From NCBI GenBank assembly GCA_038064595.1, contig JBBTSV010000003.1, positions 41,150-105,149 on the forward strand: a stretch of 64,000 nucleotides of DNA. The letters are read 5' to 3'. This stretch comes from Patescibacteria group bacterium (lineage in GTDB: Bacteria; Patescibacteriota; Minisyncoccia; Phycocordibacterales; Phycocordibacteraceae). The position numbers and the translations under genes are program-made. Positions 1-64,000 of the stretch are shown one piece after another. How positions within the stretch are numbered: position 1 is the stretch's first letter; each line of letters starts with the position of its first letter. The notes under the pieces were generated by a model. The model had not been told where the DNA came from, ran no database searches, and was given only the letters and a program-made list of their open reading frames with translations.

Positions 1-457
1 AAGCGAGTGCAGTGACGCCAATTGCAATCGCGTCAAGCTCATCATCGAGCCGCTTCCTCTTGGGTAGAGTGAGAAGACGTGGGATCATGGCCCCAACCGC
101 CCCTTTAGAAGATCCACCATAACCTGTCACAGCCACCTTCACTTGTTGTGGTGAGCACTCAATAATAGGAATGCGAGCGAGTCCTGCGGCGGCAAGAATT
201 GCCCCACGCGCCTCAGCAACGCTGATTGCAGTTTTTACATTCTTACTAAAGAAGAGTGTTTCGAGGGCGAGAACGTCTGGTGAGTAGGTAGTGATTACGT
301 CAGTTATTGCACGCGAAACACAAGCAAGACGTTCTTCACGTAACCCTTTCGCGGGCATCACACACACGCTCATAAGGAGGGTGGGGCGCGACGGATCTCC
401 CTCAAGGACAGCGATACCAAGACGGTCGTAGCCCGGGTCAATCGCCAGAACTTTCAT
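1..457 (-). CDS. ruvC: crossover junction endodeoxyribonuclease RuvC (C-terminus runs off the window edge)
   Basis: Reverse-strand translation begins MKVLAIDPGYDRLGIAVLEGD, a RuvC-like N-terminus, with ATG at 457-455. It lies downstream of yebC and ruvB in the conserved order. Confidence 0.7.
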   Translation of the reverse strand, partial: MKVLAIDPGYDRLGIAVLEGDPSRPTLLMSVCVMPAKGLREERLACVSRAITDVITTYSPDVLALETLFFSKNVKTAISVAEARGAILAAAGLARIPIIECSPQQVKVAVTGYGGSSKGAVGAMIPRLLTLPKRKRLDDELDAIAIGVTALA

Positions 458-992
458 AGCCACGTGCGTTGGTGAAAACTTCCTGGACGTCTTCATGTTC
501 ATCGAGTGCTTCGAGAACTACCTCCAGCTTCTCGTCATCTTCTCTGGCGACATCAATCAACGGTTCGTTCGGGACATACGCGGCACCAGCCTTCGTAAAC
601 GCCCAACTGGCTGCGCCCGGGGCGGAGAGTTCGAGACCCTGAAGGACCAAAAGATGTTTTATTTCTTGCGTCGTACGGTTTTTATTGTCCGTGAGCGCCT
701 CAGCAATAATAGCAACCCCTCCCGGACCATACACCTCATACACCACTTGTTCGAGGCCACCAGAATCTTTTGACGCGCCCTTAGCTACAGCGCGTTCAAT
801 GTTGTCCTTCGGCATATTGGCTGCCTTGGCGCGCGCAATAGCGACAGAAAGACCAGGTGCAGAAAGAACACCATTTGCCTTCTTTGACTCCATCGCGATA
901 CGTCGCGCAAAGCGCGAGAAGACGCGACTCCGGGCGGAATCGGTCACCGCTTTCTGCCGCTTAATCTGCGACCACTTACTGTGTCCGGACAT
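438..992 (-). CDS. yebC: YebC/PmpR family DNA-binding regulator
   Basis: ORF protein starts MSGHSKWSQIKRQKA, the YebC signature N-terminus. It sits between ruvB and ruvC. Confidence 0.8.
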   Translation of the reverse strand: MSGHSKWSQIKRQKAVTDSARSRVFSRFARRIAMESKKANGVLSAPGLSVAIARAKAANMPKDNIERAVAKGASKDSGGLEQVVYEVYGPGGVAIIAEALTDNKNRTTQEIKHLLVLQGLELSAPGAASWAFTKAGAAYVPNEPLIDVAREDDEKLEVVLEALDEHEDVQEVFTNARGYESSGD

Positions 993-994
993 GA

Positions 995-1996
995 TTAAAA
1001 AATACCACCCGACACACCACCACCCAAATAGTCGCGGCCTTTTTGGGTCAGGATGCGGCCGCGCGGAGATCGCTCGATGAAGCCGAGGCGAAGGAGATAC
1101 GGCTCATAGACATGTTCGACCGTGTCGCTATTCTCGTGGAGCGCGGCTGCCAAGGCCCCCACCCCTGCCGGACCACCCCGAAAACTCTTGAGGAGGGTTT
1201 CAAGGTAACGGCGGTCATCTTTCGTGAGTCCATATATGTCGATACCAAAGAGCTCACACGCCTCGTCGCAGAGCTCGGCCGAGAGAGGGCGCTCATGTAC
1301 TTCGGAGAAGTCACGAACACGTTTAAGAAGCGCGTTTGCGACACGGGGTGTCGCTCTACTTCTCTTTGCAATACGTTCAATCACCTCCTCGGGCGCCAAA
1401 AGACCAAGAAGCTCTGCTGAACGGCGGATAATGTCGCGCAAATCGCTGTCGTTATAAAAATCGAGCTGATAGATGCCGCCACCAAAACGTGAACGGAGTG
1501 GCCCGGAGAGCTCCGCAACACGAGTTGTGGCGCCCACAAGAGTAAAAGAGGGGAGGGAGAGTTCAACAGTCCGTGCCGAAGGTCCTTTCCCGAGCACAAT
1601 GTCGAGGTGCCCCGACTCAAGGGCGGGGTAGAGGAGCTCTTCAATCTTGCGAGAGAGACGGTGTATCTCATCGATAAAAAGAACAGTATTGGGGTCGAGG
1701 TTAGTGAGAATCGCCGCGAGATCCCCCGCACGCTCAATAGCGACCCCTGACGTGCTCTTAAGAGGCGCTTCGAGAGTTGCGGCCACGAGGTGGGCGAGGG
1801 TTGTCTTGCCGACCCCCGGGGGTCCATAAAAGAGAATGTGTTCAGGCATTCCCCCGCGCTTTTTGGCGGCATCGATGGCGATGCGCACATTCGCTTTTAC
1901 CTGTTCTTGGCCGACATACTCATCCCAGTTCGCTGGCCGCAGCGCCGCATCAAGCGATCTGGAGAGAGGGAGCGCGACGTCAGCAAGGGTTGACAT
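995..1996 (-). CDS. ruvB: Holliday junction branch migration helicase RuvB
   Basis: Walker A GPPGVGKTTLA and the RuvB-like N-terminal region are present; 333 aa. Confidence 0.95.
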   Translation of the reverse strand: MSTLADVALPLSRSLDAALRPANWDEYVGQEQVKANVRIAIDAAKKRGGMPEHILFYGPPGVGKTTLAHLVAATLEAPLKSTSGVAIERAGDLAAILTNLDPNTVLFIDEIHRLSRKIEELLYPALESGHLDIVLGKGPSARTVELSLPSFTLVGATTRVAELSGPLRSRFGGGIYQLDFYNDSDLRDIIRRSAELLGLLAPEEVIERIAKRSRATPRVANALLKRVRDFSEVHERPLSAELCDEACELFGIDIYGLTKDDRRYLETLLKSFRGGPAGVGALAAALHENSDTVEHVYEPYLLRLGFIERSPRGRILTQKGRDYLGGGVSGGIF

Positions 1997-2283
1997 ATAA
2001 ATGGTATAATGCTAGCATTGTAGCACAGTTTGTTGATCCTGTTCATACTCCTCTAGGCAAGGCTTGACGGCTTCGGGCGTTTCCCCAAGGACTTTCTGGT
2101 CCCCAACTTCGGTTGTGCACTGGGAAAATCCTCAGGTGTCTCGTCCACCCCGCATTTATGCGGGTTTTGCCTGGGGGATTATGGACGGGATTTTGTTTTT
2201 ATATCCACCTGTCACTGTGGTGAGAAAGGAGGTACTCCTGTAGTATCGAGCCAGGCAATTTTGCCGACACCCAGGAGACGGAA

Positions 2284-2889
2284 ATGACACGCATTTTGAA
2301 GATCCTGGCGTTGGCCATGATCTTTGTGGCGACAGACGCACACGCGCAGGTCAACGACTTGGCGGCGCGCGCCGCAGCGGCGCGCGTCAATATCGGGCAG
2401 ATCGAGAGCGTTTCAACCCCAAGAATGAACCTCTCCTACAACAATTTCTGCCAGACGGTAGATGTGATGGCATTTCAATCATCACGTCACAAGGGAGGCG
2501 ACCGAAACGGAGGTCTCAACCAAGAGAACAAGGGGGTGGGGATACGGTGTAGTGCGGGGGAAAACGCAGTATCGTCTGCACTCATCGGCGGGCTTGAAAA
2601 CTCGCAGCGCGGCAGCGCATTCTTCGCAGGGTACGGATTCACCCTCCGGACCCCAGAGCTTGTGCGAGGTCTGCGGGCCTACGCGGGCATCGACGCACTC
2701 TACGTGATCTACGAGTGGCCAAGCCACCGTGAGACGGTCGTCCGCGTCCTCGATGTGCGCAACGTAGGACTCAACCACGAGTTGCCATACTCGTGGGGAA
2801 GTCTCTCGTACAACCTTGGCTGGTTGAGCAGCACAGGAATTCGGATCAGGTCGTTTGTATGGCGGGTGCCGACCAGATTCTTTCAGTGA
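2284..2889 (+). CDS. secreted hypothetical protein
   Basis: N-terminal signal peptide MTRILKILALAMIFVATDAHAQ. No recognisable family. Confidence 0.45.
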   Translation: MTRILKILALAMIFVATDAHAQVNDLAARAAAARVNIGQIESVSTPRMNLSYNNFCQTVDVMAFQSSRHKGGDRNGGLNQENKGVGIRCSAGENAVSSALIGGLENSQRGSAFFAGYGFTLRTPELVRGLRAYAGIDALYVIYEWPSHRETVVRVLDVRNVGLNHELPYSWGSLSYNLGWLSSTGIRIRSFVWRVPTRFFQ

Positions 2890-2918
2890 AGAACGCCGCC
2901 TCCGGGCGGTGTTCGTGT

Positions 2919-4586
2919 TTAACGCGGAAGATCAACAGTGGCGATAACCTCAGAGAGGGAGGTGACGCCAGCAAGTGCTTTGATAATCCCGTCCTGTGCC
3001 ATGGTGGGGTAGCCCTGCTTTGCCGCGACCTTTACAATCTCATTTTCTGGCGGGTTGTCGCGGAGGAACTCAGCAAGCTCATCGTCCATAAAGATCGTCT
3101 CATAGAGCCCAACGCGACCTCTATACCCCGGCTGATCGTCAGTGGAGACCGGCTCCCACACCGTTTCAATCTTTTCGGGGATGAGTGAGCGATCGGTGAG
3201 GGTTGAGAATATTTTTGTTACCAACTCCTTTTCTTCAGGAGTGAGTGGGCGCTCTTTTTTATGCTCCGGGTCGAGCTTGCGTACCAGCCGCTGTGCCATC
3301 GAGACCGTGACGGCCGAGCCAAAAGACTTTGGGTCGACCCCAAGATCGACGAGACGAGGGAAGGTGCCGGCGGCGTTATTGGTGTGGAGCGTCGAGAAGA
3401 CAAAGTGTCCGGTGAGTGCGGCTTGGATGGCAATCCCCGCCGTCTCGCCATCACGAATTTCGCCGACCATGATGATGTCAGGGTCTTGTCGCACAATAGA
3501 CCGGAGCCCTTCGGCGAAGGTGTACTTCTCGCCCGCAACCTGTGTTTGGACAATACCATCAAGGTGATACTCAATCGGATCTTCAATCGTGATGATCTTA
3601 ATCTCTGGGGTGTGTATCTCACGGAGGAAGGAGTAGAGCGTGGTCGTTTTACCGCTCCCCGTTGGACCTGTGGTGAGTAGCATGCCGTTTGGGCGGCGGA
3701 TCTCGGTCTCAAGACGCGCGAGGAGTTTTGCGGGGATGCCGAGGTCTTTATAGGAGACCTTCGTCGCTTCAGGGTCGAGGATACGCATCACGATTGATTC
3801 ACCGTAGTTACCAGGGATGAGGGAGACACGCATCTCGATCTGCTTATCCCCCTTCATCACACTGAAGCGTCCATCCTGGGCCTCTTTGGTGACATTGAGC
3901 TTTACTCCGGCGAGGAGCTTAAAACGTGAGTTGATTTGGCGATAGAGCGCCGGCTCAAAGGAGTCGATAGGGGTCAGCTGACCGTCGATGCGAAGCCGGA
4001 GTGTCGTCGTTGTCTCACTCGGCTCAAAATGGAGGTCGGAGGCGCGTAGCGCAAAGGCTCCCGCCATCACGAGCTCGATGATGCGCGAGACTCTCTCAAG
4101 CGAATTAAGAGCAGTTGCTTTATCAAGCTCCTCTTTCAGTTTTGTTTTACTGGCCCCACCAGCGGTTAGAAGCTCGAGTGTTTCAGTAGTGACGATGAGG
4201 ATCCCGGGCTTGGAGACGGTGGCGAGCGAGAGTTCACGGTACCGTTCGAGCGCCCTCTCGATACTTTTCCTCGATGCGAGCGCGATGGTGGTGGTGTACT
4301 CACGAGCAGCAAGGCTGCTCGTGAGTCTTGTGAGGGCTGGGTTGTTGGGGTTATGGACAGCGAGCGAGAGTTCTTTAGCATTCTTTTCATACGCTACTGC
4401 TTCCGCAGCGCGCGCCTCTTCCTCGGGGATTACGCGGAGCGCATCGCTATCAATCGCTTTGAGCGAGAGATCGACATACGGTATCCCATATTTTTCAGAG
4501 AGGATACGCGCAAGATCCTCCTCCTCGCGTTCGCGGATATGTGCGAGCTTGTCGCCCTCTTTGGTGGTGTCAAACGGTAAATCCAT
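2919..4586 (-). CDS. pilB: type IV pilus / type II secretion assembly ATPase (PilB/GspE family)
   Basis: Walker A GPTGSGKTTTLY and the GspE-like core. The start is chosen at the internal Met MDLPFD (4586) rather than the ORF-track start. Confidence 0.85.
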   Translation of the reverse strand: MDLPFDTTKEGDKLAHIREREEEDLARILSEKYGIPYVDLSLKAIDSDALRVIPEEEARAAEAVAYEKNAKELSLAVHNPNNPALTRLTSSLAAREYTTTIALASRKSIERALERYRELSLATVSKPGILIVTTETLELLTAGGASKTKLKEELDKATALNSLERVSRIIELVMAGAFALRASDLHFEPSETTTTLRLRIDGQLTPIDSFEPALYRQINSRFKLLAGVKLNVTKEAQDGRFSVMKGDKQIEMRVSLIPGNYGESIVMRILDPEATKVSYKDLGIPAKLLARLETEIRRPNGMLLTTGPTGSGKTTTLYSFLREIHTPEIKIITIEDPIEYHLDGIVQTQVAGEKYTFAEGLRSIVRQDPDIIMVGEIRDGETAGIAIQAALTGHFVFSTLHTNNAAGTFPRLVDLGVDPKSFGSAVTVSMAQRLVRKLDPEHKKERPLTPEEKELVTKIFSTLTDRSLIPEKIETVWEPVSTDDQPGYRGRVGLYETIFMDDELAEFLRDNPPENEIVKVAAKQGYPTMAQDGIIKALAGVTSLSEVIATVDLPR

Positions 4587-4687
4587 AACGGCATCATACC
4601 ACCCTCGAAAAGGGGAGGGGCGGGTGGCTTGACAAGCAGGCCATTTTGATAGTATAATAAATATGTTCAAACTCACAGGAGAATCCC

Positions 4688-5068
4688 ATGAGGACTCTCA
4701 TCGTTCTTTTGATCGCCGCCTTCACGGCGGCCTGCGCGCAGATGCCCAGCTACACGCCGGGGCGCGACGCCCCGGCGCAAGTGAACGCCGGGAAGACCTG
4801 CGTCTTCCCGCTCCAGTGGCAGTGGCTTGCCACGGAGAAACAGTGGGTCTGCGGACCCATTGTCACCGTGGCCCTGCCGCACCTCAGAAATACGTGCACG
4901 AGCGCGGATTTCTGGGGCCCTGGCTTTAGCGGCTCCAGCACCACCTGCCGCGACCACAATGGTGTGGTCGTACTCGAGCGGACGTGCTTTAACCACGCCA
5001 TCGCATGGCGGCGAGGCTTCTCGAGCAGCCACTCGAGCTGCGAGGTCACGGTGCCCAAAAAGCCGTGA
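4688..5068 (+). CDS. putative Cys-rich lipoprotein
   Basis: Signal peptide with lipobox-like TAAC. Small and cysteine-rich. Confidence 0.35.
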   Translation: MRTLIVLLIAAFTAACAQMPSYTPGRDAPAQVNAGKTCVFPLQWQWLATEKQWVCGPIVTVALPHLRNTCTSADFWGPGFSGSSTTCRDHNGVVVLERTCFNHAIAWRRGFSSSHSSCEVTVPKKP

Positions 5069-5138
5069 CCTCGCGAACGTGCGCTCGTTCCCCCCGGGAA
5101 CGAGCGCACTGTTGTTTTCAGCGGTACAATACAGGCCT

Positions 5139-5576
5139 ATGGTGGTGACGATTCATACCCTCGATGAGCTCGCCGCCGAGGCGGCGCGTTTTGTTGCGAC
5201 GCTCTCTCCGGGAGCCGGCGCGACCCTCGTCACCCTCTCAGGCGAGCTCGGGACCGGCAAGACCGCCTTCACCAAGGCGGTCGCCAAAGTGTTGGGCATT
5301 GAAGATATCGTCAACAGCCCCACCTTCGTCCTCGAAAAGATCTACCTACTTGGGGGTCCAACCCCCAAGTACGCGCGACTGGTGCATATTGATGCGTATC
5401 GGCTCGAGAAAGGGAGTGATCTCGCGCCCCTCGGTTTTGACGAGCTCATGCAGGAGCCGAACAACCTCATTTTTCTTGAGTGGCCGGAGCGCGTTACTGA
5501 CGCACTTCCTGTGCCAGCGGCAAAGCTCCTTCTAAAGTTACTTCCCGACGGCTCACGCACCATTTCTTATGACTAA
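5139..5576 (+). CDS. tsaE: tRNA threonylcarbamoyladenosine biosynthesis ATPase TsaE
   Basis: P-loop GELGTGKTAFTKAV and the YjeE-like N-terminus MVVTIHTLDEL. The internal ATG at 5139 is in frame. Confidence 0.7.
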   Translation: MVVTIHTLDELAAEAARFVATLSPGAGATLVTLSGELGTGKTAFTKAVAKVLGIEDIVNSPTFVLEKIYLLGGPTPKYARLVHIDAYRLEKGSDLAPLGFDELMQEPNNLIFLEWPERVTDALPVPAAKLLLKLLPDGSRTISYD

Positions 5577-7965
5577 AAAATCTGACAAGAAGCGGATTGT
5601 ACTTCTCGATAGTCACGCGATTATTCATCGCGCCTATCACGCACTCTTTGCCGCTGAATTGACGGGACCAGACGGCGCTCCTACCGGCGCACTCTACGGA
5701 CTCGTCTCAATGCTCCTGAAGATTGTGACTGACTTGAAGCCTGACTACATCGCGGCCTGCTTCGACCTCGCGGGCCCCACCATCCGCCACGAGGCGTATG
5801 CCGACTACAAGGGCACCCGCGCCAAGACCGACGACGCGCTCTCGCAGCAGATTGATGCGTCACGCAAAGTCTTTGAAGCGTTCTCGATCCCACTCTACGA
5901 GAAAGAGGGGTATGAGGCCGACGACCTTCTCGGTACTATTGCGCATGAGGTGAAGAAGAGTGCCGACGTGATCATCGCCTCCGGCGACATGGACACTCTG
6001 CAGCTCGTCGACGACGCGCGAGTGAGAGTCTATATGCCCAAGAAGAGCATTAACGACACGATGCTCTACGATGAAAAGGCGGTGATTGAGCGCTTTGGCT
6101 TTGGCCCCGCGCTCATCCCAGACTATAAGGGGCTCCGCGGCGACCCCTCCGACAACATCAAAGGCGTGCCCGGCATTGGAGAGAAGACGGCGACCGAACT
6201 CATCACCGCCTTCGGCTCTCTTGAGAAAATCTACGCCACCTTGAAAAAGAAAAACGGTGAGGATGTGTTTCTTGAGAAGGGGATCAAAGCCCGTATAATT
6301 GGGCTCCTTAAGGAGTATGAAGAGGATGCGCGCTTCTCGAAGGCGCTTGCCACTATCCGTCTCGACGCTCCTATCGCGTTCTCGCTTCCTGAAAAACCGT
6401 GGGGAGAAAATGTTGACGCGAGCCGGGTGCTCGCCCTGTGTGACGATCTCGGCTTTCGCACCTTGCGCGAGCGAGTTAAGACGGTACTCAAAAAAGAAAC
6501 CCCGTTTTTCAATGACGCTGATTTTGAAGGCGAACCAGAGCCTGCTCCTGAAGACGTTGACCCGCAACTCTTTGCCGAAGCACAGGTGATGCTCTGGCTC
6601 ATCTCGTCAGAATTTACCAACCCCTCCCTCGATGATGTCCTCGCCTTTACTAAAGAGCGCGCCCTCCCGGCAGCACACACCGTGCTTGTTGCTGAAATCA
6701 AAAAACTCGGACGGGTCGAGGAAGTGTACGAGAACATAGAGAAGCCACTGATACCGATCGTGCGCGAGATGGGCGCCCATGGCGTGAAGATTGATAAAGA
6801 AGTGCTCGCCGATCTTGCAAAGAAATACAATGCCGAGCTCCACGAGATAGAACAGAAGATATACAAAGCGGCGGGACGCGAATTCAACGTCAGCTCGCCG
6901 AAGCAGCTCGGCGAGGTGCTCTTCGACGAACTGAAGATTATTCCTGATAAACAAAAAAAGACCGCAGGTGGCCAGCGATCCACGCGCGAGAGCGAGCTCG
7001 AGAAGATTAAAGACGAGCACCCCATTGTCGCCGACATTCTTGAGTACCGCGAGCTGAAGAAGCTCCTCGGCACCTATATCGAGAACCTCCCCCTGATGCT
7101 CGATAGCGACGACCGGCTCCACGCGGAGTTTCTCCAGACGGGCGCCGTCACCGGGCGCATGGCGTCACAGAATCCGGGGATGCAGAATATTCCACTGCGC
7201 ACTGAACGCGGACGCGCGATTCGTCACGCGTTTATCGCGAGCGAGGGCTACACCCTACTAGGCCTCGACTATTCACAGATCGAGCTGCGCATCGCTGCTA
7301 TTCTCTCCGGCGACGAAAAGCTCTGTGCGATATTTAAAAATGGGCGCGACGTGCACCAAGAAGTGGCGGCACAGGTGTTTGGGGTCGTGCCAGAACAGGT
7401 GTACGCCGAGATGCGCCGGCGCGCCAAGATTATCAACTTCGGCATCCTCTACGGGATGGGCGTCAACGCGCTGCGCTCTCAGCTCGGCTCCACCACCGCC
7501 GAGGCGCACCAATTCCTCGATGACTACTTCGCCACGTTCAAGACACTCGCGGAATACCTGGAGAGTACTAAAGGCTTTGCACGCAAGCACGGTTACACCG
7601 AGACCTTGTTTGGCCGCCGCCGTCAGTTCCCCGAGATGAAGTCGAGTCTCCCGTATGTGCGGGCGCAGGCAGAGCGGATGGCGATTAATGCGCCGATTCA
7701 GGGCACCCAAGCTGACATCATCAAGCTCGCGATGGTGCGGATCGACGATCTCTTGAGAAAAGAAGGGAAGCAGGATGACGCGCATCTGCTGCTGCAAGTG
7801 CACGATGAGCTCGTGTATGAGATCCGCACTGAAGAAGTGGCAGAACTGGGTGCGAAGATAAAACAGATTATGGAGTCGGTGTTGCCCATGAGCGAGACGC
7901 GCGGGGTGCCTATTACCGCAACGATGAAAGCAGGGAAGGATTGGGGAAGCATGCAGCCACTATGA
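5569..7965 (+). CDS. polA: DNA polymerase I
   Basis: 5'-3' exonuclease N-terminal domain and the family A polymerase motifs DYSQIELR and QVHDELV. Confidence 0.95.
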   Translation: MTKKSDKKRIVLLDSHAIIHRAYHALFAAELTGPDGAPTGALYGLVSMLLKIVTDLKPDYIAACFDLAGPTIRHEAYADYKGTRAKTDDALSQQIDASRKVFEAFSIPLYEKEGYEADDLLGTIAHEVKKSADVIIASGDMDTLQLVDDARVRVYMPKKSINDTMLYDEKAVIERFGFGPALIPDYKGLRGDPSDNIKGVPGIGEKTATELITAFGSLEKIYATLKKKNGEDVFLEKGIKARIIGLLKEYEEDARFSKALATIRLDAPIAFSLPEKPWGENVDASRVLALCDDLGFRTLRERVKTVLKKETPFFNDADFEGEPEPAPEDVDPQLFAEAQVMLWLISSEFTNPSLDDVLAFTKERALPAAHTVLVAEIKKLGRVEEVYENIEKPLIPIVREMGAHGVKIDKEVLADLAKKYNAELHEIEQKIYKAAGREFNVSSPKQLGEVLFDELKIIPDKQKKTAGGQRSTRESELEKIKDEHPIVADILEYRELKKLLGTYIENLPLMLDSDDRLHAEFLQTGAVTGRMASQNPGMQNIPLRTERGRAIRHAFIASEGYTLLGLDYSQIELRIAAILSGDEKLCAIFKNGRDVHQEVAAQVFGVVPEQVYAEMRRRAKIINFGILYGMGVNALRSQLGSTTAEAHQFLDDYFATFKTLAEYLESTKGFARKHGYTETLFGRRRQFPEMKSSLPYVRAQAERMAINAPIQGTQADIIKLAMVRIDDLLRKEGKQDDAHLLLQVHDELVYEIRTEEVAELGAKIKQIMESVLPMSETRGVPITATMKAGKDWGSMQPL

Positions 7966-8648
7966 TCTACCTCTTTCACGGGTCTGATATCGAGAAAACG
8001 CGGCGCAAGGCCTTCGAGTGGGTCGAGGCCGCTCGCGCGAAGGAGCCAAACCTAGTGTACGTGCGTCTTGCGCGTGAGGAGCTCACCGCGGCAGCTCTTC
8101 TCGACGTGGCGAGCGCGGGCGGGCTCTTCGTCTCGCGGCTTCTTGTCCTCCTCGACGACCCGTTCCCGAGCGCACGTGTTGCGAGCGACGATGACGAAGA
8201 AGAGACCGTGAGCGCAAGTGTTCTTGAAGACGCACTCGAGAGCCTCGCCGCCTCTAACAACGTCATCCTCATCCTCGCGCCCAAGCTCGCGACAGCAAAA
8301 GTGAAGAAGATAAGCGCACTCGCGAAGCATGTCTATGTATATGAAAAAGCTGCCGCGCGCGAAGACGCGCGCGGATTTAACTCTGGTCTCGTGAACGCGC
8401 TTGCCGCGCGAGCGAGCGAGAAGCTCTGGCTCGAGATTATGCGCGCAACGCGCGCGGGCGACGCTCCCGAAATGCTCCACGGACTCCTGCACTGGAAGGC
8501 GCGCGATCTTATGGAGAAGGGCGGACGCGCATGGAAGCCAGAAGAGTCACGCCGGCTCTCACTGGATCTCATCGAGCTCCTTCAATCTTCGCGTCGTGGC
8601 GGCCTCCCGCTCGACCTCGCGCTCGAGAAATTCGCTCTCTCATTGTAA
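7962..8648 (+). CDS. holA: DNA polymerase III delta subunit-like protein
   Basis: N-terminus MIYLFHGSD resembles HolA. The start overlaps the polA stop in an ATGA arrangement. Confidence 0.45.
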   Translation: MIYLFHGSDIEKTRRKAFEWVEAARAKEPNLVYVRLAREELTAAALLDVASAGGLFVSRLLVLLDDPFPSARVASDDDEEETVSASVLEDALESLAASNNVILILAPKLATAKVKKISALAKHVYVYEKAAAREDARGFNSGLVNALAARASEKLWLEIMRATRAGDAPEMLHGLLHWKARDLMEKGGRAWKPEESRRLSLDLIELLQSSRRGGLPLDLALEKFALSL

Positions 8649-8657
8649 TATCTACGT

Positions 8658-9047
8658 ATGAAAGAATTTGAAGATAAGATACGAGAGCATCTTGTAGAAA
8701 GAAAATGGGATAAGTTGCGTCCCGCAGATCTTGCCAAATCGGTATCAATAGAAGCAGCAGAGTTGCTTGAAATTTTTCAATGGACAAGCCAGACACTCGA
8801 TGAAGTAAAAGCAGATACTGCAAAAATAGACGCAATTAAAAAAGAGCTCGCTGATGTGCTCATTTACTGCTTTGATATTAGCGTACTTCTGGAGTTAGAT
8901 ACTGAAAAAATTCTTCTTGAAAAACTTGAGAAGGTAAAGCAAAAATACCCCGCACACCTCTTCAACATCAGAGATGACAACGCCGACGCAGGCTCAGAAG
9001 AAATTTATTGGAAAATCAAAAAGGAACACCGAATGAAGGGGGAATAA
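8658..9047 (+). CDS. MazG-like nucleotide pyrophosphohydrolase
   Basis: EELLE...ELADVLIY helical NTP-PPase motif pattern. The gene lies in an AT-rich segment. Confidence 0.55.
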   Translation: MKEFEDKIREHLVERKWDKLRPADLAKSVSIEAAELLEIFQWTSQTLDEVKADTAKIDAIKKELADVLIYCFDISVLLELDTEKILLEKLEKVKQKYPAHLFNIRDDNADAGSEEIYWKIKKEHRMKGE

Positions 9048-9141
9048 CTGCAGGCCGTCTAATCCTGAACCTGGGTGTGGTAGTATATTAAGGGAGTCGT
9101 CGAAAAACAGAACAGATGGTACTGTGCGGTTAGAAAATAAC

Positions 9142-9213
9142 GCGCCCGTAGCTCAGCGGTAGAGCAGCAGACTTTTAATCTGTTGGTCGATGGTTCGATC
9201 CCATCCGGGCGCA
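9142..9213 (+). tRNA. tRNA-Lys (anticodon TTT)
   Basis: Cloverleaf with acceptor GCGCCCG/CGGGCGC, anticodon loop CTTTTAA and T-loop GGTTCGATCC. Confidence 0.85.
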
Positions 9214-9214
9214 C

Positions 9215-10045
9215 ATGATGAATTTCAAAGAGCGCTGCCTTGCTTTACGGAAGAAGGGGTACAGCATCACTGAAATCATGAGAGTGACTGGCAGGGCAAA
9301 AAGCTCCATCTATCTGCACGTAAAAGATATTCCACTCAGTGCAAAACGTATACAACAATATCGAATCGATTCAGGCAAAAGAATTAGAAAATATGCACTT
9401 GCTCGAAAAGGGAGAAGTGTTCGACCCGTCCGCCCGTTCACTGCATGGTCTGCCGACAGAGTGCTGCTTATCGCACACTTTCTTTTTGATGGAGAAATTT
9501 CAAGAGTGAGGTGCGCGTATAACAATCGTAGTGAAGCGCTTATTACACGCGTCGAAAGGCTGATGCGGGCAGAGTATGATTTCGAACCAAAACGATACCA
9601 AAACCCCCTCACAGGGGTATTCCGGATCAGTTATCACAATGTAGTTCTTGGTGCCTATATACAGAAAAAGTCCATAGAATTACTAAGGAGCATTAAGGGA
9701 ATGCCGCTCGATTTCAAGCGAGAGTTTGTGCGAGCATTTTTTGATGACGAGGGTTGTATGGATTTCCGGCCTAAAACAAACCACCGAAGGGTCCGAGGGT
9801 ACCAAAAAGAAGTTCACGTTCTGAAGATTGTTCGCGAACTGCTCGAGGAGTTTTCTATTGATTCGCATATTGAAATGCCAAATGAGGTCGTGATAGTAGG
9901 AAAAGATAATCTCCAACGCTTTGAACAGGAGATCAACTTTTCACCAGGGGTGTATATGAACGGTAATCGCTCAAATAGCCGATGGAAAAAGCATATGGAA
10001 AAAAGAGTACTGCTCAGGAGGGCTATAGAGTCCTTTAAGAGTTAG
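9215..10045 (+). CDS. LAGLIDADG-family homing endonuclease (double motif)
   Basis: Motifs LLIAHFLFDGEI and FVRAFFDDEGCM. AT-rich. The ATG lies 2 nt after the tRNA-Lys 3' end. Confidence 0.7.
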   Translation: MMNFKERCLALRKKGYSITEIMRVTGRAKSSIYLHVKDIPLSAKRIQQYRIDSGKRIRKYALARKGRSVRPVRPFTAWSADRVLLIAHFLFDGEISRVRCAYNNRSEALITRVERLMRAEYDFEPKRYQNPLTGVFRISYHNVVLGAYIQKKSIELLRSIKGMPLDFKREFVRAFFDDEGCMDFRPKTNHRRVRGYQKEVHVLKIVRELLEEFSIDSHIEMPNEVVIVGKDNLQRFEQEINFSPGVYMNGNRSNSRWKKHMEKRVLLRRAIESFKS

Positions 10046-11022
10046 TAGCTAAACGCATCTACCGTCCTGCCCTTGCTATCGAGCAGCTTCACCACCTCGT
10101 GGGTGGAGCGCCAGAGGGGGGCGGTGCGTCCGAGGTATACCCGCCATGTATTCCCTCTGAAGTCCACATCGCTACGGTGGGTCTCGACACAGCCATTGTA
10201 GTTCAGATATTTGATTGCAAAACTCTGACAGGCGCCAGAAATAGTGGTCGGGGGAGAAAGGACGACCTGGCAACGCGGGAGCGTATTGATGTAGTCAATG
10301 CAGTTTGGATCGCGGATATACCCACCCCCATAAAACGTGGTGAGCTCGGTAGACGGCAGGGGGCAGTTGTACGGGAGGCTTGGGGAGAATTTTTGGAACG
10401 TAGCATAGTACCCAATACACTTGTTTTCTCGGAAGGAGGCGCCGATTGGCGAATACCCTGAAATAATGATCGCACGTTCTCCGGGGGAGAGTACAATATC
10501 TTGAATCGCGTTCACTACTCCTGAAGAGGGGATGTCCGTCCCCTGGGGGATCGGTGCAGACTTACCGGTCGCCTCACTCAAGAGAGTCCATCCCGTTATA
10601 TCAACCGGTACCCCAGCGCCGGCCCCAACTGAAATCCAGGTAGACTCGTTTCGAGGATCTACAGAACCAGCGCCGGAGATCCCGTGGTTTATTGATACAA
10701 CACCTCGATAAGGAGACACTTCACCAAACGGAATACCACCAGTGAGGATCGGTACGGGCGCAGAACCACTCCCACTTCCCCCACTTCCCCCACTTCCTCC
10801 ACCAGAGTAGTTTCCGATACCCCCGCCTGAAGAGATATACGATCCACCCCCGACCGCTAAGGGTGCGCGCGGGAACCGGAGGTAGTTACCGCCACCAAGC
10901 TCCTCAGGGAGTGCGAGACGAGGTCCGGTGAAGGAAAGAGAGTTGAAAGGGCCGCCCGTGGCTGCCCAGATAAGGAAGATGAATACGAACACACCGATGA
11001 AAAACCATGCGTCATGCTGCAT
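10042..11022 (-). CDS. membrane-anchored Gly/Ser-rich hypothetical protein
   Basis: N-terminal TM helix, then a GGGSGGSGGSGSGS low-complexity linker and a Cys-containing C-terminal domain. Confidence 0.4.
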   Translation of the reverse strand: MQHDAWFFIGVFVFIFLIWAATGGPFNSLSFTGPRLALPEELGGGNYLRFPRAPLAVGGGSYISSGGGIGNYSGGGSGGSGGSGSGSAPVPILTGGIPFGEVSPYRGVVSINHGISGAGSVDPRNESTWISVGAGAGVPVDITGWTLLSEATGKSAPIPQGTDIPSSGVVNAIQDIVLSPGERAIIISGYSPIGASFRENKCIGYYATFQKFSPSLPYNCPLPSTELTTFYGGGYIRDPNCIDYINTLPRCQVVLSPPTTISGACQSFAIKYLNYNGCVETHRSDVDFRGNTWRVYLGRTAPLWRSTHEVVKLLDSKGRTVDAFSY

Positions 11023-11040
11023 AGAGAGATTGTAGCAAAT

Positions 11041-11583
11041 CTATCCAGATGAAAGGGCAGCTTTCAGACGACCATCTTTACCCACCACATTTTCAGGAAT
11101 AGCCTGAAGCGCTTTGCGCGCCTCGCGCTCGGTGTAGCCGAGGGCCACGAGGGTGTCGAAGACGTCGCCGTCGGCATCATCGTGCGCACGCGGACCAACC
11201 TTATCCGCGAGCTCCACCAGCATCTTCTCGGCGCTCTTCTTGCCGAGCCCCACCACCTTGGTGAGGTAGTTCAAATCGCGTTTGCCAATTGCTCCTTCGA
11301 GCGCCTCGCGCGACGCGCGACGGAGAACCCCCAAAGCGGTTTTAGTGCCCACCCCAGAGACCGAGAGCAGGAGCTCAAAGAAATCACGATCTGCGATGTC
11401 AGTAAAACCGTAGAGCTCGAGACCATCTTGTTTGAGCGCGAGGTGGGTCGCGAGCGACGCCTCTGTACCCACCGTAAGTGTCGCAGGGGAGCTCATATAG
11501 ACGACGATGCCGAAGCCAGCAATCTCAACAACGGCGCTTATGGGGCCGACGGAGAGAACCTCTCCACGAATTTGGCGGATCAT
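11041..11583 (-). CDS. ruvA: Holliday junction DNA helicase RuvA
   Basis: MIRQIRGEV N-terminus and LLSVSGVGTKTALGVL helix-hairpin-helix. Confidence 0.9.
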   Translation of the reverse strand: MIRQIRGEVLSVGPISAVVEIAGFGIVVYMSSPATLTVGTEASLATHLALKQDGLELYGFTDIADRDFFELLLSVSGVGTKTALGVLRRASREALEGAIGKRDLNYLTKVVGLGKKSAEKMLVELADKVGPRAHDDADGDVFDTLVALGYTEREARKALQAIPENVVGKDGRLKAALSSG

Positions 11584-11638
11584 AGGAGTATCGTACCATC
11601 CTTGCGCTTCTTCGCTCTATACATTAGATTACGCGTAC

Positions 11639-11905
11639 ATGGCTATCACCAGCTCAGCAAAGAAGGCAGCTCGCGCAGCAGCGCGCAAGCACGTCTTTAA
11701 CCTGCGTCGCAAAGACGCACTCCGCGACACCACAAAGCTCCTCGTGAAGGCGCTTGCCGCCAAGGATGTCTCGGGAGCAGAAAAGCTCCTCCCGGCTGCC
11801 TATAAGGCTATCGACAAGGCTAAGAAGCGCGGAGTGATCAAGGCCAACACGGCCGACCGCAAGAAGGCCCGCCTTGCCGCCGCGCTCAAGCGCGCGCAAG
11901 GCTAA
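11639..11905 (+). CDS. rpsT: 30S ribosomal protein S20
   Basis: MAITSSAKKAARAAARKH... a basic 88-aa S20 profile. Internal ATG at 11639. Confidence 0.85.
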   Translation: MAITSSAKKAARAAARKHVFNLRRKDALRDTTKLLVKALAAKDVSGAEKLLPAAYKAIDKAKKRGVIKANTADRKKARLAAALKRAQG

Positions 11906-11972
11906 ACGAAAAGCGCCCGAGAGGGCGCTTTTCGTTGGGGCTGACCATTTCAAGTTTTTCTTTGGCGGCAAA

Positions 11973-12782
11973 TCATTCTGATTTTTCTTTTTGTTTCCGA
12001 ATCTGGTCTTTGAGTTCAAGCGCTCTCAACTCAACTTGTGCTCTTAGCCACGATGCAAAATTAAAGAGGGGAATTTCTTTAAGCCGCTCGACATACTCTA
12101 ACGCCTCCTCGTAATCCTCCGCCTTAATATGCTCATCAAGGGGTTTATTTAACCAATTTCTCACGTCATTATATCTTTTCAATTCTTCCCAACCCAAATA
12201 TCTCATCTCTCCCTGAAAGTCTTTAAGCAATTCACCATATTGAAGACGCGCTTCGGCTTCCTCTCGTGCGCGCTCTCTAACTCGAGAAGCTTCTTTAAGG
12301 GCCTCAGGTTCGCTCAATGGTTCCTGTTTGGCACGTCGCAGATAAGTTCTTTTGTAATCCTCCGCTTTCTGTATTCCAGTAGGAATCGGTCCCTCAATCC
12401 ATTCTTTACGCCTTTGTGCCTCATTAATCCAACGTTGATCAACAAGATTTCTTGTTTCTTGAACTAGCACGTCAAGTTGCTCATCGCTTATACCCAACTC
12501 TCTTCCAAAGCGTCGTTGGAAGCGTTCGCGTATTTGTTGCCGCTTGGTCTCAGTATGCTTTTCAAGTCTTTCTTCAGTGTCTTGATTTTCGATGTGCCGA
12601 CGCTCCTCACGATATTCATCGGAGTGTACATAATCGTGTCCCCGTTGCGCTTCTTGAGCTCTGCGGATAGATTCATCGCGATAAGGTTTTTCTGCATTGG
12701 CCATCCCCTCGGCCAATATCGGGTCGTCAACGCGCTCTTTGTCGCTCCCCTTTGGGTTGAAGTGTTCTGGCGATGTAGGCAT
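11973..12782 (-). CDS. highly charged (Glu/Arg/Lys-rich) hypothetical protein
   Basis: The ORF is trimmed to the ATG at 12782, which has a GGGGGAAG RBS. The longer ORF would overlap tRNA-Arg. AT-rich. Confidence 0.4.
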   Translation of the reverse strand: MPTSPEHFNPKGSDKERVDDPILAEGMANAEKPYRDESIRRAQEAQRGHDYVHSDEYREERRHIENQDTEERLEKHTETKRQQIRERFQRRFGRELGISDEQLDVLVQETRNLVDQRWINEAQRRKEWIEGPIPTGIQKAEDYKRTYLRRAKQEPLSEPEALKEASRVRERAREEAEARLQYGELLKDFQGEMRYLGWEELKRYNDVRNWLNKPLDEHIKAEDYEEALEYVERLKEIPLFNFASWLRAQVELRALELKDQIRKQKEKSE

Positions 12783-12962
12783 ATGATTAAAAAAATTTCT
12801 TCCCCCAAAATTAAAATATGGTTCGAGCCGATGTTTTTCTCTGGGTTCTTTTGCGGCGGGGAGTATCTGTATTGTACCAAGCTCGAACCTACTTTCAAAA
12901 CAGATGACGTGCCACACACTTCCCACTATATGGCCTTGGGAAAGCCATGGAGTTTGTTGTTG

Positions 12963-13034
12963 TGCTCTCGGACGGAATCGAACCGTCATCGGCCCCTTCG
13001 GAGGGGGCTATCCTATCCGTTGAACGACGAGAGC
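12963..13034 (-). tRNA. tRNA-Arg (anticodon CCG)
   Basis: Reverse complement folds with acceptor GCTCTCG/CGAGAGC, anticodon loop CTCCGAA and T-loop TTCGATT. Confidence 0.8.
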
Positions 13035-13168
13035 GACGTACCTATCCTAGCGCATTTTGTGGTCACGAATAATTTTCTCGACCCCGGCTCGCGGTTTTGC
13101 CTGCTGGCAAAACATCGCTGCGCCCGGCACCAAAGCATAAAACCTGCAGCAGTGCAGGTTTTATGCTT

Positions 13169-13243
13169 TGGTGCTCTCGGCAGGAATCGAACCTGCATCG
13201 TCAGCTCCGCAAGCTGATGTCCTATCCATTGAACGACGAGAGC
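13169..13243 (-). tRNA. tRNA-Arg (anticodon reads GCG; CCA encoded)
   Basis: Reverse complement has the same acceptor stem as the neighbouring tRNA-Arg. Anticodon loop TTGCGGA gives GCG with G37. Confidence 0.65.
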
Positions 13244-13274
13244 GAAGTAGGGGAGCGCCCCCATTGAATGTATA

Positions 13275-13751
13275 TCAGAATCCGAGCCAGCTTGCTACCA
13301 GGTCGGTGAAGGAGTGCGTGTGCGCGCTCTCATCGACGTGGTGGAGAAAGTAGGCATATATCGCGTCTACGTCGACCCCGACGAGCGGGATGATTAAATG
13401 TGGTGAGAGCCAATTCTCTGTTTTAATCGAGAGCATGGGGGGGTATTCGTCCTCGATATCCTCAAGGACCGAAAAAGAAATCATCCGATCAAAGGGATGA
13501 AGCTCGTCGCCGATCATAAGACCTTGCTCAACAAGCTGGAAACGATGGATCGGTGGCTCCTTTGCCGCGTGGAGCGCGAGCGCCCCTGCGGCGACGATGA
13601 TTAAGAACGCAAGAAGAAGATTACCAAATAGGATCGCGGCAATAGTCGCCGCAGTTGCGACAATCCCTACGACCCAATACCAATCGGCATCCTTAGGATT
13701 ATGGTCGTACTCTCGCCCTTCCCACTCGAGGAGTGCTGCGCGTTCTGCCAT
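13275..13751 (-). CDS. hypothetical membrane protein
   Basis: Two predicted TM helices. Start set at Met MAERAALLEW. Confidence 0.35.
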   Translation of the reverse strand: MAERAALLEWEGREYDHNPKDADWYWVVGIVATAATIAAILFGNLLLAFLIIVAAGALALHAAKEPPIHRFQLVEQGLMIGDELHPFDRMISFSVLEDIEDEYPPMLSIKTENWLSPHLIIPLVGVDVDAIYAYFLHHVDESAHTHSFTDLVASWLGF

Positions 13752-13821
13752 AGTCCTATGATAGCAGACGCCGCGTTGGCACCTCGCCCGTATGCACAAT
13801 GGAGATCAGTTAGCTTCAGTG

Positions 13822-13906
13822 CGGAGAGGGTGAGATTCGAACTCACGGTACCTTTCAGTACGCTTGTTTTCAAGACAAGTGCCATAGACCACTCGGCCAC
13901 CTCTCC
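13822..13906 (-). tRNA. tRNA-Ser (anticodon TGA)
   Basis: Reverse complement GGAGAGGTGGCCGAGTGG..., a long variable arm and anticodon loop CTTGAAA. Confidence 0.8.
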
Positions 13907-13943
13907 TTGGCGCACTCGTGCTTTATAGCATACACTTTATTCT

Positions 13944-14360
13944 ATGCGCTATCTCGGTATCGATTATGGGAGTTCGAAGGTCGGTCTCGCGCTCTCTGAC
14001 GAGGGCGGCATGATGGGGTTCCCGCACTCTATCCTCACCAACACCCCGAGTCTTCTTGAGGAGCTCTGTGCGCTCATTGTGAGGGAGCAGGTGGGCGCGG
14101 TGGTTATGGGGGAGTCGCGCACACTTGCCGGTGGGGAGAACCCGATTATGCAGGCGGCGCGCGAGCTCGGTGACGCGCTCACGGTGCGCGCAGGCGTGCC
14201 GGTCTACTATGAGTCAGAGGTCTTCACGAGTGCCGAGGCGCGCCGCGCGCCAGCCAAAGAGAAGAAGACCCGCGCGCCCTTGGCGCGCGGGGCAGTGGAC
14301 GCCTCGGCTGCCGCACTCATCCTTACCAGCTATCTCTCCCGCACCCATGGACCCCATTAA
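13944..14360 (+). CDS. ruvX: Holliday junction resolvase-like protein YqgF/RuvX
   Basis: MRYLGIDYGSSKVGLALSD N-terminus. Confidence 0.8.
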   Translation: MRYLGIDYGSSKVGLALSDEGGMMGFPHSILTNTPSLLEELCALIVREQVGAVVMGESRTLAGGENPIMQAARELGDALTVRAGVPVYYESEVFTSAEARRAPAKEKKTRAPLARGAVDASAAALILTSYLSRTHGPH

Positions 14361-14721
14361 AAATACAGACAGTTCTAATGGGGCAGGTAAGCCCCGTATT
14401 TCAATTGATGAGTTTAGCAAAATTGAGGTTCGGGTCGGGACGGTGGTGAGCGCCGAGCGTGTCCCTGAGACCGACAAGCTTTTGCGACTCATGGTTGAGT
14501 TTGGTGAAGCGAGCGGCCCTCGCCAGATTGTGTCGGGCATCGCGGCGTACACCACGCCGGAGGCGCTTCCTGGGCGCCAGCTCGCCTTTGTGACCAACCT
14601 CGAGCCACGCGTAATTCGCGGACTTGAGAGTAACGGTATGCTCTTTGCCGTTGGATCAGATGATACGTTTGCGTTTCTCACGCCTGACCGGAATGTGCCG
14701 CCAGGCACCAGTGCACACTAA
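14347..14721 (+). CDS. tRNA-binding protein (CsaA/EMAP-like OB-fold domain)
   Basis: IDEFSKIEVRVGTVVSAERVPETDKLLRLMVEFG matches the MetRS C-terminal-like tRNA-binding domain. Internal ATG at 14347. Confidence 0.65.
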   Translation: MDPIKNTDSSNGAGKPRISIDEFSKIEVRVGTVVSAERVPETDKLLRLMVEFGEASGPRQIVSGIAAYTTPEALPGRQLAFVTNLEPRVIRGLESNGMLFAVGSDDTFAFLTPDRNVPPGTSAH

Positions 14722-14761
14722 GAGGCACTAAGAGACGTTGCGCGCACGCTATACTGTGTGC

Positions 14762-15862
14762 ATGGCATCTGTTTTGAGTGAGCGACTCCGTATCGCTTTT
14801 GCGCCGCCGCGCTATCTCGCACTTCCCTATGCGGGCATCGACCTCTCTGCAAGCGGCGTAAAGGCTGTCCGCCTCCACCGGAGACCAGAAGGACTTGTTC
14901 TCGCGGGTTATACAGCAGAAACGCGATTCGCCCCCGGGGCTTTTGTAGATGGCGAGATCATTGACCGTGCTGCGGTAGTTGAAGCGCTAGGAACCGCAGC
15001 ACACATGACAGGAATTACTGCTACCAACGCAGCACTTCCGGAGTCAAAATCATATTTGTTTGAGACGGTCGTACCTGGGGCACGCCGATCAGAGTGGCGC
15101 GTTGCAGTCGAACAGCAGCTCGATGAGCTTGTCCCCTTGCCCCCAACCGAAGCGGCGTTTGATATTATCGGAGTACGAACAGTAGAGCAGGGCGGGATGC
15201 AGATCGCCGGTGTCGGATTTGCGCGTCGTATTGTAGACAACACCATCGCAGCATTTGATGAGGCGGGAGTAGAAGTTCGGGCTCTTGAAGGGGAGCCGTT
15301 TGCAATGGCGCGCGCACTCCTCCCCACGGGAGATACTTCCACCACACTCATCATCGATATTGGGAAGACGACCACCAAGCTCACTATTGTGGTGAATCGA
15401 ATCCCGCGATATGCCGCCACGATTGGCATCGGAGGTCACGCACTCACGCTTGCGGTACAGAAACACTTTGGAGTGACTGAAACTGAAGCACGAAAAGTAA
15501 AGGCGGATCGGGGCATTGTCCCCTCGCCCGGGAATGAAGATTATCTTGCAGCGATGCTTTCAACCGTCTCTGCTATTCGTGACGAGATCGCTCGCCGCTT
15601 GCAGTTTTGGCAAGATCACGCAACCACTGAAGGGAAGCACGAACCGGTTATCCAAGCGATTATTGCGGGAGGGAATGGGTCGGTGCGGGGTCTCCCTGAA
15701 TACCTCGAAGGGTCACTTCATGTACCCGTGATGACCGGTGACGTATTCACCAACCTCGCATCACGCAATGACTGGATCCCTGAACTCGATTACCGCGAGT
15801 CGCTCGCCTACGCCACAGCCATCGGCCTCGCGCTCCGTGACGCTACCAATACCTATGAATGA
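14762..15862 (+). CDS. pilM: type IV pilus assembly protein PilM
   Basis: Actin-like ATPase fold pattern and position upstream of pilN/pilO. ATG at 14762 follows a TATACT box. Confidence 0.75.
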   Translation: MASVLSERLRIAFAPPRYLALPYAGIDLSASGVKAVRLHRRPEGLVLAGYTAETRFAPGAFVDGEIIDRAAVVEALGTAAHMTGITATNAALPESKSYLFETVVPGARRSEWRVAVEQQLDELVPLPPTEAAFDIIGVRTVEQGGMQIAGVGFARRIVDNTIAAFDEAGVEVRALEGEPFAMARALLPTGDTSTTLIIDIGKTTTKLTIVVNRIPRYAATIGIGGHALTLAVQKHFGVTETEARKVKADRGIVPSPGNEDYLAAMLSTVSAIRDEIARRLQFWQDHATTEGKHEPVIQAIIAGGNGSVRGLPEYLEGSLHVPVMTGDVFTNLASRNDWIPELDYRESLAYATAIGLALRDATNTYE

Positions 15863-16418
15863 CGAGTTGACCAACCTCCTTCCGCTCGAGCGCCAGAAGG
15901 CCCTTCGGCGCAACTATTTTCTTCGCTTTTTTGTTGTCAGCGCATGGATGACGACCATTCTCGTTATGGTAGCAGGGATTCTTCTGATACCCACCTACGT
16001 CTTCCTCACCCGAAGTTTTGGGGCGAAACAGGCCCACCTCGCGTCTCTTACGTCAGCTGTCTTCTCTGCAGATGAAAAAAACCTCTCAGACCAGATTGCG
16101 TCTCTGACACAAGATGCAGCAGCACTGACGACATTTAATACAGCGGTATCGATGGGAACGCTCGTTGCCAGTCTCCTGAACGTAACACGCCCAGGCATCG
16201 TCCTGAGCGGGATTAGTTACACACCGGCAAGCGCCACAAAGAAGAACATGGCAACCACCATGACACTCTCGGGTACGGCGGCTACGCGCGAAGCACTCCG
16301 GAGTTATCAACTCGCTCTACAAGGAGCGCCGGGGGTAAGTACGGTTGTGCTCCCCGTGTCAGCGTATGCGCAAAGTAGTGATATAGCTTTTTCAATCACA
16401 CTCACTCTCGCGCCATGA
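15855..16418 (+). CDS. pilN: PilN-like pilus assembly protein
   Basis: N-terminal TM helix and an ATGAATGA overlap with the pilM stop. Confidence 0.55.
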   Translation: MNDELTNLLPLERQKALRRNYFLRFFVVSAWMTTILVMVAGILLIPTYVFLTRSFGAKQAHLASLTSAVFSADEKNLSDQIASLTQDAAALTTFNTAVSMGTLVASLLNVTRPGIVLSGISYTPASATKKNMATTMTLSGTAATREALRSYQLALQGAPGVSTVVLPVSAYAQSSDIAFSITLTLAP

Positions 16419-16945
16419 GACCTCCTCTCACCAATGCCGTGCTCACCCTCCTCCTATTTCTCGCGGTGGGTACGGGATATCACTTCTGGTATGGCGCTAT
16501 AGAGGACAAGAGCGCCTCGGTTGCAGAGCTCGAGCGTCTCATTGTCTCCAGTACAGAGACTGAAGCGCGTATCGCTGCCGCACGAGCATCGCTCGCGGGA
16601 GTAGCAGGCGCAGAAGGGAACGTTCAAGACTACTTTGTAACTGATTCACGCGTTGTTTCTTTTATTAACGCCCTCGAATCAAGAGGCACCACACTCGGCA
16701 CGACGGTTAAGGTGCTCTCGGTTGCCAAGGGCACCACCGGAGGACGTCCAATGTTCACTTTTTCACTGGCGATCAATGGAACCTTTGACGCCGTGATGCG
16801 GACGGTGGGCGCAATTGAGAACGCTCCGTATGCAGTAATGGTCACCAACTTTGGCATCAGGCACCAAGAGCAAACACAATGGGGCGCTGACCTCACCCTC
16901 TCGGTCGGCTCAACAGCCTCGATAACCGCTACCAGTACGCCATGA
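16415..16945 (+). CDS. pilO: PilO-like pilus assembly protein
   Basis: N-terminal TM helix followed by a coiled region. ATGA overlap with pilN. Confidence 0.5.
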   Translation: MRPPLTNAVLTLLLFLAVGTGYHFWYGAIEDKSASVAELERLIVSSTETEARIAAARASLAGVAGAEGNVQDYFVTDSRVVSFINALESRGTTLGTTVKVLSVAKGTTGGRPMFTFSLAINGTFDAVMRTVGAIENAPYAVMVTNFGIRHQEQTQWGADLTLSVGSTASITATSTP

Positions 16946-17253
16946 ATACCACCACACACCGCATCGTAGCCTCGCTCAAGCGACTCCGTCGAAGCTCGTA
17001 CGAGGACCCAGAACGGGGGTGGGTGATTCTTATCACGCTCGCCGCCATTGTACTCGCGGGAATTATCATTTGGGATATCTGGGCGTTTGACACGGTTGCA
17101 AAAGGCGGGGTGATTGGTAGAAGGGTAGCGAGCACCACCCCGGCATTTGACAGTGCCGTGATAGATAAGATTCAGGGTATTTTTGACACGCGCGCTGCAG
17201 AGGAGGCGAAATATATAACCGGCGCATACCACTTTACTGACCCTTCGCAATAG
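16942..17253 (+). CDS. small membrane protein in the pilus operon
   Basis: Single TM helix. ATGA overlap with pilO. Confidence 0.35.
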   Translation: MNTTTHRIVASLKRLRRSSYEDPERGWVILITLAAIVLAGIIIWDIWAFDTVAKGGVIGRRVASTTPAFDSAVIDKIQGIFDTRAAEEAKYITGAYHFTDPSQ

Positions 17254-17280
17254 GGGAGAAGTGGAGTAGGGTAGAAGGAG

Positions 17281-17355
17281 GCCCCCATAGCTCAATGGAT
17301 AGAGCAGCGGACTTCTAAGCCGTTGATGTTGGTTCGATTCCAGCTGGAGGCACCA
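17281..17355 (+). tRNA. tRNA-Arg (anticodon TCT)
   Basis: D-arm GCTCAATGGATAGAGC, anticodon loop CTTCTAA, T-loop TTCGATT and an encoded CCA. Confidence 0.75.
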
Positions 17356-17371
17356 GGAGTATACTAGCAGT

Positions 17372-18469
17372 ATGCACACCCCCCGTTTTTATCACTCCAA
17401 GGCCGCGCTTCCCAAGGGCGCGCGCGTGAGAGATACGTTTGATGGCGCAGTTGATGAGCTCTTTTTTATCGAGCATCCAGCAGTGAGTAAACAAGATTCA
17501 CGTGCACCAGAACTTCTTAAGAAGTTTCGTGCACGCAGAAAAGTCTCCAGTCTCTGGGTCTACTATCCATGGCTCCATACTGCGGTGCGGATCCCATCAC
17601 AAACATTCTATGAGCATTTGCGGACAGCACGGAACCGCAATCTGATTCGTCCCGAAGAGCAGAAAAAATTTCGCCAGTCTATTGTGGGTGTGGCAGGACT
17701 TTCAGTCGGGTCAGCAGTGGTTGCCTCGCTTGTCGCGACAGGCGGACCACGTCGGTTGAAGATTGCTGACCCAGATACGATTGAGATCACCAACCTCAAT
17801 CGTATGCGCGCCACACTCGCCGATGTGGGAGAAAACAAGGCAGTGGTTGCGGCGCAAAACGCATGGGAAATTGATCCGTTTGCACAGATCGAGGTGTGGG
17901 ATAAGGGCATCCAAACAGAGACGGTAAAAAAGTTCATCACTGCCAAACCAACTCTTGATGTGTTTGTTGACGAGATGGACGATATTCGTATGAAAGTAGA
18001 AGCACGCCTCGTATGTAAAAAAGCACGTATCCCGGTGGTGATGGCGACCGACAATGGCGACAGTATCATTGTTGACGTCGAGCGTTTTGATCAAGAGCCA
18101 AGCCGCCCGCTCTTTCATGGACGGGTGACACTCACGCGAGCGGAGATGGCGACGATGACCCGGAGCCAATTCGTCGCACTTTCAACGAGGATTATCGATC
18201 CTGCACACCTCACCACTCGCCAACAAGAATCGATACGCGCTATTGGTTCTGAACTCGCGGGCATTGCACAGCTCGGGACGGCGGCCGCCCTTGCTGGGGC
18301 CGCAGTGAGTTATGTGGTACGGCGCATTGTATGCGGTGAGCCGCTCCCGTCGGGGCGCTACTCGATGGGATGTGAACCAACATTTATCCCTGGTTACCTG
18401 AGCGCGCGCGAAAAACAGAAACGCACACGCCACACCCGCGCATTTGTGGGAGGGCTCGGAGCACACTAG
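17372..18469 (+). CDS. ThiF/MoeB (E1-like) family adenylyltransferase with N-terminal extension
   Basis: Rossmann motif IVGVAGLSVGSAVVASLVATGG and NLNRM, inside roughly 100-aa flanking extensions. Confidence 0.7.
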   Translation: MHTPRFYHSKAALPKGARVRDTFDGAVDELFFIEHPAVSKQDSRAPELLKKFRARRKVSSLWVYYPWLHTAVRIPSQTFYEHLRTARNRNLIRPEEQKKFRQSIVGVAGLSVGSAVVASLVATGGPRRLKIADPDTIEITNLNRMRATLADVGENKAVVAAQNAWEIDPFAQIEVWDKGIQTETVKKFITAKPTLDVFVDEMDDIRMKVEARLVCKKARIPVVMATDNGDSIIVDVERFDQEPSRPLFHGRVTLTRAEMATMTRSQFVALSTRIIDPAHLTTRQQESIRAIGSELAGIAQLGTAAALAGAAVSYVVRRIVCGEPLPSGRYSMGCEPTFIPGYLSAREKQKRTRHTRAFVGGLGAH

Positions 18470-19944
18470 CGCTGTGTCGGTTGTACCCAACGGTGTTTTT
18501 TGCCGCGCACCGTCTGGATCTCGCCGTAGGGGACGAGAGTGAGATGTGGTTGCGCACGCTTCCCGACAGCTGAGCAGAGCTTTGCGTACTCACTGTTCAC
18601 CACCCTGATGTTTTTAGCGATCTCATCGGTTAGCGCAAGACGGAGCGCACTGGTTGGACGCGTCCCAGGCGATAGCTCGATGATAATTTTGAAACGCTGG
18701 TCCATTTGTTTCGTGTGAACGACACTCATAGTGAAGAGTCCGGACACCCGTGCGTAATAGCGTGAGTGCTCGAGTGCGTACTTTACATTTTCATTATAAA
18801 TAATCAGCGCGTAGAGTGATATGGAAAGATCTTTTCGACCATAGAGATACACAAAAGGGAGTCGCCACTCGGTAAGGGGGACAGCATGTTCGCGCGCGAG
18901 AGTAAGAAGGTGATCGTGTATTGAGGCGGGTAATGTGTTCTGCCACAAGACCCCGCCATTATCACGGGTGCTATAGCGAATGAGGGGGAGGCCGGCATTG
19001 GCGGTGAGGACGAGTGAGTCGCGATCCACCACTTCAAAATATCGTGCGCGTGGGTAGAACTGATAGAGCCCCGTTACCCGCGTGGCCGCAGGGAGCTCGG
19101 GGGAGGTGAGGGAAGAAAGGGAGCGACGAACAAGTTGTGAAAGCGGCGTCTCGTGCGCGACCACCCCCGACTCGGCCATCCCGTAAATGTTGGCAGTGAG
19201 GGTGAGGTCGTTTGGGTTCTTGCCAATCATTTTGAGCACCCACGACCGCCACGTCTCACTCACCGCTTCGCCGGCAAAGAGGAGGCGGACATCAAGCTGG
19301 TCCCAGTCGATACCGCACTCAATTCCGTACTCGAGAATGTCTTTGATAAAAGGGGGATATCCGGCAAGAATAATGCGTGAGAAAAGCGGAGAAAGTTTCT
19401 TAATCTGGCGCACGGTCTCGTGCTTATCAATACCAGGTGTGATGATGGTGAGCGGGGTGCCGTGTTCGGCAGACCAGCGTGCCGCGTTAAAGAACTCGAT
19501 TCCGGCAATCCAGGTGCCGAGTGAGAATGAATTCACAAAGAGTGTTGGCCCTGTCTGTGCGTCAAATATGCGGGTATACAAATGCTGGGCTTTTTGTCCC
19601 ACCACACGATCCTGTTCTTCGCCCCGTGGCCAAAAGAAAGGAATACCTGTTGAACCCGAGCTGGTTGAAATGTACTTTGAGCGCTCGAGAGAGCCGTCCC
19701 AACTGAGTTCAGCGAGATTATAGGCCGAGAAGTAATGTGGCTTGTCGGTGAGGGGGACGTGTGCGAAGTCTTCTTCAGTTTCAATACTACTCGGGCGCAC
19801 GCGTGCCTTCTTTAAAAAATCTTTATACGCAGGAACCCGCTCCGCCGCTTCACGAAAGAGGCGGAGCGCCCGCGTGAATGCACGTCGTCGGGAGTTGAGG
19901 GTCGTTGAGGAGGGGTCGAGATCCTCTATACGAGGGGGAGTCAT
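18466..19944 (-). CDS. adenylate-forming enzyme (PaaK / coenzyme F390 synthetase-like)
   Basis: AMP-binding motif TSSGSTGIPFFWPR. Start chosen at the ATG at 19944 (MTPPRIED); the ORF track's upstream extension is unsupported. Confidence 0.6.
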   Translation of the reverse strand: MTPPRIEDLDPSSTTLNSRRRAFTRALRLFREAAERVPAYKDFLKKARVRPSSIETEEDFAHVPLTDKPHYFSAYNLAELSWDGSLERSKYISTSSGSTGIPFFWPRGEEQDRVVGQKAQHLYTRIFDAQTGPTLFVNSFSLGTWIAGIEFFNAARWSAEHGTPLTIITPGIDKHETVRQIKKLSPLFSRIILAGYPPFIKDILEYGIECGIDWDQLDVRLLFAGEAVSETWRSWVLKMIGKNPNDLTLTANIYGMAESGVVAHETPLSQLVRRSLSSLTSPELPAATRVTGLYQFYPRARYFEVVDRDSLVLTANAGLPLIRYSTRDNGGVLWQNTLPASIHDHLLTLAREHAVPLTEWRLPFVYLYGRKDLSISLYALIIYNENVKYALEHSRYYARVSGLFTMSVVHTKQMDQRFKIIIELSPGTRPTSALRLALTDEIAKNIRVVNSEYAKLCSAVGKRAQPHLTLVPYGEIQTVRGKKHRWVQPTQR

Positions 19945-19984
19945 GGGTCGCAGGTAGTATACTATATGTATCACACGTTTTTCT

Positions 19985-21076
19985 ATGACGGACTTCTCAA
20001 CACCAACATCTAGAGCTACGCCAACGCAAGCAGAAATCACGGAGTGGCTCACCCGTGCGGTCCAGGCCCCCTCGGGCGATAACTCGCAGCCCTGGCGATT
20101 TCGATTTGAGGGAGACACGCTTTTTCTACTCAACCATGCCGAGGCGGACGCCACACAATATAATTTCAGACAACGCGGTTCACTCTTCGCGCACGGGGCA
20201 CTGATTGAAAACCTCTCACTCATAGCAGCTGAACAGGGGTATCAACTCGAATGTGCACTCTTCCCGCCGGTGCAGGGAGCGACTGCACGGCTCACGTTCG
20301 TACCCACCATACCAGTCTCCTCACCGCTTTTGGCCGCACTCCCAATACGTTCCACCAATCGGAAGCCATACGGGTCGCGCCCATTGACGACCGATGATCG
20401 GCGCACGCTTACCGAGGCCGTTGCTACCATACCCACAGTAAGAGTCCAGTTTGTTGGAGAGGCTACAGAGCGAGATCGACTCGCGCAGACATTGAGCGCC
20501 AATGAACAGCTGATCATGGAAAATCAAACACTCCACGACTTTCTCTTCAGCATCATTCGTTGGTCACCAGACGAAGAGAGGGCTGCACCCGGGCTCTCGG
20601 TCAAAACAATGGAACTCCCGCCGCCCGTGTATGTCTTGTTCCGTTTCGTGCTCAACTCATGGAGACGCGTGCAATTTCTCAATCGCTTTGGTTTCTCGAA
20701 GTTCATAAGGACCCAAATCACCACGGCGTATCGCGCTTCAGCAGCATTCGGAGCGATCGTTGTGCCTCACGACACAGATACAGATTTTGTTATCGCAGGA
20801 CGTGCGTTTGAGCGCCTCTGGTTGGCCGCGACACTCCGCGGCATCAGCCTACAGCCAACGGCGGCATTGCCGTACCTTGCGGCACGTGTCGCTCAAGGGG
20901 CAGCAGCTGCCTTTTCGCTTGATCAGCAACGTACGATACAGGAAGCATATAGCGCAATTGCCGCTACCTTTGAGGTGAGTGAGCACGAGACGATTCCGAT
21001 GTTATTTCGCTTGGGATATGGTGACCCTCCATCAGGCATTTCACATAAAGAAGTGCCCATCATCCTCGGCGCGTAA
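19985..21076 (+). CDS. nitroreductase-family oxidoreductase (two-lobed)
   Basis: APSGDNSQPWRF nitroreductase signature. 363 aa. Confidence 0.7.
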   Translation: MTDFSTPTSRATPTQAEITEWLTRAVQAPSGDNSQPWRFRFEGDTLFLLNHAEADATQYNFRQRGSLFAHGALIENLSLIAAEQGYQLECALFPPVQGATARLTFVPTIPVSSPLLAALPIRSTNRKPYGSRPLTTDDRRTLTEAVATIPTVRVQFVGEATERDRLAQTLSANEQLIMENQTLHDFLFSIIRWSPDEERAAPGLSVKTMELPPPVYVLFRFVLNSWRRVQFLNRFGFSKFIRTQITTAYRASAAFGAIVVPHDTDTDFVIAGRAFERLWLAATLRGISLQPTAALPYLAARVAQGAAAAFSLDQQRTIQEAYSAIAATFEVSEHETIPMLFRLGYGDPPSGISHKEVPIILGA

Positions 21077-21084
21077 ATACAGTC

Positions 21085-22713
21085 ATGGACATTCTCACCA
21101 CCCTCATCTACAGCCCTTCGCTCGACAGCATTATGCTGGTGGTGGCAGCGGTGGCCGACATCTTTCTTGCGGGCGCGGTACTCATGAGTAATCCGCGCAG
21201 CGCGACAAACCGCATCTTTTCGCTCCTTACCCTCTTCACAATGCTGTGGCTAGTCACCACCTATATCGTACGCCTTCCAGACTTTCTCCTCGTCTCGCTT
21301 GAACTGCACCGGTTTGGTATTTTTTGTGCCGCGGCGATGAGCGGACTCTTCTTCCTCTTGGCGCACACGATGCCTGCCTCTACGATCCAGCTCAAGCGCT
21401 CAACGTACGTGGTGGTGATTGGGTCAATCCTCCTCATGATGGGCGTCAATCTCTCGCCATATGCATTTACTGGAATCTTGATTGCGAATGGCACCAGTTC
21501 GCCGCTTCCAGGACCGGGCCTGGTAGTGTTTAGCATTCTCTCGACGCTCTACAGCGCGCTCACGGTCTATTGGTTGTTGCGCAAGTACAAACACTCAACT
21601 GGAGATGTGCGGCGCCAGTTCGGACTCGTGCTCTCGGGTATTGTGATCATGCTGGCACTTATTATTGGGACGATTCTCATCCCAATCATCATCTTCAATT
21701 CAATACAGTTCCTTACTTTCACGCCACTCTACACCCTGGTGTTTCTCGGGATGACTGCCTACGCGATAACGAAGTATCAACTTTTCAATATCAAAGTTTT
21801 GCTCACTCAAGCGTTGACGCTGGTGCTCTGTCTCATCCTCTTTGCGCGCATCTTTGGAGAAGAGAGTGTCAACGGACAGGTTATTGATGGAGTCGTACTG
21901 GTGTGTATGGCAGTTTTCGGCTATTTCTTGGTACAGAGCGTAAAAAAGGAAGTGCAGCAACGCGAGCGGATCCAGCTTCTGGCGAGCGAGCTCGAGAAAT
22001 CAAATGAACAACTTTCTGAGTTTATGTCGCTCGCGACCCACGAGATCCGCAATCCGGCCACCTTTATTAAGGGCTATGCCGCAGGGGCGCTCGAGGGCGA
22101 TCTCGGCGAGCTCACTCCTATTATTAAAGATGGAATGCAGAAGTTGTATGTGCGCGCAAACGACATCATTCACCTCGGCAATCAGTATCTCGATAAGTCA
22201 AAGCTTGAGCTCAACCAGCTTAAATACGAGTTCGCCCCACTCGATGTGCGCAAACTCATTGAAGATTTGGTGCATGAGTTTGAGCCCGCGGCTATTCAGC
22301 AGGGGATTACACTCTCTGCTAAAACAGACTCGGCGGGAACGTATACTATCGAAGCCGATGCCGGGAAGATTAAAGAGGTGGTCGCCAATCTGATCGATAA
22401 TTCAATCAAATATACTCCCAAGGGGTCGGTGACGGTGACACTCTCCCAGAAGAGCTCGGTCGTGAGGGTGGAGATCGCCGATACGGGTGTCGGCATCTCC
22501 GACGACGTGATCCCCAAACTCTTCAAGAAGTTCTCTCGCGCAGATGCACAGAAGGCAAATATTCTCGGCACCGGACTTGGCCTGTATATCGCTAAAGTCT
22601 TCATCGATGCGCACCACGGGAGCGTGCGCGTCGAGTCGACAGGCAAAGACAAGGGTTCGACTTTCATAGTTGAGTTGCCGATCACGCAACCGACTGGCGT
22701 GCCTGTTCGCTAG
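21085..22713 (+). CDS. membrane sensor histidine kinase
   Basis: Six or more TM helices, an H-box SLATHEIRNP and the HATPase_c motifs DTGVGI and GTGLGLYIAK. Confidence 0.85.
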   Translation: MDILTTLIYSPSLDSIMLVVAAVADIFLAGAVLMSNPRSATNRIFSLLTLFTMLWLVTTYIVRLPDFLLVSLELHRFGIFCAAAMSGLFFLLAHTMPASTIQLKRSTYVVVIGSILLMMGVNLSPYAFTGILIANGTSSPLPGPGLVVFSILSTLYSALTVYWLLRKYKHSTGDVRRQFGLVLSGIVIMLALIIGTILIPIIIFNSIQFLTFTPLYTLVFLGMTAYAITKYQLFNIKVLLTQALTLVLCLILFARIFGEESVNGQVIDGVVLVCMAVFGYFLVQSVKKEVQQRERIQLLASELEKSNEQLSEFMSLATHEIRNPATFIKGYAAGALEGDLGELTPIIKDGMQKLYVRANDIIHLGNQYLDKSKLELNQLKYEFAPLDVRKLIEDLVHEFEPAAIQQGITLSAKTDSAGTYTIEADAGKIKEVVANLIDNSIKYTPKGSVTVTLSQKSSVVRVEIADTGVGISDDVIPKLFKKFSRADAQKANILGTGLGLYIAKVFIDAHHGSVRVESTGKDKGSTFIVELPITQPTGVPVR

Positions 22714-22746
22714 CCGCCACAGAGAAGTCTGGTATGCTGAAACTTT

Positions 22747-22833
22747 GCCGTGGTGGCGAAATTGGTAGACGCGCTAGCTTCAGGAGCTAGTTCTCGCAAG
22801 GGATTGGGGGTTCGAGTCCCCCTCACGGCACCA
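22747..22833 (+). tRNA. tRNA-Leu (anticodon CAG)
   Basis: Class II tRNA with a long variable arm, anticodon loop TTCAGGA and an encoded CCA. Confidence 0.85.
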
Positions 22834-22834
22834 G

Positions 22835-22907
22835 GCACCCTTAGCTCAGTTGGTAGAGCAACTCATTTACACTGAGAAGGTCGGGGGTTCGAGTCCCTCA
22901 GGGTGCA
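22835..22907 (+). tRNA. tRNA-Val (anticodon TAC)
   Basis: Acceptor GCACCCT/AGGGTGC, anticodon loop TTTACAC. Starts 1 nt after tRNA-Leu. Confidence 0.8.
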
Positions 22908-22946
22908 CTTGAAACTAATATATATGGTATACCAGTTGATACGTAT

Positions 22947-23642
22947 ATGAACGAATCCTCGGGATCTACGTCAGCACCCTTGTGTGTCGGCATCATTATG
23001 GACGGCAATCGCCGCTGGGCGAGGGAGCGCGGGCTCCCGAGCTTTGAGGGACATCGTGTCGGAAGCGAGGTGCTCCGTACGATTGTAAAATCTCTTCACG
23101 GGAAGAACGTTGCCCACCTCATCCTGTATACATTCTCCACCGAGAATTGGGATCGAGAGCCCAAAGAGGTGGCATATCTCATGGATTTATTCCGCGAGTT
23201 TCTCGGGAAGCATATGGAGGAACTGAAAAAAGAGAATCTCCGTATACGCTTCGTGGGACAGCTCGCGCGCTTTCCTGACGATATACAAGCGCGCATGCGT
23301 GAGGTCGAGCACGATACGAGTGAGAAAGACGGCGGCACGTTGTGGCTCGGTATGTCCTACGGGGGGAGGGCAGAAATAGTGGCGGCCGCGCGTAGCGCGG
23401 CGGAGGCGGGAGAAGAAATTACCGAGGAGTCACTCGCACGGCATATGTGGACGGCGGGCATGCCTGACCCTGATCTCATCATCCGCACCAGTGGCGAGCA
23501 GCGCCTCTCCGGCTTTCTCACGTGGCAAGGGGTCTATAGCGAGCTCTTTTTTACCAAGACGAAATGGCCCGACTTCTCTCCTGAAGAGTTTGATGCAATT
23601 CTTGCAGAATACGCACAACGCGAGCGTCGGCGCGGAAAATGA
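22947..23642 (+). CDS. uppS: undecaprenyl diphosphate synthase
   Basis: IIMDGNRRWA, the cis-prenyltransferase signature. Confidence 0.9.
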   Translation: MNESSGSTSAPLCVGIIMDGNRRWARERGLPSFEGHRVGSEVLRTIVKSLHGKNVAHLILYTFSTENWDREPKEVAYLMDLFREFLGKHMEELKKENLRIRFVGQLARFPDDIQARMREVEHDTSEKDGGTLWLGMSYGGRAEIVAAARSAAEAGEEITEESLARHMWTAGMPDPDLIIRTSGEQRLSGFLTWQGVYSELFFTKTKWPDFSPEEFDAILAEYAQRERRRGK

Positions 23643-24310
23643 CTCTCCCCATTCTCTATGAAGATAGTGATGTCGTCGCGGTGAATAAGCCCTCGGGGCT
23701 GGTGACGCATGATGACGGTCGCACCAAGGAGCCAACCGCGGAGGACTGGTTTAAGGAGACATATCCAGAATCGACCGGAGGATATGTACACCGGCTCGAT
23801 CGCGATACGTCGGGCGTACTCGTGTTTGCTAAAAATAGCACCGCATATGAATATCTGCGCAAAGCTTTTCACGATCACACCGTTGTCAAGACGTACCTCG
23901 CGATAGTCTATGGCGTGCCGAAGGAGAGAAGGGGTGTCATTGATTTTGATATTGGTCGCTCACGCAAGGACTTCAGGCTCCGGAGCGCACAACCGAAGGC
24001 AAAGGGGCGACTCCGTGAGGCGCTCACGCGCTATGAAGTGATCGGTGAGATCCCCGGTTACGCACTTCTTAAGGTGATGCCCGAGACGGGGCGCACCCAC
24101 CAGATCCGGGTACATCTAAAGGCGATCCACCACCCGATTGCTGCTGACCCGCTCTACGCACCAAACCACCCGAAGGGGCTTGGGCTCACCCGGATCGCAC
24201 TCCATGCCGCAGAGATTGACCTACCGCTCCCCTCGGGGGAACGGGCACATATCACCGCCCCGACCCCCTCAGATCTTGAGGCAGCATTTGCCCAGTTTCT
24301 TCCCGCGTGA
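23639..24310 (+). CDS. RluA-family pseudouridine synthase
   Basis: HRLDRDTSGVLVFAK catalytic motif. Confidence 0.85.
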   Translation: MTLPILYEDSDVVAVNKPSGLVTHDDGRTKEPTAEDWFKETYPESTGGYVHRLDRDTSGVLVFAKNSTAYEYLRKAFHDHTVVKTYLAIVYGVPKERRGVIDFDIGRSRKDFRLRSAQPKAKGRLREALTRYEVIGEIPGYALLKVMPETGRTHQIRVHLKAIHHPIAADPLYAPNHPKGLGLTRIALHAAEIDLPLPSGERAHITAPTPSDLEAAFAQFLPA

Positions 24311-24325
24311 TAGAGTGCGACCCAC

Positions 24326-24820
24326 ATGCACAAGGTGATTACTCCCGTGAACGCTGAGGGGCGCGCGAAGCTTGGGCTTCGCGCGGGCGACACGGTGCGC
24401 GTGGTCCAGAACATCGTTGAGCTCAAGAAAGGTCGCGGTACCGACAAGAAGGAGAAGACGACCAAGAATGCGCGCAAGCAGACCTTTGAGGGCCTGGTGC
24501 TCTCAACCAAGCATGGTAGGGAGGCGGGCGGGATGTTCACGGTGCGCGCGACTCTCTCGGGGGTCGGGGTCGAGAAGACCTTCCCGCTCTACTCGCCGGT
24601 CATCGACTCGATCGAGATCGTGAAGCGTTCCCGCGTCCGCCGCGCCAAGCTCTACTTTATCCGTGAGAAGGCAGCAAAGGCGGTCCGTCGCCAGCTGCGC
24701 AACGCGCGCATGATGCACCTCAAGAGCGACGAGACGATCCCTGTTGAGGTTGTCGCAGACGATGTGGTGGTGGATGCTACCGCAGTTGAAGTAGCGGCAG
24801 AGGAAGTGGTCGCTGCGTAG
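24326..24820 (+). CDS. rplS: 50S ribosomal protein L19 with C-terminal extension
   Basis: L19 core GDTVRV...KRAKLYF, followed by a repetitive Val/Ala/Glu tail. Confidence 0.9.
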   Translation: MHKVITPVNAEGRAKLGLRAGDTVRVVQNIVELKKGRGTDKKEKTTKNARKQTFEGLVLSTKHGREAGGMFTVRATLSGVGVEKTFPLYSPVIDSIEIVKRSRVRRAKLYFIREKAAKAVRRQLRNARMMHLKSDETIPVEVVADDVVVDATAVEVAAEEVVAA

Positions 24821-24916
24821 TTTTCATACCGACAAAATCCGAGCCCACGTATGCTCGGATTTTGTTTTTCCACAATTGGTATACGCTACTACCTTGAGCT
24901 AGAGTATACTGGGTGC

Positions 24917-25606
24917 ATGGGGAAGAGTGGTCCAAAGCCGAAAGGGAAAGTGAAAATTACGTGGTCTGCGAACTTTGCCTATGCCCTTGGATTGATCGCC
25001 TCCGATGGCTGTCTTGCTGGAGGACGACATATCGTTCTGGTATCGAAAGACACCGAGCAGCTTGAAAACTTTATGAAGGCTCTCGCGATTACCGTCCCTA
25101 TAGGAAAGACAGCATCCGGTTACAATGGGAATATCGCATCTAAAGTCCAGTTCAGTGATGTCCTGTTCTATAATTTTCTGGAAACAATTGGTCTGATGCC
25201 TCGTAAGTCAAAAATTATTGGAGAGATACAAATTCCAGCTAAGTACTTCTTTGATTTCTTACGCGGCTCTTTTGATGGTGATGGATGCACCTACTCCTAC
25301 TGGGATCCGCGCTGGAAGTCGAGCTTTATGTTCTACACTACCTTCGTCTCCGCGAGCTACAAACACATCGAGTGGCTCCGCGACGAGATTCATGCGCAGT
25401 TAGGTATTCGTGGACACCTGACGGGGGATGGAAAAAGAGTTATCTTTCAGCTCAAATACGCCAAGGCAGACTCACTGAAACTATTGCGTAAAATGTATTA
25501 CTCAAAAAAGGTGCTCTGCCTTTCTCGCAAACGATTGAAAATTGAGAAGATGTTAGGTATAGTGGGTGAGTTGCTAGTGAAAAAGAGCAAGAAATTGACA
25601 AGATAA
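24917..25606 (+). CDS. LAGLIDADG-family homing endonuclease (double motif)
   Basis: LGLIASDGCL and LRGSFDGDGCT motifs. AT-rich. ATG at 24917 after a TATACT box. The stop codon ends 2 nt before tRNA-Leu(GAG). Confidence 0.65.
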   Translation: MGKSGPKPKGKVKITWSANFAYALGLIASDGCLAGGRHIVLVSKDTEQLENFMKALAITVPIGKTASGYNGNIASKVQFSDVLFYNFLETIGLMPRKSKIIGEIQIPAKYFFDFLRGSFDGDGCTYSYWDPRWKSSFMFYTTFVSASYKHIEWLRDEIHAQLGIRGHLTGDGKRVIFQLKYAKADSLKLLRKMYYSKKVLCLSRKRLKIEKMLGIVGELLVKKSKKLTR

Positions 25607-25607
25607 T

Positions 25608-25689
25608 GCCCAGGTGGAGAAATTGGTAGACTTACCGCCTTGAGGTGGCGGCGCCGTAAGGCATGGAGGTTCGAATCCTCTCCTGGGCA
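25608..25689 (+). tRNA. tRNA-Leu (anticodon GAG)
   Basis: Class II tRNA with anticodon stem CCGCC/GGCGG and loop TTGAGGT. Followed by a hairpin terminator at 25749-25770. Confidence 0.8.
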
Positions 25690-25820
25690 CACAAACACAA
25701 AGCCAAAAAATTCCCCAAACAAGGAATCCTTTACAAAGCATCAACATCGGCCACCAGGCAACTGGTGGCCCGACCTCTTTATTTTTATAAAAAAGAGCAG
25801 CAGTACGGTACACTTTACCC

Positions 25821-26351
25821 ATGCTCTACACCCGCAAAGGAGATACCGGGACGACGACCGCATTTGGCTGTAATCAGCAGCGGATCTCTAAGTCGTCAGA
25901 ACTTCCCGAGGCGCTCGGCTCTCTCGACGAGCTCAATGCGTTCATTGGCTTCGTGAAGATGAAGAGCAGCGAGCCGCGGATCGCCACCACGCTGCGCGAT
26001 GTGCAAGAAAAACTTTTCATCATCCAGGCCGAGACGGCGGGAGCGCAGAAGAAGACAGAGGAGGGGAGTGTGCTCGCTCTCGAGGAGCTGGTGAATGCGA
26101 TTGAGAAAGAGATTCCGCCACTGAAGGGCTTCTCGATAGCGGGCGGGACCGAGCTCTCAGCGATGCTCGACGTGGCGCGAACGCTCGCGCGCCGCGCTGA
26201 GCGCCGCCTCACGGCGGTGAACGAGCTCAAGATCCGCGAGCTCTCTCCGGAGACGCTTGCGTATATGAACCGCCTCTCCTCGCTCCTCTTCGCGCTCGCG
26301 CGGCTCGCCAACCACCTCGCGGGCGTCCCCGAGGAGAACCCGAAATATTAA
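25821..26351 (+). CDS. PduO-type ATP:cob(I)alamin adenosyltransferase
   Basis: MLYTRKGDTGTT N-terminal signature. Confidence 0.8.
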   Translation: MLYTRKGDTGTTTAFGCNQQRISKSSELPEALGSLDELNAFIGFVKMKSSEPRIATTLRDVQEKLFIIQAETAGAQKKTEEGSVLALEELVNAIEKEIPPLKGFSIAGGTELSAMLDVARTLARRAERRLTAVNELKIRELSPETLAYMNRLSSLLFALARLANHLAGVPEENPKY

Positions 26352-26396
26352 AGTTGCTTCAAAGCCTTCGTTTTAAACTCGATTTTATGTCATACT

Positions 26397-28487
26397 TTGC
26401 TCATGAATCGCTCCGAGAGCTATGCCGCCGTTAAGCCCTCTAAACCTAACGATCTTGAGGCTAAACCAGGTATCGTTGACGACCAGGAACAGATTCTTGC
26501 AGGATTTTCTCCCGAAGAGCGAAAGATCATCCGCGAAAGAATGCGTCTCCTCTCGCTCATTCCAAATCACATTGGTAAAGACTTCGAGATGGCAGTCGAG
26601 CTGAATACATCGGGCGAAGGATGGCACTGGAACTTCGCTATCAACCACGTCCGTGTTGACCCGAAAGATCTGCTCGAAAAACCCCTCGACTGGTGCCGCC
26701 AAACAATGGTGCATGAGGGTGGTCATCGACGCGTGTCACGTGTTGATTTCATTCCGAAAGATATTTGGGAACAGCCGGGTTTTTCTTCGATGATGAACGC
26801 GATCGAGGATCCACGCATGGAGAACTTCATTTCTGAAGCGTATCCTCCATATCGCAAGCTCCAGAAGACAGCGTACGAGCACGATCTTGAGTCAGAAAAA
26901 CGCATGAAAGAATCCGCCGATGGAAAGCTTGGGCGACAGCCACGCTTCATGCAAGCTGGATTTGAATATATCAAGCAATGGTTCAAGCAGACCCAAGGTA
27001 AGCCATTCGAGCTCTCCGCAGATTTGCCCGACGACGTACGAGTGGTCGTTAATAAAACTCTCAAGGCAGCCGAGGATTCGTGGCTCCGTTATCCGACCAG
27101 AAACGAGGCTGACAAAAGCGAGGAGGTCATTAAAGCGTATGCGGAAAAATCATACGAAATCAATCGTGATCGAGTGTGGCCAGACTTTAAGAAGCTTGTC
27201 GAACAAGATATTAAGGATCAAGAAATTCCGGAGTTCCTTAAAGACCTTATGCAAGGAAAGGGCGAAGGAAAACCAGAGGCAGGACAAGGAGAAGGACAGA
27301 GTGAAGGCCTTTCGCCACAGGACATCCAAGATATTAAAGATGCAGTTAAAGCGGCACTTGGCGAAAAGGGTGAAGGCAAGCCCATACCTCCTGGCGCGTT
27401 GTCGGAAGAACTTAAACAGAAAATCCAAGCCGCGTTTGACGCGCTCCCCGAGGATAAAAAGCGCGAGATTATGGAAGCGGCACGCGCTGAAATAAAGGAA
27501 TTGGCAGACGAGTTCGCCGCTCAATTTGAGGGTGAATATATTAAAGCCGGAGAACCACAGGGCGAACCAGAATCGGGGACGCTCGAATCCGAAGGTCGTG
27601 CATGGAGCGAGGCGGAGCGAGCGGCTGATGACACGCGACACGAGATGCGGCGGCGCATGGAAGAGTCACTTGGGCGTAGCGAAGGCGATCCATATCGAGA
27701 GGCACTTACAGAAATGGCCTCATACATCGATGCTCTCACTGGTGATCTGCGTGATGTGTTGGTGAAGCGCAAAATGACCACGACGGAGGCAGGGTATCGT
27801 TCAGGAAGGCGCTGGAATATTCGTACCCGCATTAAAGAGCGTATTGCGGATATCCCGCTTATCAAAACCCAGAGTCGAGAACAGCCAGAATCATCTAGCG
27901 AAGAAACCGACTACGCGGTCCTACTTCAAATCGATCTCTCCGGTTCGATGAGCCGTGGTAACAAAATCGAAGAGGCGTTTAAAGCGATTGTGCTATTGAG
28001 CGAAACATTGAACAATCTCAATATCCACTTCGAGATTGATGGCTTCCAAGACCTCCTTCTCGAATTCAAACGTTTCGAGGAACAGCTCGATGAATCGATG
28101 CGGCTTAAACTGAATCAATTGTTGCTTGAAGTTGAAAATGAAAATCCAGATGGACACAATAACGCGGGTGATAACGACGATGGTGCCTGCCTACGAGAAG
28201 CATCACAGCATCTGGCTAACCAAACAGCACGGGAGAAGATTTTGATCGTCCTCTCCGATGGCCAACCCGCCATGGATTCAGGGCGCAAGAGTCAGGGACA
28301 GCTCGATCGAGAACTCAAGGCGGTTATCCGTGAGATTCGTGAGAATACTGACCAAAAACTCATCGGCATAGGCATCAATTCGAGTGCTGTTTCTAGCTAT
28401 TACGAAAACAATCTCCCGAATGTCGATGCGAAAGAGCTTGCCGAAACCCTCGGTGAGTTACTGCGTAGCGTGATTGAACGCAACTGA
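26397..28487 (+). CDS. VWA-domain protein with N-terminal putative zinc-metallopeptidase motif (MoxR partner-type)
   Basis: HExxH (MVHEGGH) near the N-terminus, a long acidic low-complexity middle region, and a C-terminal VWA MIDAS (DLSGSM ... LSDGQP). Confidence 0.7.
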   Translation: MLMNRSESYAAVKPSKPNDLEAKPGIVDDQEQILAGFSPEERKIIRERMRLLSLIPNHIGKDFEMAVELNTSGEGWHWNFAINHVRVDPKDLLEKPLDWCRQTMVHEGGHRRVSRVDFIPKDIWEQPGFSSMMNAIEDPRMENFISEAYPPYRKLQKTAYEHDLESEKRMKESADGKLGRQPRFMQAGFEYIKQWFKQTQGKPFELSADLPDDVRVVVNKTLKAAEDSWLRYPTRNEADKSEEVIKAYAEKSYEINRDRVWPDFKKLVEQDIKDQEIPEFLKDLMQGKGEGKPEAGQGEGQSEGLSPQDIQDIKDAVKAALGEKGEGKPIPPGALSEELKQKIQAAFDALPEDKKREIMEAARAEIKELADEFAAQFEGEYIKAGEPQGEPESGTLESEGRAWSEAERAADDTRHEMRRRMEESLGRSEGDPYREALTEMASYIDALTGDLRDVLVKRKMTTTEAGYRSGRRWNIRTRIKERIADIPLIKTQSREQPESSSEETDYAVLLQIDLSGSMSRGNKIEEAFKAIVLLSETLNNLNIHFEIDGFQDLLLEFKRFEEQLDESMRLKLNQLLLEVENENPDGHNNAGDNDDGACLREASQHLANQTAREKILIVLSDGQPAMDSGRKSQGQLDRELKAVIREIRENTDQKLIGIGINSSAVSSYYENNLPNVDAKELAETLGELLRSVIERN

Positions 28488-28509
28488 CACACCCTGATAT
28501 ACTTCTCTC

Positions 28510-29502
28510 ATGCCCGAAGGCCCTCCCAAAACGGCACCCAAGATACTCGAACAACAGCTCATAGACTTGAGAGAGATTCAGCGCGCACTCGCCGAGGCGA
28601 GAGAGGCCGGGGATGTGGCGGCCGCAGAGGCACTTATGGAGCAGCATCGAGATGCAGTCGAGCCGATGGAAGCCTCAACATCTCCAGGAGAGTCGCCAGA
28701 AGGTGCCACATTAGCAGATGCCGAACGCATCCTCGGCAAAGAATCGATACTTGGTCCCAAAGCTGTGGAGCAGGTGTTCGGAGTCAAACTAGACCGCATA
28801 CCAGCCATCCCGTTTTCACAGCAGGAATTGCAACGCGCCAAAGAGCTCGGTCAACAACTCATTTTCTACACCGACGCTCTTTCACCCACTACGCTAGGAG
28901 AAAAAGTCAAACCACTTACTCTCGCGAATTTGAAACAGAAATTCACAAAAGCCCACGACGACGGCAAAGTTTTCTACGAACAAGATTGGTACAAGAATGA
29001 AGATTTCTTCAAAAAAGAGAAACCGCGCGTTGGTTGGCGACTCACCTCAAAAGATCTACTCCCAGAGTCAACCTCGAAAAACTATCTCGAACAGACCGAT
29101 GTGCTGATCGAGTATTTACAAAAACAAGTCTTCAAGGGAGCAAAACTTCCGAAACCATATGAAGACGCGATCGCAGAGTGGAAGCGTGAACGAGAAAAGA
29201 TCGAGCCACTGGCGACAAGCTCGACAGACACCGAATGGAAATGTGGTTCCCAAATGCTTACCGATCTTGCGATCACTAAGCTCACACGAGAATTACCAAT
29301 CGAAGTCATGTATCGATTTATCCTTAACGATCAGATAAACAAAGATAAACCCCTCCCCTCAGCCTACACATGGACAGCGAGTCGTTCGTCTGGCGGCTAC
29401 CTCGTGCATGTCGGCGGCTTCGGCGACGCGGGTGCGCTTGTGAGCAGGGGCGACCCCGGCGCTCGCCACGACAATCTCGGCGTCTCGTTCTCCCGCAGTT
29501 GA
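28510..29502 (+). CDS. DGR target protein 1 (variable repeat at its C-terminus; paralogous to the C-terminal 265 aa of target 2)
   Basis: The last 41 codons form VR1. Its C-terminal motif ...NLGVSFSRS resembles a CLec-fold DGR variable region. Confidence 0.75.
   Translation: MPEGPPKTAPKILEQQLIDLREIQRALAEAREAGDVAAAEALMEQHRDAVEPMEASTSPGESPEGATLADAERILGKESILGPKAVEQVFGVKLDRIPAIPFSQQELQRAKELGQQLIFYTDALSPTTLGEKVKPLTLANLKQKFTKAHDDGKVFYEQDWYKNEDFFKKEKPRVGWRLTSKDLLPESTSKNYLEQTDVLIEYLQKQVFKGAKLPKPYEDAIAEWKREREKIEPLATSSTDTEWKCGSQMLTDLAITKLTRELPIEVMYRFILNDQINKDKPLPSAYTWTASRSSGGYLVHVGGFGDAGALVSRGDPGARHDNLGVSFSRS
29378..29499 (+). repeat. DGR variable repeat VR1
   Basis: 122-nt alignment to the template repeat gives 19 mismatches, all at template adenines, and 0 of 91 non-A positions differ. 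Confidence 0.9.
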
Positions 29503-29536
29503 TTTTTGAATAGTGAAGAATGAATCTTTGAATCCT

Positions 29537-29559
29537 CTCCGACCCGTTTAGGGTCGGAG
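29537..29559 (+). other. GC-rich hairpin downstream of VR1 (DGR homing-associated stem-loop / terminator)
   Basis: CTCCGACCC-GTTTA-GGGTCGGAG lies 35 nt after VR1. An analogous hairpin follows VR2. Confidence 0.5.
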
Positions 29560-29593
29560 ACTCTCGAAAAATTATTCTGATATACTTCACCAT

Positions 29594-30001
29594 ATGACAC
29601 AAACCTCAGTTGCCCCATCTGCCCTCATAAGCCAATCTATAGGCCTTCCGAATTTGGTCATTGTTGAAAGCTCTAAAACTCTTGAGGGGGCCGAGGCACG
29701 CGTCCGACAAGATCTAGCGGGCTTTATGAAAGCGTCTGACGCCACCTCGGTGCTTGACCACTTAGAGAAAGGCATAAGCGTCCTCTATATAGAACGAGGT
29801 GAGAAGCTCGATCCTCGCGTAGAAACAATTGTGACCACCTATGCGGCTGGTATGGCGAGCTTCGCTTCACCCAGCGGTCTTGTATCTGCCAGCTTCGATC
29901 CGATGCACACAGCCCTCACCATCGTTATTTCCCGTGACGCTCTTGAAAAGAGCTACCCACAGCTTCTCACTTACGCCGGTGCTGTCACTTCTATTTCATA
30001 A
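29594..30001 (+). CDS. hypothetical protein
   Basis: ORF between the two DGR targets with no recognisable motifs. Confidence 0.35.
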   Translation: MTQTSVAPSALISQSIGLPNLVIVESSKTLEGAEARVRQDLAGFMKASDATSVLDHLEKGISVLYIERGEKLDPRVETIVTTYAAGMASFASPSGLVSASFDPMHTALTIVISRDALEKSYPQLLTYAGAVTSIS

Positions 30002-30006
30002 ATCAT

Positions 30007-32073
30007 ATGTCTGAACGCCGACCAACTGCAAAGAGAGAGAAACCAGGACGCGAACCGTTCATCGTAGAGAAGGACGAGTCGGTGTCGTACCTTGGAGTCG
30101 AAGTGCCTAAAGGCGAAGGCGGTCCACTCGTCCCAGGTCGTCAGGAATCAGAAAATTATTTTTATACGGAAGAGGATTACCTGTTGCGCCGAGAGATGGC
30201 GACGTCAATCGCGCTCAATAAACCAATTCTCTTTGAAGGCGGCACCGGCATAGGCAAAACTTCAGCCGTTGCCGCGATGTGTGCCGAGCTCAACCTCAAT
30301 TTCTGCAAGGTGTCCTTCGCGCGCGATATGGCGATTGAGGACGTAATCGGCGGTAAGACTATTGTTAAAGAGGGTGACGCAGAAGTCGTGAAATGGTACG
30401 ACGGCAACTTGATGGTCGCGATTCGCCACGGCGGTATCGCCCTTCTCGACGAATACAACTTTCAAGGCAGCAAAGTCGGCTCGCGTGTGAACCCAGTCAT
30501 TGATGCAATTTTGAACGGGAGAAAAGAAATATCGCTGCCCGAAAATGACAACGAGCGTGTGATGGTGCATCCCAACTTCCGCCTTGTCGCTGCGCAGAAT
30601 CCTCCAGGCACCGAAGAGGGCCAAGAATTTACCGGACGTGAACAGATGTCCGCCGAGACATTCGGACGATGGACGTTTAATAAACTTCCCCTTGAAATGA
30701 GTCGAGACATGCGCGACAAACGTCTCGCAGGCATGATGGGAGAATCTGTTGATATCAAATTGCCTCCTGAAGCCTTCCGCAAGCTCGGCGAGGGCGTTCC
30801 GTTCCACGAACTCAAAGACATTCCTGGAATGACGCATTGGCGTCGTGCTGCCCTCGATGTGCTTGACCAGCTCAAAGCCAAGTCTACCGGTGCAGATCGC
30901 GATATGGCCAAGACACAGCGCCAGCGCCTCTACTTCAACCCGCGCCTTGAGCAAGGACTTCTGAACTACGTCTCTCGCTTCTATCGGGGAGACGTAAACC
31001 AGGTATGGGGCGAAGCATTCGAGCACCTTATCGTCGGCATGTACAAAGATGAGGCTGATCGCCAGGCGGTGCGTGAATTGCTCACGCTAAACGCCTACGA
31101 GCCACAGACCGACACGAAACGCAGGCCACTCGGCGATGCTGAGCGAGCTGAACAAGAAGGGGCAGAAGAAACATGGGCAAAAGTTGCTGAATTTGAAGAC
31201 AAACTTGCTACTAAGATTTCTGCCCTCGAACAGGAGCTTGGCGTTTCATCTGGTGAGAGTAAAGAAATATCGCTTGCCGACGCAGAAAAGATTCTTGGAA
31301 AGGAGTCCGTGCTCGGAGCGAAAGATGTGGAACAAGTGTTCGGAGTCAAACTAGATCGCATACCAGCCATCCCATTTTCACAGCAGGAATTGCAACGCGC
31401 TAAAGAACTCGGTCAGCAACTCATTCTCCAAGTTGATTCAATGACTCACAAGGGGGGACTGATGTCTCGTGAGAAGAGTGCTCCGCTCACGCTTGAGAAT
31501 CTGAAACAGAAATTCACAAAGTCCCACGACGATGGCAAAGTTTTCTACGAACAAGATTGGTACAAGAATGAAGATTTCTTCAAAAAAGAGAAGCCGCGCA
31601 CCGGCTGGAGGCTCACATCAAAAGACCTCGTTCCTGACTCCACGAGTAAGAGCTATCTCGAGCAAACTGATGTACTCGTCGAGCATTTGGAGAAACAGAT
31701 TTTCAAAGGTGTCGAGGTACCAAAACAATATAAGGATGCCATTGCCGAATTCAAGCGCAAGAGAGCAGAGATTGAACCGCTCGCAAAAAGTGGAACAGAT
31801 GCGGAATGGAAAAAAGGTTCCCAGATGCTCGCTGATCTCGCGATTACCAAACTTGCCCGCGAACTGCCGGTCGAGGCCATGTACCGCCTCATTTTGAACG
31901 ACCAAACTCGAAAGGATAAACCGCTCCCCTTAACCTACACATGGACAGCGTGTCGTGCGTCTGGCGGCAGCCTCGTGGATGTCGGCTGCTTCGGCGACGC
32001 GGGTGCGGCTGTGGACGGGGGCAGCCCCGACGTTCGCTACGACCGTCTCGGCGTCTCGTTCTCCCGCAGTTGA
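30007..32073 (+). CDS. MoxR-like AAA+ ATPase fused to a DGR-diversified C-terminal domain (DGR target 2)
   Basis: Walker A EGGTGIGKTS and Walker B ALLDEYN of the AAA_5/MoxR type. The C-terminal ~265 aa are paralogous to target 1 and end in VR2. Confidence 0.8.
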   Translation: MSERRPTAKREKPGREPFIVEKDESVSYLGVEVPKGEGGPLVPGRQESENYFYTEEDYLLRREMATSIALNKPILFEGGTGIGKTSAVAAMCAELNLNFCKVSFARDMAIEDVIGGKTIVKEGDAEVVKWYDGNLMVAIRHGGIALLDEYNFQGSKVGSRVNPVIDAILNGRKEISLPENDNERVMVHPNFRLVAAQNPPGTEEGQEFTGREQMSAETFGRWTFNKLPLEMSRDMRDKRLAGMMGESVDIKLPPEAFRKLGEGVPFHELKDIPGMTHWRRAALDVLDQLKAKSTGADRDMAKTQRQRLYFNPRLEQGLLNYVSRFYRGDVNQVWGEAFEHLIVGMYKDEADRQAVRELLTLNAYEPQTDTKRRPLGDAERAEQEGAEETWAKVAEFEDKLATKISALEQELGVSSGESKEISLADAEKILGKESVLGAKDVEQVFGVKLDRIPAIPFSQQELQRAKELGQQLILQVDSMTHKGGLMSREKSAPLTLENLKQKFTKSHDDGKVFYEQDWYKNEDFFKKEKPRTGWRLTSKDLVPDSTSKSYLEQTDVLVEHLEKQIFKGVEVPKQYKDAIAEFKRKRAEIEPLAKSGTDAEWKKGSQMLADLAITKLARELPVEAMYRLILNDQTRKDKPLPLTYTWTACRASGGSLVDVGCFGDAGAAVDGGSPDVRYDRLGVSFSRS
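31949..32070 (+). repeat. DGR variable repeat VR2
   Basis: 22 mismatches to the template repeat, all at template adenines. VR2 also differs from VR1. Confidence 0.9.
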
Positions 32074-32108
32074 TTTTTGAATACCGAATAATGAAGTCTT
32101 GAGTCCAT

Positions 32109-32129
32109 GCTGACCCGTTCAGGGTCAGC
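32109..32129 (+). other. hairpin downstream of VR2
   Basis: GCTGACCC-GTTC-AGGGTCAGC, followed by a T-run. Confidence 0.5.
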
Positions 32130-32333
32130 ATCCGCGCAAATTTTTTGCTAGTATGGACATACGGCTAATGAAGCGTCATTTACGGATGTCGCTCGCCGAA
32201 AAACACTGCTTGTCCGCCATTAGCGCAAACGGTTGAAGTAATGGGACAGTGCGCACATCCTATAACCCGAAACAGCTCACGCCTTTCGCGCATGCGAAAC
32301 GCTGGGGCGAAGCCACGGACGATGGCGGACAAA

Positions 32334-32455
32334 ACGAGTCGTACGTCTGACGGCAACCTCGTGAATGTCGGCAACTTCGACGACACGGGTGCGAATGTGA
32401 ACAGGAACAACCCCGACAATCGCAACGACAATCTCGGCGTCTCGTTCTCCCGAAG
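32334..32455 (+). repeat. DGR template repeat (TR)
   Basis: 31 adenines, AAC/AAT-rich (7 AAC). It is the invariant copy relative to VR1 and VR2 and sits in a degenerate remnant of the target C-terminus, upstream of the RT. Confidence 0.9.
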
Positions 32456-32459
32456 TGTT

Positions 32460-32487
32460 TCCAACACCACTCAGATGAGTGGTGTTG
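32460..32487 (+). other. 13-bp-stem hairpin immediately after TR
   Basis: CCAACACCACTCA-GAT-GAGTGGTGTTGG followed by ATTTTT. It may be a DGR spacer RNA structure or a terminator. Confidence 0.4.
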
Positions 32488-32851
32488 GATTTTTCGTATA
32501 CTTGATCCATCCGCCGACCATGCTACCGATCTCGATTATTTTCTCAGAGAGCGAGGCGAATCCGGCATCGTTGATGCTCCCCGTTTTATACGCAAGGCGC
32601 AGATGGGTCGTGAGCATCTTGAGTGTTACGTCCGCTTTATTAAGTATCAAAAGCCGAGACGCTCCCTGCTTGCTTTGTGCAAGGTAGAGAAGCTCGATGA
32701 TTTCGAGTATGGTATTTTCTATTCTCACACCGAGCGTGTACCGTTCCGGTTTTTTGAATTTCAAGACTCGCTTGTGCGCAGCAAGGTACAATTGGCTCAC
32801 TTTATGGAAAACGATCGGCTCGGTGTACGTCTCGACAGTGGATTGGGTCAT
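32471..32851 (-). CDS. avd: Avd-like accessory variability determinant (four-helix-bundle protein)
   Basis: 126 aa. The C-terminus IIEIGSMVGGWIKYTKN and the helix pattern match Bordetella bAvd (IAEVGRILGSWIARVNRK). It is encoded antisense between TR and RT. Confidence 0.65.
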   Translation of the reverse strand: MTQSTVETYTEPIVFHKVSQLYLAAHKRVLKFKKPERYTLGVRIENTILEIIELLYLAQSKQGASRLLILNKADVTLKMLTTHLRLAYKTGSINDAGFASLSEKIIEIGSMVGGWIKYTKNPTPLI

Positions 32852-33889
32852 AAGGATTTATTTAAGCTCATAATCTCCAAGGAGAACATTTTCGCCGCGT
32901 GGCGGGAGTTCCAGAAGTGGAAGATGAGCAAACAGGACGTGCTCGCATTTTCAGAACATTTTGAAGAGCATCTCTTGCAATTGCACTACGACCTTGCAAA
33001 TGGGCGATACCGACATGGACCCTATATACGCTTCCTCATTCAGGATCCGAAACAGCGTAGTATCGCCAAAGCAAGCGTCCGCGATCGCGTCCTGCATCAC
33101 GCCATCTGTCGCGTGATCACGCCGAGCTTTGATAATGCATTTGTATTTGATACGTACTCGAGCCGCAAGACCAAGGGCGTCCATCGAGCGATCGAACGGC
33201 TCGTACGTTTGGCGTGGCGACTATCCCGAAACAACACACAGACCGTCTGGATGCTTAAGTGCGATATACGAAAGTTTTTCGAGAGTGTTGGCCATGACAG
33301 ATTGCTTGAGTTATGTACGAGACGCATTGATGACAGTCGTGTTATGGCCCTACTCAAGAATATTCTCGGTAGTTTTGAAGCGGAACCTAGAACTAGAAAG
33401 AGTATCCCTCTCGGCAACCTCACTTCACAGCTCTTTGCTAACATCTATCTCGACCGATTTGATCAGTATGTGAAGCGCGAATTGCGTTTCAAGAATTATC
33501 TCCGCTATACCGACGACTTCATACTGCTCTCCACTGATCGCGAAGAACTTGAACGCACCTTACCGCTCATACGGGATTTTCTCTTACGTGACCTCAATCT
33601 CGATTTGCACCCAACAAAAGTCACATTTCGGAAGTGGCATCAAGGCGTCGACTTTCTTGGCTATGTGCATTTTCCGCATCACCGAGTTATCCGTACGAAG
33701 ACAAAGAAACGTATGATTCGAAAACTGCGCAATCGAAAAGAAACTTTTGAAGCTAGAGACATCGACGAAGATGAGTTGCGCCAAACGGTAGCATCGTATC
33801 TCGGTGTTCTCTCGCACTCTCAAAACAGAGGATTGGCGAGACGCATTCGTCGTGATTTTCTCCCTAAGGGTAAGGCTCTTACCGAGTAA
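32804..33889 (+). CDS. DGR reverse transcriptase
   Basis: Bordetella Brt-like motifs: KENIFAAWREF, GPYIRFLIQDPKQRSI, the DGR-specific LGNLTSQLFANIY and YTDDFILL. Start set at the ATG at 32804; the upstream part of the ORF is unsupported. Confidence 0.9.
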   Translation: MENDRLGVRLDSGLGHKDLFKLIISKENIFAAWREFQKWKMSKQDVLAFSEHFEEHLLQLHYDLANGRYRHGPYIRFLIQDPKQRSIAKASVRDRVLHHAICRVITPSFDNAFVFDTYSSRKTKGVHRAIERLVRLAWRLSRNNTQTVWMLKCDIRKFFESVGHDRLLELCTRRIDDSRVMALLKNILGSFEAEPRTRKSIPLGNLTSQLFANIYLDRFDQYVKRELRFKNYLRYTDDFILLSTDREELERTLPLIRDFLLRDLNLDLHPTKVTFRKWHQGVDFLGYVHFPHHRVIRTKTKKRMIRKLRNRKETFEARDIDEDELRQTVASYLGVLSHSQNRGLARRIRRDFLPKGKALTE

Positions 33890-33971
33890 CTTATCAGCGC
33901 GTTGCTTGGGGCATCTTTTCAAGATTCGTGGTATAAAAATCTGGTGCGCCCGCCTGCGGCTAGGCGGACAT

Positions 33972-34045
33972 GGTGGTCGTAGCTCAATTGGTAGAGCATC
34001 TGCTTGTGGAGCAGAAGGTTGTGGGATCGTGACCCATCGACCACC
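33972..34045 (+). tRNA. tRNA-His (anticodon GTG) with G-1
   Basis: G-1 plus acceptor GTGGTCG/CGACCAC, anticodon loop TTGTGGA, C73. Confidence 0.75.
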
Positions 34046-34072
34046 CAAAAAAGATTGTGCTACCATCTCCAC

Positions 34073-34720
34073 ATGAAAACTCTCTTTGGCGGCATTGCCC
34101 TTATCATAGTCCTCGGGATCGGCGGTTTTATTTACCGTAATGCGCTTGAGCACCCATCTCGGACGATCGCGTGCCCGCTCGACGCACAACTGTGCCCCGA
34201 CGGCACGGCGGTGACGCGCACCGGCCTCTCCTGTACCTTCCCCGCATGCCCGCCACCCAACGTAACGCTCGCCGACCTCGGTATATCCTTTGCGCTCCCT
34301 GCTACACTCCAAGATGCTCCGCTCGCCGACTCAAGCGCGCAGTTCAATTATGACCTGGTGACGAACGCGTCATCGACGGCGTCGGGGAGTGTCTATATCT
34401 ACCGGTACCCGATCGCCGCTTCTTCGACCGCGCTCGCGACGATACAACAGACAGCGATAACGACTCCATCGGGGCTCCCGGCGCGTGCTACGGCGCTCAC
34501 CTCAACGGCGCTCGGGAACTATCGCTTTACGGTGGTCGGGATCGAGCGCAACGAGGGCGTCCTCATCACCGCCTACTACCTCGCCCGAGCCACCGACGTG
34601 CTACGTTTTGACGCAGTTGATACCGATGTTCGTAATTGGACGGATCCCCAGCTCGACCCGACGACGCTCCCGGCGCACCAGGCGCTCCGTGCACTCCTCT
34701 CGACACTCCAAGGACAGTAG
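34073..34720 (+). CDS. membrane-anchored hypothetical protein
   Basis: N-terminal TM helix and a Cys-rich segment. Internal ATG at 34073. Confidence 0.4.
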   Translation: MKTLFGGIALIIVLGIGGFIYRNALEHPSRTIACPLDAQLCPDGTAVTRTGLSCTFPACPPPNVTLADLGISFALPATLQDAPLADSSAQFNYDLVTNASSTASGSVYIYRYPIAASSTALATIQQTAITTPSGLPARATALTSTALGNYRFTVVGIERNEGVLITAYYLARATDVLRFDAVDTDVRNWTDPQLDPTTLPAHQALRALLSTLQGQ

Positions 34721-34755
34721 CCTCGTGCTACACTAGAAACATAATTATTACCACT

Positions 34756-35565
34756 ATGAACAATACTCTTTCTGAATTACTCGAGAATAGCGGGATACGA
34801 ATCGCGATGATTGGTGCACTCTCGATCCTCGCGCTCTACCTCCTTGCCCAAACCATCACACTCGCGGCAGACTTCGGTCGCTCGGGCGTGCCCGCGACCG
34901 ATACCATCACCGTGCAGGGAAGTGGCGAGGTCTCAATTGTCCCTGATGTCGCAAAGATCTCGTTTAGTGTCGAGAACGTCGCGGCGACCGTCGCAGTAGC
35001 GCAAGCGGCGACTACCAAACAGACCGACGCGGCACTCGCCGCGATGAAGGCGGCGGGTATTGCTGACAAGGACATCAAGACGACCTCCTACTCAATCTCA
35101 CCGCAATATGCCTACCCGACCCCATGCTATGGGATCACGTGCCCGGTGCCCGTTGACGGCTACACCAGTGGTTCACCAAAGATCACCGGCTACCAGGTGT
35201 CGCAGAGTGTGCAGGTGACGGTGCGCGAGCTCGATGGCGTCGGTGCGGTTCTCGAGAGTCTCGGCAAGCTCGGTGTTCAGAATGTATACGGCCCCAACTT
35301 CGCCCTCGACGACTCGACGGCAGCCTATGCCGCCGCACGTGCCGACGCGATCATGAAGGCGAAGCAGCAGGCCACCGTTCTCGCGAAGCAGCTTGGCGTT
35401 CGTCTCGGGAAGGTCGTGAACTTCTCCGAGTCGAGTGGTGGCTACCCGTATCCGGTGATGTACGACATGGGGATGGGAGGAGCCAGCAAGGTCTCAGCTC
35501 CCAATATCCCGGCAGGTGAGAACACCTACAACGCCTCAGTCTCCATCACCTACGAGATCCGCTAG
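34756..35565 (+). CDS. SIMPL-domain (DUF541) protein
   Basis: N-terminal TM helix, then a SIMPL-like pattern (VSIVPD ... ITGYQVSQSVQVTV). Confidence 0.6.
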   Translation: MNNTLSELLENSGIRIAMIGALSILALYLLAQTITLAADFGRSGVPATDTITVQGSGEVSIVPDVAKISFSVENVAATVAVAQAATTKQTDAALAAMKAAGIADKDIKTTSYSISPQYAYPTPCYGITCPVPVDGYTSGSPKITGYQVSQSVQVTVRELDGVGAVLESLGKLGVQNVYGPNFALDDSTAAYAAARADAIMKAKQQATVLAKQLGVRLGKVVNFSESSGGYPYPVMYDMGMGGASKVSAPNIPAGENTYNASVSITYEIR

Positions 35566-35644
35566 TTGACGCCTTGGGCGACGTGCGGTATGCTCTCAAT
35601 ATCAGAGAGCCCGCAGGGCTTTTTTATTTACTAGCCACCTTCGC

Positions 35645-35830
35645 ATGACCTCACTATTTACCTATCTGAAACATGTGCGCGAGGAGTTTGCGCATATTGT
35701 TTGGCCGAGTAATCATACCGCGCTCGCGCACACGCTTGTGGTGATCGTCATTGCGCTCGTGATCGCGCTCTTTGTGAGCGTGCTCGACTACTTCTTTGGG
35801 CTGGGCGTGAGCTACATCACTGGCGTCTAA
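35645..35830 (+). CDS. secE: preprotein translocase subunit SecE
   Basis: 61 aa with a single TM helix, immediately upstream of nusG. Confidence 0.75.
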   Translation: MTSLFTYLKHVREEFAHIVWPSNHTALAHTLVVIVIALVIALFVSVLDYFFGLGVSYITGV

Positions 35831-35840
35831 CTGCAGCACC

Positions 35841-36470
35841 ATGGACACGACTGAACACCACTACGACGGAGAGGGAGATGCAGGGATGGCAGACATCGCA
35901 CCAGCGATGCGTAAGGAAGTGCGTGACGAGGTGACGCCGCGCGAGGAGGATGCGCGCTGGTACACCATCCACACCTACGCGGGCTATGAGAATGCGGTCG
36001 AGCGCAACCTCAAGCAGCGCATCGAGTCTTTGGGTATGGAGGGGAAAATCTTTAAGGTGATCGTCCCAACCGAGAAGAAGATCCGGGTGAAGAGTGGCAA
36101 GCGCATCGTTGAAGAGGAGAAGATCTACCCGGGCTATATCCTGGTGCGCATGATTGTGGACGACGATTCCTGGTTTGTGGTCCGCAACACCCCACGGGTC
36201 ACCGGCTTTGTGGGCAGCGGCAACACGCCAGTGCCGATGGAGGAGGCCGAGGTCGCAACACTGATGAAGCGGATGACCGCAGAGGCGCCTAAGCATCGCA
36301 TTGACCTCGTGAAGGAGGATCCAATCGTGATTACCGACGGTCCCTTCAAAGACTTGGAGGGCAAGGTGGGTGAGATCGATGAAGATCGCGGCAAGGTGAA
36401 GGTGATGGTCTCGATGTTCGGCCGCGAGACGCCGGTCGAGCTCGACTTTTTGCAAATTCGTAAACTCTAA
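35841..36470 (+). CDS. nusG: transcription antitermination factor NusG (N-terminal extension)
   Basis: NGN domain WYTIHTYAGYEN and a KOW domain at the C-terminus. Confidence 0.9.
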   Translation: MDTTEHHYDGEGDAGMADIAPAMRKEVRDEVTPREEDARWYTIHTYAGYENAVERNLKQRIESLGMEGKIFKVIVPTEKKIRVKSGKRIVEEEKIYPGYILVRMIVDDDSWFVVRNTPRVTGFVGSGNTPVPMEEAEVATLMKRMTAEAPKHRIDLVKEDPIVITDGPFKDLEGKVGEIDEDRGKVKVMVSMFGRETPVELDFLQIRKL

Positions 36471-36488
36471 GGTACTCTCATCACACCT

Positions 36489-36911
36489 ATGGCAACTATT
36501 GTAAAAAAGATAAAGCTCCAGATCCCCGGCGGGGCGGCGACGCCCGCGCCCCCGGTGGGCACCGCGCTCGGCCCTGCGGGCGTGAACATTGGGCAGTTCG
36601 TGACCCAGTTTAACGCCGCGACCGCGGAGAAGCGCGGCACGATCATCCCGATCGAGCTCTCGGTCTATGACGACCGGACCTTCACCTTTATCATGAAGAA
36701 TCCGCCGGCCTCGCGCCTCATCCTCAAAGCCTTGGGGATCGAGAAGGGCTCGGGTAAGGCTAAGGAGAAGAAGGCGGGTACCATCACCATGACGCAGATC
36801 GCGACCATCGTCGCGGAGAAGATCCCCGACATGAACGCCACCTCTCACGAGGCCGCCGCCCGCACCATCGCTGGCACCGCAAGGTCAATGGGCATCGATG
36901 TGACCAAATAG
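36489..36911 (+). CDS. rplK: 50S ribosomal protein L11
   Basis: [17 protein letters not shown]... L11 signature. Confidence 0.95.
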
Positions 36912-36993
36912 GGAACATCGATGAACCTTGTGAGGTAGTTTTAGAGCGTAGCGAAGAAAAATAGCCACAAGGTGTACAGCTCCTGTAGTGAAT

Positions 36994-37890
36994 TAGCACT
37001 CTGATTGCACCACCCCGCTAATATCGGAGTATGAAATACCAGCGTCTGAGCGTGGAGGGAACGTGAAGAAATACAGCAGGGACCGATTTCAGAGAAGTGT
37101 CTGATGAGGAGATTGCGAAAGTAGAGTACAGACCATTGATTTTTGAGCATATCTACTCTATAATTAACAATGCTGTTAATTCTTACATCTAAATTTTAAA
37201 AAAATAGTATGGCTATGCGCCTATTGAGATCCGTTCTGATTGTAGTAGTACTTTCAATTATAAGTTGGGTTTCGTATACAGAATACTACGTAGCATTTAG
37301 AGACCCTTACCCGCATTATCCCTCAGGCATAATTCTTTATATGCTCATTTTAACGATTTTTTTAATTTCTTATTACTTCTTCAATTTTATTGTTTGTAGA
37401 AATGAGAAAATTTTATCAAATTATTTTCGCCCCACTTGGCCAAAGCGACCCCGAGCCCTTTTAGTTCTCGCACTAACGCCCATAGGAAATTTTTTCACGA
37501 TTCCGGTCCCCTTCTTTCTAACGTGTCTGCTTATGGTTCTGTCTTTATTTGAGTCGGGACTAAAAGCAATTAATGCTTTTGTTTTTTCGGCTCACTTCGT
37601 GGTCTTTTGCACAGCAATAGTAGGGGCGTACATCTTTGAGTGTATTGCCATGGATCAAGGTTGGAAGAGAATGTCCTATGCAGGAAGACTCATAATTTAT
37701 TTGTTAGGTATGTATCTTTTTGCTAGTGTTCTGACAGGAATGTCTTATATCTAACTTCGTCCCATTCGAATACTGTGTCCCGCTCGTAGCATACGAGATG
37801 TCACCAACCATACCCCGTTCCAATCTGGGTATGTGCCATATGTACCGGAGTATGGAAGCCCCACGGGGGGTGGTGCAATCAGAGTGCTAA
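36994..37890. mobile_element. AT-rich insertion bounded by about 23-nt inverted repeats (putative small mobile/foreign segment)
   Basis: TAGCACTCTGATTGCACCACCCC at 36994-37016 is the reverse complement of 37867-37890. The interior is strongly AT-rich and carries one membrane-protein ORF. Confidence 0.35.
37209..37754 (+). CDS. multi-pass membrane protein (within the AT-rich insertion)
   Basis: About 5 predicted TM helices. Low GC. Confidence 0.4.
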   Translation: MAMRLLRSVLIVVVLSIISWVSYTEYYVAFRDPYPHYPSGIILYMLILTIFLISYYFFNFIVCRNEKILSNYFRPTWPKRPRALLVLALTPIGNFFTIPVPFFLTCLLMVLSLFESGLKAINAFVFSAHFVVFCTAIVGAYIFECIAMDQGWKRMSYAGRLIIYLLGMYLFASVLTGMSYI

Positions 37891-38104
37891 TGCACCTGTA
37901 AGGAGTTGATGTGTCTCATTTTCGTTCTAGAGTTATGAATCGATACGTAAAGCCGGAGGACTCGTGTGGCTCGTCTGAAATAATTTTTGTGAACTCGTTT
38001 TCATAGGGAGGAAAGAATGTATCGGCGCCTCTGGCGCCGGTTTGCTTTTTAACCTCCCCATCTATAGAGTAGGCCTGTGTTCAACCAGTTCTTTGGAGGG
38101 CCAA

Positions 38105-38929
38105 ATGGCCACCTCGTTCAATGAAATCAGTGTTCATGTTCTCGCGCGGACGGTTGTCGACCGTGAAGTGGTACGCGCATGGCTCGACGAGATGGGAGCT
38201 GACGAATTCGAGATCCCCTCGGAGGAAGCAGTAACCGACCCGGCACTCCTGGTGGCGCTTGCGGCTAAGCAGTGCTACATGGCGTTCCAGCCGGGGCTCA
38301 ACCCCAACGTCAACAAAGTGCGCAGTGACATGGTCGACTACCTCGACAACGTCCTGAAGCAGCGGCACGGCTCGGTGCTCGAGCACGCCGTCTTCACCCT
38401 CGGCATCAACGGCTGTTCGCGCGTCTTCACGGGCGAGATGAATCGACACCGCGCAGGCGTCGGCATCTCGGAGCGGAGCATGCGTTACATCCGCTACACC
38501 AACATCCGCTTCTGGATGCCGGAGTGCTTTCGCGCGGTCGAGAGCGACTCACCCGAGATCGCCGACAAGAAGACGCGCAGCCGTACGCTTCTGGCCGAGC
38601 AATTCGCGAGTCAGGAGCGCATGATGAGCACCTTTGCGCACATCTGGCAGGAAGAGCTCGCGCCGACGAGCACCTTCCACGCCAAGAAGGTGCTCACCTC
38701 GGCGTTCCGGCGCGGCATCGGGATGGGGATCGCCACCGGCGGCGTATGGTCGCTCAACCTGCGCGCGCTCCGGCACGTCGTCGCTCTCCGCACAGATGCC
38801 GGTGCCGAAGAAGAGATCGCGCATGTCCTGCGGAAGGTGGGCGAGATCATGATCGCGCAGGTACCCGAACTGTTCCAGGACTTCAAGCTGGTCAACGGCT
38901 CGATGGTTCCCGAGTACGAGAAGGTCTGA
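38105..38929 (+). CDS. thyX: FAD-dependent thymidylate synthase ThyX
   Basis: ThyX motif SVLEHAVFT...NRHRAGVGISERS (RHR-x-S). GGAGG RBS before the ATG at 38105. Confidence 0.85.
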   Translation: MATSFNEISVHVLARTVVDREVVRAWLDEMGADEFEIPSEEAVTDPALLVALAAKQCYMAFQPGLNPNVNKVRSDMVDYLDNVLKQRHGSVLEHAVFTLGINGCSRVFTGEMNRHRAGVGISERSMRYIRYTNIRFWMPECFRAVESDSPEIADKKTRSRTLLAEQFASQERMMSTFAHIWQEELAPTSTFHAKKVLTSAFRRGIGMGIATGGVWSLNLRALRHVVALRTDAGAEEEIAHVLRKVGEIMIAQVPELFQDFKLVNGSMVPEYEKV

Positions 38930-38973
38930 CCTTCGAGGGGCGTCAGTTAGCGGCGGGACGTGTCCCGCCGCTT

Positions 38974-39651
38974 TCATTTTTTCTTCGCGTCGCGGTCAGT
39001 CCAGAGCCGTGGGATCATCGCCTGGGGCGTCCAGCTTTTCTTCAACTTTTTTATATCGTGCGAGTTCGCGTACTTACCGGTCGAGGTGTAATCGCGAGCG
39101 AGAATCGGCCCGGTCTCAAAGAAGACAATCTGCGCAATGCGTCGCCCCACCACGAGCGGGATGATGTAGTTTTTAGAGTTATTGGTGATCTCCATCGTCC
39201 AACGGTTGACGTAGCCTACGTCGCCCCAGCCGGCACACTTGCACACCTCGATAAAATTGCGCCCCATCGAGGAGCGCGCCTTCATCATCGTCGTGATCGA
39301 GTCACGGCCGCCGATAAATTCGTTGGTGTGTCCAAGTACCGTCTCACCCGGCCGGAGCATAATAACCTTGTCGTTTGGTTTAATGCCGTCCCATTCAAAA
39401 TGATATTTCTTGAATGCCTCTTTGGCCCTGATAGCGCGTTCAGGCTTATCTGCTCCCCACACATGGCGTGTGTGCTCCTCGCTCCAGATGTTATAGAGGG
39501 AGTGGTTATAGTTTGGTGGCTGCTCGCGAAAGAACCATTCGCCAAGCGTTACATCGTAGCTTGAGGTCGCTAAGTGCGCACGCTTAAAGGGCTCGATCAT
39601 AATCGTCCCCGCCTTCTTATGCTCAAGTATTTTCCGGTCAGATAAGGCCAT
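38974..39651 (-). CDS. dcd: dCTP deaminase family protein
   Basis: MALSDRKILEHKKAGTIMIEP N-terminus, typical of Dcd. Confidence 0.75.
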   Translation of the reverse strand: MALSDRKILEHKKAGTIMIEPFKRAHLATSSYDVTLGEWFFREQPPNYNHSLYNIWSEEHTRHVWGADKPERAIRAKEAFKKYHFEWDGIKPNDKVIMLRPGETVLGHTNEFIGGRDSITTMMKARSSMGRNFIEVCKCAGWGDVGYVNRWTMEITNNSKNYIIPLVVGRRIAQIVFFETGPILARDYTSTGKYANSHDIKKLKKSWTPQAMIPRLWTDRDAKKK

Positions 39652-39710
39652 TGTGGCGATTATACTCCTTTCCCTGTACCATTGCTCGCGGGTCAACAAA
39701 AGGAGATCCC

Positions 39711-40346
39711 ATGGGCCAGTACATTGTGTTTGACGGAATGGATGGGTCGGGCAAGGGCACCCAGATGAAGCTCTTGCAGGAACGGTTCGGTGCCACGGCT
39801 GTGTTCACCCGAGAACCGGGTGGAACGCCGTTCGCCGAGGAAATCCGGAGAGTCGTCCGCGACAACCCGCTCGCGGCTACCTCGACGGGGCTCAACAACT
39901 TCCTCTTGTTCTGGGCGGCACGCGAGGAGCTACAGCAGAATCTCGTGGCACCGGCGCTTCAGGCAGAGAGGCACGTGTTCTCTGACCGGGGCGACTCGTC
40001 GACCTACGCGTTTCAGCTGTGGGGCGAACAACATCGCGAGTTGCTGGGTCTGTTCAAGCTCTTGCGTTACTTCGTGTTCGAGAAGTCGCGCGAGCGTCGC
40101 GCGCCCGATCTCTACATCATCTTCGACTTGCACCCGCGAATCGCGCGCGAGCGGGTGATGGCAGACAGCGCGCGCGAGCAGAACCACTTCGACATGCGCG
40201 ATCTCGAGTACTACCAGCGGGTTCGTGAGGGGTTCCACAGCTTCGCGAGCCAGTGGCCAGCGGTATTTCTCGATGCGACGCGGCCTCCTGCCGAGGTTCA
40301 CCAGGACGTTCTCGATCTGCTCGCGTCTCGGGGGATCGTTCCTTGA
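39711..40346 (+). CDS. tmk: thymidylate kinase
   Basis: P-loop FDGMDGSGKGTQ. AGGAG RBS. Confidence 0.85.
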   Translation: MGQYIVFDGMDGSGKGTQMKLLQERFGATAVFTREPGGTPFAEEIRRVVRDNPLAATSTGLNNFLLFWAAREELQQNLVAPALQAERHVFSDRGDSSTYAFQLWGEQHRELLGLFKLLRYFVFEKSRERRAPDLYIIFDLHPRIARERVMADSAREQNHFDMRDLEYYQRVREGFHSFASQWPAVFLDATRPPAEVHQDVLDLLASRGIVP

Positions 40347-40409
40347 ACACAACACCGGCGCGCCTTGGCGCGCCGGCACATTTTTAGATAGTAAGGTAGG
40401 ATAGAAATC

Positions 40410-41672
40410 ATGCAGTTTTCGAACATCAAGAAACAGGATAAGGCGGTCTATGAGGCCATTGTCGGCGAGGAGAAACGACAGAAGGAGGGGCTCGAGCTCA
40501 TCCCGAGTGAGAATTATGTGAGCCGAGCGGTGAAGGAGGCGATGGCCTCCTCCCTCACCAATAAATACTCGGAGGGGTATCCGGGTCGCCGCTACTACGG
40601 CGGCCAGGAGTATACCGATCAGGTAGAGCTGCTCGCTATCGAGCGCGCCAAGAAGCTCTTTGGTGCTAAGTATGCCAACGTACAGGCCCTGGGCGGCGCC
40701 AATGCCAACATCGCCATGTACTTCGCCCTCCTTAACCCCGGCGACACGATCCTCGGGATGGACCTCTCGCACGGCGGGCACCTCACGCACGGCCACCCCG
40801 TGACGTATCTCACCAAGATCTTCAACTTCCAGAGGTACAAGATGAAGAATATCGAGACGGGTGAAATAGACTATGCCGAGATGCGCCGCACGGCAAAAAA
40901 GATTAAGCCCAAGATTATCCTCGCCGGCTTCTCGGCCTATCCGCGCGAGCTCGACTATAAAAAGTTCGTCTCGATCGCACGCGAGGTCGGTGCAATAGCG
41001 GTGATGGATATCGCACACATTGCTGGCCTCATCGCAGGGAAGGCAGTTAAGAATCCTTTCGACTACGGCTTTGACATCATGACGAGCACGACCCACAAGA
41101 CGCTCCGGGGCCCGCGTGGCGGCTTGATTCTCGTGCGCGAAAGCGAAGAACTCGCGAAGTCGATTGATAAGGCGATATTCCCTGGCCTTCAGGGCGGCCC
41201 GCACATGCACCAGATTGCCGCCAAGGCCGTCGCCTTCGGCGAGGCGCTGAAGCCGTCGTTTAAGAAGTATGCGAAGCAGATATTGAAAAACACCAAGGCG
41301 ATGGAGCAGGCCTTCAAGAAGCATAAGGCGCGCATGATCACGGGCGGGTCTGACAATCACCTGATTCTTCTCGATGTGTGGACCTCGTTCGGGATCTCGG
41401 GCGGGGAAGCAGAGGCGCTGCTCGACAGAGCTGGCATCACGCTCAATAAAAACGCGATCGCTGACGACACGCGCAAGCCGATGGACCCCTCCGGGATCCG
41501 CTTCGGCACACCGGCGATGACGACGCGCGGCTTTAAAGAAAAGGACGCCAAGCGTGTCGCCGAGATAATGATCGAGGTGCTTACGAAGCGTGACGACGTG
41601 GCCGTGAAGCGCTCTCGGCAGGAGATCAAGAAGCTCGCGCTCACTCACCCGATCCCCGAATCATTTTCCTAG
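40410..41672 (+). CDS. glyA: serine hydroxymethyltransferase
   Basis: SHMT motifs LIPSENY and TTHKTLRGPRGG. Confidence 0.95.
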   Translation: MQFSNIKKQDKAVYEAIVGEEKRQKEGLELIPSENYVSRAVKEAMASSLTNKYSEGYPGRRYYGGQEYTDQVELLAIERAKKLFGAKYANVQALGGANANIAMYFALLNPGDTILGMDLSHGGHLTHGHPVTYLTKIFNFQRYKMKNIETGEIDYAEMRRTAKKIKPKIILAGFSAYPRELDYKKFVSIAREVGAIAVMDIAHIAGLIAGKAVKNPFDYGFDIMTSTTHKTLRGPRGGLILVRESEELAKSIDKAIFPGLQGGPHMHQIAAKAVAFGEALKPSFKKYAKQILKNTKAMEQAFKKHKARMITGGSDNHLILLDVWTSFGISGGEAEALLDRAGITLNKNAIADDTRKPMDPSGIRFGTPAMTTRGFKEKDAKRVAEIMIEVLTKRDDVAVKRSRQEIKKLALTHPIPESFS

Positions 41673-41696
41673 CACGCCCCATTGGGACGACGAGGT

Positions 41697-41714
41697 GGTA
41701 TGATATATCATACC
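41697..41714. repeat. 18-nt perfect palindrome GGTATGATATATCATACC, copy A (glyA/yerC intergenic, followed by TTT)
   Basis: Exact match to copies B-D. Confidence 0.9.
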
Positions 41715-41729
41715 TTTAGCGTTTTACCC

Positions 41730-42158
41730 ATGACTCACATTTCCAAGAAAAGGATCAAGAAAGAAGTCGCGACAGAGCTCGCAGATCAGTTTCTGACTTT
41801 TCTATCACTCGCAACGAGTAAAAAGGAGGCACGCATTCTTGCCAACGAACTCCTTTCACAGACGGAGCGTGTGATGCTCGCGAAGCGTCTCGCGGTGGTC
41901 GTGCTCCTGGTGCGCGGGTACTCGTTTGGACAAATCGAAGAGGCGCTCGGGGTCACGCGCCAGACAGCTATACGAGTGTGGAAAGACGTAAAGCTCGGGA
42001 AGTATGACCACATAGCGCGCTATGCACGAAAACATACCAATCACTTCAAAAAAGAAGCATTTATAGAAAAACTCATCCGCACCATTCATCTTGGCATGCC
42101 TCCACGCGCGGGGAAGGGTCGTTGGAAATTTCTCGACAAATCCCTCTCGGGCTCATGA
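41730..42158 (+). CDS. TrpR-like YerC/YecD family DNA-binding protein
   Basis: LAKRLAVVVLLVRGYSFGQIEEALGVTRQTAIRV HTH resembles YerC. Start set at MTHISKK. Confidence 0.6.
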   Translation: MTHISKKRIKKEVATELADQFLTFLSLATSKKEARILANELLSQTERVMLAKRLAVVVLLVRGYSFGQIEEALGVTRQTAIRVWKDVKLGKYDHIARYARKHTNHFKKEAFIEKLIRTIHLGMPPRAGKGRWKFLDKSLSGS

Positions 42159-42160
42159 GT

Positions 42161-42186
42161 AAAAGGTATGATATATCATACCTTTT
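42161..42186. repeat. palindrome copy B, extended to AAAAGGTATGATATATCATACCTTTT (likely bidirectional terminator)
   Basis: 26-nt perfect palindrome between the yerC-like gene and argS. Confidence 0.85.
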
Positions 42187-42230
42187 GTCCCGACCGTAAA
42201 CCGTAAGGGGGGTTTGCTATACTCAAACAT

Positions 42231-43913
42231 ATGGAGGAGAAGATACAGAAGGCAGTACAGGGGGCGCTTGCGGATATGGGCGCAGGCGACGTTGCGTTTG
42301 CGATTGGGCGGCCGAACGGGGTGAGCTTCGGCGATTACGCGACCAACGCGGCACTGGTAGCAGCAAAGCAGCTGGGTAAGAATCCGCGCGAGCTCGCCGA
42401 ACAGCTCGCAGACACACTCAGGTCCTCGACTACGCTCGGACCGACCTCGATTGCTGCAATCGAGGTCGCGGGGCCTGGATTTGTGAATATTACGCTCGCG
42501 CGCGAGGCAGTGGCGCTTGCGGTGGCCGAGGCCGAGGTGCAGGGGAGTGAGTGGGGGAAGGGGACCGCGAGCTCCGGCGTGCGCACGATTGTCGAGTACG
42601 GGAACCCCAACGCTTTTAAAGAGATGCACATCGGGCATTTGGTGGGGACGGTAGTCGGCGAGTCTGTGGCGCGACTTATTGAGAATGCTGGCGCGACCTT
42701 GGCGCGCGACACCTTCGGCGGCGACATCGGCCCAAACGTCGCGAAGGCGCTCTGGGGGCTGCAGAAAGCGGGTGTCACGGAGCCGAGCGCGACTGATCTT
42801 GGTACCGCGTATGCCGCTGGCTCAAACGCGTATGACACCGATGAGACCGCGAAGGTAGAGATAGACGCGCTCAATCAGGCGATCTATGCGGGGAGCGACG
42901 CGGCGCTGATGGATCTTTGGCGCCGCGGGCGCGAGGTCTCGATGGAGGAGTTCCGTCGTATTTGGAAATTGCTCGGCACGCACTTTGACTTTGAATTTTT
43001 CGACAGCGACACGACCGAGACGGGACTGCGAGTAGTGAAGGACGGCCTCGAGAAGGGCGTGTTCGAGATGAGTGACGGCGCAGTTATCTATAACGGAGAG
43101 AAAAAGGGTGTGCACACAATGGTTTTCATCACCTCACATAACACGCCTACCTATGAGGCTAAAGATATCGGTCTCGCGTTTCTTAAAGAGGAGCGATGGC
43201 CCTCGGACAAGGTAATTATCGTCACTGGCAATGAACAGACCGGCCGTTTCAGAACCGTTCTTTCGGCGCTCGCAGAGCTCGCGCCGAACCTCGCAGCCAA
43301 GATGGAGCACCTCGCGACCGGTTTTCTCAAACTCACTTCAGGCAAGATGTCTTCGCGAGAGGGAAATGTCGTCACTGCTGCAGACTTCATTACGAGTGTT
43401 GTCGAGAAGACGAGTGAGAAGAATGCTGACCCACTCGTCGCAGAGCAGGTGGCGGTGGGCGCGATCAAGTATATGATTCTGCGTCAAGCGCCAGGATCCG
43501 ACATTATTTTTGACGAAGCAAAGTCACTCTCACTTGAGGGCGACTCGGGGCCATATCTGCAGTACGCGCTGGTGCGCGCTAAGTCAGTCGTCGCAAAAAC
43601 AGACGAGACGAACTCGTCAAAAGGTATGATATATCATACCAGTAGCACCAAACACTCGGATGAAGCATATGTGCTGGAGCGAATCACGCTGCACTTCCCG
43701 GAGGTGGCGGCGCGCGCCGCGAGCTCGCGTGCGCCCAATCTCTTGGTGAACTACCTCACCGAGCTCGCGGGGGAGTGGAATGCGTTTTATGCCAAAGAAA
43801 GAATCATTGGTGGCGAGCACGAGGCGCACAAGCTCTTGGTCGCGCGTGCGTTCATCAATACGATGACCAACGGACTCACTTTGCTCGGTATCCCCACCCC
43901 AGAGAGGATGTAG
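42231..43913 (+). CDS. argS: arginine--tRNA ligase
   Basis: HIGH (MHIGHLVG) and KMSK-like (KMSSREGNV) motifs. Contains palindrome copy C in frame. Confidence 0.95.
   Translation: MEEKIQKAVQGALADMGAGDVAFAIGRPNGVSFGDYATNAALVAAKQLGKNPRELAEQLADTLRSSTTLGPTSIAAIEVAGPGFVNITLAREAVALAVAEAEVQGSEWGKGTASSGVRTIVEYGNPNAFKEMHIGHLVGTVVGESVARLIENAGATLARDTFGGDIGPNVAKALWGLQKAGVTEPSATDLGTAYAAGSNAYDTDETAKVEIDALNQAIYAGSDAALMDLWRRGREVSMEEFRRIWKLLGTHFDFEFFDSDTTETGLRVVKDGLEKGVFEMSDGAVIYNGEKKGVHTMVFITSHNTPTYEAKDIGLAFLKEERWPSDKVIIVTGNEQTGRFRTVLSALAELAPNLAAKMEHLATGFLKLTSGKMSSREGNVVTAADFITSVVEKTSEKNADPLVAEQVAVGAIKYMILRQAPGSDIIFDEAKSLSLEGDSGPYLQYALVRAKSVVAKTDETNSSKGMIYHTSSTKHSDEAYVLERITLHFPEVAARAASSRAPNLLVNYLTELAGEWNAFYAKERIIGGEHEAHKLLVARAFINTMTNGLTLLGIPTPERM
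43621..43640. repeat. palindrome copy C inside argS (in-frame, encodes KGMIYHTS)
   Basis: AAGGTATGATATATCATACC within the coding sequence. Confidence 0.85.
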
Positions 43914-44269
43914 CTTGCGTGAAGTGAGACTTCACGGTAAATTCACGCGCACAGGCCGTTCACTCCCGGACGGACCTGCAACCAAGGAGTTCTCGATGAC
44001 GACAGCACAGAAGCGGCGCCACGCGCTGCATCGCATCCTTCGTTCCGGCGATACCCCGGAGCCCGTCAATCCGACGGACAAGAAAGAGGCGATGATCGAT
44101 GCGCTGGGCAGCGAGTCCACGAAGGACGTGAAGCCGCAAATGACCCGGCCGCCGGCCCACTCGGGCTACCACGCCGGCGCTCGGCGCTGAAGCGCCACTT
44201 CCAGGAAGTACGACAGCCGCCCCGCGCGGCTGTTCCCTTTTTAGCCTGTAAACGCTACGATACGCAGAT

Positions 44270-47648
<3,379 letters not shown>

Positions 47649-47659
<11 letters not shown>

Positions 47660-48209
47660 ATACCATACGCGCGGAATCATACTTACCCGCACTTCTGTGG
47701 GCGAGGCAAACGCCCTCATTACGGTGCTCGCCGCTGAGCTTGGACTGGTGCGTGCACGTGCGCAAGGCGTCCGCCGCTCGGGAGCAAAGCTCGCGCCGGC
47801 ACTCACCACATTTGCCGAGAGTACCCTTGTTGTGGTGCGGGGAAGGGAGGGGTGGAGGATTGCCGGCGCGGTACTCGAGACGCCGTGGTTCGCTCGGTTT
47901 ACCACCCGGGAGACGCGTGATACTGCTGCCCGTGTCGTTGGACTCGTTATCCGTCTTGCACCAGGTGAGGGTGAAAACACCGAGCTGTTTTCGATTCTCG
48001 AGAGTTTTTTTACTGCGCTCGCGACCTGCTCACCTGAAATGTATGAAGCGATCGAAATTCTTGCCGCACTTCGTATTCTTGCTGTACTCGGTTTTGATGC
48101 CGGAGGAATACCCACAGGATTTTCTCTGAAGGTACTCAAGAAAGTAATGAGTGAACGTCTCGTCTATATCGCACGGGTGAATCGGGGTATCGAAGCGTCG
48201 GGACTCTAA
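47649..48209 (+). CDS. recO: DNA repair protein RecO (short form)
   Basis: N-terminal OB-fold pattern [21 protein letters not shown]. Confidence 0.65.
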
Positions 48210-48230
48210 GGACTTGCTATACTAGGGGAT

Positions 48231-50138
48231 ATGCCTTCGCCGTCTGATGATGATTTGAGTTCACTCGAGCGCGCTCGAGAACGTCTCTACCAGCCTGTTG
48301 CGCCCACTCCCGTGCGCCGTTCCCTCGAGGCCGAACATTTTGGAGGTACCCCGCATGTGTGGGAGGACGATCCGTTGCAGAAAGTTGCAGCACAAGTTGC
48401 ATCTCAGCAACTCTCTGGAGGGAAAAAGCATGTGCGCCTTGCCAGTATCTTTTTTGTCGGCGCGTTTCTCTTTTTCCTCGTATCGCTCGCCGCAACCATT
48501 TTTGTATTTTTTGTGGGTGGAAACTCGGTCTCCGTCGACAAGGTTTCTCTTACTTTCGAAGGGCCAACCACAATCACGGGTGGTGACACCGCCTCCCTCG
48601 TTGTGACCATTACGAATACCAACGCGGTACCGATCAACGATGCGACAATCGAGATAACGTTCCCTTCAAGCACACGCAGTGCCGATGATGCCACTAAGCC
48701 GTATCCGCGTTATACCGAAAACCTCGGGACGCTTGCGAGCGGTGCGACTGTGACACGATCTCTCAAGGCGCGGTTCTTTGGCGGGCAGGGTGATGCGCTC
48801 AAGACATCAGCCTCTCTCTCTTATGCCGCTACGGGCTCTAATGCCGTATTTGTAAAAGAGACAACGTATGCGCTCACCGTGTCTACGACGCCGCTCGCGC
48901 TCACGGTCGAGACCGTTTCTGAAGTTGTGTCAGGCCAGCTTCTGACACTCGCAATCACAGCACGCTCAAATGCGAGTGTGCCACTCACCAACGTTGTCGT
49001 GAATAGTGTCATGCCATTTGGTTTTACGGTGCAGGACTCTTCGCTCCCGCTCAGCAATGGAAGCTTCCTTATCGGGACACTCGCGCCGGGTGCGACAAAG
49101 CGCATCACGCTCTCTGGCACGCTCAGTGGGCAGCAGAATGATCAGCGAGCGTTCCATTTTTCTATTGGGACCGCAAAGACAGCCAATGATCAGGCCCTCG
49201 CCGTTAACTACATGACCCAGAACATTTCTGTGGGCATTGTCGCTCCGTTTATTAACACCACTCTAGCGATCAATGGTGACACGGGAGCCACGGGCGTACT
49301 CACGGCCGGAGCGCAACAAAACATCACCGTTTCGTACACGAATACGCTCACCACTACTGTCACAAATGCAAATATTGCCGTGGCGATCACTGGCGCAGCG
49401 GTTGATTATGAGAGTCTTCGTACCGAGAATGGCTTCTATCGCTCGAGCGACCACACAATCGTTTTCAGTCGTGACACTGACCCGGCTCTTGCAGTGCTCG
49501 CTCCGGGTGCTTCAGGTCTGGGGACCTTCTCCTTCTCAACACTGCCGGTGAACGCGCTCTCTGCGTCACCGAGTGTCACCCTCACCACCTCGGTGTCAGG
49601 GACGCGCGTCGGACAGACAAATGTCCCCGAACAGGTGACCGCGTCAGCGATGCGTGTCGCGAAGGTGACCACGCTGCCGACCTTGAGTGCAGCATCGCTT
49701 CGCATGGGTGGGCCGCTTACCTCAAGTGGGCCGATCCCACCGCGCGTGGGACAGGCCACGACCTACACAGTTTTGTGGAGCATACGTACCCACGGAGGCG
49801 CGCTTGCGGGCAACACACTCTCAGCCACACTCCCAAGCTATGTCACCTACACGGGAGCAACTTCAGGTGCGGGCAGTTTCTCATATAATCCAGGTGCTCG
49901 TACGGTTACCTGGGGTGTTGGTGACCTTGGTGCCAACTCAAGCGCGCAAGGATACTTCCAGGTTTCGATTACGCCCTCAACCTCACAGCGAGGAACCTCG
50001 CCGGCGCTTACGGGCGGCGTAACCTATAGCGGCTATGATCGCTTTGCGGGGGTACAAGCCAATGCGACGACCGAGGCGGTGACCACTGAAACGCCGACCG
50101 ACCTAGGGTATGTCGCGGGGAAGGGAGTTGTGCAATAA
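48231..50138 (+). CDS. large membrane-anchored surface protein with repeated beta-rich (Ig/DUF11-like) domains
   Basis: N-terminal TM helix followed by Thr/Ser/Val/Ala-rich repetitive modules. Confidence 0.5.
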   Translation: MPSPSDDDLSSLERARERLYQPVAPTPVRRSLEAEHFGGTPHVWEDDPLQKVAAQVASQQLSGGKKHVRLASIFFVGAFLFFLVSLAATIFVFFVGGNSVSVDKVSLTFEGPTTITGGDTASLVVTITNTNAVPINDATIEITFPSSTRSADDATKPYPRYTENLGTLASGATVTRSLKARFFGGQGDALKTSASLSYAATGSNAVFVKETTYALTVSTTPLALTVETVSEVVSGQLLTLAITARSNASVPLTNVVVNSVMPFGFTVQDSSLPLSNGSFLIGTLAPGATKRITLSGTLSGQQNDQRAFHFSIGTAKTANDQALAVNYMTQNISVGIVAPFINTTLAINGDTGATGVLTAGAQQNITVSYTNTLTTTVTNANIAVAITGAAVDYESLRTENGFYRSSDHTIVFSRDTDPALAVLAPGASGLGTFSFSTLPVNALSASPSVTLTTSVSGTRVGQTNVPEQVTASAMRVAKVTTLPTLSAASLRMGGPLTSSGPIPPRVGQATTYTVLWSIRTHGGALAGNTLSATLPSYVTYTGATSGAGSFSYNPGARTVTWGVGDLGANSSAQGYFQVSITPSTSQRGTSPALTGGVTYSGYDRFAGVQANATTEAVTTETPTDLGYVAGKGVVQ

Positions 50139-50147
50139 TCCAGGTCT

Positions 50148-51473
50148 ATGACAGATCAGAACCTCATGGAGAAGATCGTCTCGCTCTGTAAGCGCCGGGG
50201 CTTTGTTTTCCCGGGCTCCGAGATCTACGGCGGTCTCGCCGGCACGTATGATTATGGGCCCATGGGTGTGGTGCTGAAAGAAAATGTCGAGCGTCTCTGG
50301 CTCCAGATGTTTCGTGACAGTCGAGACGATATGTACGGTGTCGATGCCTCGATTTTAATGAATCCAAAAGTATGGGAATCATCAGGTCATGTCGCCGGAT
50401 TCTCTGATCCGCTAGTGGAATGCGAGAAATGTCACCATCGCTTCCGCGCTGATCAACTAGACGACCCAACAAAATGCACGGACTGTGGAGGAAAACTTGG
50501 TGGGGCGCGCCAATTTAATATGATGTTCGCGACGAAGGCAGGAGCGTCAGAAGATGATTCTGCGACCGTATATCTTCGACCCGAAACAGCCGGTGGCATC
50601 TTCACGAACTTCAAGAACGTAGTCGACGCACTTCACCCGAAGTTGCCTTTCGGTATTGCGCAGATAGGGAAGGCGTTCCGCAATGAGATTGCGCCGCGTG
50701 ATTTCATCTTTCGCTTGCGCGAGCTGGTTGCGATGGAAGTCGAGTATTTCGTAAGGCCCGACCAATGGGAGCTTGCGTTCGAGGAATGGCGCAACATTAT
50801 GCATGCCTATGCAGATGCGGTAGGAATCCCGAGTGGCATGGTACATGAGCTCGAAGTGTCGGACAGCGATCGTGCCCACTACTCGAAGCGTACTATCGAT
50901 TTTGAATTCGACTACCCATTCGGCAGAAAAGAACTGTGGGGACTCGCGTACCGCACGGATTTCGATCTCTCGGCCCATCAGACGGGCTCGAGCGTGAATC
51001 TCGAATATCAGGACGAAGAAACGAAGAGCAAATTTATTCCACACGTGATTGAACCAGCTCTTGGTGTTGATCGCACTATTCTCGCAATCCTGACAAGCGC
51101 CTATCGCGAAGATGAGCTCGGCGGTGAGGTGCGCACCTATCTCGCACTCGCGCCCAAGATCGCACCGGTCAAAGCGATGGTCTCGCCACTTCTTAAGAAC
51201 AAGCCCGAGCTCGTTGAGAAGGCGCGCGAAGTGAGGAAGGAGTTACAAAAAGTGCATCCGGCGATAGCGTGGGACGACAACGGCAACATCGGCAAACGCT
51301 ACCGTCGTCAAGACGAGATCGGCACACCCTTCTGTATCACCGTCGACTTCGACACTCTTGGCGAATCTCCTGATCTTAAGGACACCATCACCCTACGTCA
51401 TCGCGATACGGGTGAACAGGAACGTCTCACGATCGTCGAAGTAGCTGACCGACTCCGCTCCGCCCTCGCGTAA
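50148..51473 (+). CDS. glyQS: glycine--tRNA ligase (alpha2 type)
   Basis: FVFPGSEIYGGLAGTYDYGP class II motif set. Confidence 0.95.
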   Translation: MTDQNLMEKIVSLCKRRGFVFPGSEIYGGLAGTYDYGPMGVVLKENVERLWLQMFRDSRDDMYGVDASILMNPKVWESSGHVAGFSDPLVECEKCHHRFRADQLDDPTKCTDCGGKLGGARQFNMMFATKAGASEDDSATVYLRPETAGGIFTNFKNVVDALHPKLPFGIAQIGKAFRNEIAPRDFIFRLRELVAMEVEYFVRPDQWELAFEEWRNIMHAYADAVGIPSGMVHELEVSDSDRAHYSKRTIDFEFDYPFGRKELWGLAYRTDFDLSAHQTGSSVNLEYQDEETKSKFIPHVIEPALGVDRTILAILTSAYREDELGGEVRTYLALAPKIAPVKAMVSPLLKNKPELVEKAREVRKELQKVHPAIAWDDNGNIGKRYRRQDEIGTPFCITVDFDTLGESPDLKDTITLRHRDTGEQERLTIVEVADRLRSALA

Positions 51474-51514
51474 GCGTCTGCCCCTGGCCCGGGCAGATAT
51501 GTTAGGATGCCCCT

Positions 51515-52558
51515 ATGGGAAAGGAGATTAGGATTTCTATCACATCAGGCACCCTCCTGACCGCGCTTGCTGTCGGGGTGGGGGCCTACCTCTTCTGGCT
51601 TCTGCGCGACCTCGTGCTCTTGGTGCTTACCGCGATCATCATCGCTTCAGCGATCGAGCCGTGGATTGCCTTTTTTATCCGTTACCGCATCCCGCGTTTT
51701 GTGAGCGCACTCTTGGTCTACGGGATACTGTTTGGGTTCGTGTTTGGGATGCTGTACGTTTTCTTCCCGCCCGTCGTGGCTGATGCTACCGACTTCTTTT
51801 CGGCGATGCCGACGTATCTCGATACGCTCAATCTCCCCCCGACCATCACCAACTCGACCAGTTTTGTGAATACAACACAGGGCGACCAGTCATTCCTGCA
51901 TACGCTGTTATCGTTACAGTCCGTCTTTACGGCGACCTCTGAGGGGGTCGTACAGCTCATGGTGCTCTTCTTTGGTGGGCTTTTCTCCCTCCTTCTCATC
52001 ATCGTGCTCTCGTTCTACTTTGCTCTCCAGGATACGGGGGTCGACGACTTTCTGCGTCTTGTCTTGCCTGTGTCATATGAGAATTATGCAGTTGATTTGT
52101 GGCGCCGCTCACAGAAGAAGATCGGGCTCTGGATGCAGGGGCAGGTGGTGCTCTCGGTGATCGTTGGGGTTCTCGTCTACCTCGGTCTTCTCATTATTGG
52201 GGTTCCCTACGCGCTTTTGCTCGCCGTCTTTACTGCCGTTGCTGAAATCATTCCGGTGTTCGGGTCGCTTATCGCAGGCGCTCTTGCGGTGATTATCGCG
52301 TTCTCAAGTGGCGGAGTCCCTCTCGGGTTAGTTGTTGCGGGGCTCTACGTCGTCGTCAACCAGTTTGAGTCGAATCTCATCTATCCGCTTATCGTGAAGA
52401 AGATCGTGGGTATTCCCCCGCTTCTCGTCATCGTGGCACTTATCGCAGGGTACACGCTTGCGGGTCCTTTGGGTGTGGTGCTCTCGGTACCAGTGGCGGC
52501 TGTCGTGCTTGAATTTATTACTGATTTCGACAAGCGCAAGCGCAAAGCAGCAGCGTAA
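51515..52558 (+). CDS. AI-2E family transporter (PerM/UPF0118)
   Basis: 8 TM helices and the AI-2E C-terminal pattern. Confidence 0.8.
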   Translation: MGKEIRISITSGTLLTALAVGVGAYLFWLLRDLVLLVLTAIIIASAIEPWIAFFIRYRIPRFVSALLVYGILFGFVFGMLYVFFPPVVADATDFFSAMPTYLDTLNLPPTITNSTSFVNTTQGDQSFLHTLLSLQSVFTATSEGVVQLMVLFFGGLFSLLLIIVLSFYFALQDTGVDDFLRLVLPVSYENYAVDLWRRSQKKIGLWMQGQVVLSVIVGVLVYLGLLIIGVPYALLLAVFTAVAEIIPVFGSLIAGALAVIIAFSSGGVPLGLVVAGLYVVVNQFESNLIYPLIVKKIVGIPPLLVIVALIAGYTLAGPLGVVLSVPVAAVVLEFITDFDKRKRKAAA

Positions 52559-52562
52559 CATC

Positions 52563-53996
52563 ATGAGTGCTCGCTATCTCACCACCACGCTCCCGTATGT
52601 GAACGCCGATCCGCATATCGGCTTTGCGCTTGAGACGGTGCAGGCTGACGCGCTCGCACGCAGCTGGCGCCTCGCTGGAGAGGAGGTCTTTTTCTCCATG
52701 GGGACCGATGAGCACGGACAGAAGATATTTGATGCGTCGGTCAAAGCAGGACAAGACGTGCAGGCCTACGTCGATCACTATGCAGAAGAGGTGCACAAGC
52801 TCACCGGCGCGCTCAATCTCGAGATCGACGGCTTCATCCGCACCACCAGCCCCGAGCACAAAGCGGCAGCCCAGGAGATGTGGCGCCGCTGTGCCGATGC
52901 GGGAGATATTTATAAAAAGACGTATACCGGCACCTACTGCGTCGGCTGCGAGTCATTTAAGACCGAGAGAGATCTTGTGGAGGGGAAGTGCCCCTTGCAC
53001 CCTTCGCTCACGCCCGAGACAGTCTCCGAAGAGAATCACTTCTTCAAATTCGCAAAGTATCAGGATCGCTTGCTTGAGTATCTCACGCGGAGGGACAGCA
53101 TCATCCCCGAGTGGCGTCGTGAAGAGGCGATCGCTTTTGTGAAGAGCGGCCTTGAAGATTTCAGTATCTCGCGGGAGAAGAAGCGTCTCACGTGGGGCGT
53201 GCCGGTGCCCGGGGACGACGAACAGGTTATGTACGTTTGGTTTGATGCACTCACGAGCTACCTCTCCACGCTTGGGTGGCCTACCGATGCAGAAGGAAAG
53301 TTTAAAAAGTTTTGGGAAGAGGGCGCGACGCTCCAGATGGCGGGGAAGGACCAAGTGCGCTTCCAATCCCTCATGTGGCAGGCCATGCTTTTCTCGGCAG
53401 GCATTAAGAATACCGACCACGTGTTTTATCACGGGTTCATCAACTCGGGCGGACAGCGGATGAGCAAATCTTTGGGGAACGTCATCAGCCCGTATGACCT
53501 AGTGAAGAAATATGGTACTGATGCCACCCGCTATATCCTCCTGCGTCACGTGCACCCAGTCGAAGATTCTGACGTTACGTGGGAGCGTCTCGACGAGTGG
53601 TATACCGCCAACCTTGTGAATGGGCTCGGCAACCTCGTCGCTCGCGTGATGCAGCTCGCGGAGACGAATTTAACCAAGCCAGTTGCGCGCCTAGAGGAGT
53701 CGCCCTTTGCCGAGGAGTACTGGAGTGCGCTCGGCGCATTTGAGTTCAGTCGTGTTATGGACTCGATCTGGGCACGGATACAGAAGCTCGACGAGCGTAT
53801 CACAAGCGAGAAGCCGTTCGCGCTGGTGAAAGAAGATGCCGAGAAAGGTCGAGCCCTCATTGCTGACATGGTCGTTGAGGTCTACCAGATCGCACGGCTC
53901 CTCAGCCCCTTCATGCCCGCAACAAACGAGATTATTAAAAAAGCGGTTCTTGAGAACAAAAAGCCCGAGAATCTTTTTCCACGTTTGACTGTATGA
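52563..53996 (+). CDS. metG: methionine--tRNA ligase
   Basis: PYVNADPHIGF (HIGH) and KMSKSLGN motifs. ATG at 52563. Confidence 0.9.
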   Translation: MSARYLTTTLPYVNADPHIGFALETVQADALARSWRLAGEEVFFSMGTDEHGQKIFDASVKAGQDVQAYVDHYAEEVHKLTGALNLEIDGFIRTTSPEHKAAAQEMWRRCADAGDIYKKTYTGTYCVGCESFKTERDLVEGKCPLHPSLTPETVSEENHFFKFAKYQDRLLEYLTRRDSIIPEWRREEAIAFVKSGLEDFSISREKKRLTWGVPVPGDDEQVMYVWFDALTSYLSTLGWPTDAEGKFKKFWEEGATLQMAGKDQVRFQSLMWQAMLFSAGIKNTDHVFYHGFINSGGQRMSKSLGNVISPYDLVKKYGTDATRYILLRHVHPVEDSDVTWERLDEWYTANLVNGLGNLVARVMQLAETNLTKPVARLEESPFAEEYWSALGAFEFSRVMDSIWARIQKLDERITSEKPFALVKEDAEKGRALIADMVVEVYQIARLLSPFMPATNEIIKKAVLENKKPENLFPRLTV

Positions 53997-54793
53997 ACGT
54001 GAAGTATGTGGATGCGCACTGTCACATCCAATTTGATCAGTATCAAGAAGATCAAACAGAGCTCATCGAGCGGATGAAGGAAGAGGGCGTGCAGGGCATT
54101 GTTGTGGGCTGCAATCGGGAGAGCTCCGAGCGCGCTCTTGCGCTCGCTGAAAAACATGAGCACCTCTATGCGTCAGCTGGCCTACACCCCAACCGCGAGA
54201 ACGATGAAAGGTATGATATATCATACCAGCGAGAACTTGCGATGAATCCACTCGTGGTGGCGATAGGGGAGTGTGGCCTCGATTATTTTCGCCCCACGGA
54301 AGTGAATGATGCGGTAAAAGAGAGTCAAAAAGAATTATTGAAACAGCAGATTGCGCTCGCCGCCGAGCTCGATAAGCCGCTTATCATCCACTCTCGCCCA
54401 AGCAAGGGCACCCAAGATGCGTATCACGATTTGATTGAGATATTGACTGAAGCGAAGCAACAGCACCCCAACGTGCGCGGCGATATCCACTTCTTTGTGG
54501 GAGGCATTACTGAAGCGCAGGCGCTCATCGCGCTCGGTTTTACCCTCTCCTTCACCGCGGTGATAACCTTCACCCGCGACTATGACGAGGTAATCCGCTC
54601 GGTCCCGCTCGCCTCTATCCTCTCCGAGACAGACGCGCCCTATGTCGCACCGCTCGCGCGGCGCGGGCAGCGTAACGACCCCCTCGCCGTCATCGACGTC
54701 GTCGCCCAGATCGCCGCTATCCGCGGTGAAGACCCTGAAACCGTCCGTCAAACCCTCGCCGAGAACTCCAAACGCCTGTTTTTGCTCGGATAA
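53993..54793 (+). CDS. tatD: TatD family hydrolase
   Basis: HCHIQ, AIGECGLDY and HSR motifs. Contains palindrome copy D in frame. Confidence 0.85.
   Translation: MNVKYVDAHCHIQFDQYQEDQTELIERMKEEGVQGIVVGCNRESSERALALAEKHEHLYASAGLHPNRENDERYDISYQRELAMNPLVVAIGECGLDYFRPTEVNDAVKESQKELLKQQIALAAELDKPLIIHSRPSKGTQDAYHDLIEILTEAKQQHPNVRGDIHFFVGGITEAQALIALGFTLSFTAVITFTRDYDEVIRSVPLASILSETDAPYVAPLARRGQRNDPLAVIDVVAQIAAIRGEDPETVRQTLAENSKRLFLLG
54210..54227. repeat. palindrome copy D inside tatD (in-frame, encodes ERYDISYQ)
   Basis: AAAGGTATGATATATCATACC within the coding sequence. Confidence 0.85.
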
Positions 54794-54838
54794 GGGGCTC
54801 TTGCTATGGGGTAAATCGCGTGGTAGGATGTCGCTATT

Positions 54839-55333
54839 ATGGCTAAAAATAAGGATGCAGAGGTGAGTATGGACGATGTTGATGCGATCGGGAGTGATCC
54901 GCGTGTCTACGAGCTCGGCTTTCATCTTGATCCGGAGCTCCCGAGCGAGGAGGTTAAAAAGGCCTATCAGGCCGTGCGTGGGATGATCGCTGATGCGGGC
55001 ACCGTGGTCGCTGAGGGCGAGCCACACAAGATCCAACTCGCCTACACGATCTCCCGCCAAGAAGTAGGAGGGCGCCGCGACTTTGATAGCGCCCACTTCT
55101 CCTGGATCGCCTACGAGACGACTCCCGATAAGCATGCCGAGGTGATCGCTGCTGCGGGAGCGAATAAGCAGATCATTCGCTTCATCGATCTCATCACAAC
55201 CAAAGATGCGGCGCGTCACGCGGTCGAGATGCAGGAGATCGCGCTCACGATGCCGGAGCAGATCGAGGAGGAGCCGGATGCTCCTGCTGCGGGAGCTGAA
55301 CTCGATGCAGTCCTTGAGAAGGTCACCCTCTAA
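54839..55333 (+). CDS. rpsF: 30S ribosomal protein S6 (N- and C-terminal extensions)
   Basis: RVYELGFHLDPEL core. Lies upstream of ssb and rpsR in the conserved order. Confidence 0.8.
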   Translation: MAKNKDAEVSMDDVDAIGSDPRVYELGFHLDPELPSEEVKKAYQAVRGMIADAGTVVAEGEPHKIQLAYTISRQEVGGRRDFDSAHFSWIAYETTPDKHAEVIAAAGANKQIIRFIDLITTKDAARHAVEMQEIALTMPEQIEEEPDAPAAGAELDAVLEKVTL

Positions 55334-55336
55334 AAT

Positions 55337-55792
55337 ATGTACCTCAACAAAGCATTTCTCTACGGCAATCTCACTCGCGACCCAGAATTAAAGGCGCTCC
55401 CATCAGGTGGGCAGGTCGCCAGCTTCGGTATCGCGACCAACCGCACCTATAAGGACAAGAATGGTGCCAAGCAGGAAGCGACCGAGTTCCATAATATCGT
55501 TGCGTTCGGTCGCACGGCTGAAGTTATCGCGCAGTATATGAAGAAAGGTCGCCCGATCTTTGTTGAAGGTCGGATCCAGACCCGCTCATGGGATGACAAA
55601 GAGACGGGTAAGAAGAACTACCGCACCGAGATCGTCGTCGACAACTTCCAGTTTGGCGCCGATGCCAAGGGCGGTCCCTCGACAGGCTCTGGGCAAGCAG
55701 CCGGTACATCAGATGAACACTCGGCGCCGAGCGAGGGCGAGACGATCAAGTATCCAGACGAGGAGATCAACCCAGAAGACATTCCTTTTTAA
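55337..55792 (+). CDS. ssb: single-stranded DNA-binding protein
   Basis: OB fold NKAFLYGNLTRDPEL and an acidic C-terminal tail ending DIPF. Confidence 0.9.
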   Translation: MYLNKAFLYGNLTRDPELKALPSGGQVASFGIATNRTYKDKNGAKQEATEFHNIVAFGRTAEVIAQYMKKGRPIFVEGRIQTRSWDDKETGKKNYRTEIVVDNFQFGADAKGGPSTGSGQAAGTSDEHSAPSEGETIKYPDEEINPEDIPF

Positions 55793-55801
55793 TTTATTAC
55801 C

Positions 55802-56008
55802 ATGGCCTACCAAGCAGAGCGCGAAGAGATTGAGATTAAGAAGTTTATCGACTACAAAGACGTTGCGTATCTACGCCAGTTCACCAATGCACACGCCAAG
55901 ATGCTCGCGAAGAAGCGTACCGGAATCCCGGCGCTGAAGCAGCGTGAGATTATGCAAGCCGTGAAGCACGCTCGCTACATGGCGCTCCTCCCCTACGTCG
56001 CTGCGTAA
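55802..56008 (+). CDS. rpsR: 30S ribosomal protein S18
   Basis: IDYKDVAYLRQF S18 signature. Confidence 0.9.
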   Translation: MAYQAEREEIEIKKFIDYKDVAYLRQFTNAHAKMLAKKRTGIPALKQREIMQAVKHARYMALLPYVAA

Positions 56009-56010
56009 GT

Positions 56011-56050
56011 AAAAAACAAAAGCCGCTCGGAGAGAGCGGCTTTTGTTTGT
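56011..56050. terminator. bidirectional intrinsic terminator
   Basis: A-run, then the GCCGCTC-GGAGAGA-GCGGC hairpin, then a T-run, between convergent rpsR and efp. Confidence 0.8.
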
Positions 56051-56625
56051 TATGCTTTCTCGACGCGCTCGGTGTACTCGCCCGTGTCGGTATTGATGCG
56101 GATGATGTCGCCCGGATTGATGAAGAGGGGAACGTTCACCTTGGCTCCAGTGACGAGCTCGGCGAGCTTGGTCCCGCCAGAGACCGTGTTGCCCTTCACC
56201 GCGGGCGGCGCATCTTTGACCTCAAGCTCCACCTTGATAGGGATTTTGATCGTCATAGGCTTTTCTTCGTAGGTGAGGACCTCGACCACGTCATTTTGTT
56301 TAAGCCACTGGACCTGATCGTGTACCTGGTCGAGCTGGAAGGAGAAACGATTCTTCGGGTTTCCCTCCTCGGCAAACCAACTTTCCTTACTATTAGAATA
56401 GAGGTAGACGGCATTCATCCGCTCTGTGTCGGCCTCCTCTGCCGTCTCGTTTGAGTGAAAGGAGATCTCCAAGACGCTGCCGGTGACCATGTTGCGCAAC
56501 CGCGTCTGATTGACCGGCTTGCGCTTCTGCATGCGGAAGATATGGGCCGAAAGTACCTCGTAGGGGGCGCCGTTATAGGTGATTATTTTCTTCGGGAGGA
56601 TTTCGTTGTAGGAGAGTACGGCCAT
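56050..56625 (-). CDS. efp: elongation factor P
   Basis: EF-P three-domain pattern. Confidence 0.9.
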   Translation of the reverse strand: MAVLSYNEILPKKIITYNGAPYEVLSAHIFRMQKRKPVNQTRLRNMVTGSVLEISFHSNETAEEADTERMNAVYLYSNSKESWFAEEGNPKNRFSFQLDQVHDQVQWLKQNDVVEVLTYEEKPMTIKIPIKVELEVKDAPPAVKGNTVSGGTKLAELVTGAKVNVPLFINPGDIIRINTDTGEYTERVEKA

Positions 56626-56721
56626 AGGGCTGAAACTAGGGGCGAATAAAAGAGGTTATAAAAAGTACCCGCCTCCGCGGAGCTCCGGCGAGGCGGGCCA
56701 CACAAAACGGATAATTCCTGT

Positions 56722-57315
56722 ATGCTAGCAGACACCATGAGTTTTTCAACCACCGAGCTTGCGACCCTCTCTGACGCCGAGATTCTCGCGCGCTCACAGA
56801 AGGAGCCAGACCTCTTTGCCATCCTCGTTCGCCGCTATGAGGCGCCGCTGCTGCGCCGCGCCCGCACCATCCTCAAGAGCCCCGAGGATGCTGAAGAGGT
56901 CGTCCAGGACGCCTTTACCAAGATGTATCTCTATGCCGATAAATACCAGCCCCAAGAGGGCGCGACGTTTTCATCCTGGGCGTATACGATTCTCAACCGG
57001 GTCGCCTATACGAAGTATCGCTCCAAAAGCCAAGAGTGGGGCAAGCGTGCAGAACTCTTGCCCGAGCACTACGAGTCACTTCCAGACGCTCGTGCGGAGT
57101 TTCTTGAAGATCTCTCGATTAGAAATGAGGTGATCGCGGCACTCGCTAAATTGCCCGAGGCTGCGGCGAAGATTTTAAGACTTCAGTTTATAGAAGGGAA
57201 GACTCAAGAGGAGATTGCGCGTGTCGAGGATCTCTCGATACCAGCGGTGAAGACGCGCGTGCATCGCGCCAAGAAATTATTTAAAGAAGCGTATGATGAA
57301 CAACACCATGACTGA
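56722..57315 (+). CDS. ECF-type RNA polymerase sigma-70 family factor
   Basis: Region 2 (EEVVQDAF) and a region 4 HTH. Confidence 0.85.
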   Translation: MLADTMSFSTTELATLSDAEILARSQKEPDLFAILVRRYEAPLLRRARTILKSPEDAEEVVQDAFTKMYLYADKYQPQEGATFSSWAYTILNRVAYTKYRSKSQEWGKRAELLPEHYESLPDARAEFLEDLSIRNEVIAALAKLPEAAAKILRLQFIEGKTQEEIARVEDLSIPAVKTRVHRAKKLFKEAYDEQHHD

Positions 57316-57637
57316 ACAGCGATCAGAGATTGAGCGTATCGTGATGCAGCGCGTCCACCTTATTCGTGCGCTGCGCGTCGCGATCTCCGGCGGGGTACTC
57401 TCCACCCTTGTCTCCTTCCTCGCAATCTGGGGGATCGGGAAGCAGGTGTGGGTCGCTCGTGTGCTTGAGAACGCGCCCAAGGATCCCCTCGCACTTCCGC
57501 ACTTCTACTGGGCAGCCTTTGACCACACCACGCTCGCGGTGCAGGCTCTCGTGGTTGTTATGGCGATCTGCTTTCTCATCATCGCGCGCGAGATCGCCCG
57601 CGCCATCACGATCGTCACTAACCCCGAGAGTATCTAG
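57293..57637 (+). CDS. membrane protein, possible anti-sigma factor
   Basis: Two TM helices. Overlaps the 3' end of the sigma gene. Confidence 0.35.
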   Translation: MMNNTMTEQRSEIERIVMQRVHLIRALRVAISGGVLSTLVSFLAIWGIGKQVWVARVLENAPKDPLALPHFYWAAFDHTTLAVQALVVVMAICFLIIAREIARAITIVTNPESI

Positions 57638-57677
57638 TGCAGTGTCGGACATAATTTTCCACAATCGTTCATAACGT

Positions 57678-57719
57678 CATGTACCTTCCTTTACGCTATA
57701 GCGTAGAATAAGGTACATG
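57678..57719. promoter_or_regulatory. 42-nt palindromic site CATGTACCTT..TACGCTATAGCGTA..AAGGTACATG overlapping the PaaX-like start codon
   Basis: Near-perfect dyad. A second copy lies at 58386-58425. Confidence 0.5.
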
Positions 57720-58367
57720 AGAGTTGGTAAGACAAATACAAAAGATGAACGTACCCCAACGCATAGGAATATTGGAAAAGTTATTGCGCGCGGGCGCGGG
57801 AATCGGCGCGTGCCGCTCCAAACGATTATCCTTGGAACAGTAGCGGTGACTGGTGTTCTTGCGGTCGGACTCGTTGCGCCAAGCACACTGCGTCTTTTTG
57901 AATACCTCATTCCCACATCTCGCAAAAATACGATTCGATTCAATCAGCGCATTACCCAGGCGCTCCTTCGACTTGAGCGACGTGGGCTGATCCAGATAAC
58001 TGGAGAGGGAAGAAAGCGAGAAGTACACCTGACCTCGCAGGGCGAAAGTATCATTGATGCGCTGTATGCAGGGGCATACGTCATCCCTCTGCCTCTTCGT
58101 TGGGACGGGAAATGGCGGCTCGTGATGTTCGATGTGCCCGAGCAACGAAAAAAAGTCCGCGACACGCTCCGCCTCCTCTTACGGAGCGCCGGGTTTATCC
58201 GTTTTCAAGACAGTGCGTGGATACAGCCGTATCCGTGTGATGAGCTTGTAACCCTCCTGCGCTCGCATCTTGGGAGTGGAAAAGGGGAGATACGATATCT
58301 CGTCGCCTCCTTTGCCGATGAGAGTGACTTTGCTTTTCGCAAGCACTTCGACCTTGTCGTGGGCTAA
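57717..58367 (+). CDS. PaaX-family transcriptional regulator (short form)
   Basis: A winged-HTH, then WDGKWRLVMFDVPE ... GFIRFQDSAWIQP, which matches the PaaX core. Confidence 0.7.
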   Translation: MRVGKTNTKDERTPTHRNIGKVIARGRGNRRVPLQTIILGTVAVTGVLAVGLVAPSTLRLFEYLIPTSRKNTIRFNQRITQALLRLERRGLIQITGEGRKREVHLTSQGESIIDALYAGAYVIPLPLRWDGKWRLVMFDVPEQRKKVRDTLRLLLRSAGFIRFQDSAWIQPYPCDELVTLLRSHLGSGKGEIRYLVASFADESDFAFRKHFDLVVG

Positions 58368-58385
58368 CAGCGCGGAGATATTTGA

Positions 58386-58425
58386 ATGTACCTTATTTCA
58401 CGCTATAGCGTAGAAGATGGTACAT
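58386..58425. terminator. second copy of the palindrome, followed by a T-run (likely terminator between convergent genes)
   Basis: ATGTACCTTATTTCACGCTATAGCGTAGAAGATGGTACAT followed by ATTTTTAT. Confidence 0.45.
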
Positions 58426-58440
58426 ATTTTTATCGAATGT

Positions 58441-59121
58441 CTATGGACCGTAGAGCTCGAGGAACTTTGACTTCGATATTGAGGCAAGCGCCTTGTGTTT
58501 AGACGGATTTCTGTCGCTTACGGTAAAGCCAAATCTTTCCGCCAGTTTTGGTTGTTCAAAAATGATCCACGAATGGCCGCTCAATTCTTGAACACTCTGT
58601 AATGTCGGATCGGTAACCAAGCATCGTGCGAGTTCCTGAAGTCCGTGCCTGAACAGAGCAGACCACTCAAGGGGACGTTTTGTAAATGTTGCCGGTATAT
58701 GCAGATTGATATGCGTTTCATTCTCAAGTTCATATGATAACGCTTCATTTATAGGTATCCAGCCGCTTCGTTCTGCGTTGTGAATGCGCAATTTCTTTTC
58801 GAATTCTTCCGGAGAATTAGATCGGAGCGCAAACGTGGCGAATCGTTGTGCTACCTCATTGGTCAAATCAGCATCAGTTTCAAACTGCGTTTCGAGCACG
58901 CTTGTGATGAAGTCAGCATACTCTTCTTGTATATCGGGGAATAAACTCTGGCCCACCTCTGCGAGACGAGCAACCATGACTTTCTTTTGCGTCTCTCGGT
59001 CAGTGTCTGGCGGCATTTCGCGCACGTAGCGATCGAGCATCGATTGGAGTCGTTTCGCGAGAGTCGTAGTTGCGCGTTCCTTATCGTCTTGGGGCCCTTG
59101 TGACGGAAATTCTTCAGACAT
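58441..59121 (-). CDS. hypothetical protein
   Basis: 226-aa ORF with no recognisable motifs. Lower GC than its neighbours. Confidence 0.4.
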   Translation of the reverse strand: MSEEFPSQGPQDDKERATTTLAKRLQSMLDRYVREMPPDTDRETQKKVMVARLAEVGQSLFPDIQEEYADFITSVLETQFETDADLTNEVAQRFATFALRSNSPEEFEKKLRIHNAERSGWIPINEALSYELENETHINLHIPATFTKRPLEWSALFRHGLQELARCLVTDPTLQSVQELSGHSWIIFEQPKLAERFGFTVSDRNPSKHKALASISKSKFLELYGP

Positions 59122-59136
59122 TCTGTTTTCCTGACA

Positions 59137-60183
59137 TTACGCCTCCGCGAGCTTGGCTTTGATTTGCTTCAGGAGTTCTTTGGCGATGTCTTTGTTGTCG
59201 CGAAGGAAGGTGCGCGTTGCATCGTACCCGACACCGAGCTTGGTCTCACCCATGCGATAGGTCGCTCCTGACTTGGTCACGAGATCAAACTTCTCACCGA
59301 GCGCAATAAGCTCGCCCTCGCGGCTGATGCCCTCGTTATAGAGGAGATCAAACTCAGTCGTTTTAAATGGTGCCGCCACCTTATTCTTTACCACCTTCAC
59401 TCGCACGCGCCCGCCCACGACCTCTTCACCCTTCTTGATTGAAGCAATACGGCGAATATCGAGTCGTACGCTGGTATAGAACTTGAGTGCTTTACCGCCG
59501 GGCGTGGTCTCCGGGTTGCCAAACATCACCCCAATCTGCATCCGGATCTGGTTGATGAAGATGACGATGGTCTTAGAGCGCGCGGTGATAGCGGTCAATT
59601 TCCGCAGCGCTTGGCTCATGAGCCGGGCCTGCTTACCCATGTGCTGCTGACCCATCTCACCCTCGATCTCGTCTTTGGGGGTGAGTGCTGCGACTGAGTC
59701 CACCACAATGACGTCGACGTTTCCGCTTCTGACAAGACTCTCAACGATGTCGAGCGCCTGCTCGCCCGTGTCCGGCTGTGAGATAAGGAGCTCCTGGAGC
59801 TTTACTCCAATACGACGTGCGTACTCTGGATCGAGCGCGTGCTCCGCGTCGACAAAAGCAGCGATGCCGCCCGCTCTCTGCGCCTCGGCTATGACATGGA
59901 GCGCAAGTGTTGTTTTGCCCGAAGATTCTGGACCAAATATCTCAATGATGCGCCCGCAGGGGAGACCGCCGACTCCAAGCGCGGCATCCAGCCCGATCGA
60001 GCCAGTCGAGATGGCAGGAACTTTCTGTGGCGTACCAGCGCCATAGGTGGTGATCGCTTCGTCGCCGAACTTCGTGCGAATTTCCTTCAGCGCCTGGTCG
60101 ATCGATTTCTGGCGTTCGGTCTTATCTGAGCTTGCAGCGGCGAGTGTTTTGGCGACCTTTTCTTTCTTTGGCTTAATAGGCAT
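59137..60183 (-). CDS. recA: recombinase RecA
   Basis: Walker [10 protein letters not shown] and the RecA core. ATG at 60183; the ORF-track upstream extension begins with TTG. Confidence 0.9.
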
Positions 60184-60514
60184 ACGGGACGAAAATGGTG
60201 CGGGTAAGGGTAACCGATCTTCCGAAGCGGTCTTCTGCTTCAACGGTAAGTATAGACCCTCCCTGTGGGAAGGTCAGCGTTGACGAAAAGTATCCCTGCT
60301 GGTCATATCCCAACGGGAGTCCGTTGAGCGCGAGGCGAGTAATGCGCGCGGCTACCCCGCTCACTGTTACGATACTACCGGTCACTTCCGCAAATTCTTC
60401 AGGGGTGGAGATGGAGAGGGAGGGACCCGCAAGAAGTGGCCACGCCTTAAACACGCCGTACCCTCCACTGATAAGGAGTATGACACCAATGAGGTATTTG
60501 GTCATACTAGCGTA

Positions 60515-62761
60515 TCAGAACTCGTTGTCGGTTTCCACGTCTGGCGTTCGATTGCTCGCATTTCCCGTACGTACCTCGCGCGGCTTTGAGCCATCGGCCG
60601 GACCAATGACCCCCTTTGCCTCAAGGACGTCCATAAGCCGAGCGGCACGCGAGTACCCGATTTTCAGTTTCCGTTGAAGATAGGAGGTCGATGCCCGCCC
60701 CACCTCTTCGACTGCAGCCTGCGCGTCCTCATAGAGGTCGTCGTCAATATCGTCGTCGAAGGTGCCGTTTACCAGACCAATCACGTCGCTTGGTTCTACA
60801 GCGATGTTCGTTCCGTTCCCACCAAAATCGATACTGGAGAGATCACCAGCATTATGACTCTTGATATAGTGCACCACCTTCTTTACCTCATTTTCACTAA
60901 TGTATGCGGTTTGGAGGCGGATTGGTTTTTGCATATCGCTTGCTAGATAGAGCATGTCGCCTGCGCCGAGGAGTGACTCGGCCCCCGACCCGTCGAGAAT
61001 CGTACGCGAGTCGATCTGTGAGGCGACCTGGAGTGCCATGCGTGCAGGAACGTTTGCCTTAATGAGACCAGTAATGACGTTTACTGAAGGACGTTGTGTG
61101 GAGAGAATAAGGTGGATACCCACCGCGCGTGACATCTGGGCAAGACGGACGATCGATGCTTCAAGCTCGCGTGGGTAGCTGTGCATGATATCCGCAAGTT
61201 CGTCGATGACGATTACGATATACGGCATTGCTTCGGGGAGCTCACGAGTATCATCGGCAGAAGATCCACGGAGGACCGATTTTTTGGCTGGTTCGTAAAT
61301 CGTCGTGTGGTAGGAGTCAATATCTCGGACTCGTTCAGTTTCAAGCACGTTGTAGCGGCGCTCCATTTCTTTGATAGCCCACTTGAGCGAGAGGATCGTC
61401 TTCTTCGGGTCGGTGATGACCGGAGTCAAAAGGTGGGGGATGCCGTTGTAGGCAGTGAGTTCGACCCGCTTTGGATCAATCATGATAAAACGCAGCTGGT
61501 TGGGACCATTACGATAGAGGAGAGAGGTGACGAGCGCGTGAATTGCCACCGATTTCCCGGAGCCCGTTGCCCCCGCAACAAGTCCGTGGGGCATTTTCGC
61601 AATATTGACGTAGTGTGGCGTACCGCTAATATCGCGCCCAAGGGCCGCAAGGAGCGGCTTGGTGCTCTGCTCCCACTCGTGACTGATGAGCAGGCCACCG
61701 AGACCAACCATTGCTTTGATTGTGTTAGGCACCTCGATACCCACGAGCGACTTGCCCGGGATCGGTGCCTCGATGCGTACCGGGTGAGCCGCGAGAGCGA
61801 GCTCTAGATTATTTGCCAGAGAAACAATCTTTGAGAGGCGCACACCCTCGGCGGGTTTTACCGCGTAGCGCGTGACGGTGGGGCCCACCGAGACCTCGTC
61901 CATCTCTAGGTTGATACCAAAGTTCTGGAAGGTGCGTTTGATAATGTTGGCGTTCGCTTTAATATCGCCAACCCCGGGCTTTCCTTTATCGGTGCCGAGA
62001 AGCGAGAGAGGAGGGGGTTCGTACTCGCCGTCAAAGTTGGCAATACCCACTCCGGTACCAAGCTCACCTGTGGGGCGATTAAACACCGTCACCACGGGCT
62101 CTCGTTCTTCATCGGGGAGAGGCGGAGGCAGGGGATCCTCTTCAAAGTTTTCTTCAGACGACGGATCGGGGACGCCGACGACCCCCTCCTCGGTTTCTTC
62201 AAACATCTCGTTCTCACGTGTGCGGCGCATACGTTGCCAGAGGGTCATCACGTTTTGACCGAGAAAGATAGCGATCGCCTCAATGTCAGTAAGAATAGCG
62301 AGCCCGATAGTTATCGTGGCACAGAGGAGGACGAGGGATCCCCAGAATCCGAAGAATTGTTTCAGCATATCCCCGCTCCACGTTCCCACGACTCCCCCGA
62401 AGTCGGTTCCCGGGAAGAGGCCGGCGAACGCGAGAATAGAGGCCGCGATAACGAGCACCCCTGACGTCGCTAGGGGTGCGAGCGCAGGGCGACCAAAGCC
62501 TGCATAGAGTCCGATAGCGATCAGTATGAATGGGAGTAGGAAAGCGCCGATACCGAGTGCGGCATAGCTTGCGGAGAAAATTGCATTACCCACGGGGCCT
62601 GACCCATGAAAGATGGAGAGAATAAGGAGCACACCTGCCGTACAGAGGAGGATTGCCGACGCATATCGGACAACCACATCATACTCGCGCACCGCTTCGT
62701 CACGACGATCGCGCGCGCGCCCGCGATCATTACCGCGCTGCTTTCCGTTGCTTCGACTCAT
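60515..62761 (-). CDS. ftsK: DNA translocase FtsK/SpoIIIE
   Basis: N-terminal TM helices, a motor domain with GATGSGKS, and a C-terminal gamma-like domain. Confidence 0.9.
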   Translation of the reverse strand: MSRSNGKQRGNDRGRARDRRDEAVREYDVVVRYASAILLCTAGVLLILSIFHGSGPVGNAIFSASYAALGIGAFLLPFILIAIGLYAGFGRPALAPLATSGVLVIAASILAFAGLFPGTDFGGVVGTWSGDMLKQFFGFWGSLVLLCATITIGLAILTDIEAIAIFLGQNVMTLWQRMRRTRENEMFEETEEGVVGVPDPSSEENFEEDPLPPPLPDEEREPVVTVFNRPTGELGTGVGIANFDGEYEPPPLSLLGTDKGKPGVGDIKANANIIKRTFQNFGINLEMDEVSVGPTVTRYAVKPAEGVRLSKIVSLANNLELALAAHPVRIEAPIPGKSLVGIEVPNTIKAMVGLGGLLISHEWEQSTKPLLAALGRDISGTPHYVNIAKMPHGLVAGATGSGKSVAIHALVTSLLYRNGPNQLRFIMIDPKRVELTAYNGIPHLLTPVITDPKKTILSLKWAIKEMERRYNVLETERVRDIDSYHTTIYEPAKKSVLRGSSADDTRELPEAMPYIVIVIDELADIMHSYPRELEASIVRLAQMSRAVGIHLILSTQRPSVNVITGLIKANVPARMALQVASQIDSRTILDGSGAESLLGAGDMLYLASDMQKPIRLQTAYISENEVKKVVHYIKSHNAGDLSSIDFGGNGTNIAVEPSDVIGLVNGTFDDDIDDDLYEDAQAAVEEVGRASTSYLQRKLKIGYSRAARLMDVLEAKGVIGPADGSKPREVRTGNASNRTPDVETDNEF

Positions 62762-62848
62762 GGTACATATATTGTATCACCCCGCGCCGTCTGCGTGAGA
62801 CCGGAAGCTTGCAAGGACTCGTCAAGGACGTATACTGTCCCATAACAT

Positions 62849-63643
62849 ATGGGACAAGAGATATCGTCTATCAGACAAGAGTCAGACATGTCTAATAAGA
62901 CACGTGGCGGTAAGGACACGCAAGTAAATGATTTCGTCCTAGAAAAAAGCATATTTAATAACGTATTTGAAAAGGACATACGTAGAGTATTTGTGTATAA
63001 AAAGGCAGAGCGTCTCGCAAAGGCGATCCACCTCATCACCCCCGCATTTACAGAGTCACCGGCACTTCGTGATCGAATTGACACGATCGCTATTGCTCTG
63101 ATAGACGCCGCTATAGAGCCAACTGCCGGTGCCCGACGCACACTGTCACGTGAGCTTCTCGCGCTCTCAAGCCTTCTTTCTATAGCGCGTATCGGCGGCC
63201 TTCTTTCGGCAATGAATGTCGAGCTCATTGCCCACGAAGCGCGAGCGCTACTTCACGAAGTTGCTGGGTATGAAGAGCCTCGCGTATTTCTCGATACAGC
63301 TCCCAGTCTTGCTGATATGGCAAAACAAATGGTGAGACAAGATTATCAGAGGGCGTCCGAACGGAGCACATCACGAGGTATCAATCATAATTCGTTATCT
63401 CCTGAAACGCAGAAGCAGACGATAAAGGACACAGGAAGTATAAAGGACAAAAGGACGCATAACCGGCGGGATACTATATTGTCCGTTATAAAAAATAAGC
63501 GAAAGGCCAGTATCAAGGACGTTTCTACTCTCATCCGGGACGTTTCTGAAAAAACTATCCAGCGAGAACTCCTCGCTCTGGTGGCAGAAGGCATCCTAAT
63601 AAAGGAAGGGGAGCGTCGCTGGAGCACGTACACTCTCGCATAA
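62849..63643 (+). CDS. hypothetical protein with C-terminal winged-HTH
   Basis: C-terminal DVSTLIRDVSEKTIQRELLALVAEGILIK is DeoR/wHTH-like. Confidence 0.4.
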   Translation: MGQEISSIRQESDMSNKTRGGKDTQVNDFVLEKSIFNNVFEKDIRRVFVYKKAERLAKAIHLITPAFTESPALRDRIDTIAIALIDAAIEPTAGARRTLSRELLALSSLLSIARIGGLLSAMNVELIAHEARALLHEVAGYEEPRVFLDTAPSLADMAKQMVRQDYQRASERSTSRGINHNSLSPETQKQTIKDTGSIKDKRTHNRRDTILSVIKNKRKASIKDVSTLIRDVSEKTIQRELLALVAEGILIKEGERRWSTYTLA

Positions 63644-64000
63644 GCTCTAGGCTGGATTTTGACTCACCGCCCTCGATCTGCTATCATAGTCTTGTGGTAG
63701 CAGCTCTGACATAGGGCGAAGAAAAGGTCGGAAACGACCTTATTTTGCGTGCTCTGTTGGGCAATGTTATCCACACGTTTTCTTCGGGATATAGTGGTTT
63801 CCGCTATATACTGGCTACTAGTCCTTGCGGGGACAACTGTTCCCCGAAGGGCGTACTTTGATAACTGAATAGTCCTCGAGAGAGGACATCAACCCTTGCC
63901 AACTAACCCATGGCGTACTGGTCGATACCGTACGCTGTGGGGTAGTGTGAAATGTGCAGTGCTCACACGAACTCAACTTGATTATTATGTGCGCTATAAA

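Follow-up and report, generated by a model that had tools for sequence, protein, structure and literature searches.

In the number of DGRs per genome, CPR bacteria surpass almost all other groups. Among their DGR variable proteins a fusion of an AAA ATPase with a CLec domain has been on record since 2017 (Paul et al., 2017, Nat Microbiol 2:17045, as related by Doré et al., 2024, PMC10907252), and Wu et al. reported midasin-type AAA motifs in the CPR "UVR4" targets (Wu et al., 2018, PMC5758913). In 2020 Kaur et al. described DGR-linked MoxR-vWA systems (PMC7159879), and this work and that of Doré et al. (2024) provide the precedents for MoxR-vWA pairs that are coupled to variable sensors in conflict systems; a further precedent, with experiments in Actinobacteria, comes from a 2026 preprint.

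The first-pass annotation of the locus analysed here regarded its architecture as uncharacterized. This holds in so far as no experimental characterization of the AAA-CLec architecture was found in the literature searched; the fusion as such had already been reported, judging from what Doré et al. relate of Paul et al. (2017) and from Wu et al. (2018). What appears to be new is that the ATPase-lectin target, which we take to be the commonest diversified protein of CPR bacteria, has near-constant partners, a zincin-VWA protein and a small protein. These near-obligate partners and the DGR-less relatives (see below) are apparently not discussed in the literature searched, in which Paul et al. (2017) is represented by the account of Doré et al.

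The window (the whole stretch of DNA that was analysed, 64,000 nucleotides) contains a gene for one 688-aa protein that joins an AAA_5 ATPase to a C-terminal CLec/FGE-fold module. The DGR at the locus is complete: in addition to this protein (target 2) there are a TR, an inverted bAvd, an RT and a second, short, CLec-only target. Target 2 is a member of the CPR AAA-CLec DGR target group (Paul et al., 2017; Wu et al., 2018, UVR4) as portrayed in those parts of the sources that were consulted, and the NCBI entry identical to it is labelled "MAG: MoxR family ATPase [Patescibacteria group bacterium]". The whole is most likely a DGR cassette on the chromosome of a bacterium of the Patescibacteria (CPR), with target 2 as the principal diversified target. 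The features of the cassette are as follows (coordinates are those of the window):

26397-28487, plus strand: zincin-VWA protein, 696 aa, matching CobT_C/VWA; the open reading frame starts at TTG
26712-26726, plus strand: HEGGH (HExxH), H106-H110 of the zincin-VWA protein, putatively zinc-binding/catalytic
27933-27947, plus strand: MIDAS DxSxS of the same protein, D513, S515 and S517, invariant alignment columns
28510-29502, plus strand: DGR target 1, 330 aa, CLec only, paralogous to the ATPase protein's C-terminal module (identity about 74%)
29378-29499, plus strand: VR1, in target 1, with 19 of 19 mismatches on TR adenines
29536-29560, plus strand: hairpin with a 10-bp stem, some 37 nt 3' of VR1 (folded as DNA, -11.9 kcal/mol, z -3.8)
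29594-30001, plus strand: conserved small protein, 135 aa, third component of the cassette
30007-32073, plus strand: DGR target 2, AAA_5 at the N-terminus, then a lid/helical part containing the invariant FYxGD, then a coiled linker and the CLec-fold module
30226-30621, plus strand: AAA_5 core, residues 74-205 (Pfam AAA_5, E = 1e-11, 45 bits against a cut-off of 22)
30238-30261, plus strand: Walker A, GGTGIGKT, residues 78-85
30445-30453, plus strand: Walker B, LDE (in LLDEYN), D148 and E149
31249-32070, plus strand: CLec/FGE-fold module, residues 415-688, from the modelled structure
31949-32070, plus strand: VR2, the last 122 nt (40 codons) of the ATPase gene
32107-32131, plus strand: hairpin some 37 nt 3' of VR2 (folded as DNA, -12.1 kcal/mol, z -5.5)
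32335-32456, plus strand: TR, with 31 adenines and 10 AAY codons
32460-32489, no strand assigned: between TR and the avd 3' end, 13-bp hairpin with a T-run behind it (folded as DNA, -14.2 kcal/mol, z -7.2)
32471-32851, minus strand: bAvd, 126 aa (Pfam bAvd, E = 2.5e-14), inverted relative to the RT
32603-33889, plus strand: DGR RT (Pfam RVT_1, E = 1.5e-22), open reading frame from 32603

To target 2 the first-pass annotation had assigned an N-terminal ATPase of the AAA_5/MoxR class and a hypervariable, CLec-like C-terminus, and both assignments are borne out. Walker A and LLDEYN lie where they had been placed; D148 and E149 are invariant in 39 homologues, and K84, N198 and R221 are likewise invariant. 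One subfamily has a degenerate Walker A (GTGVYNKT), so ATP hydrolysis may not be universal. Among PDB sequences the core matches the AAA domains of midasin (E = 5e-46, summed) as well as CbbQ, CobS and NorQ (E about 1e-9 to 1e-10); the Pfam profile AAA_3, MoxR proper, scores 27.0 bits, exactly at its cut-off of 27.

In the modelled CLec module the variable region sits at the C-terminus within the CLec/FGE fold, which holds a long helical insert. TvpA is the top structural match, and the sequence identity to the solved DGR variable proteins is about 12%. A Pfam search for an FGE-sulfatase or CLec family, as had been advised, gave no match: a scan of the C-terminal 289 residues with the Pfam profiles, which would include FGE-sulfatase and DUF1566, yielded no credible family, the sole listing being ANP with E = 0.19. 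NCBIfam and PADLOC provided no family for the module, and target 1 has none from Pfam, NCBIfam or PADLOC.

All 22 mismatches between VR2 and TR fall on TR adenines, a pattern with a probability by chance of about 8e-14, given 31 A in 122 nt. Compared with close homologues, VR2 is 66, 59 and 59% identical and the remainder 96, 93 and 88%; among these homologues the variable region is about 5-10 times more divergent than the rest. As judged from these sequences, the last 40 codons of both the ATPase protein and its CLec-only paralogue are rewritten by RT, bAvd and TR at about 20 positions templated by adenine. No further variable-region copies and no second cassette were found within the window.

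The hairpins downstream of VR1 and VR2 share the core GACCC-GTTY-AGGGTC and show compensatory changes in their outer stems; we take them to be similar to the hairpin that has been described 3' of DGR target sites. The hairpin at 32460-32489 probably acts as a terminator or marks where the TR RNA ends on its 3' side. TR is located about 150-350 nt upstream of the RT, whose translation is likely to start at M68 (32804), because the upstream part of the open reading frame overlaps avd. The RT contains LGNLTSQ and YTDD, the motif [ILV]GxxxSQ being typical of DGR RTs. The inverted avd corresponds to the B3 architecture, to which 90% of CPR DGRs belong (Wu et al., 2018, PMC5758913).

The protein encoded at 26397-28487 had been described as a VWA-MIDAS protein with an HExxH motif, immediately upstream of the ATPase gene. 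Domains and motifs are as described, the motifs being invariant; the position had to be corrected, since target 1 and the 135-aa gene intervene (the order is zincin-VWA, target 1, small gene, ATPase gene). The NCBI model of the protein has 694 aa, corresponding to a start at M3 (nt 26403). A zincin-like domain (residues 37-275, approximately) is followed by a low-complexity/coiled linker and a CobT-type VWA domain (505-696, approximately), of which D621 is the distal SDG aspartate. Downstream of HEGGH a candidate third zinc ligand, E137, is found in NAIEDPR, and H106, E107, H110, R111 and R112 (HEGGHRR motif) are, like E137 and D138, invariant in 36 sequences. With an HExxH helix and a third ligand the N-domain is predicted to qualify, at the level of the fold, as a zincin-like metallopeptidase.

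When the zincin model was compared with the PDB by Foldseek, minigluzincins ranked first, a result that is not significant. Pfam zincin families matched the N-domain in none of 36 members and in none of 10 divergent relatives. DUF2201_N (PF13203), for which the first-pass annotation had suggested a search, and VWA-like (PF09967) gave no match in the 36 members at E values up to 1. The N-domain constitutes an uncatalogued zincin-like family of about 450 clusters; among the matches listed, full-length relatives carry the C-terminal VWA domain, including all 10 divergent ones scanned.

The survey of relatives covered 71 related loci, from Patescibacteria and with a few labelled archaeal or otherwise, in bacterial and archaeal contigs representing one genome per species. 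Upstream synteny was counted over the 63 loci with 3 kb of upstream sequence. A zincin-VWA gene is present upstream of the ATPase gene in 62 of the 63, and a gene for about 135 aa is found with the same frequency (62/63), its homologues (about 125-150 aa) being located between the VWA and the ATPase genes. This survey of the neighbourhoods of MoxR-CLec relatives had been proposed beforehand, and with respect to gene order its outcome strongly backs the suggestion of a MoxR-VWA machine with a programmable tip. The small protein has no family in Pfam, NCBIfam or PADLOC, and its profile found only noise among PDB sequences (E above 0.5).

Downstream of the ATPase gene, parts of a DGR occur in 39 of 48 loci, and 32 loci have a TR with adenine bias that matches the ATPase gene at its 3' end. 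About 9 of the 48 loci are without a nearby DGR, which indicates that diversification is not obligatory or that the RT acts in trans. The short CLec-only target is common to many related loci, mostly 3' of the ATPase gene. In two distant relatives, L085 and L087, the zincin-VWA, small and AAA_5 genes occur without the CLec domain and without a DGR. Their zincin-VWA proteins retain the HEGGH motif; their syntenic small proteins are missed by the small-protein HMM, so that homology of these is unproven.

Midasin, CbbQ, CobS and NorQ all work with VWA/MIDAS partners. From gene order we infer that the zincin-VWA protein, the small protein and the ATPase-CLec protein act together. On the model of CbbQ-CbbO, NorQ-NorD, CobS-CobT and midasin, the ATPase subunits would form a ring that shows several variable lectin tips and on which the VWA protein would dock. 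Hydrolysis of ATP would then remodel whatever the lectin tips had captured, and the metallopeptidase domain of the partner would either cleave the captured ligand or be switched on by the capture. The DGR would supply this older zincin-VWA/AAA_5/small-protein module with reprogrammable specificity; relatives of the module exist without the CLec domain or the DGR.

We propose, as a reading that is probable, if only just, that the cassette encodes a cytoplasmic three-protein ATP-driven machine with a DGR-reprogrammed recognition tip, which may serve to sense or degrade proteins of invaders. The least certain step is the role, for which the intracellular recognition of fast-evolving foreign proteins (sensing or neutralization of phages or other invaders) is the most likely candidate by analogy with the MoxR-vWA conflict systems. 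PADLOC defence models matched none of the non-RT components. In its boldest form the proposal would be an "antibody-guided AAA+ protease", widespread in CPR bacteria, in which a ring of ATPases with diversified tips captures phage proteins for cleavage by the VWA-tethered zincin, and which was built by adding CLec and DGR to an older module that survives DGR-less in other bacteria; taken as a whole, this form is speculative and rather unlikely.

The same set of proteins could be a sensor without proteolysis, the CLec tip binding an antigen or signal, ATPase and VWA protein relaying or thresholding it, and the zincin-like domain being structural, autoprocessing or inactive. Signal relay has been proposed for MoxR-linked DGR targets by Doré et al. 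(2024, PMC10907252), MoxR-vWA relays signals from variable sensors in the Esr pathway (2026 preprint), and many peptidase domains in MoxR-vWA systems are catalytically inactive (Kaur et al., 2020, PMC7159879). Here, however, HExxH and E137 are invariant in the 36 homologues and kept in distant relatives, which argues for a working active site, and across the loci surveyed the cassette has no conserved output component, be it a kinase, a cyclase, a transcription factor or another. We consider a pure sensor unlikely, albeit a serious candidate.

TvpA is a surface lipoprotein of Treponema and Mtd a phage tail-fibre protein. Since the CLec fold of target 2 is nearest to TvpA, and since the DGRs of CPR and DPANN are in general proposed to serve attachment to hosts, the tip might bind to the host-cell surface of an episymbiotic CPR bacterium, and a surface or host-contact role was indeed envisaged in the first-pass annotation. 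Against such a role speaks that signal peptides, lipoboxes and transmembrane segments are absent from all four cassette proteins (maximal 19-residue hydropathy 1.5), which are predicted from their sequences to be cytoplasmic, that no secretion genes are conserved near the cassette, and that the lectin forms one protein with an ATP-dependent motor, whose MIDAS/VWA partner is of the kind found in cytoplasmic machines. On these grounds, and because an ATPase needs cytoplasmic ATP, a function at the surface is improbable.

That the cassette belongs to a mobile element or a CPR phage, for example as a takeover or anti-defence module, is more doubtful still. A 95%-identical copy is present in one IMG/VR contig, with other flanks and with the short target in another position, and DNA methylase genes flank the cassette in two of the loci (L081 and L001). 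But only 4 matches were obtained in 2.9 million IMG/VR viral contigs versus 71 in bacterial and archaeal contigs, and 50,697 phage records gave nothing but a weak CobT VWA match. The flanks of the close viral-labelled contig are a DNA methylase and unknown proteins, without phage hallmark genes, and in the window the cassette is surrounded by housekeeping genes, no phage structural genes being seen.

Hardly tenable is a chaperone like CobS-CobT or NorQ-NorD, acting as a metal chelatase or in cofactor insertion, devoid of a conflict role and with a DGR that tunes substrate choice. In its favour, the best named matches are CobS and CobT, the matching structures include CobS, NorQ and CbbQ, and a PduO-type cobalamin adenosyltransferase (Cob_adeno_trans, 25821-26351) is encoded directly upstream and also near the cassette in L001 and L074. 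But this gene is confined to the closest relatives, the scores are so far below the equivalog cut-offs (34 bits versus 558 for TIGR01650 and 49 bits versus 759 for TIGR01651) that an identity with CobS/CobT was rejected, no CobN-, NOR- or Rubisco-type client gene is linked across the loci surveyed, and a chelatase would have no use for a zincin domain, a CLec tip or adenine mutagenesis.

How does the proposed three-protein machine compare with the known systems? With TvpA from Treponema denticola, Mtd from Bordetella phage BPP-1 and TaqVP it shares the CLec/FGE fold, the C-terminal variable region, the AAY-rich template and adenine mutagenesis; it differs from them by the low identity (about 12%), the lack of a Pfam match, the long helical insert, the ATPase fusion and the predicted cytoplasmic location. 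As in proteins with DUF2201_N (PF13203) and VWA-like (PF09967), an HExxH domain precedes a VWA domain and is encoded together with a MoxR-class ATPase, whereas by sequence the 36 members match neither family.

The ATPase core, by sequence, and the CobT-type VWA domain with its MIDAS are like those of CobS-CobT, NorQ-NorD, CbbQ-CbbO and midasin. The present system extends this plan by a zincin N-domain, a lectin tip and a retroelement, and a linked CobN, NOR or Rubisco client, as for CobS-CobT, NorQ-NorD and CbbQ-CbbO, is missing at the loci surveyed.

The CPR AAA-CLec/UVR4 targets, in so far as the sources consulted describe them, agree with target 2 in their occurrence in Patescibacteria, the N-terminal AAA/midasin-type ATPase, the C-terminal variable region and the inverted avd (B3). 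Wu et al. (2018) left the fold of the variable domain open; in the present case it is modelled as CLec/FGE-like with TvpA as top match. With its partners the "AAA-CLec target" becomes a defined candidate three-protein complex, open to reconstitution, and its likely role moves from host attachment toward intracellular recognition.

The MoxR-vWA systems of Kaur et al. (2020) and Doré et al. (2024) are analogous in that a MoxR-class ATPase and a vWA protein are co-encoded with a DGR-diversified FGS/CLec domain, that the components are predicted to be cytoplasmic and that a variable sensor is coupled to an NTPase chaperone pair. Their hosts are multicellular cyanobacteria and proteobacteria, while the present locus is from the CPR bacteria, ultrasmall organisms that Kaur et al. 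left out of consideration, and its ATPase and VWA protein appear nearer to CobS/CobT than to MoxR proper. Their third component is VMAP or iSTAND, here an apparently unrelated and far shorter protein of about 135 aa; as effectors they have trypsin, caspase, TIR and similar domains, and the cassette is devoid of known effector or toxin domains. The comparison establishes a mechanistic link between the CPR systems and the MoxR-vWA conflict systems that multicellular bacteria possess, with a different wiring: in those the CLec domain resides on the vWA protein, whereas in the CPR cassette the sensor is on the motor, the ATPase, and the protease-like, zincin-like domain on the adaptor, the vWA protein.

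The system is real and well formed, and it is widely conserved. In its cassette an ATPase ending in a variable lectin domain (CLec) is encoded together with a zincin-VWA protein, a small protein and a DGR. The following features are referred to below.

25821-26351: PduO-type cobalamin adenosyltransferase (Cob_adeno_trans, E = 1.6e-44), with 46 nt between it and the CobT-like VWA gene downstream
29378-29499: variable region VR1, first repeat copy, 19 differences from the template repeat (TR)
29594-30001: small gene (135 aa), an ORF between partner gene and ATPase gene
30007-32073, + strand: ATPase-CLec gene, an ORF of 688 residues
31949-32070: variable region VR2, second repeat copy, 22 differences from TR
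32335-32456: TR, third repeat copy and template, with 31 adenines and 10 AAY codons
32471-32851, inverted: gene of the accessory protein bAvd (E = 2.5e-14)
32603/32804-33889: reverse transcriptase (RT) gene (RVT_1, E = 1.5e-22), its translation containing LGNLTSQ and YTDD

In Pfam, residues 74-205 of the ATPase-CLec protein match AAA_5 (E = 1e-11), and the score for AAA_3, which is the MoxR family in the strict sense, equals the cut-off of that model; the NCBIfam matches to CobS and GvpN are weak and far under their thresholds. Among PDB sequences the ATPase core is closest to several midasin AAA domains (summed E = 5e-46), followed by CbbQ, CobS and NorQ (approximately 1e-9 to 1e-10). All four are AAA_5/MoxR-class motors, each of which is known to use a VWA/MIDAS partner. 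Across 39 aligned homologues no variation is seen in the lysine of Walker A, in D148-E149 of Walker B, or in N198 and R221, and the ATPase motifs quoted in the first-pass annotation are therefore present and conserved. Members P0018, P0022, P0024, P0025, P0027, P0029, P0033, P0036 and P0038 of the homologue alignment A2 share a deviant Walker A (GGTGVYNKT), with a one-residue insertion and N replacing G before the lysine, and keep the Walker B DE; to judge from this motif, the subfamily may bind nucleotide differently or not at all.

The partner encoded at 26397-28487 matches CobT_C and VWA (Pfam) in its C-terminal 190 residues. The same annotation had described it as a VWA-MIDAS protein with an N-terminal HExxH, and both motifs proved invariant in 36 homologues: DxSxS (D513, S515, S517) with D621, and HEGGHRR (H106, E107, H110) with E137-D138. 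DUF2201_N, for which a profile check had been proposed, and the other Pfam zincin families match none of the 36 members. The N-terminal 290 residues are predicted with a pLDDT of 84, and a Foldseek search of the zincin-domain model against the PDB ranked minigluzincins first, without significance. When 1.84 billion representatives were searched with a profile of the domain, about 450 clusters matched; full-length proteins among the listed matches are about 650-890 aa long with the domain N-terminal, and 10 of 10 divergent proteins tested kept the C-terminal VWA domain. Because there is no Pfam match and the listed matches keep the VWA layout, the N-domain is, as far as sequence and model tell, an uncatalogued zincin-like domain found essentially only with this architecture.

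In NCBI the ATPase-CLec protein is found exactly, as a MoxR family ATPase of a Patescibacteria MAG. There are 78 homologue clusters, and a one-genome-per-species scan gave 77 loci, 71 of them clear family members spread over many CPR classes, a few being labelled archaeal or otherwise. Gene order was counted in an ORF, BLAST and HMM survey of the related loci. Where at least 3 kb upstream was available, the zincin-VWA gene lay upstream in 62 of 63 loci, as did the small gene (62/63). The position-matched ORFs of about 125-150 aa align as one family, in which the motif QYPTGQ is frequent and which has no match in Pfam, PDB or PADLOC. This survey showed that the three genes, for ATPase, zincin-VWA protein and small protein, are passed on together. 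In 48 loci the ATPase ORF was complete and 2.5 kb or more of downstream sequence was available; 39 of them had RT, Avd or TR, and in 32 of the 48 the ATPase gene was matched at its 3' end by an adenine-biased TR.

Homologous ATPase cores bear CLec variants that differ by subfamily (with endings such as GVSFSRS, GFRVAVVL, GCRLSR and GARSSAIFEIL), and some members have two tandem modules. Long members (940-1160 aa) are encoded at 7908-10718 in locus L006, 7893-10748 in L066 and 7854-11336 in L059; a second VR-like repeat inside the same ATPase ORF in L006 and L066 suggests a tandem pair of CLec modules on a single ATPase. The short CLec-only target lies between VWA gene and small gene in the window (28510-29502) and downstream of the ATPase-CLec gene in the close relatives compared (L001, L004, L081); L081, which is 95% identical, also has flanks entirely unlike those of the window. 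Because of these differences in target position and flanks, the cassette has been rearranged, and probably relocated, among close relatives.

The 122-nt repeat is present in three copies, and the window holds no variable-region copies beyond VR1 and VR2. Every difference between VR1 and TR (19) and between VR2 and TR (22) falls on a template adenine, for which the chance probabilities are approximately 5e-12 and 8e-14. The RT contains the [ILV]GxxxSQ motif typical of DGR RTs. Its longest ORF and the inverted avd gene share about 250 nt (32603-32851). Conservation of the RT sequence sets in near residue 86 of this ORF, and translation therefore probably starts at the ATG at 32804. About 37 nt downstream of each VR there is a 10-bp hairpin with a core common to both and compensatory outer stems; DGR target sites are reported to have a similar hairpin. 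Over the last 41 residues identity is only 66%, 59% and 59% for homologues whose identity elsewhere is 96%, 93% and 88%, and a drop concentrated in these residues is what DGR diversification predicts. At the level of these sequence comparisons the DGR is shown to rewrite the lectin tips of both the ATPase protein and the free lectin paralogue.

Distant zincin-VWA relatives adjoin AAA_5 ATPases and a gene of about 150 aa in loci L085 (4766-10151) and L087 (122-4915), and both keep HExxH and MIDAS. L085 encodes a tandem-AAA_5 protein of 736 aa, and its neighbours are not CPR-like; in L087 the genes follow the CPR order. Neither locus contains a CLec domain or a DGR. Both loci resemble a counterpart of the three-gene module that lacks the DGR, and for this reason lectin and DGR seem to have been added to an older module of three genes.

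In L001/L074 the Cob_adeno_trans family recurs at a distance of about 4 kb from the cassette, and it lies near the cassette in no other surveyed locus; the "cobalamin" coincidence with the CobT-like VWA gene is therefore probably not functional. A weak LAGLIDADG_3-like ORF (24851-25606, E = 2e-4) lies a short distance before the cassette region, and locus L003 (Staskawiczbacteria) has a faint one next to its cassette (13252-13989). Among the upstream housekeeping genes is also a histidine kinase (21085-22713) with an N-terminal 7TM region (HisKA_7TM, HATPase_c), for which the annotated stretch of the window holds no response regulator.

By analogy with CbbQ-CbbO, NorQ-NorD, CobS-CobT and midasin, we propose that the ATPase ring would present several variable lectin tips. 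As in established MoxR-VWA pairs, the VWA protein would dock on the ring and ATP-driven remodelling would act on the captured ligand, which the zincin would then cleave, unless capture activates the zincin. More speculatively, the ligands could be foreign proteins, which would make the cassette a sensing or neutralising system. A rival is a pure signalling sensor: Doré et al. 2024 (PMC10907252) suggested that the ATPase transduces signals which its C-terminus senses, and experiments in a 2026 preprint support a role of MoxR-vWA pairs as relays for signals that come from variable sensors. Another is a mobile-element function; the neighbours in the window are housekeeping genes (UppS, pseudouridine synthase, L19, SHMT), and viral collections contain almost no members of the ATPase-CLec family. 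A surface adhesin is disfavoured, since the four cassette proteins have no signal peptide or hydrophobic stretch (maximum 19-residue hydropathy 1.5). A chelatase-type chaperone was rejected, the profile scores being too low and no client gene being linked to the cassette in the loci surveyed.

The architecture had been thought undescribed, which does not hold for the ATPase-CLec fusion itself, since Doré et al. 2024, citing Paul et al. 2017, had already reported CPR DGR targets in which an AAA ATPase is fused to a CLec domain. Wu et al. 2018 (PMC5758913) reported midasin-type AAA motifs in CPR "UVR4" targets, leaving the fold of the VR domain open, and the B3 layout with inverted avd as typical of CPR DGRs. 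Kaur et al. 2020 (PMC7159879) described ternary MoxR-vWA systems coupled to DGRs, in which it is the vWA protein that bears the lectin as a fusion. CPR genomes were excluded from the multicellularity statistics of that study for want of information on how CPR bacteria live, and its text does not discuss CPR systems. The literature compared, which does not include Paul 2017, makes no mention of the zincin-VWA protein as an obligate partner, of the small conserved protein, of relatives without a DGR or of the fold assignments, and priority for these points is uncertain. The cassette matters mainly because it now defines a testable three-protein machine. It belongs to the known group of CPR AAA-CLec DGR targets, and its wiring is distinct from that of the published MoxR-vWA-DGR systems.

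Follow-up and report, generated by a model that had tools for sequence, protein, structure and literature searches.

An antisense avd gene beside the reverse transcriptase of a Patescibacteria DGR is a further example of the known B3 layout

In the DGR of Bordetella phage BPP-1 (4DWL, 8UB7; Handa et al.), avd is co-oriented with the cassette and lies upstream of the template repeat (TR), in the order avd-TR-brt, and a 140-nt spacer RNA follows TR. Handa et al. (bioRxiv 10.1101/2023.10.23.563531) showed that the five protomers of Avd all bind the stem-loop directly after TR and that ~140 nt of RNA downstream of TR are essential for priming and for RT binding; of 278 DGRs with Avd, CPR ones among them, 207 were predicted to have a stem-loop at this position. 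A different gene order was reported by Wu et al. 2018 (PMC5758913, Nucleic Acids Res 46:11), who defined architecture B3 as TR-(avd)-RT, where the parentheses denote the reverse strand, and found it in 90% of CPR DGRs. That article makes no mention of abutting or overlapping start codons, nor of a post-TR hairpin with a T-run over the avd stop, and the words promoter, homopolymer and phase are absent from it. Also related are the 23S rRNA IVS proteins (PF05635; 2GSC, 2RLD), which have the same four-helix-bundle fold and belong to the same pentamer-forming family as Avd.

Here we analyzed a stretch of 64,000 nt from a Patescibacteria group bacterium (contig JBBTSV010000003.1), hereafter the window. 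The locus under study is a chromosomal DGR of this Patescibacteria (CPR) genome, comprising target genes, TR, an avd gene on the opposite strand and a reverse transcriptase (RT). A 122-nt direct repeat (family D2) occurs in three copies, at 29378-29499, 31949-32070 and 32335-32456. The third copy, on the + strand, is the template, since every mismatch to the other two sits at one of its adenines: 19/19 against VR1 (29378-29499) and 22/22 against VR2 (31949-32070), that is 41/41 in both comparisons together. The 3'-terminal 24 nt of the repeat form an IMH-like segment without variation, save for one fixed TR/VR difference at 32453. Each VR ends 3 nt ahead of the stop codon of its target gene. 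Target gene 1 (28510..29502, + strand), which carries VR1, encodes 330 aa and is a paralogue of the C-terminal half of target 2; target gene 2 (30007..32073, + strand), with VR2, encodes 688 aa with an N-terminal AAA_5 ATPase. RTs of the DGR clade are recognized by the motifs [LIV]GxxxSQ and YxDD. In agreement, the translation of the RT gene (32804..33889, + strand, 361 aa from ATG 32804) contains LGNLTSQ and YTDD, and it matches RVT_1 with 80.7 bits in Pfam; its start was assigned by conservation. Between TR and RT, as the initial annotation had stated, lies avd in antisense (32471..32851, - strand, 126 aa with an ATG start), delimited by its ORF, the Pfam bAvd profile, AlphaFold2, Foldseek and codon-position variation. 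Its stop codon is 15 nt from the end of TR, and the RT start falls inside its 5' end.

The window shares with BPP-1 the Avd fold, a DGR-type RT and the adenine-specific TR-to-VR differences, and also a tetraloop-capped stem-loop directly after TR, which is the Avd site in BPP-1 and is predicted here from the sequence. In contrast to BPP-1, avd occupies the spacer position in antisense orientation, the hairpin is followed by a U-tract, and a strongly conserved non-coding RNA is located upstream of TR and not downstream; sequence identity between the window Avd and bAvd is only 18-20%. On the other hand, nothing essential distinguishes the window cassette from the B3 elements of CPR (PMC5758913). 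The order TR - avd - RT, the reverse strand of avd and the lack of any further accessory gene correspond to the B3 definition, the host is likewise a CPR/Patescibacteria, more than one transcription unit is required in both, and the target has an AAA/midasin-like ATPase domain as described for one CPR VR class in that work.

The antisense position of avd had been taken for an unusual organization, together with the suggestion to look for it in other CPR DGRs. We did find the same arrangement there, and for this reason it is not unusual: besides the 90% of Wu et al., 97 of the 107 related loci in which both genes were detected are head-to-head (divergent and touching), nine have avd->RT and one RT->avd, a proportion of ~90% that describes this Avd subfamily and not all DGRs, because the loci were retrieved with peptide patterns of the subfamily Avd. 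The census set comprises 113 loci plus the window, obtained from a one-genome-per-species scan with an Avd alignment, a metagenome scan and exact-protein look-ups; the metagenome scan with a single Avd protein gave only four close relatives and the exact-protein look-ups added more. The same gene pair in the same geometry is thus present in 96 further loci, a recurrence far beyond chance. A few head-to-head loci appear under non-CPR labels, for example in a complete Parachlamydiaceae chromosome (L025). The backwards placement of avd is the standard, already published layout of CPR DGRs, which differs from the Bordetella phage prototype; the window cassette is a further example of this B3 layout, and the claim of an unusual organization was already covered by the literature.

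How far avd and RT overlap depends on the start codons chosen. With avd starting at ATG 32851 and RT at ATG 32804 (32804-32806), the sequence gives a head-to-head ORF overlap of 48 nt (32804..32851), equal to 16 codons, so the overlap of about 16 codons that had been claimed is right for this RT start; with the same avd start and RT at TTG 32843 the overlap shrinks to 9 nt, while avd from GTG 32800 and RT from ATG 32804 leave a 3-nt gap. In the 48-nt arrangement each start codon lies opposite the sixteenth codon of the other gene: RT Met1 is antisense to avd His16, and avd Met1 to RT His16. Conservation of the starts was evaluated in a DNA-level alignment of eleven close relatives. The avd ATG (CAT on the + strand) is kept in 10/11 aligned relatives and the 32804 ATG in 11/11, although the latter is also complementary to the conserved avd His16 codon, which confounds its conservation. 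L109, L106 and L108, which have no indels here, offer no canonical in-frame RT start except the ATG equivalent to 32804. Taken together, RT probably starts at ATG 32804. The maximal RT ORF, from ATG 32603 (428 aa), was discarded, as stop codons close the frame just upstream of the 32804-equivalent ATG in L109, L106 and L113, and the stretch 32700-32803 evolves purely as avd coding sequence.

The distribution of variable sites is informative about what the shared segment encodes. Between 32700 and 32803 the variation is at avd third positions (33 of 34), and between 32852 and 32960 at RT third positions (33 of 36). The signature is of avd type up to 32827 and becomes of RT type only from 32852 on. 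Within 32804-32827, 7 of 8 avd third positions vary, which are RT first positions, and 32828-32848 is rich in indels among relatives, several of which have a poly-G/C tract there. Given the avd-like behavior of 32804-32827 and the many indels in 32828-32848, we regard the overlap as real but merely formal, as it runs through an unconstrained N-terminal extension of RT and the disordered tail of Avd. In the wider family the nearest in-frame avd and RT ATGs are mostly -2 to +14 nt apart (CATG, CATATG, CATnnnATG); overlaps of 40-80 nt are a minority class, with the window's clade at -48 nt.

The initial annotation had also suggested that RT might start later. A start at TTG 32843 would leave only 9 shared nucleotides and make 32804-32842 a noncoding RT 5' leader or promoter. 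This is consistent with the avd-type variability of 32804-32827, where RT first positions vary at 7/8 sites, with homologue alignments that begin at RT residues 16-20, and with the wider family, in which RT starts ~7 codons before the conserved core, a position that maps to ~32840 in the window. However, the TTG codon is not conserved in the closest relatives (ATT in L109, GTC in L106 and GGC in L108), whose sole canonical in-frame start is the 32804-equivalent ATG, and TTG is a rare start codon. The suggestion therefore agrees with the family-wide position of the start but not with the codon available in close relatives, and we consider it the less likely reading.

At the avd/RT junction of the related loci we observed a homopolymer. 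A C8-C13 run, in every case with its cytosines on the avd strand, is present in 39 of the 97 head-to-head loci (about 40%); it is found 1-15 codons downstream of the avd ATG, and the conserved core follows ~20 nt after it. The density of such runs is 5.6 per kb at the junction and 0.005 per kb in 615 kb of flanks (three runs). Only two pairs of tract-bearing loci have flanks more than 90% identical, so the tract loci represent many independent lineages. At the position where relatives carry C8-C13, the window reads GACAGTGGATTGGGT (32830-32844), with no homopolymer run of 8 nt or longer. An in-frame avd ATG upstream of the core is present in 15/39 tract loci vs 52/58 tract-free loci, and an in-frame RT ATG upstream of the core in 19/39 vs 55/58 (Fisher p ~1e-7 in each case). 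Tract length differs among contigs that are otherwise 99.6-100% identical: one lineage has C9, C12 and C7AC2, a second one C10 and C11, with the caveat that some of these contigs have 2-6x coverage and homopolymer length is error-prone; four contigs of a tract-free lineage are identical at the junction. All consensus tract states in these contigs are 'off' for avd, and alternative starts or transcriptional slippage could rescue expression in tract loci.

Homopolymer contingency loci include tracts shared by divergent genes, such as hifA/hifB of Haemophilus influenzae. The relatives resemble them in having C8-C13 at a divergent-gene junction with a length that varies between otherwise identical contigs; they differ in that the window itself has no tract and that, in its clade, the tract would lie inside both ORFs and not in a promoter spacer. 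A tract in the overlap of the window's clade shifts both ATGs in or out of frame together, because each Met1 codon is the antisense of the His16 codon of the other gene. In this sense, one slippage event in the shared overlap would turn Avd and RT on or off together. We tentatively propose, with somewhat more doubt than confidence, that the avd/RT junction might be a phase-variable switch of the whole retroelement, and that the tract-free overlap of the window might represent a 'locked-on' allele. Our literature searches yielded no article that links DGRs or Avd to homopolymer tracts or phase variation.

Upstream of TR, a promoter-like motif, TTGCTAGTAT (32145..32154, + strand), is conserved among the aligned loci. 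Variants TTGCTATACT, TTGCTATAGT or TTGCTATAAT are found in 9/10 of them (the window and nine relatives), with TTGATACACT in L106 and GTGCTACACT in L108 at the equivalent position. The pattern common to these loci is TTGCTAnnnT, and the conserved RNA begins ~7 nt later; the motif is also present 6-7 nt before the ATG of window genes at 11022(-), 42231 and 48231. A non-coding stretch of ~170 nt then precedes TR and is strongly conserved at the nucleotide level in the 10 aligned loci, being annotated here as the 5' domain of a putative TR RNA (32160..32334, + strand). Its predicted helix GUCCGCCAU/AUGGCGGAC is GCCCGUCGC/GCGACGGGC in L112, with four compensatory pairs, and the fold z-score of the domain is -3.06. 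An Rfam search of 32050-32900 matched no family.

On the other side of TR, starting 3 nt after its end, the terminator scan detected a tetraloop hairpin with a 13-bp stem (32460-32489) and TTTTT immediately behind it (32460..32494 in total, + strand). The avd stop codon (32471-32473) is inside this hairpin, on the other strand. Close relatives keep the hairpin and the T-run with wholly different stems, for example CCCCGCC/GGCGGGG, CCCCGCGCGGTCG/... and CCCCGTGAGA/..., and the T5 run is conserved in every one of them. A comparable hairpin with a T-run over the avd stop is present in 32/90 head-to-head loci vs 3.1% of control windows (~11-fold). Since Handa et al. place such stem-loops right after TR, this hairpin, which is the positional equivalent of the BPP-1 Avd-binding stem-loop, is most likely an Avd-binding element. 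With its T-run it also looks like an intrinsic terminator. Beyond ~32527, avd synonymous sites vary freely (20/20 per 60-nt bin), which argues that the functional RNA reaches only a short way into antisense avd; a spacer RNA of conserved sequence opposite avd is not apparent from the synonymous-site variation among relatives. A search for a spacer-like primer strand antisense to avd gave a 12-bp duplex between 32438-32449 and 32547-32558, which was rejected: its energy (-21.9 vs -15.3 +/- 3.5 kcal/mol in shuffles) is not significant, it is lost in L113, L107 and L081, and synonymous sites are not constrained there.

Taking these elements together, the cassette would run as three or more transcription units, corresponding to TR RNA, avd and RT. 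TR RNA would be ~335 nt long, extending from the TTGCTAnnnT motif (32145-32154) through the 5' domain and TR to an end at or just past the hairpin and U-tract (32460-32494), and the hairpin probably doubles as the Avd-binding stem-loop. The avd gene would be transcribed convergently toward the hairpin, and RT divergently from avd. As the start codons of avd and RT are back to back, each promoter and any 5' leader must lie inside the first codons of the other gene, unless the mRNAs lack a leader. In the Bordetella phage, Avd is a homopentameric barrel required for cDNA synthesis. By analogy with the phage protein, Avd would here bind RT and the post-TR stem-loop and hold the RNA in place for cDNA synthesis with mutagenesis at adenines; the resulting cDNA would then replace VR1 or VR2. 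We consider the explanation as a whole, that is, the Avd of a CPR DGR with B3 layout and at least three inferred transcription units, very likely.

Leaderless-type promoters seem common in this genome, since TAnnnT is enriched 5-8 nt before the first ATG of long window ORFs (19/77, vs 4.9% of all ATG triplets; p=4e-9). A loose Shine-Dalgarno 4-mer precedes only 12 of 49 long ORFs in the window. When -10 hexamers and Shine-Dalgarno motifs were mapped ahead of the well-defined avd and RT starts of 37 loci, the hexamers showed no sharp positional peak and Shine-Dalgarno motifs were nearly absent. A sigma-70 consensus scan of 31900-34100 returned a single weak site, on the minus strand within RT, and shuffled sequences gave more; no convincing -10/-35 promoter was found before avd in the window scans. 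Under the strict leaderless rule, no avd or RT start candidate in the window has TAnnnT 5-8 nt ahead of it. The hexamer TACAAT (32787..32792, + strand), 11 nt before ATG 32804, is a candidate -10 element for a near-leaderless RT mRNA, which we propose by inference only. TAYAAT is kept at the same spacing in 10/11 aligned sequences, L113 having TATACT, but the hexamer coincides with the conserved avd codons Q20-L21-Y22, which confounds its conservation, and the spacing exceeds the 5-8 nt typical of this genome. The initial annotation had considered that lack of a plausible promoter or RBS would speak against the minus-strand ORF. None was identified for avd; nevertheless this is uninformative in a genome where only 12/49 long ORFs have a Shine-Dalgarno motif and leaderless promoters are common.

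It might also be thought that RT is translated from a TR transcript that reads through over the antisense avd, the hairpin being an Avd-binding RNA element and no terminator. TR and RT are indeed co-oriented, and the 12-bp complementarity of the TR 3' end (32438-32449) with 32547-32558 would fit a longer RNA, as would the ~140 nt required downstream of TR in BPP-1. Should the same need apply here, transcription would have to continue past the hairpin into antisense avd, and the hairpin would be a terminator in part or not at all. Against a read-through transcript are the T5 conserved after the hairpin in every close relative, avd synonymous sites without added constraint beyond ~32527, the non-significant duplex that three relatives have lost, and the position of the RT ORF, which would sit ~310 nt downstream without a Shine-Dalgarno motif. 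Thus we judge it rather improbable, slightly more so than the late RT start, and retain separate transcription units as the preferred reading.

Regarding the start of avd itself, the internal GTG 32800 (residue 18) would abolish the overlap and leave the genes 3 nt apart (CAC TTT ATG), a geometry that would fit the common CATnnnATG class. Several gene callers annotate relatives in this way (products of 107-111 aa), many database homologues begin there (P0008, P0010, P0011, P0013 and P0014), and in L109 the equivalent codon is an ATG 3 nt from the RT ATG. Nevertheless, there is no start codon at this position in L107/P0009 (ACG), L083 (GTA) or P0016 (Ile). Moreover, residues 9-17 (TEPI[IV]FHK) are conserved as protein, with variation mainly at avd third positions, the Pfam and NCBIfam profile alignments begin at residues 14-16, and predicted helix 1 starts at residue 11. 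These observations make a start at GTG 32800 very unlikely, and ATG 32851 remains our preferred avd start.

The 126-aa product of the minus-strand gene is a true Avd, the accessory protein of a DGR. The C-terminal end of the protein is ...SEKIIEIGSMVGGWIKYTKNPTPLI, the translation of the minus-strand ORF terminating in ...IIEIGSMVGGWIKYTKNPTPLI, and the whole protein is 100% identical to an NCBI protein of a Patescibacteria MAG. The initial annotation had called it an Avd homologue and had directed the profile comparison to PF05635. The homology is borne out through another profile: bAvd (PF22296) matches with E=2.5e-14 and 54.1 bits, above its gathering score of 40, aligning residues 16-118 of 126 with profile positions 5-106 of 107, whereas the 23S rRNA IVS profile PF05635 reached 18.6 bits, under its cut-off of 33.8. 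In NCBIfam the best match was NF033474 DivGenRetAVD, with 63.6 bits over profile positions 3-104 of 104, a score below the equivalog cut-off of 80 that we read as CPR divergence from the model seed and not as an argument against homology. As the sequence-profile search of PDB gave only weak matches (2rld, E=0.06; 4dwl, E=0.27), a fold comparison was needed. The AlphaFold2 model, which drew on 21 homologues, has a pLDDT of 89.7 and four long helices (residues 11-29, 40-60, 63-89 and 95-120); residues 1-8 form a disordered N-terminal tail, and the constrained core starts at about residue 9-14. Its best PDB matches in Foldseek (2gsc, 2rld, 4dwl and 8ub7) all belong to the Avd / 23S-IVS pentamer family. 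The four-helix bundle superposes on the 4dwl chains of Bordetella phage Avd with TM 0.85-0.89 and rmsd 1.6-2.2 A, and the Avd chains of 8ub7, a DGR ribonucleoprotein, are among the best fold matches. Among relatives, variation concentrates at avd third codon positions, the pattern of protein-coding substitution. The view of the ORF as a four-helix-bundle protein of the general 23S-rRNA-IVS type, or as an antisense ORF that arose by chance, with no relation to the retroelement, is effectively refuted: although the non-DGR members 2gsc and 2rld are among the top fold matches and sequence-level PDB matches are weak, the bAvd profile is above its cut-off and the IVS profile below, the gene is attached to a DGR RT and TR in 97 loci with no rRNA intervening sequence as context here, and its substitution pattern is clearly of coding type.

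The avd/RT overlap then concerns N-terminal tails that are dispensable, and it changes with the choice of start codon. This matters for the annotation of CPR DGR genes, given that the length of this Avd in databases varies between 83 and 168 aa. If the junction switch is true, one stochastic mutational mechanism would gate another, and this could account for the apparent inactivity of many cellular DGRs in metagenomes. Furthermore, our results suggest that in B3 elements the DGR RNA is reorganized, in that TR is preceded by a conserved 5' domain and followed only by a hairpin, and this reorganization of TR RNA bears on the reach of the Bordetella phage priming model.

The region immediately upstream of the template repeat (TR, 32335-32456), at 32145-32334, contains a TTGCTAnnnT motif that is conserved and resembles a promoter; downstream of the motif comes a non-coding domain of 170 nt, likewise conserved. 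This domain contains a long-range helix, GUCCGCCAU / AUGGCGGAC, in which the related locus L112 carries four compensatory pairs and the related locus L108 carries G-U wobbles. No Rfam family was matched by the region upstream of the TR. The 170-nt domain looks like the structured 5' portion of the RNA of this DGR. On the other side, a hairpin with a T-run lies immediately 3' of the TR (32460-32494), and the opposite strand of this hairpin holds the stop codon of avd, so the segment supplies the final avd codons and at the same time serves as an RNA stem-loop or terminator in the TR transcript. At its invariant 3' end (32438-32449) the TR is complementary over 12 bp (10 Watson-Crick and 2 G-U pairs) to the antisense of the avd codons FASLSE (32547-32558), a pairing similar to the TR:spacer priming duplex in the DGR of Bordetella phage. 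This complementarity showed no significance against shuffled sequences and is absent from several relatives.

Around the target genes, each variable repeat is followed after 25-35 nt by GC-rich inverted repeats, at 29523-29573 for VR1 (29378-29499) and at 32108-32132 for VR2 (31949-32070). In other DGRs, hairpin or cruciform elements help target recognition. The repeats found here may be elements of this kind, or they may be terminators of the target genes. The targets are embedded in a conserved block (26403-32073 in the window), also present at the related loci L106 and L108, whose members are a VWA/CobT_C-like protein, a 135-aa ORF (29594-30001) and an AAA_5 ATPase with a C-terminal variable domain. 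As a second target, the window carries an extra truncated paralogue (28510-29502).

In many window genes the ATG is preceded at 6-7 nt by a hexamer reading TATACT, TACAAT or TATAAT, and a Shine-Dalgarno motif is lacking, examples being the start codons at 14762, 17372, 28510, 42231 and 48231, and at 11022 and 39651 on the minus strand. Over the whole window, 19 of the 77 long ORFs have the hexamer ahead of their ATG, compared with 4.9% of ATG triplets overall, suggesting that leaderless mRNAs are widespread in this Patescibacteria genome.

The neighbourhood of the cassette includes a tRNA-His gene (33973-34046), located 84 nt past the RT stop codon. At the related locus L110, a large serine recombinase gene (378-1703) adjoins RT. 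This hints that mobile DNA holds or borders some of these cassettes. Additionally, in the close relative L107 the only ORF called in the RT region is one of 109 aa (1942-2271), while avd, TR and target genes are retained; this element may be decaying.

In 39 of the 97 head-to-head loci, the junction between the divergent avd and RT genes carries a poly-C tract of 8-13 nt, the C residues being on the avd strand; only 3 such runs occur in 615 kb of flanks. The tract occupies the equivalent of window positions 32828-32848, for example in L083, L084, L113, L110, L002-L005, L017 and L068, and in two contig sets each recovered from multiple samples (L115-L118 and L119-L122). The window junction itself (32828-32848) has no poly-C tract. 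Out-of-frame start codons are frequent in tract-bearing loci, and contigs identical apart from the tract differ in its length. In these relatives, the tract may constitute a phase-variation switch for Avd and RT. The Chlamydiae-labelled genomes L022, L025 (OY969795.1, a complete 2.67-Mb Parachlamydiaceae chromosome) and L032 also have avd and RT head-to-head, with start codons overlapping as CATG. In this sense, the B3-type layout, TR-(avd)-RT with avd on the reverse strand, is not strictly confined to CPR.

Follow-up and report, generated by a model that had tools for sequence, protein, structure and literature searches.

An 18-base perfect palindrome, GGTATGATATATCATACC, brackets a small gene for a TrpR-fold protein (P0001) and recurs in frame inside essential genes, and we consider it probable, if not strongly so, that it is the cognate operator of a Patescibacteria-specific TrpR-family regulator that controls its own gene and a regulon with sites in coding DNA. 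The sequence-only reading had raised an operator for the flanked HTH protein as a secondary idea; it is now the best-supported one, given a conserved unit of one gene plus two palindromes and the co-variation of palindrome and protein. On our best reading, GGTATGATATATCATACC is neither primarily a terminator nor a transposing element of the Rickettsia palindromic element (RPE) kind. If the operator reading is true, binding sites of a regulator are written in frame inside essential genes across a lineage of ultra-small bacteria, the Patescibacteria.

Palindrome copies and host genes in the window

The window (the whole stretch of DNA analyzed, 64,000 nucleotides) holds four exact copies of the palindrome, A to D (Table 1), where the number expected in shuffled sequence is 0. 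All four lie within 12.5 kb, ~47 to 60 kb from dnaA/dnaN, and the motif is absent from the other ~72 kb examined of this organism. Pattern searches allowing up to 3 and up to 5 mismatches gave no further match, and ~84 kb of the organism holds no degenerate copies. The recurrence first described from the letters is borne out, as is the position of copies A and B on either side of a small TrpR-like gene; the AAA(A) said to precede the palindrome is present at three of the four copies (B, C, and D).

Table 1. Coordinates of the palindrome copies and associated features in the window
Feature	Positions	Strand	Remarks
Copy A	41697..41714	no strand	palindrome upstream of the TrpR-like gene, 15 nt to its ATG
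TrpR-fold HTH protein gene (P0001, 142 aa)	41730..42158	+	Pfam PF01371 match, Foldseek
Copy B	42161..42186	no strand	core 42165-42182, inside the 26-nt perfect palindrome AAAAGGTATGATATATCATACCTTTT
Putative argS promoter	42215..42223	+	TGCTATACT, extended -10, 7 nt before ATG 42231
argS (ArgRS, 560 aa)	42231..43913	+	host of copy C; orthologue comparison
Copy C	43623..43640	no strand	in frame within argS, GMIYHT
tatD (266 aa)	53993..54793	+	host of copy D; start overlaps metG stop
Copy D	54210..54227	no strand	in frame within tatD, R-YDISY-Q

Many genes in the window have TGnTAnnAT boxes 6 to 9 nt before their ATGs; the organism probably uses leaderless mRNAs, and an extended -10 close to the ATG appears typical of its genome. 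Copy A overlaps promoter-like elements, namely, a TGGTATGAT extended -10 at 41695-41703 and TATCAT at 41706-41711, and a third such element, TAGCGT at 41717-41722, lies 7 nt before the P0001 ATG. Regulator homologues elsewhere have the palindrome 3 to 29 nt before their ATG: at five loci (L021, L056, L069, L009, and L018) it ends 3 to 8 nt before the ATG, with TATCAT at -12..-7, and at others the interval is 15 to 29 nt. Some solo intergenic copies sit 17 to 84 nt upstream of other gene starts, which are classical promoter positions. Copy B, 6 nt 3' of the regulator stop codon and 48 nt 5' of the argS ATG, has its center at about -58 relative to the inferred argS start and can fold into a hairpin of -16.8 kcal/mol (z = -4.4). 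The proposal that copies A and B are terminators proved weak, as a terminator scan flagged 0 of the 4 copies; the terminators that it did flag in the window are GC-rich, with 6 to 9 G-C pairs in the stem. The TTTT tail of copy B pairs with AAAA, and the terminator reading suits at most this downstream copy. In positions 40000-56000, no Rfam 15 covariance model matched with an E value of 1 or below.

Codon reading of argS and tatD confirmed that copies C and D are in frame: copy C is read as GGT ATG ATA TAT CAT ACC and copy D in the other open frame, while the third frame of GGTATGATATATCATACC has TGA. The antisense hairpin and T-run noticed earlier at these copies are present (TTTT after C, TTT after D), and the antisense strand of both presents the extended -10-like TGGTATGAT. 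The claim that the intragenic copies add 7 to 8 residues holds for copy C and fails for copy D. At copy C, ArgRS exceeds the 119 closest orthologues in length by ~7 aa, through a lineage-specific, in-frame gain of 21 nt found in 1 of 120 sequences and located in the hypervariable loop that opens the DALR anticodon-binding domain; in other genomes, a palindrome site in uvrB comes with a 13-aa in-frame length gain. In TatD, the segment at copy D has identical length in 106 of 120 orthologues (WYEIEKY, SFDEAAY, etc.), so that RYDISYQ replaces ancestral residues of the WYEIEKY type at the same length rather than being inserted. A near-invariant Tyr has become Gln, a change that makes the palindrome 18/18, and TatD orthologues picked without regard to the DNA motif match the palindrome at 17/18, 17/18, and 15/18 positions. 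Same-length, in-place conversion is likewise seen at the pyrD, trpS, enolase, and mpg sites. The tatD site is scattered across the TatD tree, which could mean repeated gain through an active process.

Conservation of the site and its co-variation with a TrpR-fold protein

The palindrome recurs in many Patescibacteria genomes, with 2 to 6 exact copies in each, and its intragenic copies are in frame at orthologous codons of ~22 housekeeping gene families, 7 of them repair or replication genes. The complete genome OY969413 (993 kb) has six exact copies, at 280, 495, 851, and 910 kb, a spread indicating that the sites are not clustered there. Across 7 orthologous site clusters with 24 copies, the 18-mer is 100% identical, against 42% identity at third codon positions of the flanks; the flanking synonymous sites are, by this comparison, saturated. 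ATA makes up only 11% of Ile codons, and the probability that the peptide is encoded by exactly this DNA is ~0.002. By these measures, constraint at the DNA level holds the 18-mer perfect. Of the copies counted in 360 kb, 51 are perfect, 2 carry one mismatch, and none carries two, a perfect-or-nothing spectrum that is unusual for operators.

Intragenic sites are mostly mid-gene, 15% to 95% along the open reading frame. Operators do not normally act from mid-gene positions, and there would be little regulatory point in a roadblock close to the 3' end of a gene, as in argS and murD. Of 55 intragenic copies, 13 follow an AAA(A) on the sense strand, which reads as a T-run on the antisense strand, and 2 have a sense-strand T-run, an asymmetry that probably arises because Lys is tolerated in loops and Phe is not. 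In other genomes, the mpg and enolase codons that hold the site are occupied by different, likewise perfect palindromes centered on ATATAT, AGTTCCATATATGGAACT and CCTCCATATATGGAGG, as expected if a site persists while the specificity or the responsible paralogue changes. Symmetric flanks extend the 18-bp core to 24 bp, with a full site of R-n-W-GGTATGATATATCATACC-W-n-Y; extensions past the core are variable yet self-complementary, yielding perfect palindromes of up to 46 nt, and locus L078 shows compensatory arm changes within one locus. Self-complementary extensions and arm changes of this kind are more typical of a hairpin/cruciform constraint or a palindrome-maintaining mechanism than of pure protein recognition.

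P0001 passes the Pfam Trp_repressor model PF01371 (28.9 bits against a gathering cutoff of 27) and has an invariant N-terminal MxHxSxK, the HTH, and a conserved C-terminal GMPPRxGxGRW arm (alignment A1). Its AF2 model has a pLDDT of 78, exceeding 85 across residues 11-100, and the best 41 PDB matches in Foldseek are all TrpR or TrpR-like (probability, 0.99 to 1.00; TM normalized to target, 0.56 to 0.81, with 0.65 to 0.8 for the top hits), confirming a TrpR fold for the predicted structure. PDB entries 3KOR and 3FRW are weak hits to P0001. The model is all helical, and neither it nor Foldseek revealed a nuclease or recombinase domain, although the HTH has weak similarity to the N termini of IS630 and IS30 transposases. 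No HUH or catalytic Tyr motif is conserved across the family in alignment A1, and homologues were not found on phages or plasmids. The family comprises 88 homologue clusters, nearly all with a precomputed PF01371 assignment, and among the source names listed for them every one is Patescibacteria/CPR. P0001 scores below the NCBIfam equivalog cutoffs for yecD_yerC (TIGR02531; 14.5 versus 42.2 bits) and TrpR (TIGR01321; 17.8 versus 67.25). Judged from its sequence, P0001 forms a branch of its own, confined to Patescibacteria and extended at the C terminus. TrpR and HisR/YerC bind palindromes of ~20 bp and commonly autoregulate, and the operator consensus in this family is lineage specific and changes along with the protein (PMC9413887).

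The same 18-mer adjoins regulator homologues of 66 to 88% identity in 7 other loci, and the flanking pairs are 462 to 530 bp apart. A gene bracketed by the dispersed palindrome is found in at least 15 cassettes besides that of copies A and B, with a downstream copy in every cassette examined. At least 9 loci keep the order (glyA or thyX/tmk)-pal-regulator-pal-argS, and the cassette stays beside argS through 58 to 100% regulator protein identity, with a copy B-type site 36 to 58 nt before the argS ATG in all relatives that have this synteny. In these loci the outer bases of the palindrome shift symmetrically, from GG..CC to AG..CT; stable synteny together with symmetric base changes argues for vertical co-evolution and not transposition. 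Around more distant homologues, the flanking pair, with one copy upstream and one downstream, consists of other palindromes, mostly GATATATC-centered: TAGTATGATATATCATACTA at P0066 (58% identity to the regulator), CCACTATGATATATCATAGTGG at P0076 (42% identity), ACATACGATATATCGTATGT at P0075, TTACGATATATCGTAA in three copies at P0084, AATAGTACGATATATCGTACTATT at P0088, and CTATCGCGATATATCGCGATAG at P0086. P0073 has CCTACA-N6-TGTAGG, with a second copy that keeps the arms around a different, nonpalindromic center. Protein and site therefore co-vary, across at least 9 lineages in our comparison. The identical 18-mer also flanks a second TrpR-like subfamily, which is only 28% identical and differs in its recognition helix, so no simple recognition code applies. 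One complete genome holds two cassettes, one of them in a different context, and paralogous protein/palindrome pairs coexist within one genome (L009, L074).

Proposed mechanism and rival explanations

We suggest that a dimer of P0001, presumably responding to an effector, would read the two palindrome arms by its recognition helices, while the invariant PPRxGxGRW portion of its C-terminal arm possibly reads the invariant AT-rich center. Since copy A overlaps the regulator's own leaderless, extended -10 promoter, the regulator is probably autoregulated, as TrpR and HisR usually are. Copy B completes the unit and might serve as a hairpin or roadblock at the regulator 3' end; because it lies 36 to 58 nt before the argS ATG in all syntenic relatives, argS is probably coupled to the regulator through it. 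Copies C and D would add high-affinity sites to the regulon; selection acting on the DNA sequence would keep them perfect, and coding sequence would house them because these genomes have almost no intergenic DNA. Such sites would use the two stop-free frames and tolerant loops, and they may arise from conversion of similar codons (xxIYxx) or from small loop insertions. Their probable effect would be a repressor-dependent roadblock and/or control of the antisense extended -10-like element.

It is unlikely, if still worth weighing, that the palindrome is instead a selfish minimal element with the HTH protein as its maintenance or mobilization factor, in a REP/RAYT- or RPE-like manner. Templated conversion or insertion would copy it into coding loops and near-matching presites, and intrapalindrome correction or gene conversion, not host benefit, would keep the copies perfect. 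The lineage-specific gains in argS and uvrB would fit, as would identical copies with degenerate ones almost absent, a gene bracketed by its own repeats as RAYT genes are by REPs, the paired cassettes of one complete genome, a scattered tatD site that overrides a conserved Tyr, symmetric flank extensions with compensatory arm changes, and the faint transposase resemblance of the HTH. However, a 142-aa, all-helical TrpR-fold protein without a nuclease or recombinase domain or homologues on phages or plasmids is a poor candidate for such a factor, and so few exact copies per genome, sites at orthologous codons where synonymous sites are saturated, lasting synteny beside argS, and many same-length replacements without target-site duplication all speak against it. 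We regard as quite unlikely a self-propagating pair of HTH protein and palindrome, a minimal "site-only" mobile element working through protein-guided templated conversion of near-cognate codons (xxIYxx) or small loop insertions, with palindrome self-correction and a specificity that diversifies with paralogues; if true, it would be a new kind of genetic element, editing essential genes in frame without a transposase.

There is a slim chance that the TrpR-like protein organizes, segregates, or marks the chromosome, much as the parS/ParB, matS/MatP, or SBS/SlmA systems do, a role that would explain both the irrelevance of gene context and the use of coding DNA. Sites such as parS are few per genome, palindromic, tolerated inside genes, and strongly conserved, as here, and canonical parS was not found in the window. 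The grouping of copies A to D relative to dnaA/dnaN would suit this role, but the OY969413 copies are unclustered, recurrence in the same gene families across genomes suggests that selection favors particular genes and not chromosomal positions, several paralogous pairs can share one genome, and the upstream copy overlaps the regulator promoter. We find it highly improbable that the palindrome is purely structural, that is, a bidirectional intrinsic terminator or mRNA-stabilizing stem-loop with antisense termination in argS and tatD. Terminators need neither identity across genera nor a 5' copy that matches the 3' one; the stem, which contains just 3 G-C pairs, went unflagged where real terminators are GC-rich, the upstream copy occupies a promoter instead of following a gene, antisense z-scores do not stand out (-1.7), the P0073 pair retains arms but not a self-complementary center, and the Rfam search found no match. 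These points stand against the location of copy B and of downstream copies elsewhere at the tip of longer A-run/T-run palindromes, the excess of sense-side AAA(A), and arms that vary while complementarity stays.

Comparison with known systems

An intrinsic terminator has a G+C-rich stem and a U-run at a gene end; the scan result and the location of copies C and D inside essential genes led us to reject this identity. DNA uptake sequences (DUS/USS) and parS, matS, and SBS sites are, like the palindrome, short and symmetric, selected at the DNA level, and tolerated within coding sequence, where they show reading-frame/peptide biases. Enrichment in genome-maintenance genes is reported for DUS, and the repair and replication genes among the host families recall it. 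A DNA uptake sequence is nevertheless out, since these occur hundreds to thousands of times per genome (~1 per kb), orders of magnitude above the copy number here, and unlike parS, matS, and SBS, the palindrome has no ParB-, MatP-, or SlmA-type protein and its sites are dispersed in a complete genome. The likeness to REP/RAYT systems lies in a small gene bracketed by a palindrome that is also dispersed in the genome and co-varies with the protein clade. RAYTs are HUH/Y1 transposases, an identity ruled out for P0001 by its TrpR fold and lack of an HUH or catalytic Tyr motif; REPs are extragenic and high copy, unlike the few, mostly intragenic copies of GGTATGATATATCATACC.

The analogy to RPEs drawn in the sequence-only reading is superficial. 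Palindromic DNA does lie in frame within essential genes that stay intact, and the argS and uvrB copies are true in-frame gains that extend surface loops, but tatD, pyrD, trpS, enolase, and mpg have same-length conversions. RPEs measure ~100 to 150 bp and occur in dozens to hundreds of copies in a genome; all are known as insertions, and no gene for a dedicated binding protein is known to go with them. The unit here is 18 to 24 bp, with 6 exact copies in the 993-kb genome and 4 in ~84 kb of this organism, and its sites are common to orthologous positions across genera; low copy number, orthologous codons in deeply diverged genomes, and other palindromes at the same codons undercut the analogy further.

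To our knowledge, CPR bacteria lack the amino acid biosynthesis operons that TrpR and HisR control. P0001 shares its fold with the TrpR-family repressors (Escherichia coli TrpR; HisR, which is Bacillus subtilis YerC), and on the operator reading the systems would be alike in an 18- to 20-bp palindromic site with an AT-rich center, in its overlap with the regulator's own promoter, which implies autoregulation, and in a lineage-specific operator consensus that changes with the protein (PMC9413887). Unlike those repressors, P0001 has ~45 extra C-terminal residues with the invariant GMPPRxGxGRW, a second palindrome copy always lies downstream of the P0001-type gene, and most other GGTATGATATATCATACC sites are intragenic, perfect, and conserved at orthologous codons.

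Occurrence of the palindrome in the window and across Patescibacteria

The perfect 18-nt palindrome GGTATGATATATCATACC occurs exactly four times in the 64-kb window, at each of the positions where the sequence-only reading had located it. No further match was found in the window at up to 3 or up to 5 mismatches, shuffled window sequence held no occurrence, and ~19 kb more of the same organism, from both sides of the window, contained no extra copy. Contigs of this organism were found in the Hainich H41 groundwater assembly ERZ1292625. The intragenic copies C and D use the two stop-free frames of the 18-mer; the third frame contains TGA.

Palindrome copies and other features of the window
Feature	Position (nt)	Remark
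GCGGCGCGCGCCGC	2362-2375	14-nt palindrome
ORF starts preceded by tRNA-like sequence	9215, 17372, 22947
TGnTAnnAT box	11590-11598	Minus strand
AACTTCTTAAGAAGTT	17511-17526	16-nt palindrome
glyA	40410-41672
Copy A	41697	15 nt ahead of regulator ATG
Trp_repressor-like ORF (regulator)	41730-42158	142 aa
Copy B	42165	6 nt past regulator stop; center of 26-nt perfect palindrome AAAAGG...CCTTTT
TGnTAnnAT box	42215-42223
argS	42231-43913
Copy C	43623	Within argS; frame GGT ATG ATA TAT CAT ACC = GMIYHT
GCGGCGCGCGCCGC	43707-43720	In argS, 67 nt downstream of copy C
ORF	43915-44190	91 aa, no Pfam match, between argS and ileS
Terminator	44212-44234	Strong, GC-rich; GACAGCCGCCCCGCGCGGCTGTT plus T-run, 3′ of 91-aa ORF
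ileS	44270-47659	After argS; IleRS, 1,129 aa
recO and others		After argS
TGnTAnnAT box	48214-48222
metG, rpsF, ssb		Around copy D
tatD	53993-54793	Around copy D
Copy D	54210	Within tatD; other stop-free frame = YDISY
TGnTAnnAT box	54821-54829

Several neighboring features deserve mention in their own right. The IleRS carries a complete His_Phos_1 domain (PF00300, 119.7 bits) within its catalytic domain (aa 505 to 662); this histidine-phosphatase insert is also present in comparison loci L080, L081, and L200 and absent in L082 (957 aa). In L205, a locus from the same organism, dnaN and dnaA lie at 14399-16967, about 3.4 to 6 kb left of the window start, so the window begins a few kilobases from a probable replication origin. 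L205 also holds a LAGLIDADG-like ORF (1952-2296, ~9.7 to 10.0 kb in the window). In the window, sequences resembling tRNA 3′ halves (T-arm/acceptor; one with encoded CCA) directly abut three called ORF starts.

Scanning one genome per species for exact matches returned 73 stretches with the 18-mer, of which ~43 belong to Patescibacteria MAGs with 2 to 6 copies per genome (Kaiserbacteria, Adlerbacteria, Zambryskibacteria, Giovannonibacteria, and Paceibacterota), and at least 117 more came from a metagenome scan. Six copies are present in the complete 993-kb genome OY969413, at 280.4, 280.9, 495.4, 851.3, 851.8, and 909.6 kb. Matches outside CPR (Flavobacterium, Chitinophagales, Sarcina, Halodesulfovibrio, and others) are single copies tipping long AT-rich terminator hairpins; since 9 matching bases suffice once a palindrome exists, we take them to be chance or unrelated. 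A sequencing or assembly artifact is ruled out, as assemblies made independently in many studies show the motif at orthologous codons.

A TrpR-like protein and its flanking palindromes

The ORF between copies A and B passes the Pfam Trp_repressor threshold and falls below the TrpR and YerC/HisR equivalog cutoffs, and the YerC-like structures 3KOR and 3FRW match it weakly. Its predicted model (pLDDT 78) adopts the TrpR fold, with the top 41 PDB matches all TrpR or TrpR-like. Among its 88 homologue clusters, every source name given is Patescibacteria/CPR, and searches of 50,697 phage and 72,556 plasmid records found no homologue. The clusters share an invariant N-terminal MxHxSxK and, unlike TrpR, a C-terminal GMPPRxGxGRW arm. 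A start at the ATG inside copy A, in frame in 6 of 7 upstream copies, was rejected because it is with the downstream Met that the conserved MxHxSxK begins, and because the distance from upstream palindrome to regulator ATG is not constant (3, 6, 8, 15, 19, 24, 28, or 29 nt).

Homologues at 66 to 88% identity adjoin the same 18-mer, pairs of which bracket the gene 462 to 530 bp apart in the window and in L009, L018, L021, L056, L069, L092, L106, and L138. More distant homologues are flanked by other palindromes. One at 58% identity, with the same thyX/tmk-regulator-argS synteny, has two copies of TAGTATGATATATCATACTA; another at 42% identity is bracketed by a CCACTATGATATATCATAGTGG pair, further ones by ACATACGATATATCGTATGT, AATAGTACGATATATCGTACTATT, and CTATCGCGATATATCGCGATAG, and yet another has three copies of TTACGATATATCGTAA. 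In one pair, CCTACA-ATCGAT-TGTAGG/CCTACA-ATTAAC-TGTAGG, the arms are common and the center is not. These different pairs are the decisive sign that protein and site covary. In L200:2937-2956, L202:2895-2926, and L203:1285-1310, the regulator stop codon falls within the downstream palindrome or immediately next to it; that of L200 is the TGA of the palindrome itself, so that gene end and site are fused.

A second TrpR-like subfamily (L009, L069, L104, L106, L138, and L195) shares just 28% identity with the window protein and has a different recognition helix, yet it is bracketed by the identical 18-mer, which contradicts a simple recognition-helix/arm code. Its members start MKVRAK..., and LYRLKKKYPLHFLLF replaces the GMPPRxGxGRW arm. 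In L069 and L106, the gene adjoins one for an FtsE-like ABC ATPase (N-terminal sequence judged by eye), while L009 has two paralogues, with GG..CC and AT..AT variants.

Palindromes within coding sequence

After de-duplication, 55 Patescibacteria copies lie within long ORFs, 47 in the GMIYHT frame and 8 in the YDISY frame. Their hosts are about 22 Pfam-confirmed families: repair and replication proteins (RecG, UvrB, UvrC, Mpg, an HhH-GPD glycosylase, HolB, and TatD), tRNA and translation proteins (ArgRS, TrpRS, TsaD, Dus, and MnmA), cell wall enzymes (MurD, MurA, MurI, and two glycosyltransferases), and enolase, PyrD, a ZIP transporter, a methyltransferase, and a reverse transcriptase. In the last (RVT_1; L122:1364-1381), the 18-mer sits in frame immediately ahead of the conserved GLPxGxxxS motif. 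Within a host family, the palindrome occupies the same codon positions from genome to genome, with two separate sites in MurD.

The claim that copies C and D are in-frame insertions holds for argS and fails for tatD. The ArgRS of Kaiserbacteria MAG PFBL01 (66% identical, same synteny) lacks 7 residues exactly at copy C. Among the 120 best ArgRS orthologues (68 to 75% identity), the window loop is ~7 aa above the modal length and GMIYHT is unique to the window protein, so copy C was gained in this lineage, within a loop that is hypervariable. The TatD segment, however, has the same length in 106 of 120 orthologues, with WYEIEKY, SFDEAAY, and similar sequences at those columns; it was thus converted in place rather than enlarged by 8 residues. 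xYDISYx occurs in 10 of the 120, scattered on a weakly resolved NJ tree; for three of these, the DNA is GGTATGATATATCATACT in two (17/18, with the Tyr kept) and GATATGATATATCACACT in the third (15/18). In the window and PFBL01, the palindrome is 18/18 and the near-invariant Tyr is Gln. "Empty" orthologues likewise have same-length precursors in PyrD (GIRYRT versus GMIYHT, 11/18 DNA matches) and TrpRS (GLLYEE), unlike UvrB, with a 13-aa insertion at the site.

In clusters of orthologous sites, third codon positions are 42% identical over 20 flanking codons, whereas the 18-mer is wholly identical. ATA makes up 11% of Ile codons, and the probability of exactly this DNA for these peptides is ~0.002. 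Across 360 kb of such loci, 51 copies are perfect, two have one mismatch, none has two, and one has three. Symmetric extension favors T/A at -1/+1, a purine at -3 (47/51), and a pyrimidine at +3 (46/51). In other genomes, the same codons of enolase and Mpg hold different perfect palindromes, CCTCCATATATGGAGG (ASIYGG; e.g., L006:4485-4500) and AGTTCCATATATGGAACT (SSIYGT; e.g., L059:805-822), both retaining the ATATAT center, so these positions have held palindromes whose arms vary between lineages. Several palindrome "dialects" can coexist within one genome; AGTATG.., ACTATG.., and TACGATATATCGTA are further variants. In the window and 79 loci, 104 of 122 GATATATC octamers belong to perfect palindromes 16 nt or longer. 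Palindromes also show variable extensions that stay self-complementary, as well as arm changes that compensate each other.

Regulatory interpretation and comparison with known systems

Most window genes have a TGnTAnnAT extended -10-like box 6 to 9 nt ahead of the ATG and no Shine-Dalgarno sequence, so transcripts appear leaderless, apparently as a rule in this organism. Copy A spans the -35/spacer region of a TAGCGT box, offers TGGTATGAT (compare TGGTAGGAT of rpsF), and contains the sole sigma-70-like match in 39 to 56 kb (TTGGGA-18-TATCAT). In L021, L056, and L069, 3 nt separate the palindrome from the regulator ATG, which puts the internal TATCAT of the palindrome at -12 to -7. The downstream palindrome lies 36 to 58 nt ahead of the argS ATG in all syntenic relatives, and some solo intergenic copies lie 17 to 84 nt in front of other genes. 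The palindrome ATG as a leaderless internal translation start was rejected, the flanks having no -10 box at the needed distance.

The suggestion that the palindrome is an operator for the flanked HTH protein has become the best-supported reading, given the conserved unit and the covariation of protein and palindrome, and we lean toward a putative cognate operator of a Patescibacteria-specific TrpR-family protein. Copy A would be an autoregulatory site and copy B a boundary, possibly coupling argS. Intragenic copies may be further regulon sites kept perfect through selection on DNA; as there is hardly any intergenic room in these genomes, such sites would be lodged in coding regions. Since the antisense strand of copies C and D, and of 32 of the 55 intragenic copies overall, carries TGGTATGAT, repressor-controlled antisense initiation or roadblocking is plausible there.

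Five observations speak against a simple operator and keep three rivals alive: mid-gene placement, the shared 18-mer of the divergent second subfamily, the variable extensions with compensatory arm changes, the perfect-or-nothing mismatch spectrum, and the patchy phylogenetic spread of the tatD site. A self-propagating palindrome/HTH pair, which would be a new minimal class of mobile DNA, seems unlikely to us; the palindrome-regulator-palindrome unit beside argS is syntenic in at least nine loci, a stability that argues for vertical coevolution and not transposition. We give still less credence to a role in chromosome architecture; the copies of the window organism cluster ~47 to 60 kb from dnaA, but those of OY969413 are dispersed. 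A search for canonical parS in the window gave only a chance-level 3-mismatch match. Weakest, and quite improbable, is a terminator or hairpin. Copies A and B had been thought to look like terminators, but the scan flagged none of the four copies, genuine terminators in the window are GC-rich, and termination does not need sequence identity across genera. An Rfam search at permissive thresholds gave no match to a known RNA family. Arms around an AT-rich 6-bp center formally resemble dif/Xer-like or att-like recombination sites, a reading rejected because it leaves de novo same-length sites in genes unexplained.

Patescibacteria have very few transcription factors, and to our knowledge, gene regulation in this large uncultured share of bacterial diversity is almost unknown. 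The putative regulator-site pair, conserved in Kaiserbacteria, Adlerbacteria, Zambryskibacteria, and relatives, is concrete and testable. If the operator reading is true, DNA-level selection for the site sets six codons in essential enzymes such as ArgRS, TatD, RecG, UvrB/C, and MurD, overriding a conserved residue and persisting amid saturated synonymous sites, a case of "overlapping codes." That hosts in DNA repair, tRNA/aminoacylation, and the cell wall recur may point to a global housekeeping regulon. The unusual feature would be a regulon with a perfect putative operator that essential genes throughout a candidate phylum carry in frame. The searchable literature yielded no description of the motif or arrangement, no paper with the 18-mer, 14-nt core, or peptide GMIYHT, and nothing relevant on CPR with palindromes, leaderless mRNAs, or transcription factor motifs.

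Among known systems, the proposed analogy with Rickettsia palindromic elements does not carry over, as size and copy number differ and many sites here are not insertions. The HUH transposase of REP/RAYT systems is missing, and copy number is far too low for a DNA uptake sequence. TrpR and HisR/YerC bind roughly 20-bp palindromes, with autoregulation common (PMC9413887). The window system would work like these TrpR/HisR operator systems, through a protein that belongs to the TrpR fold family and is an orthologue of neither.
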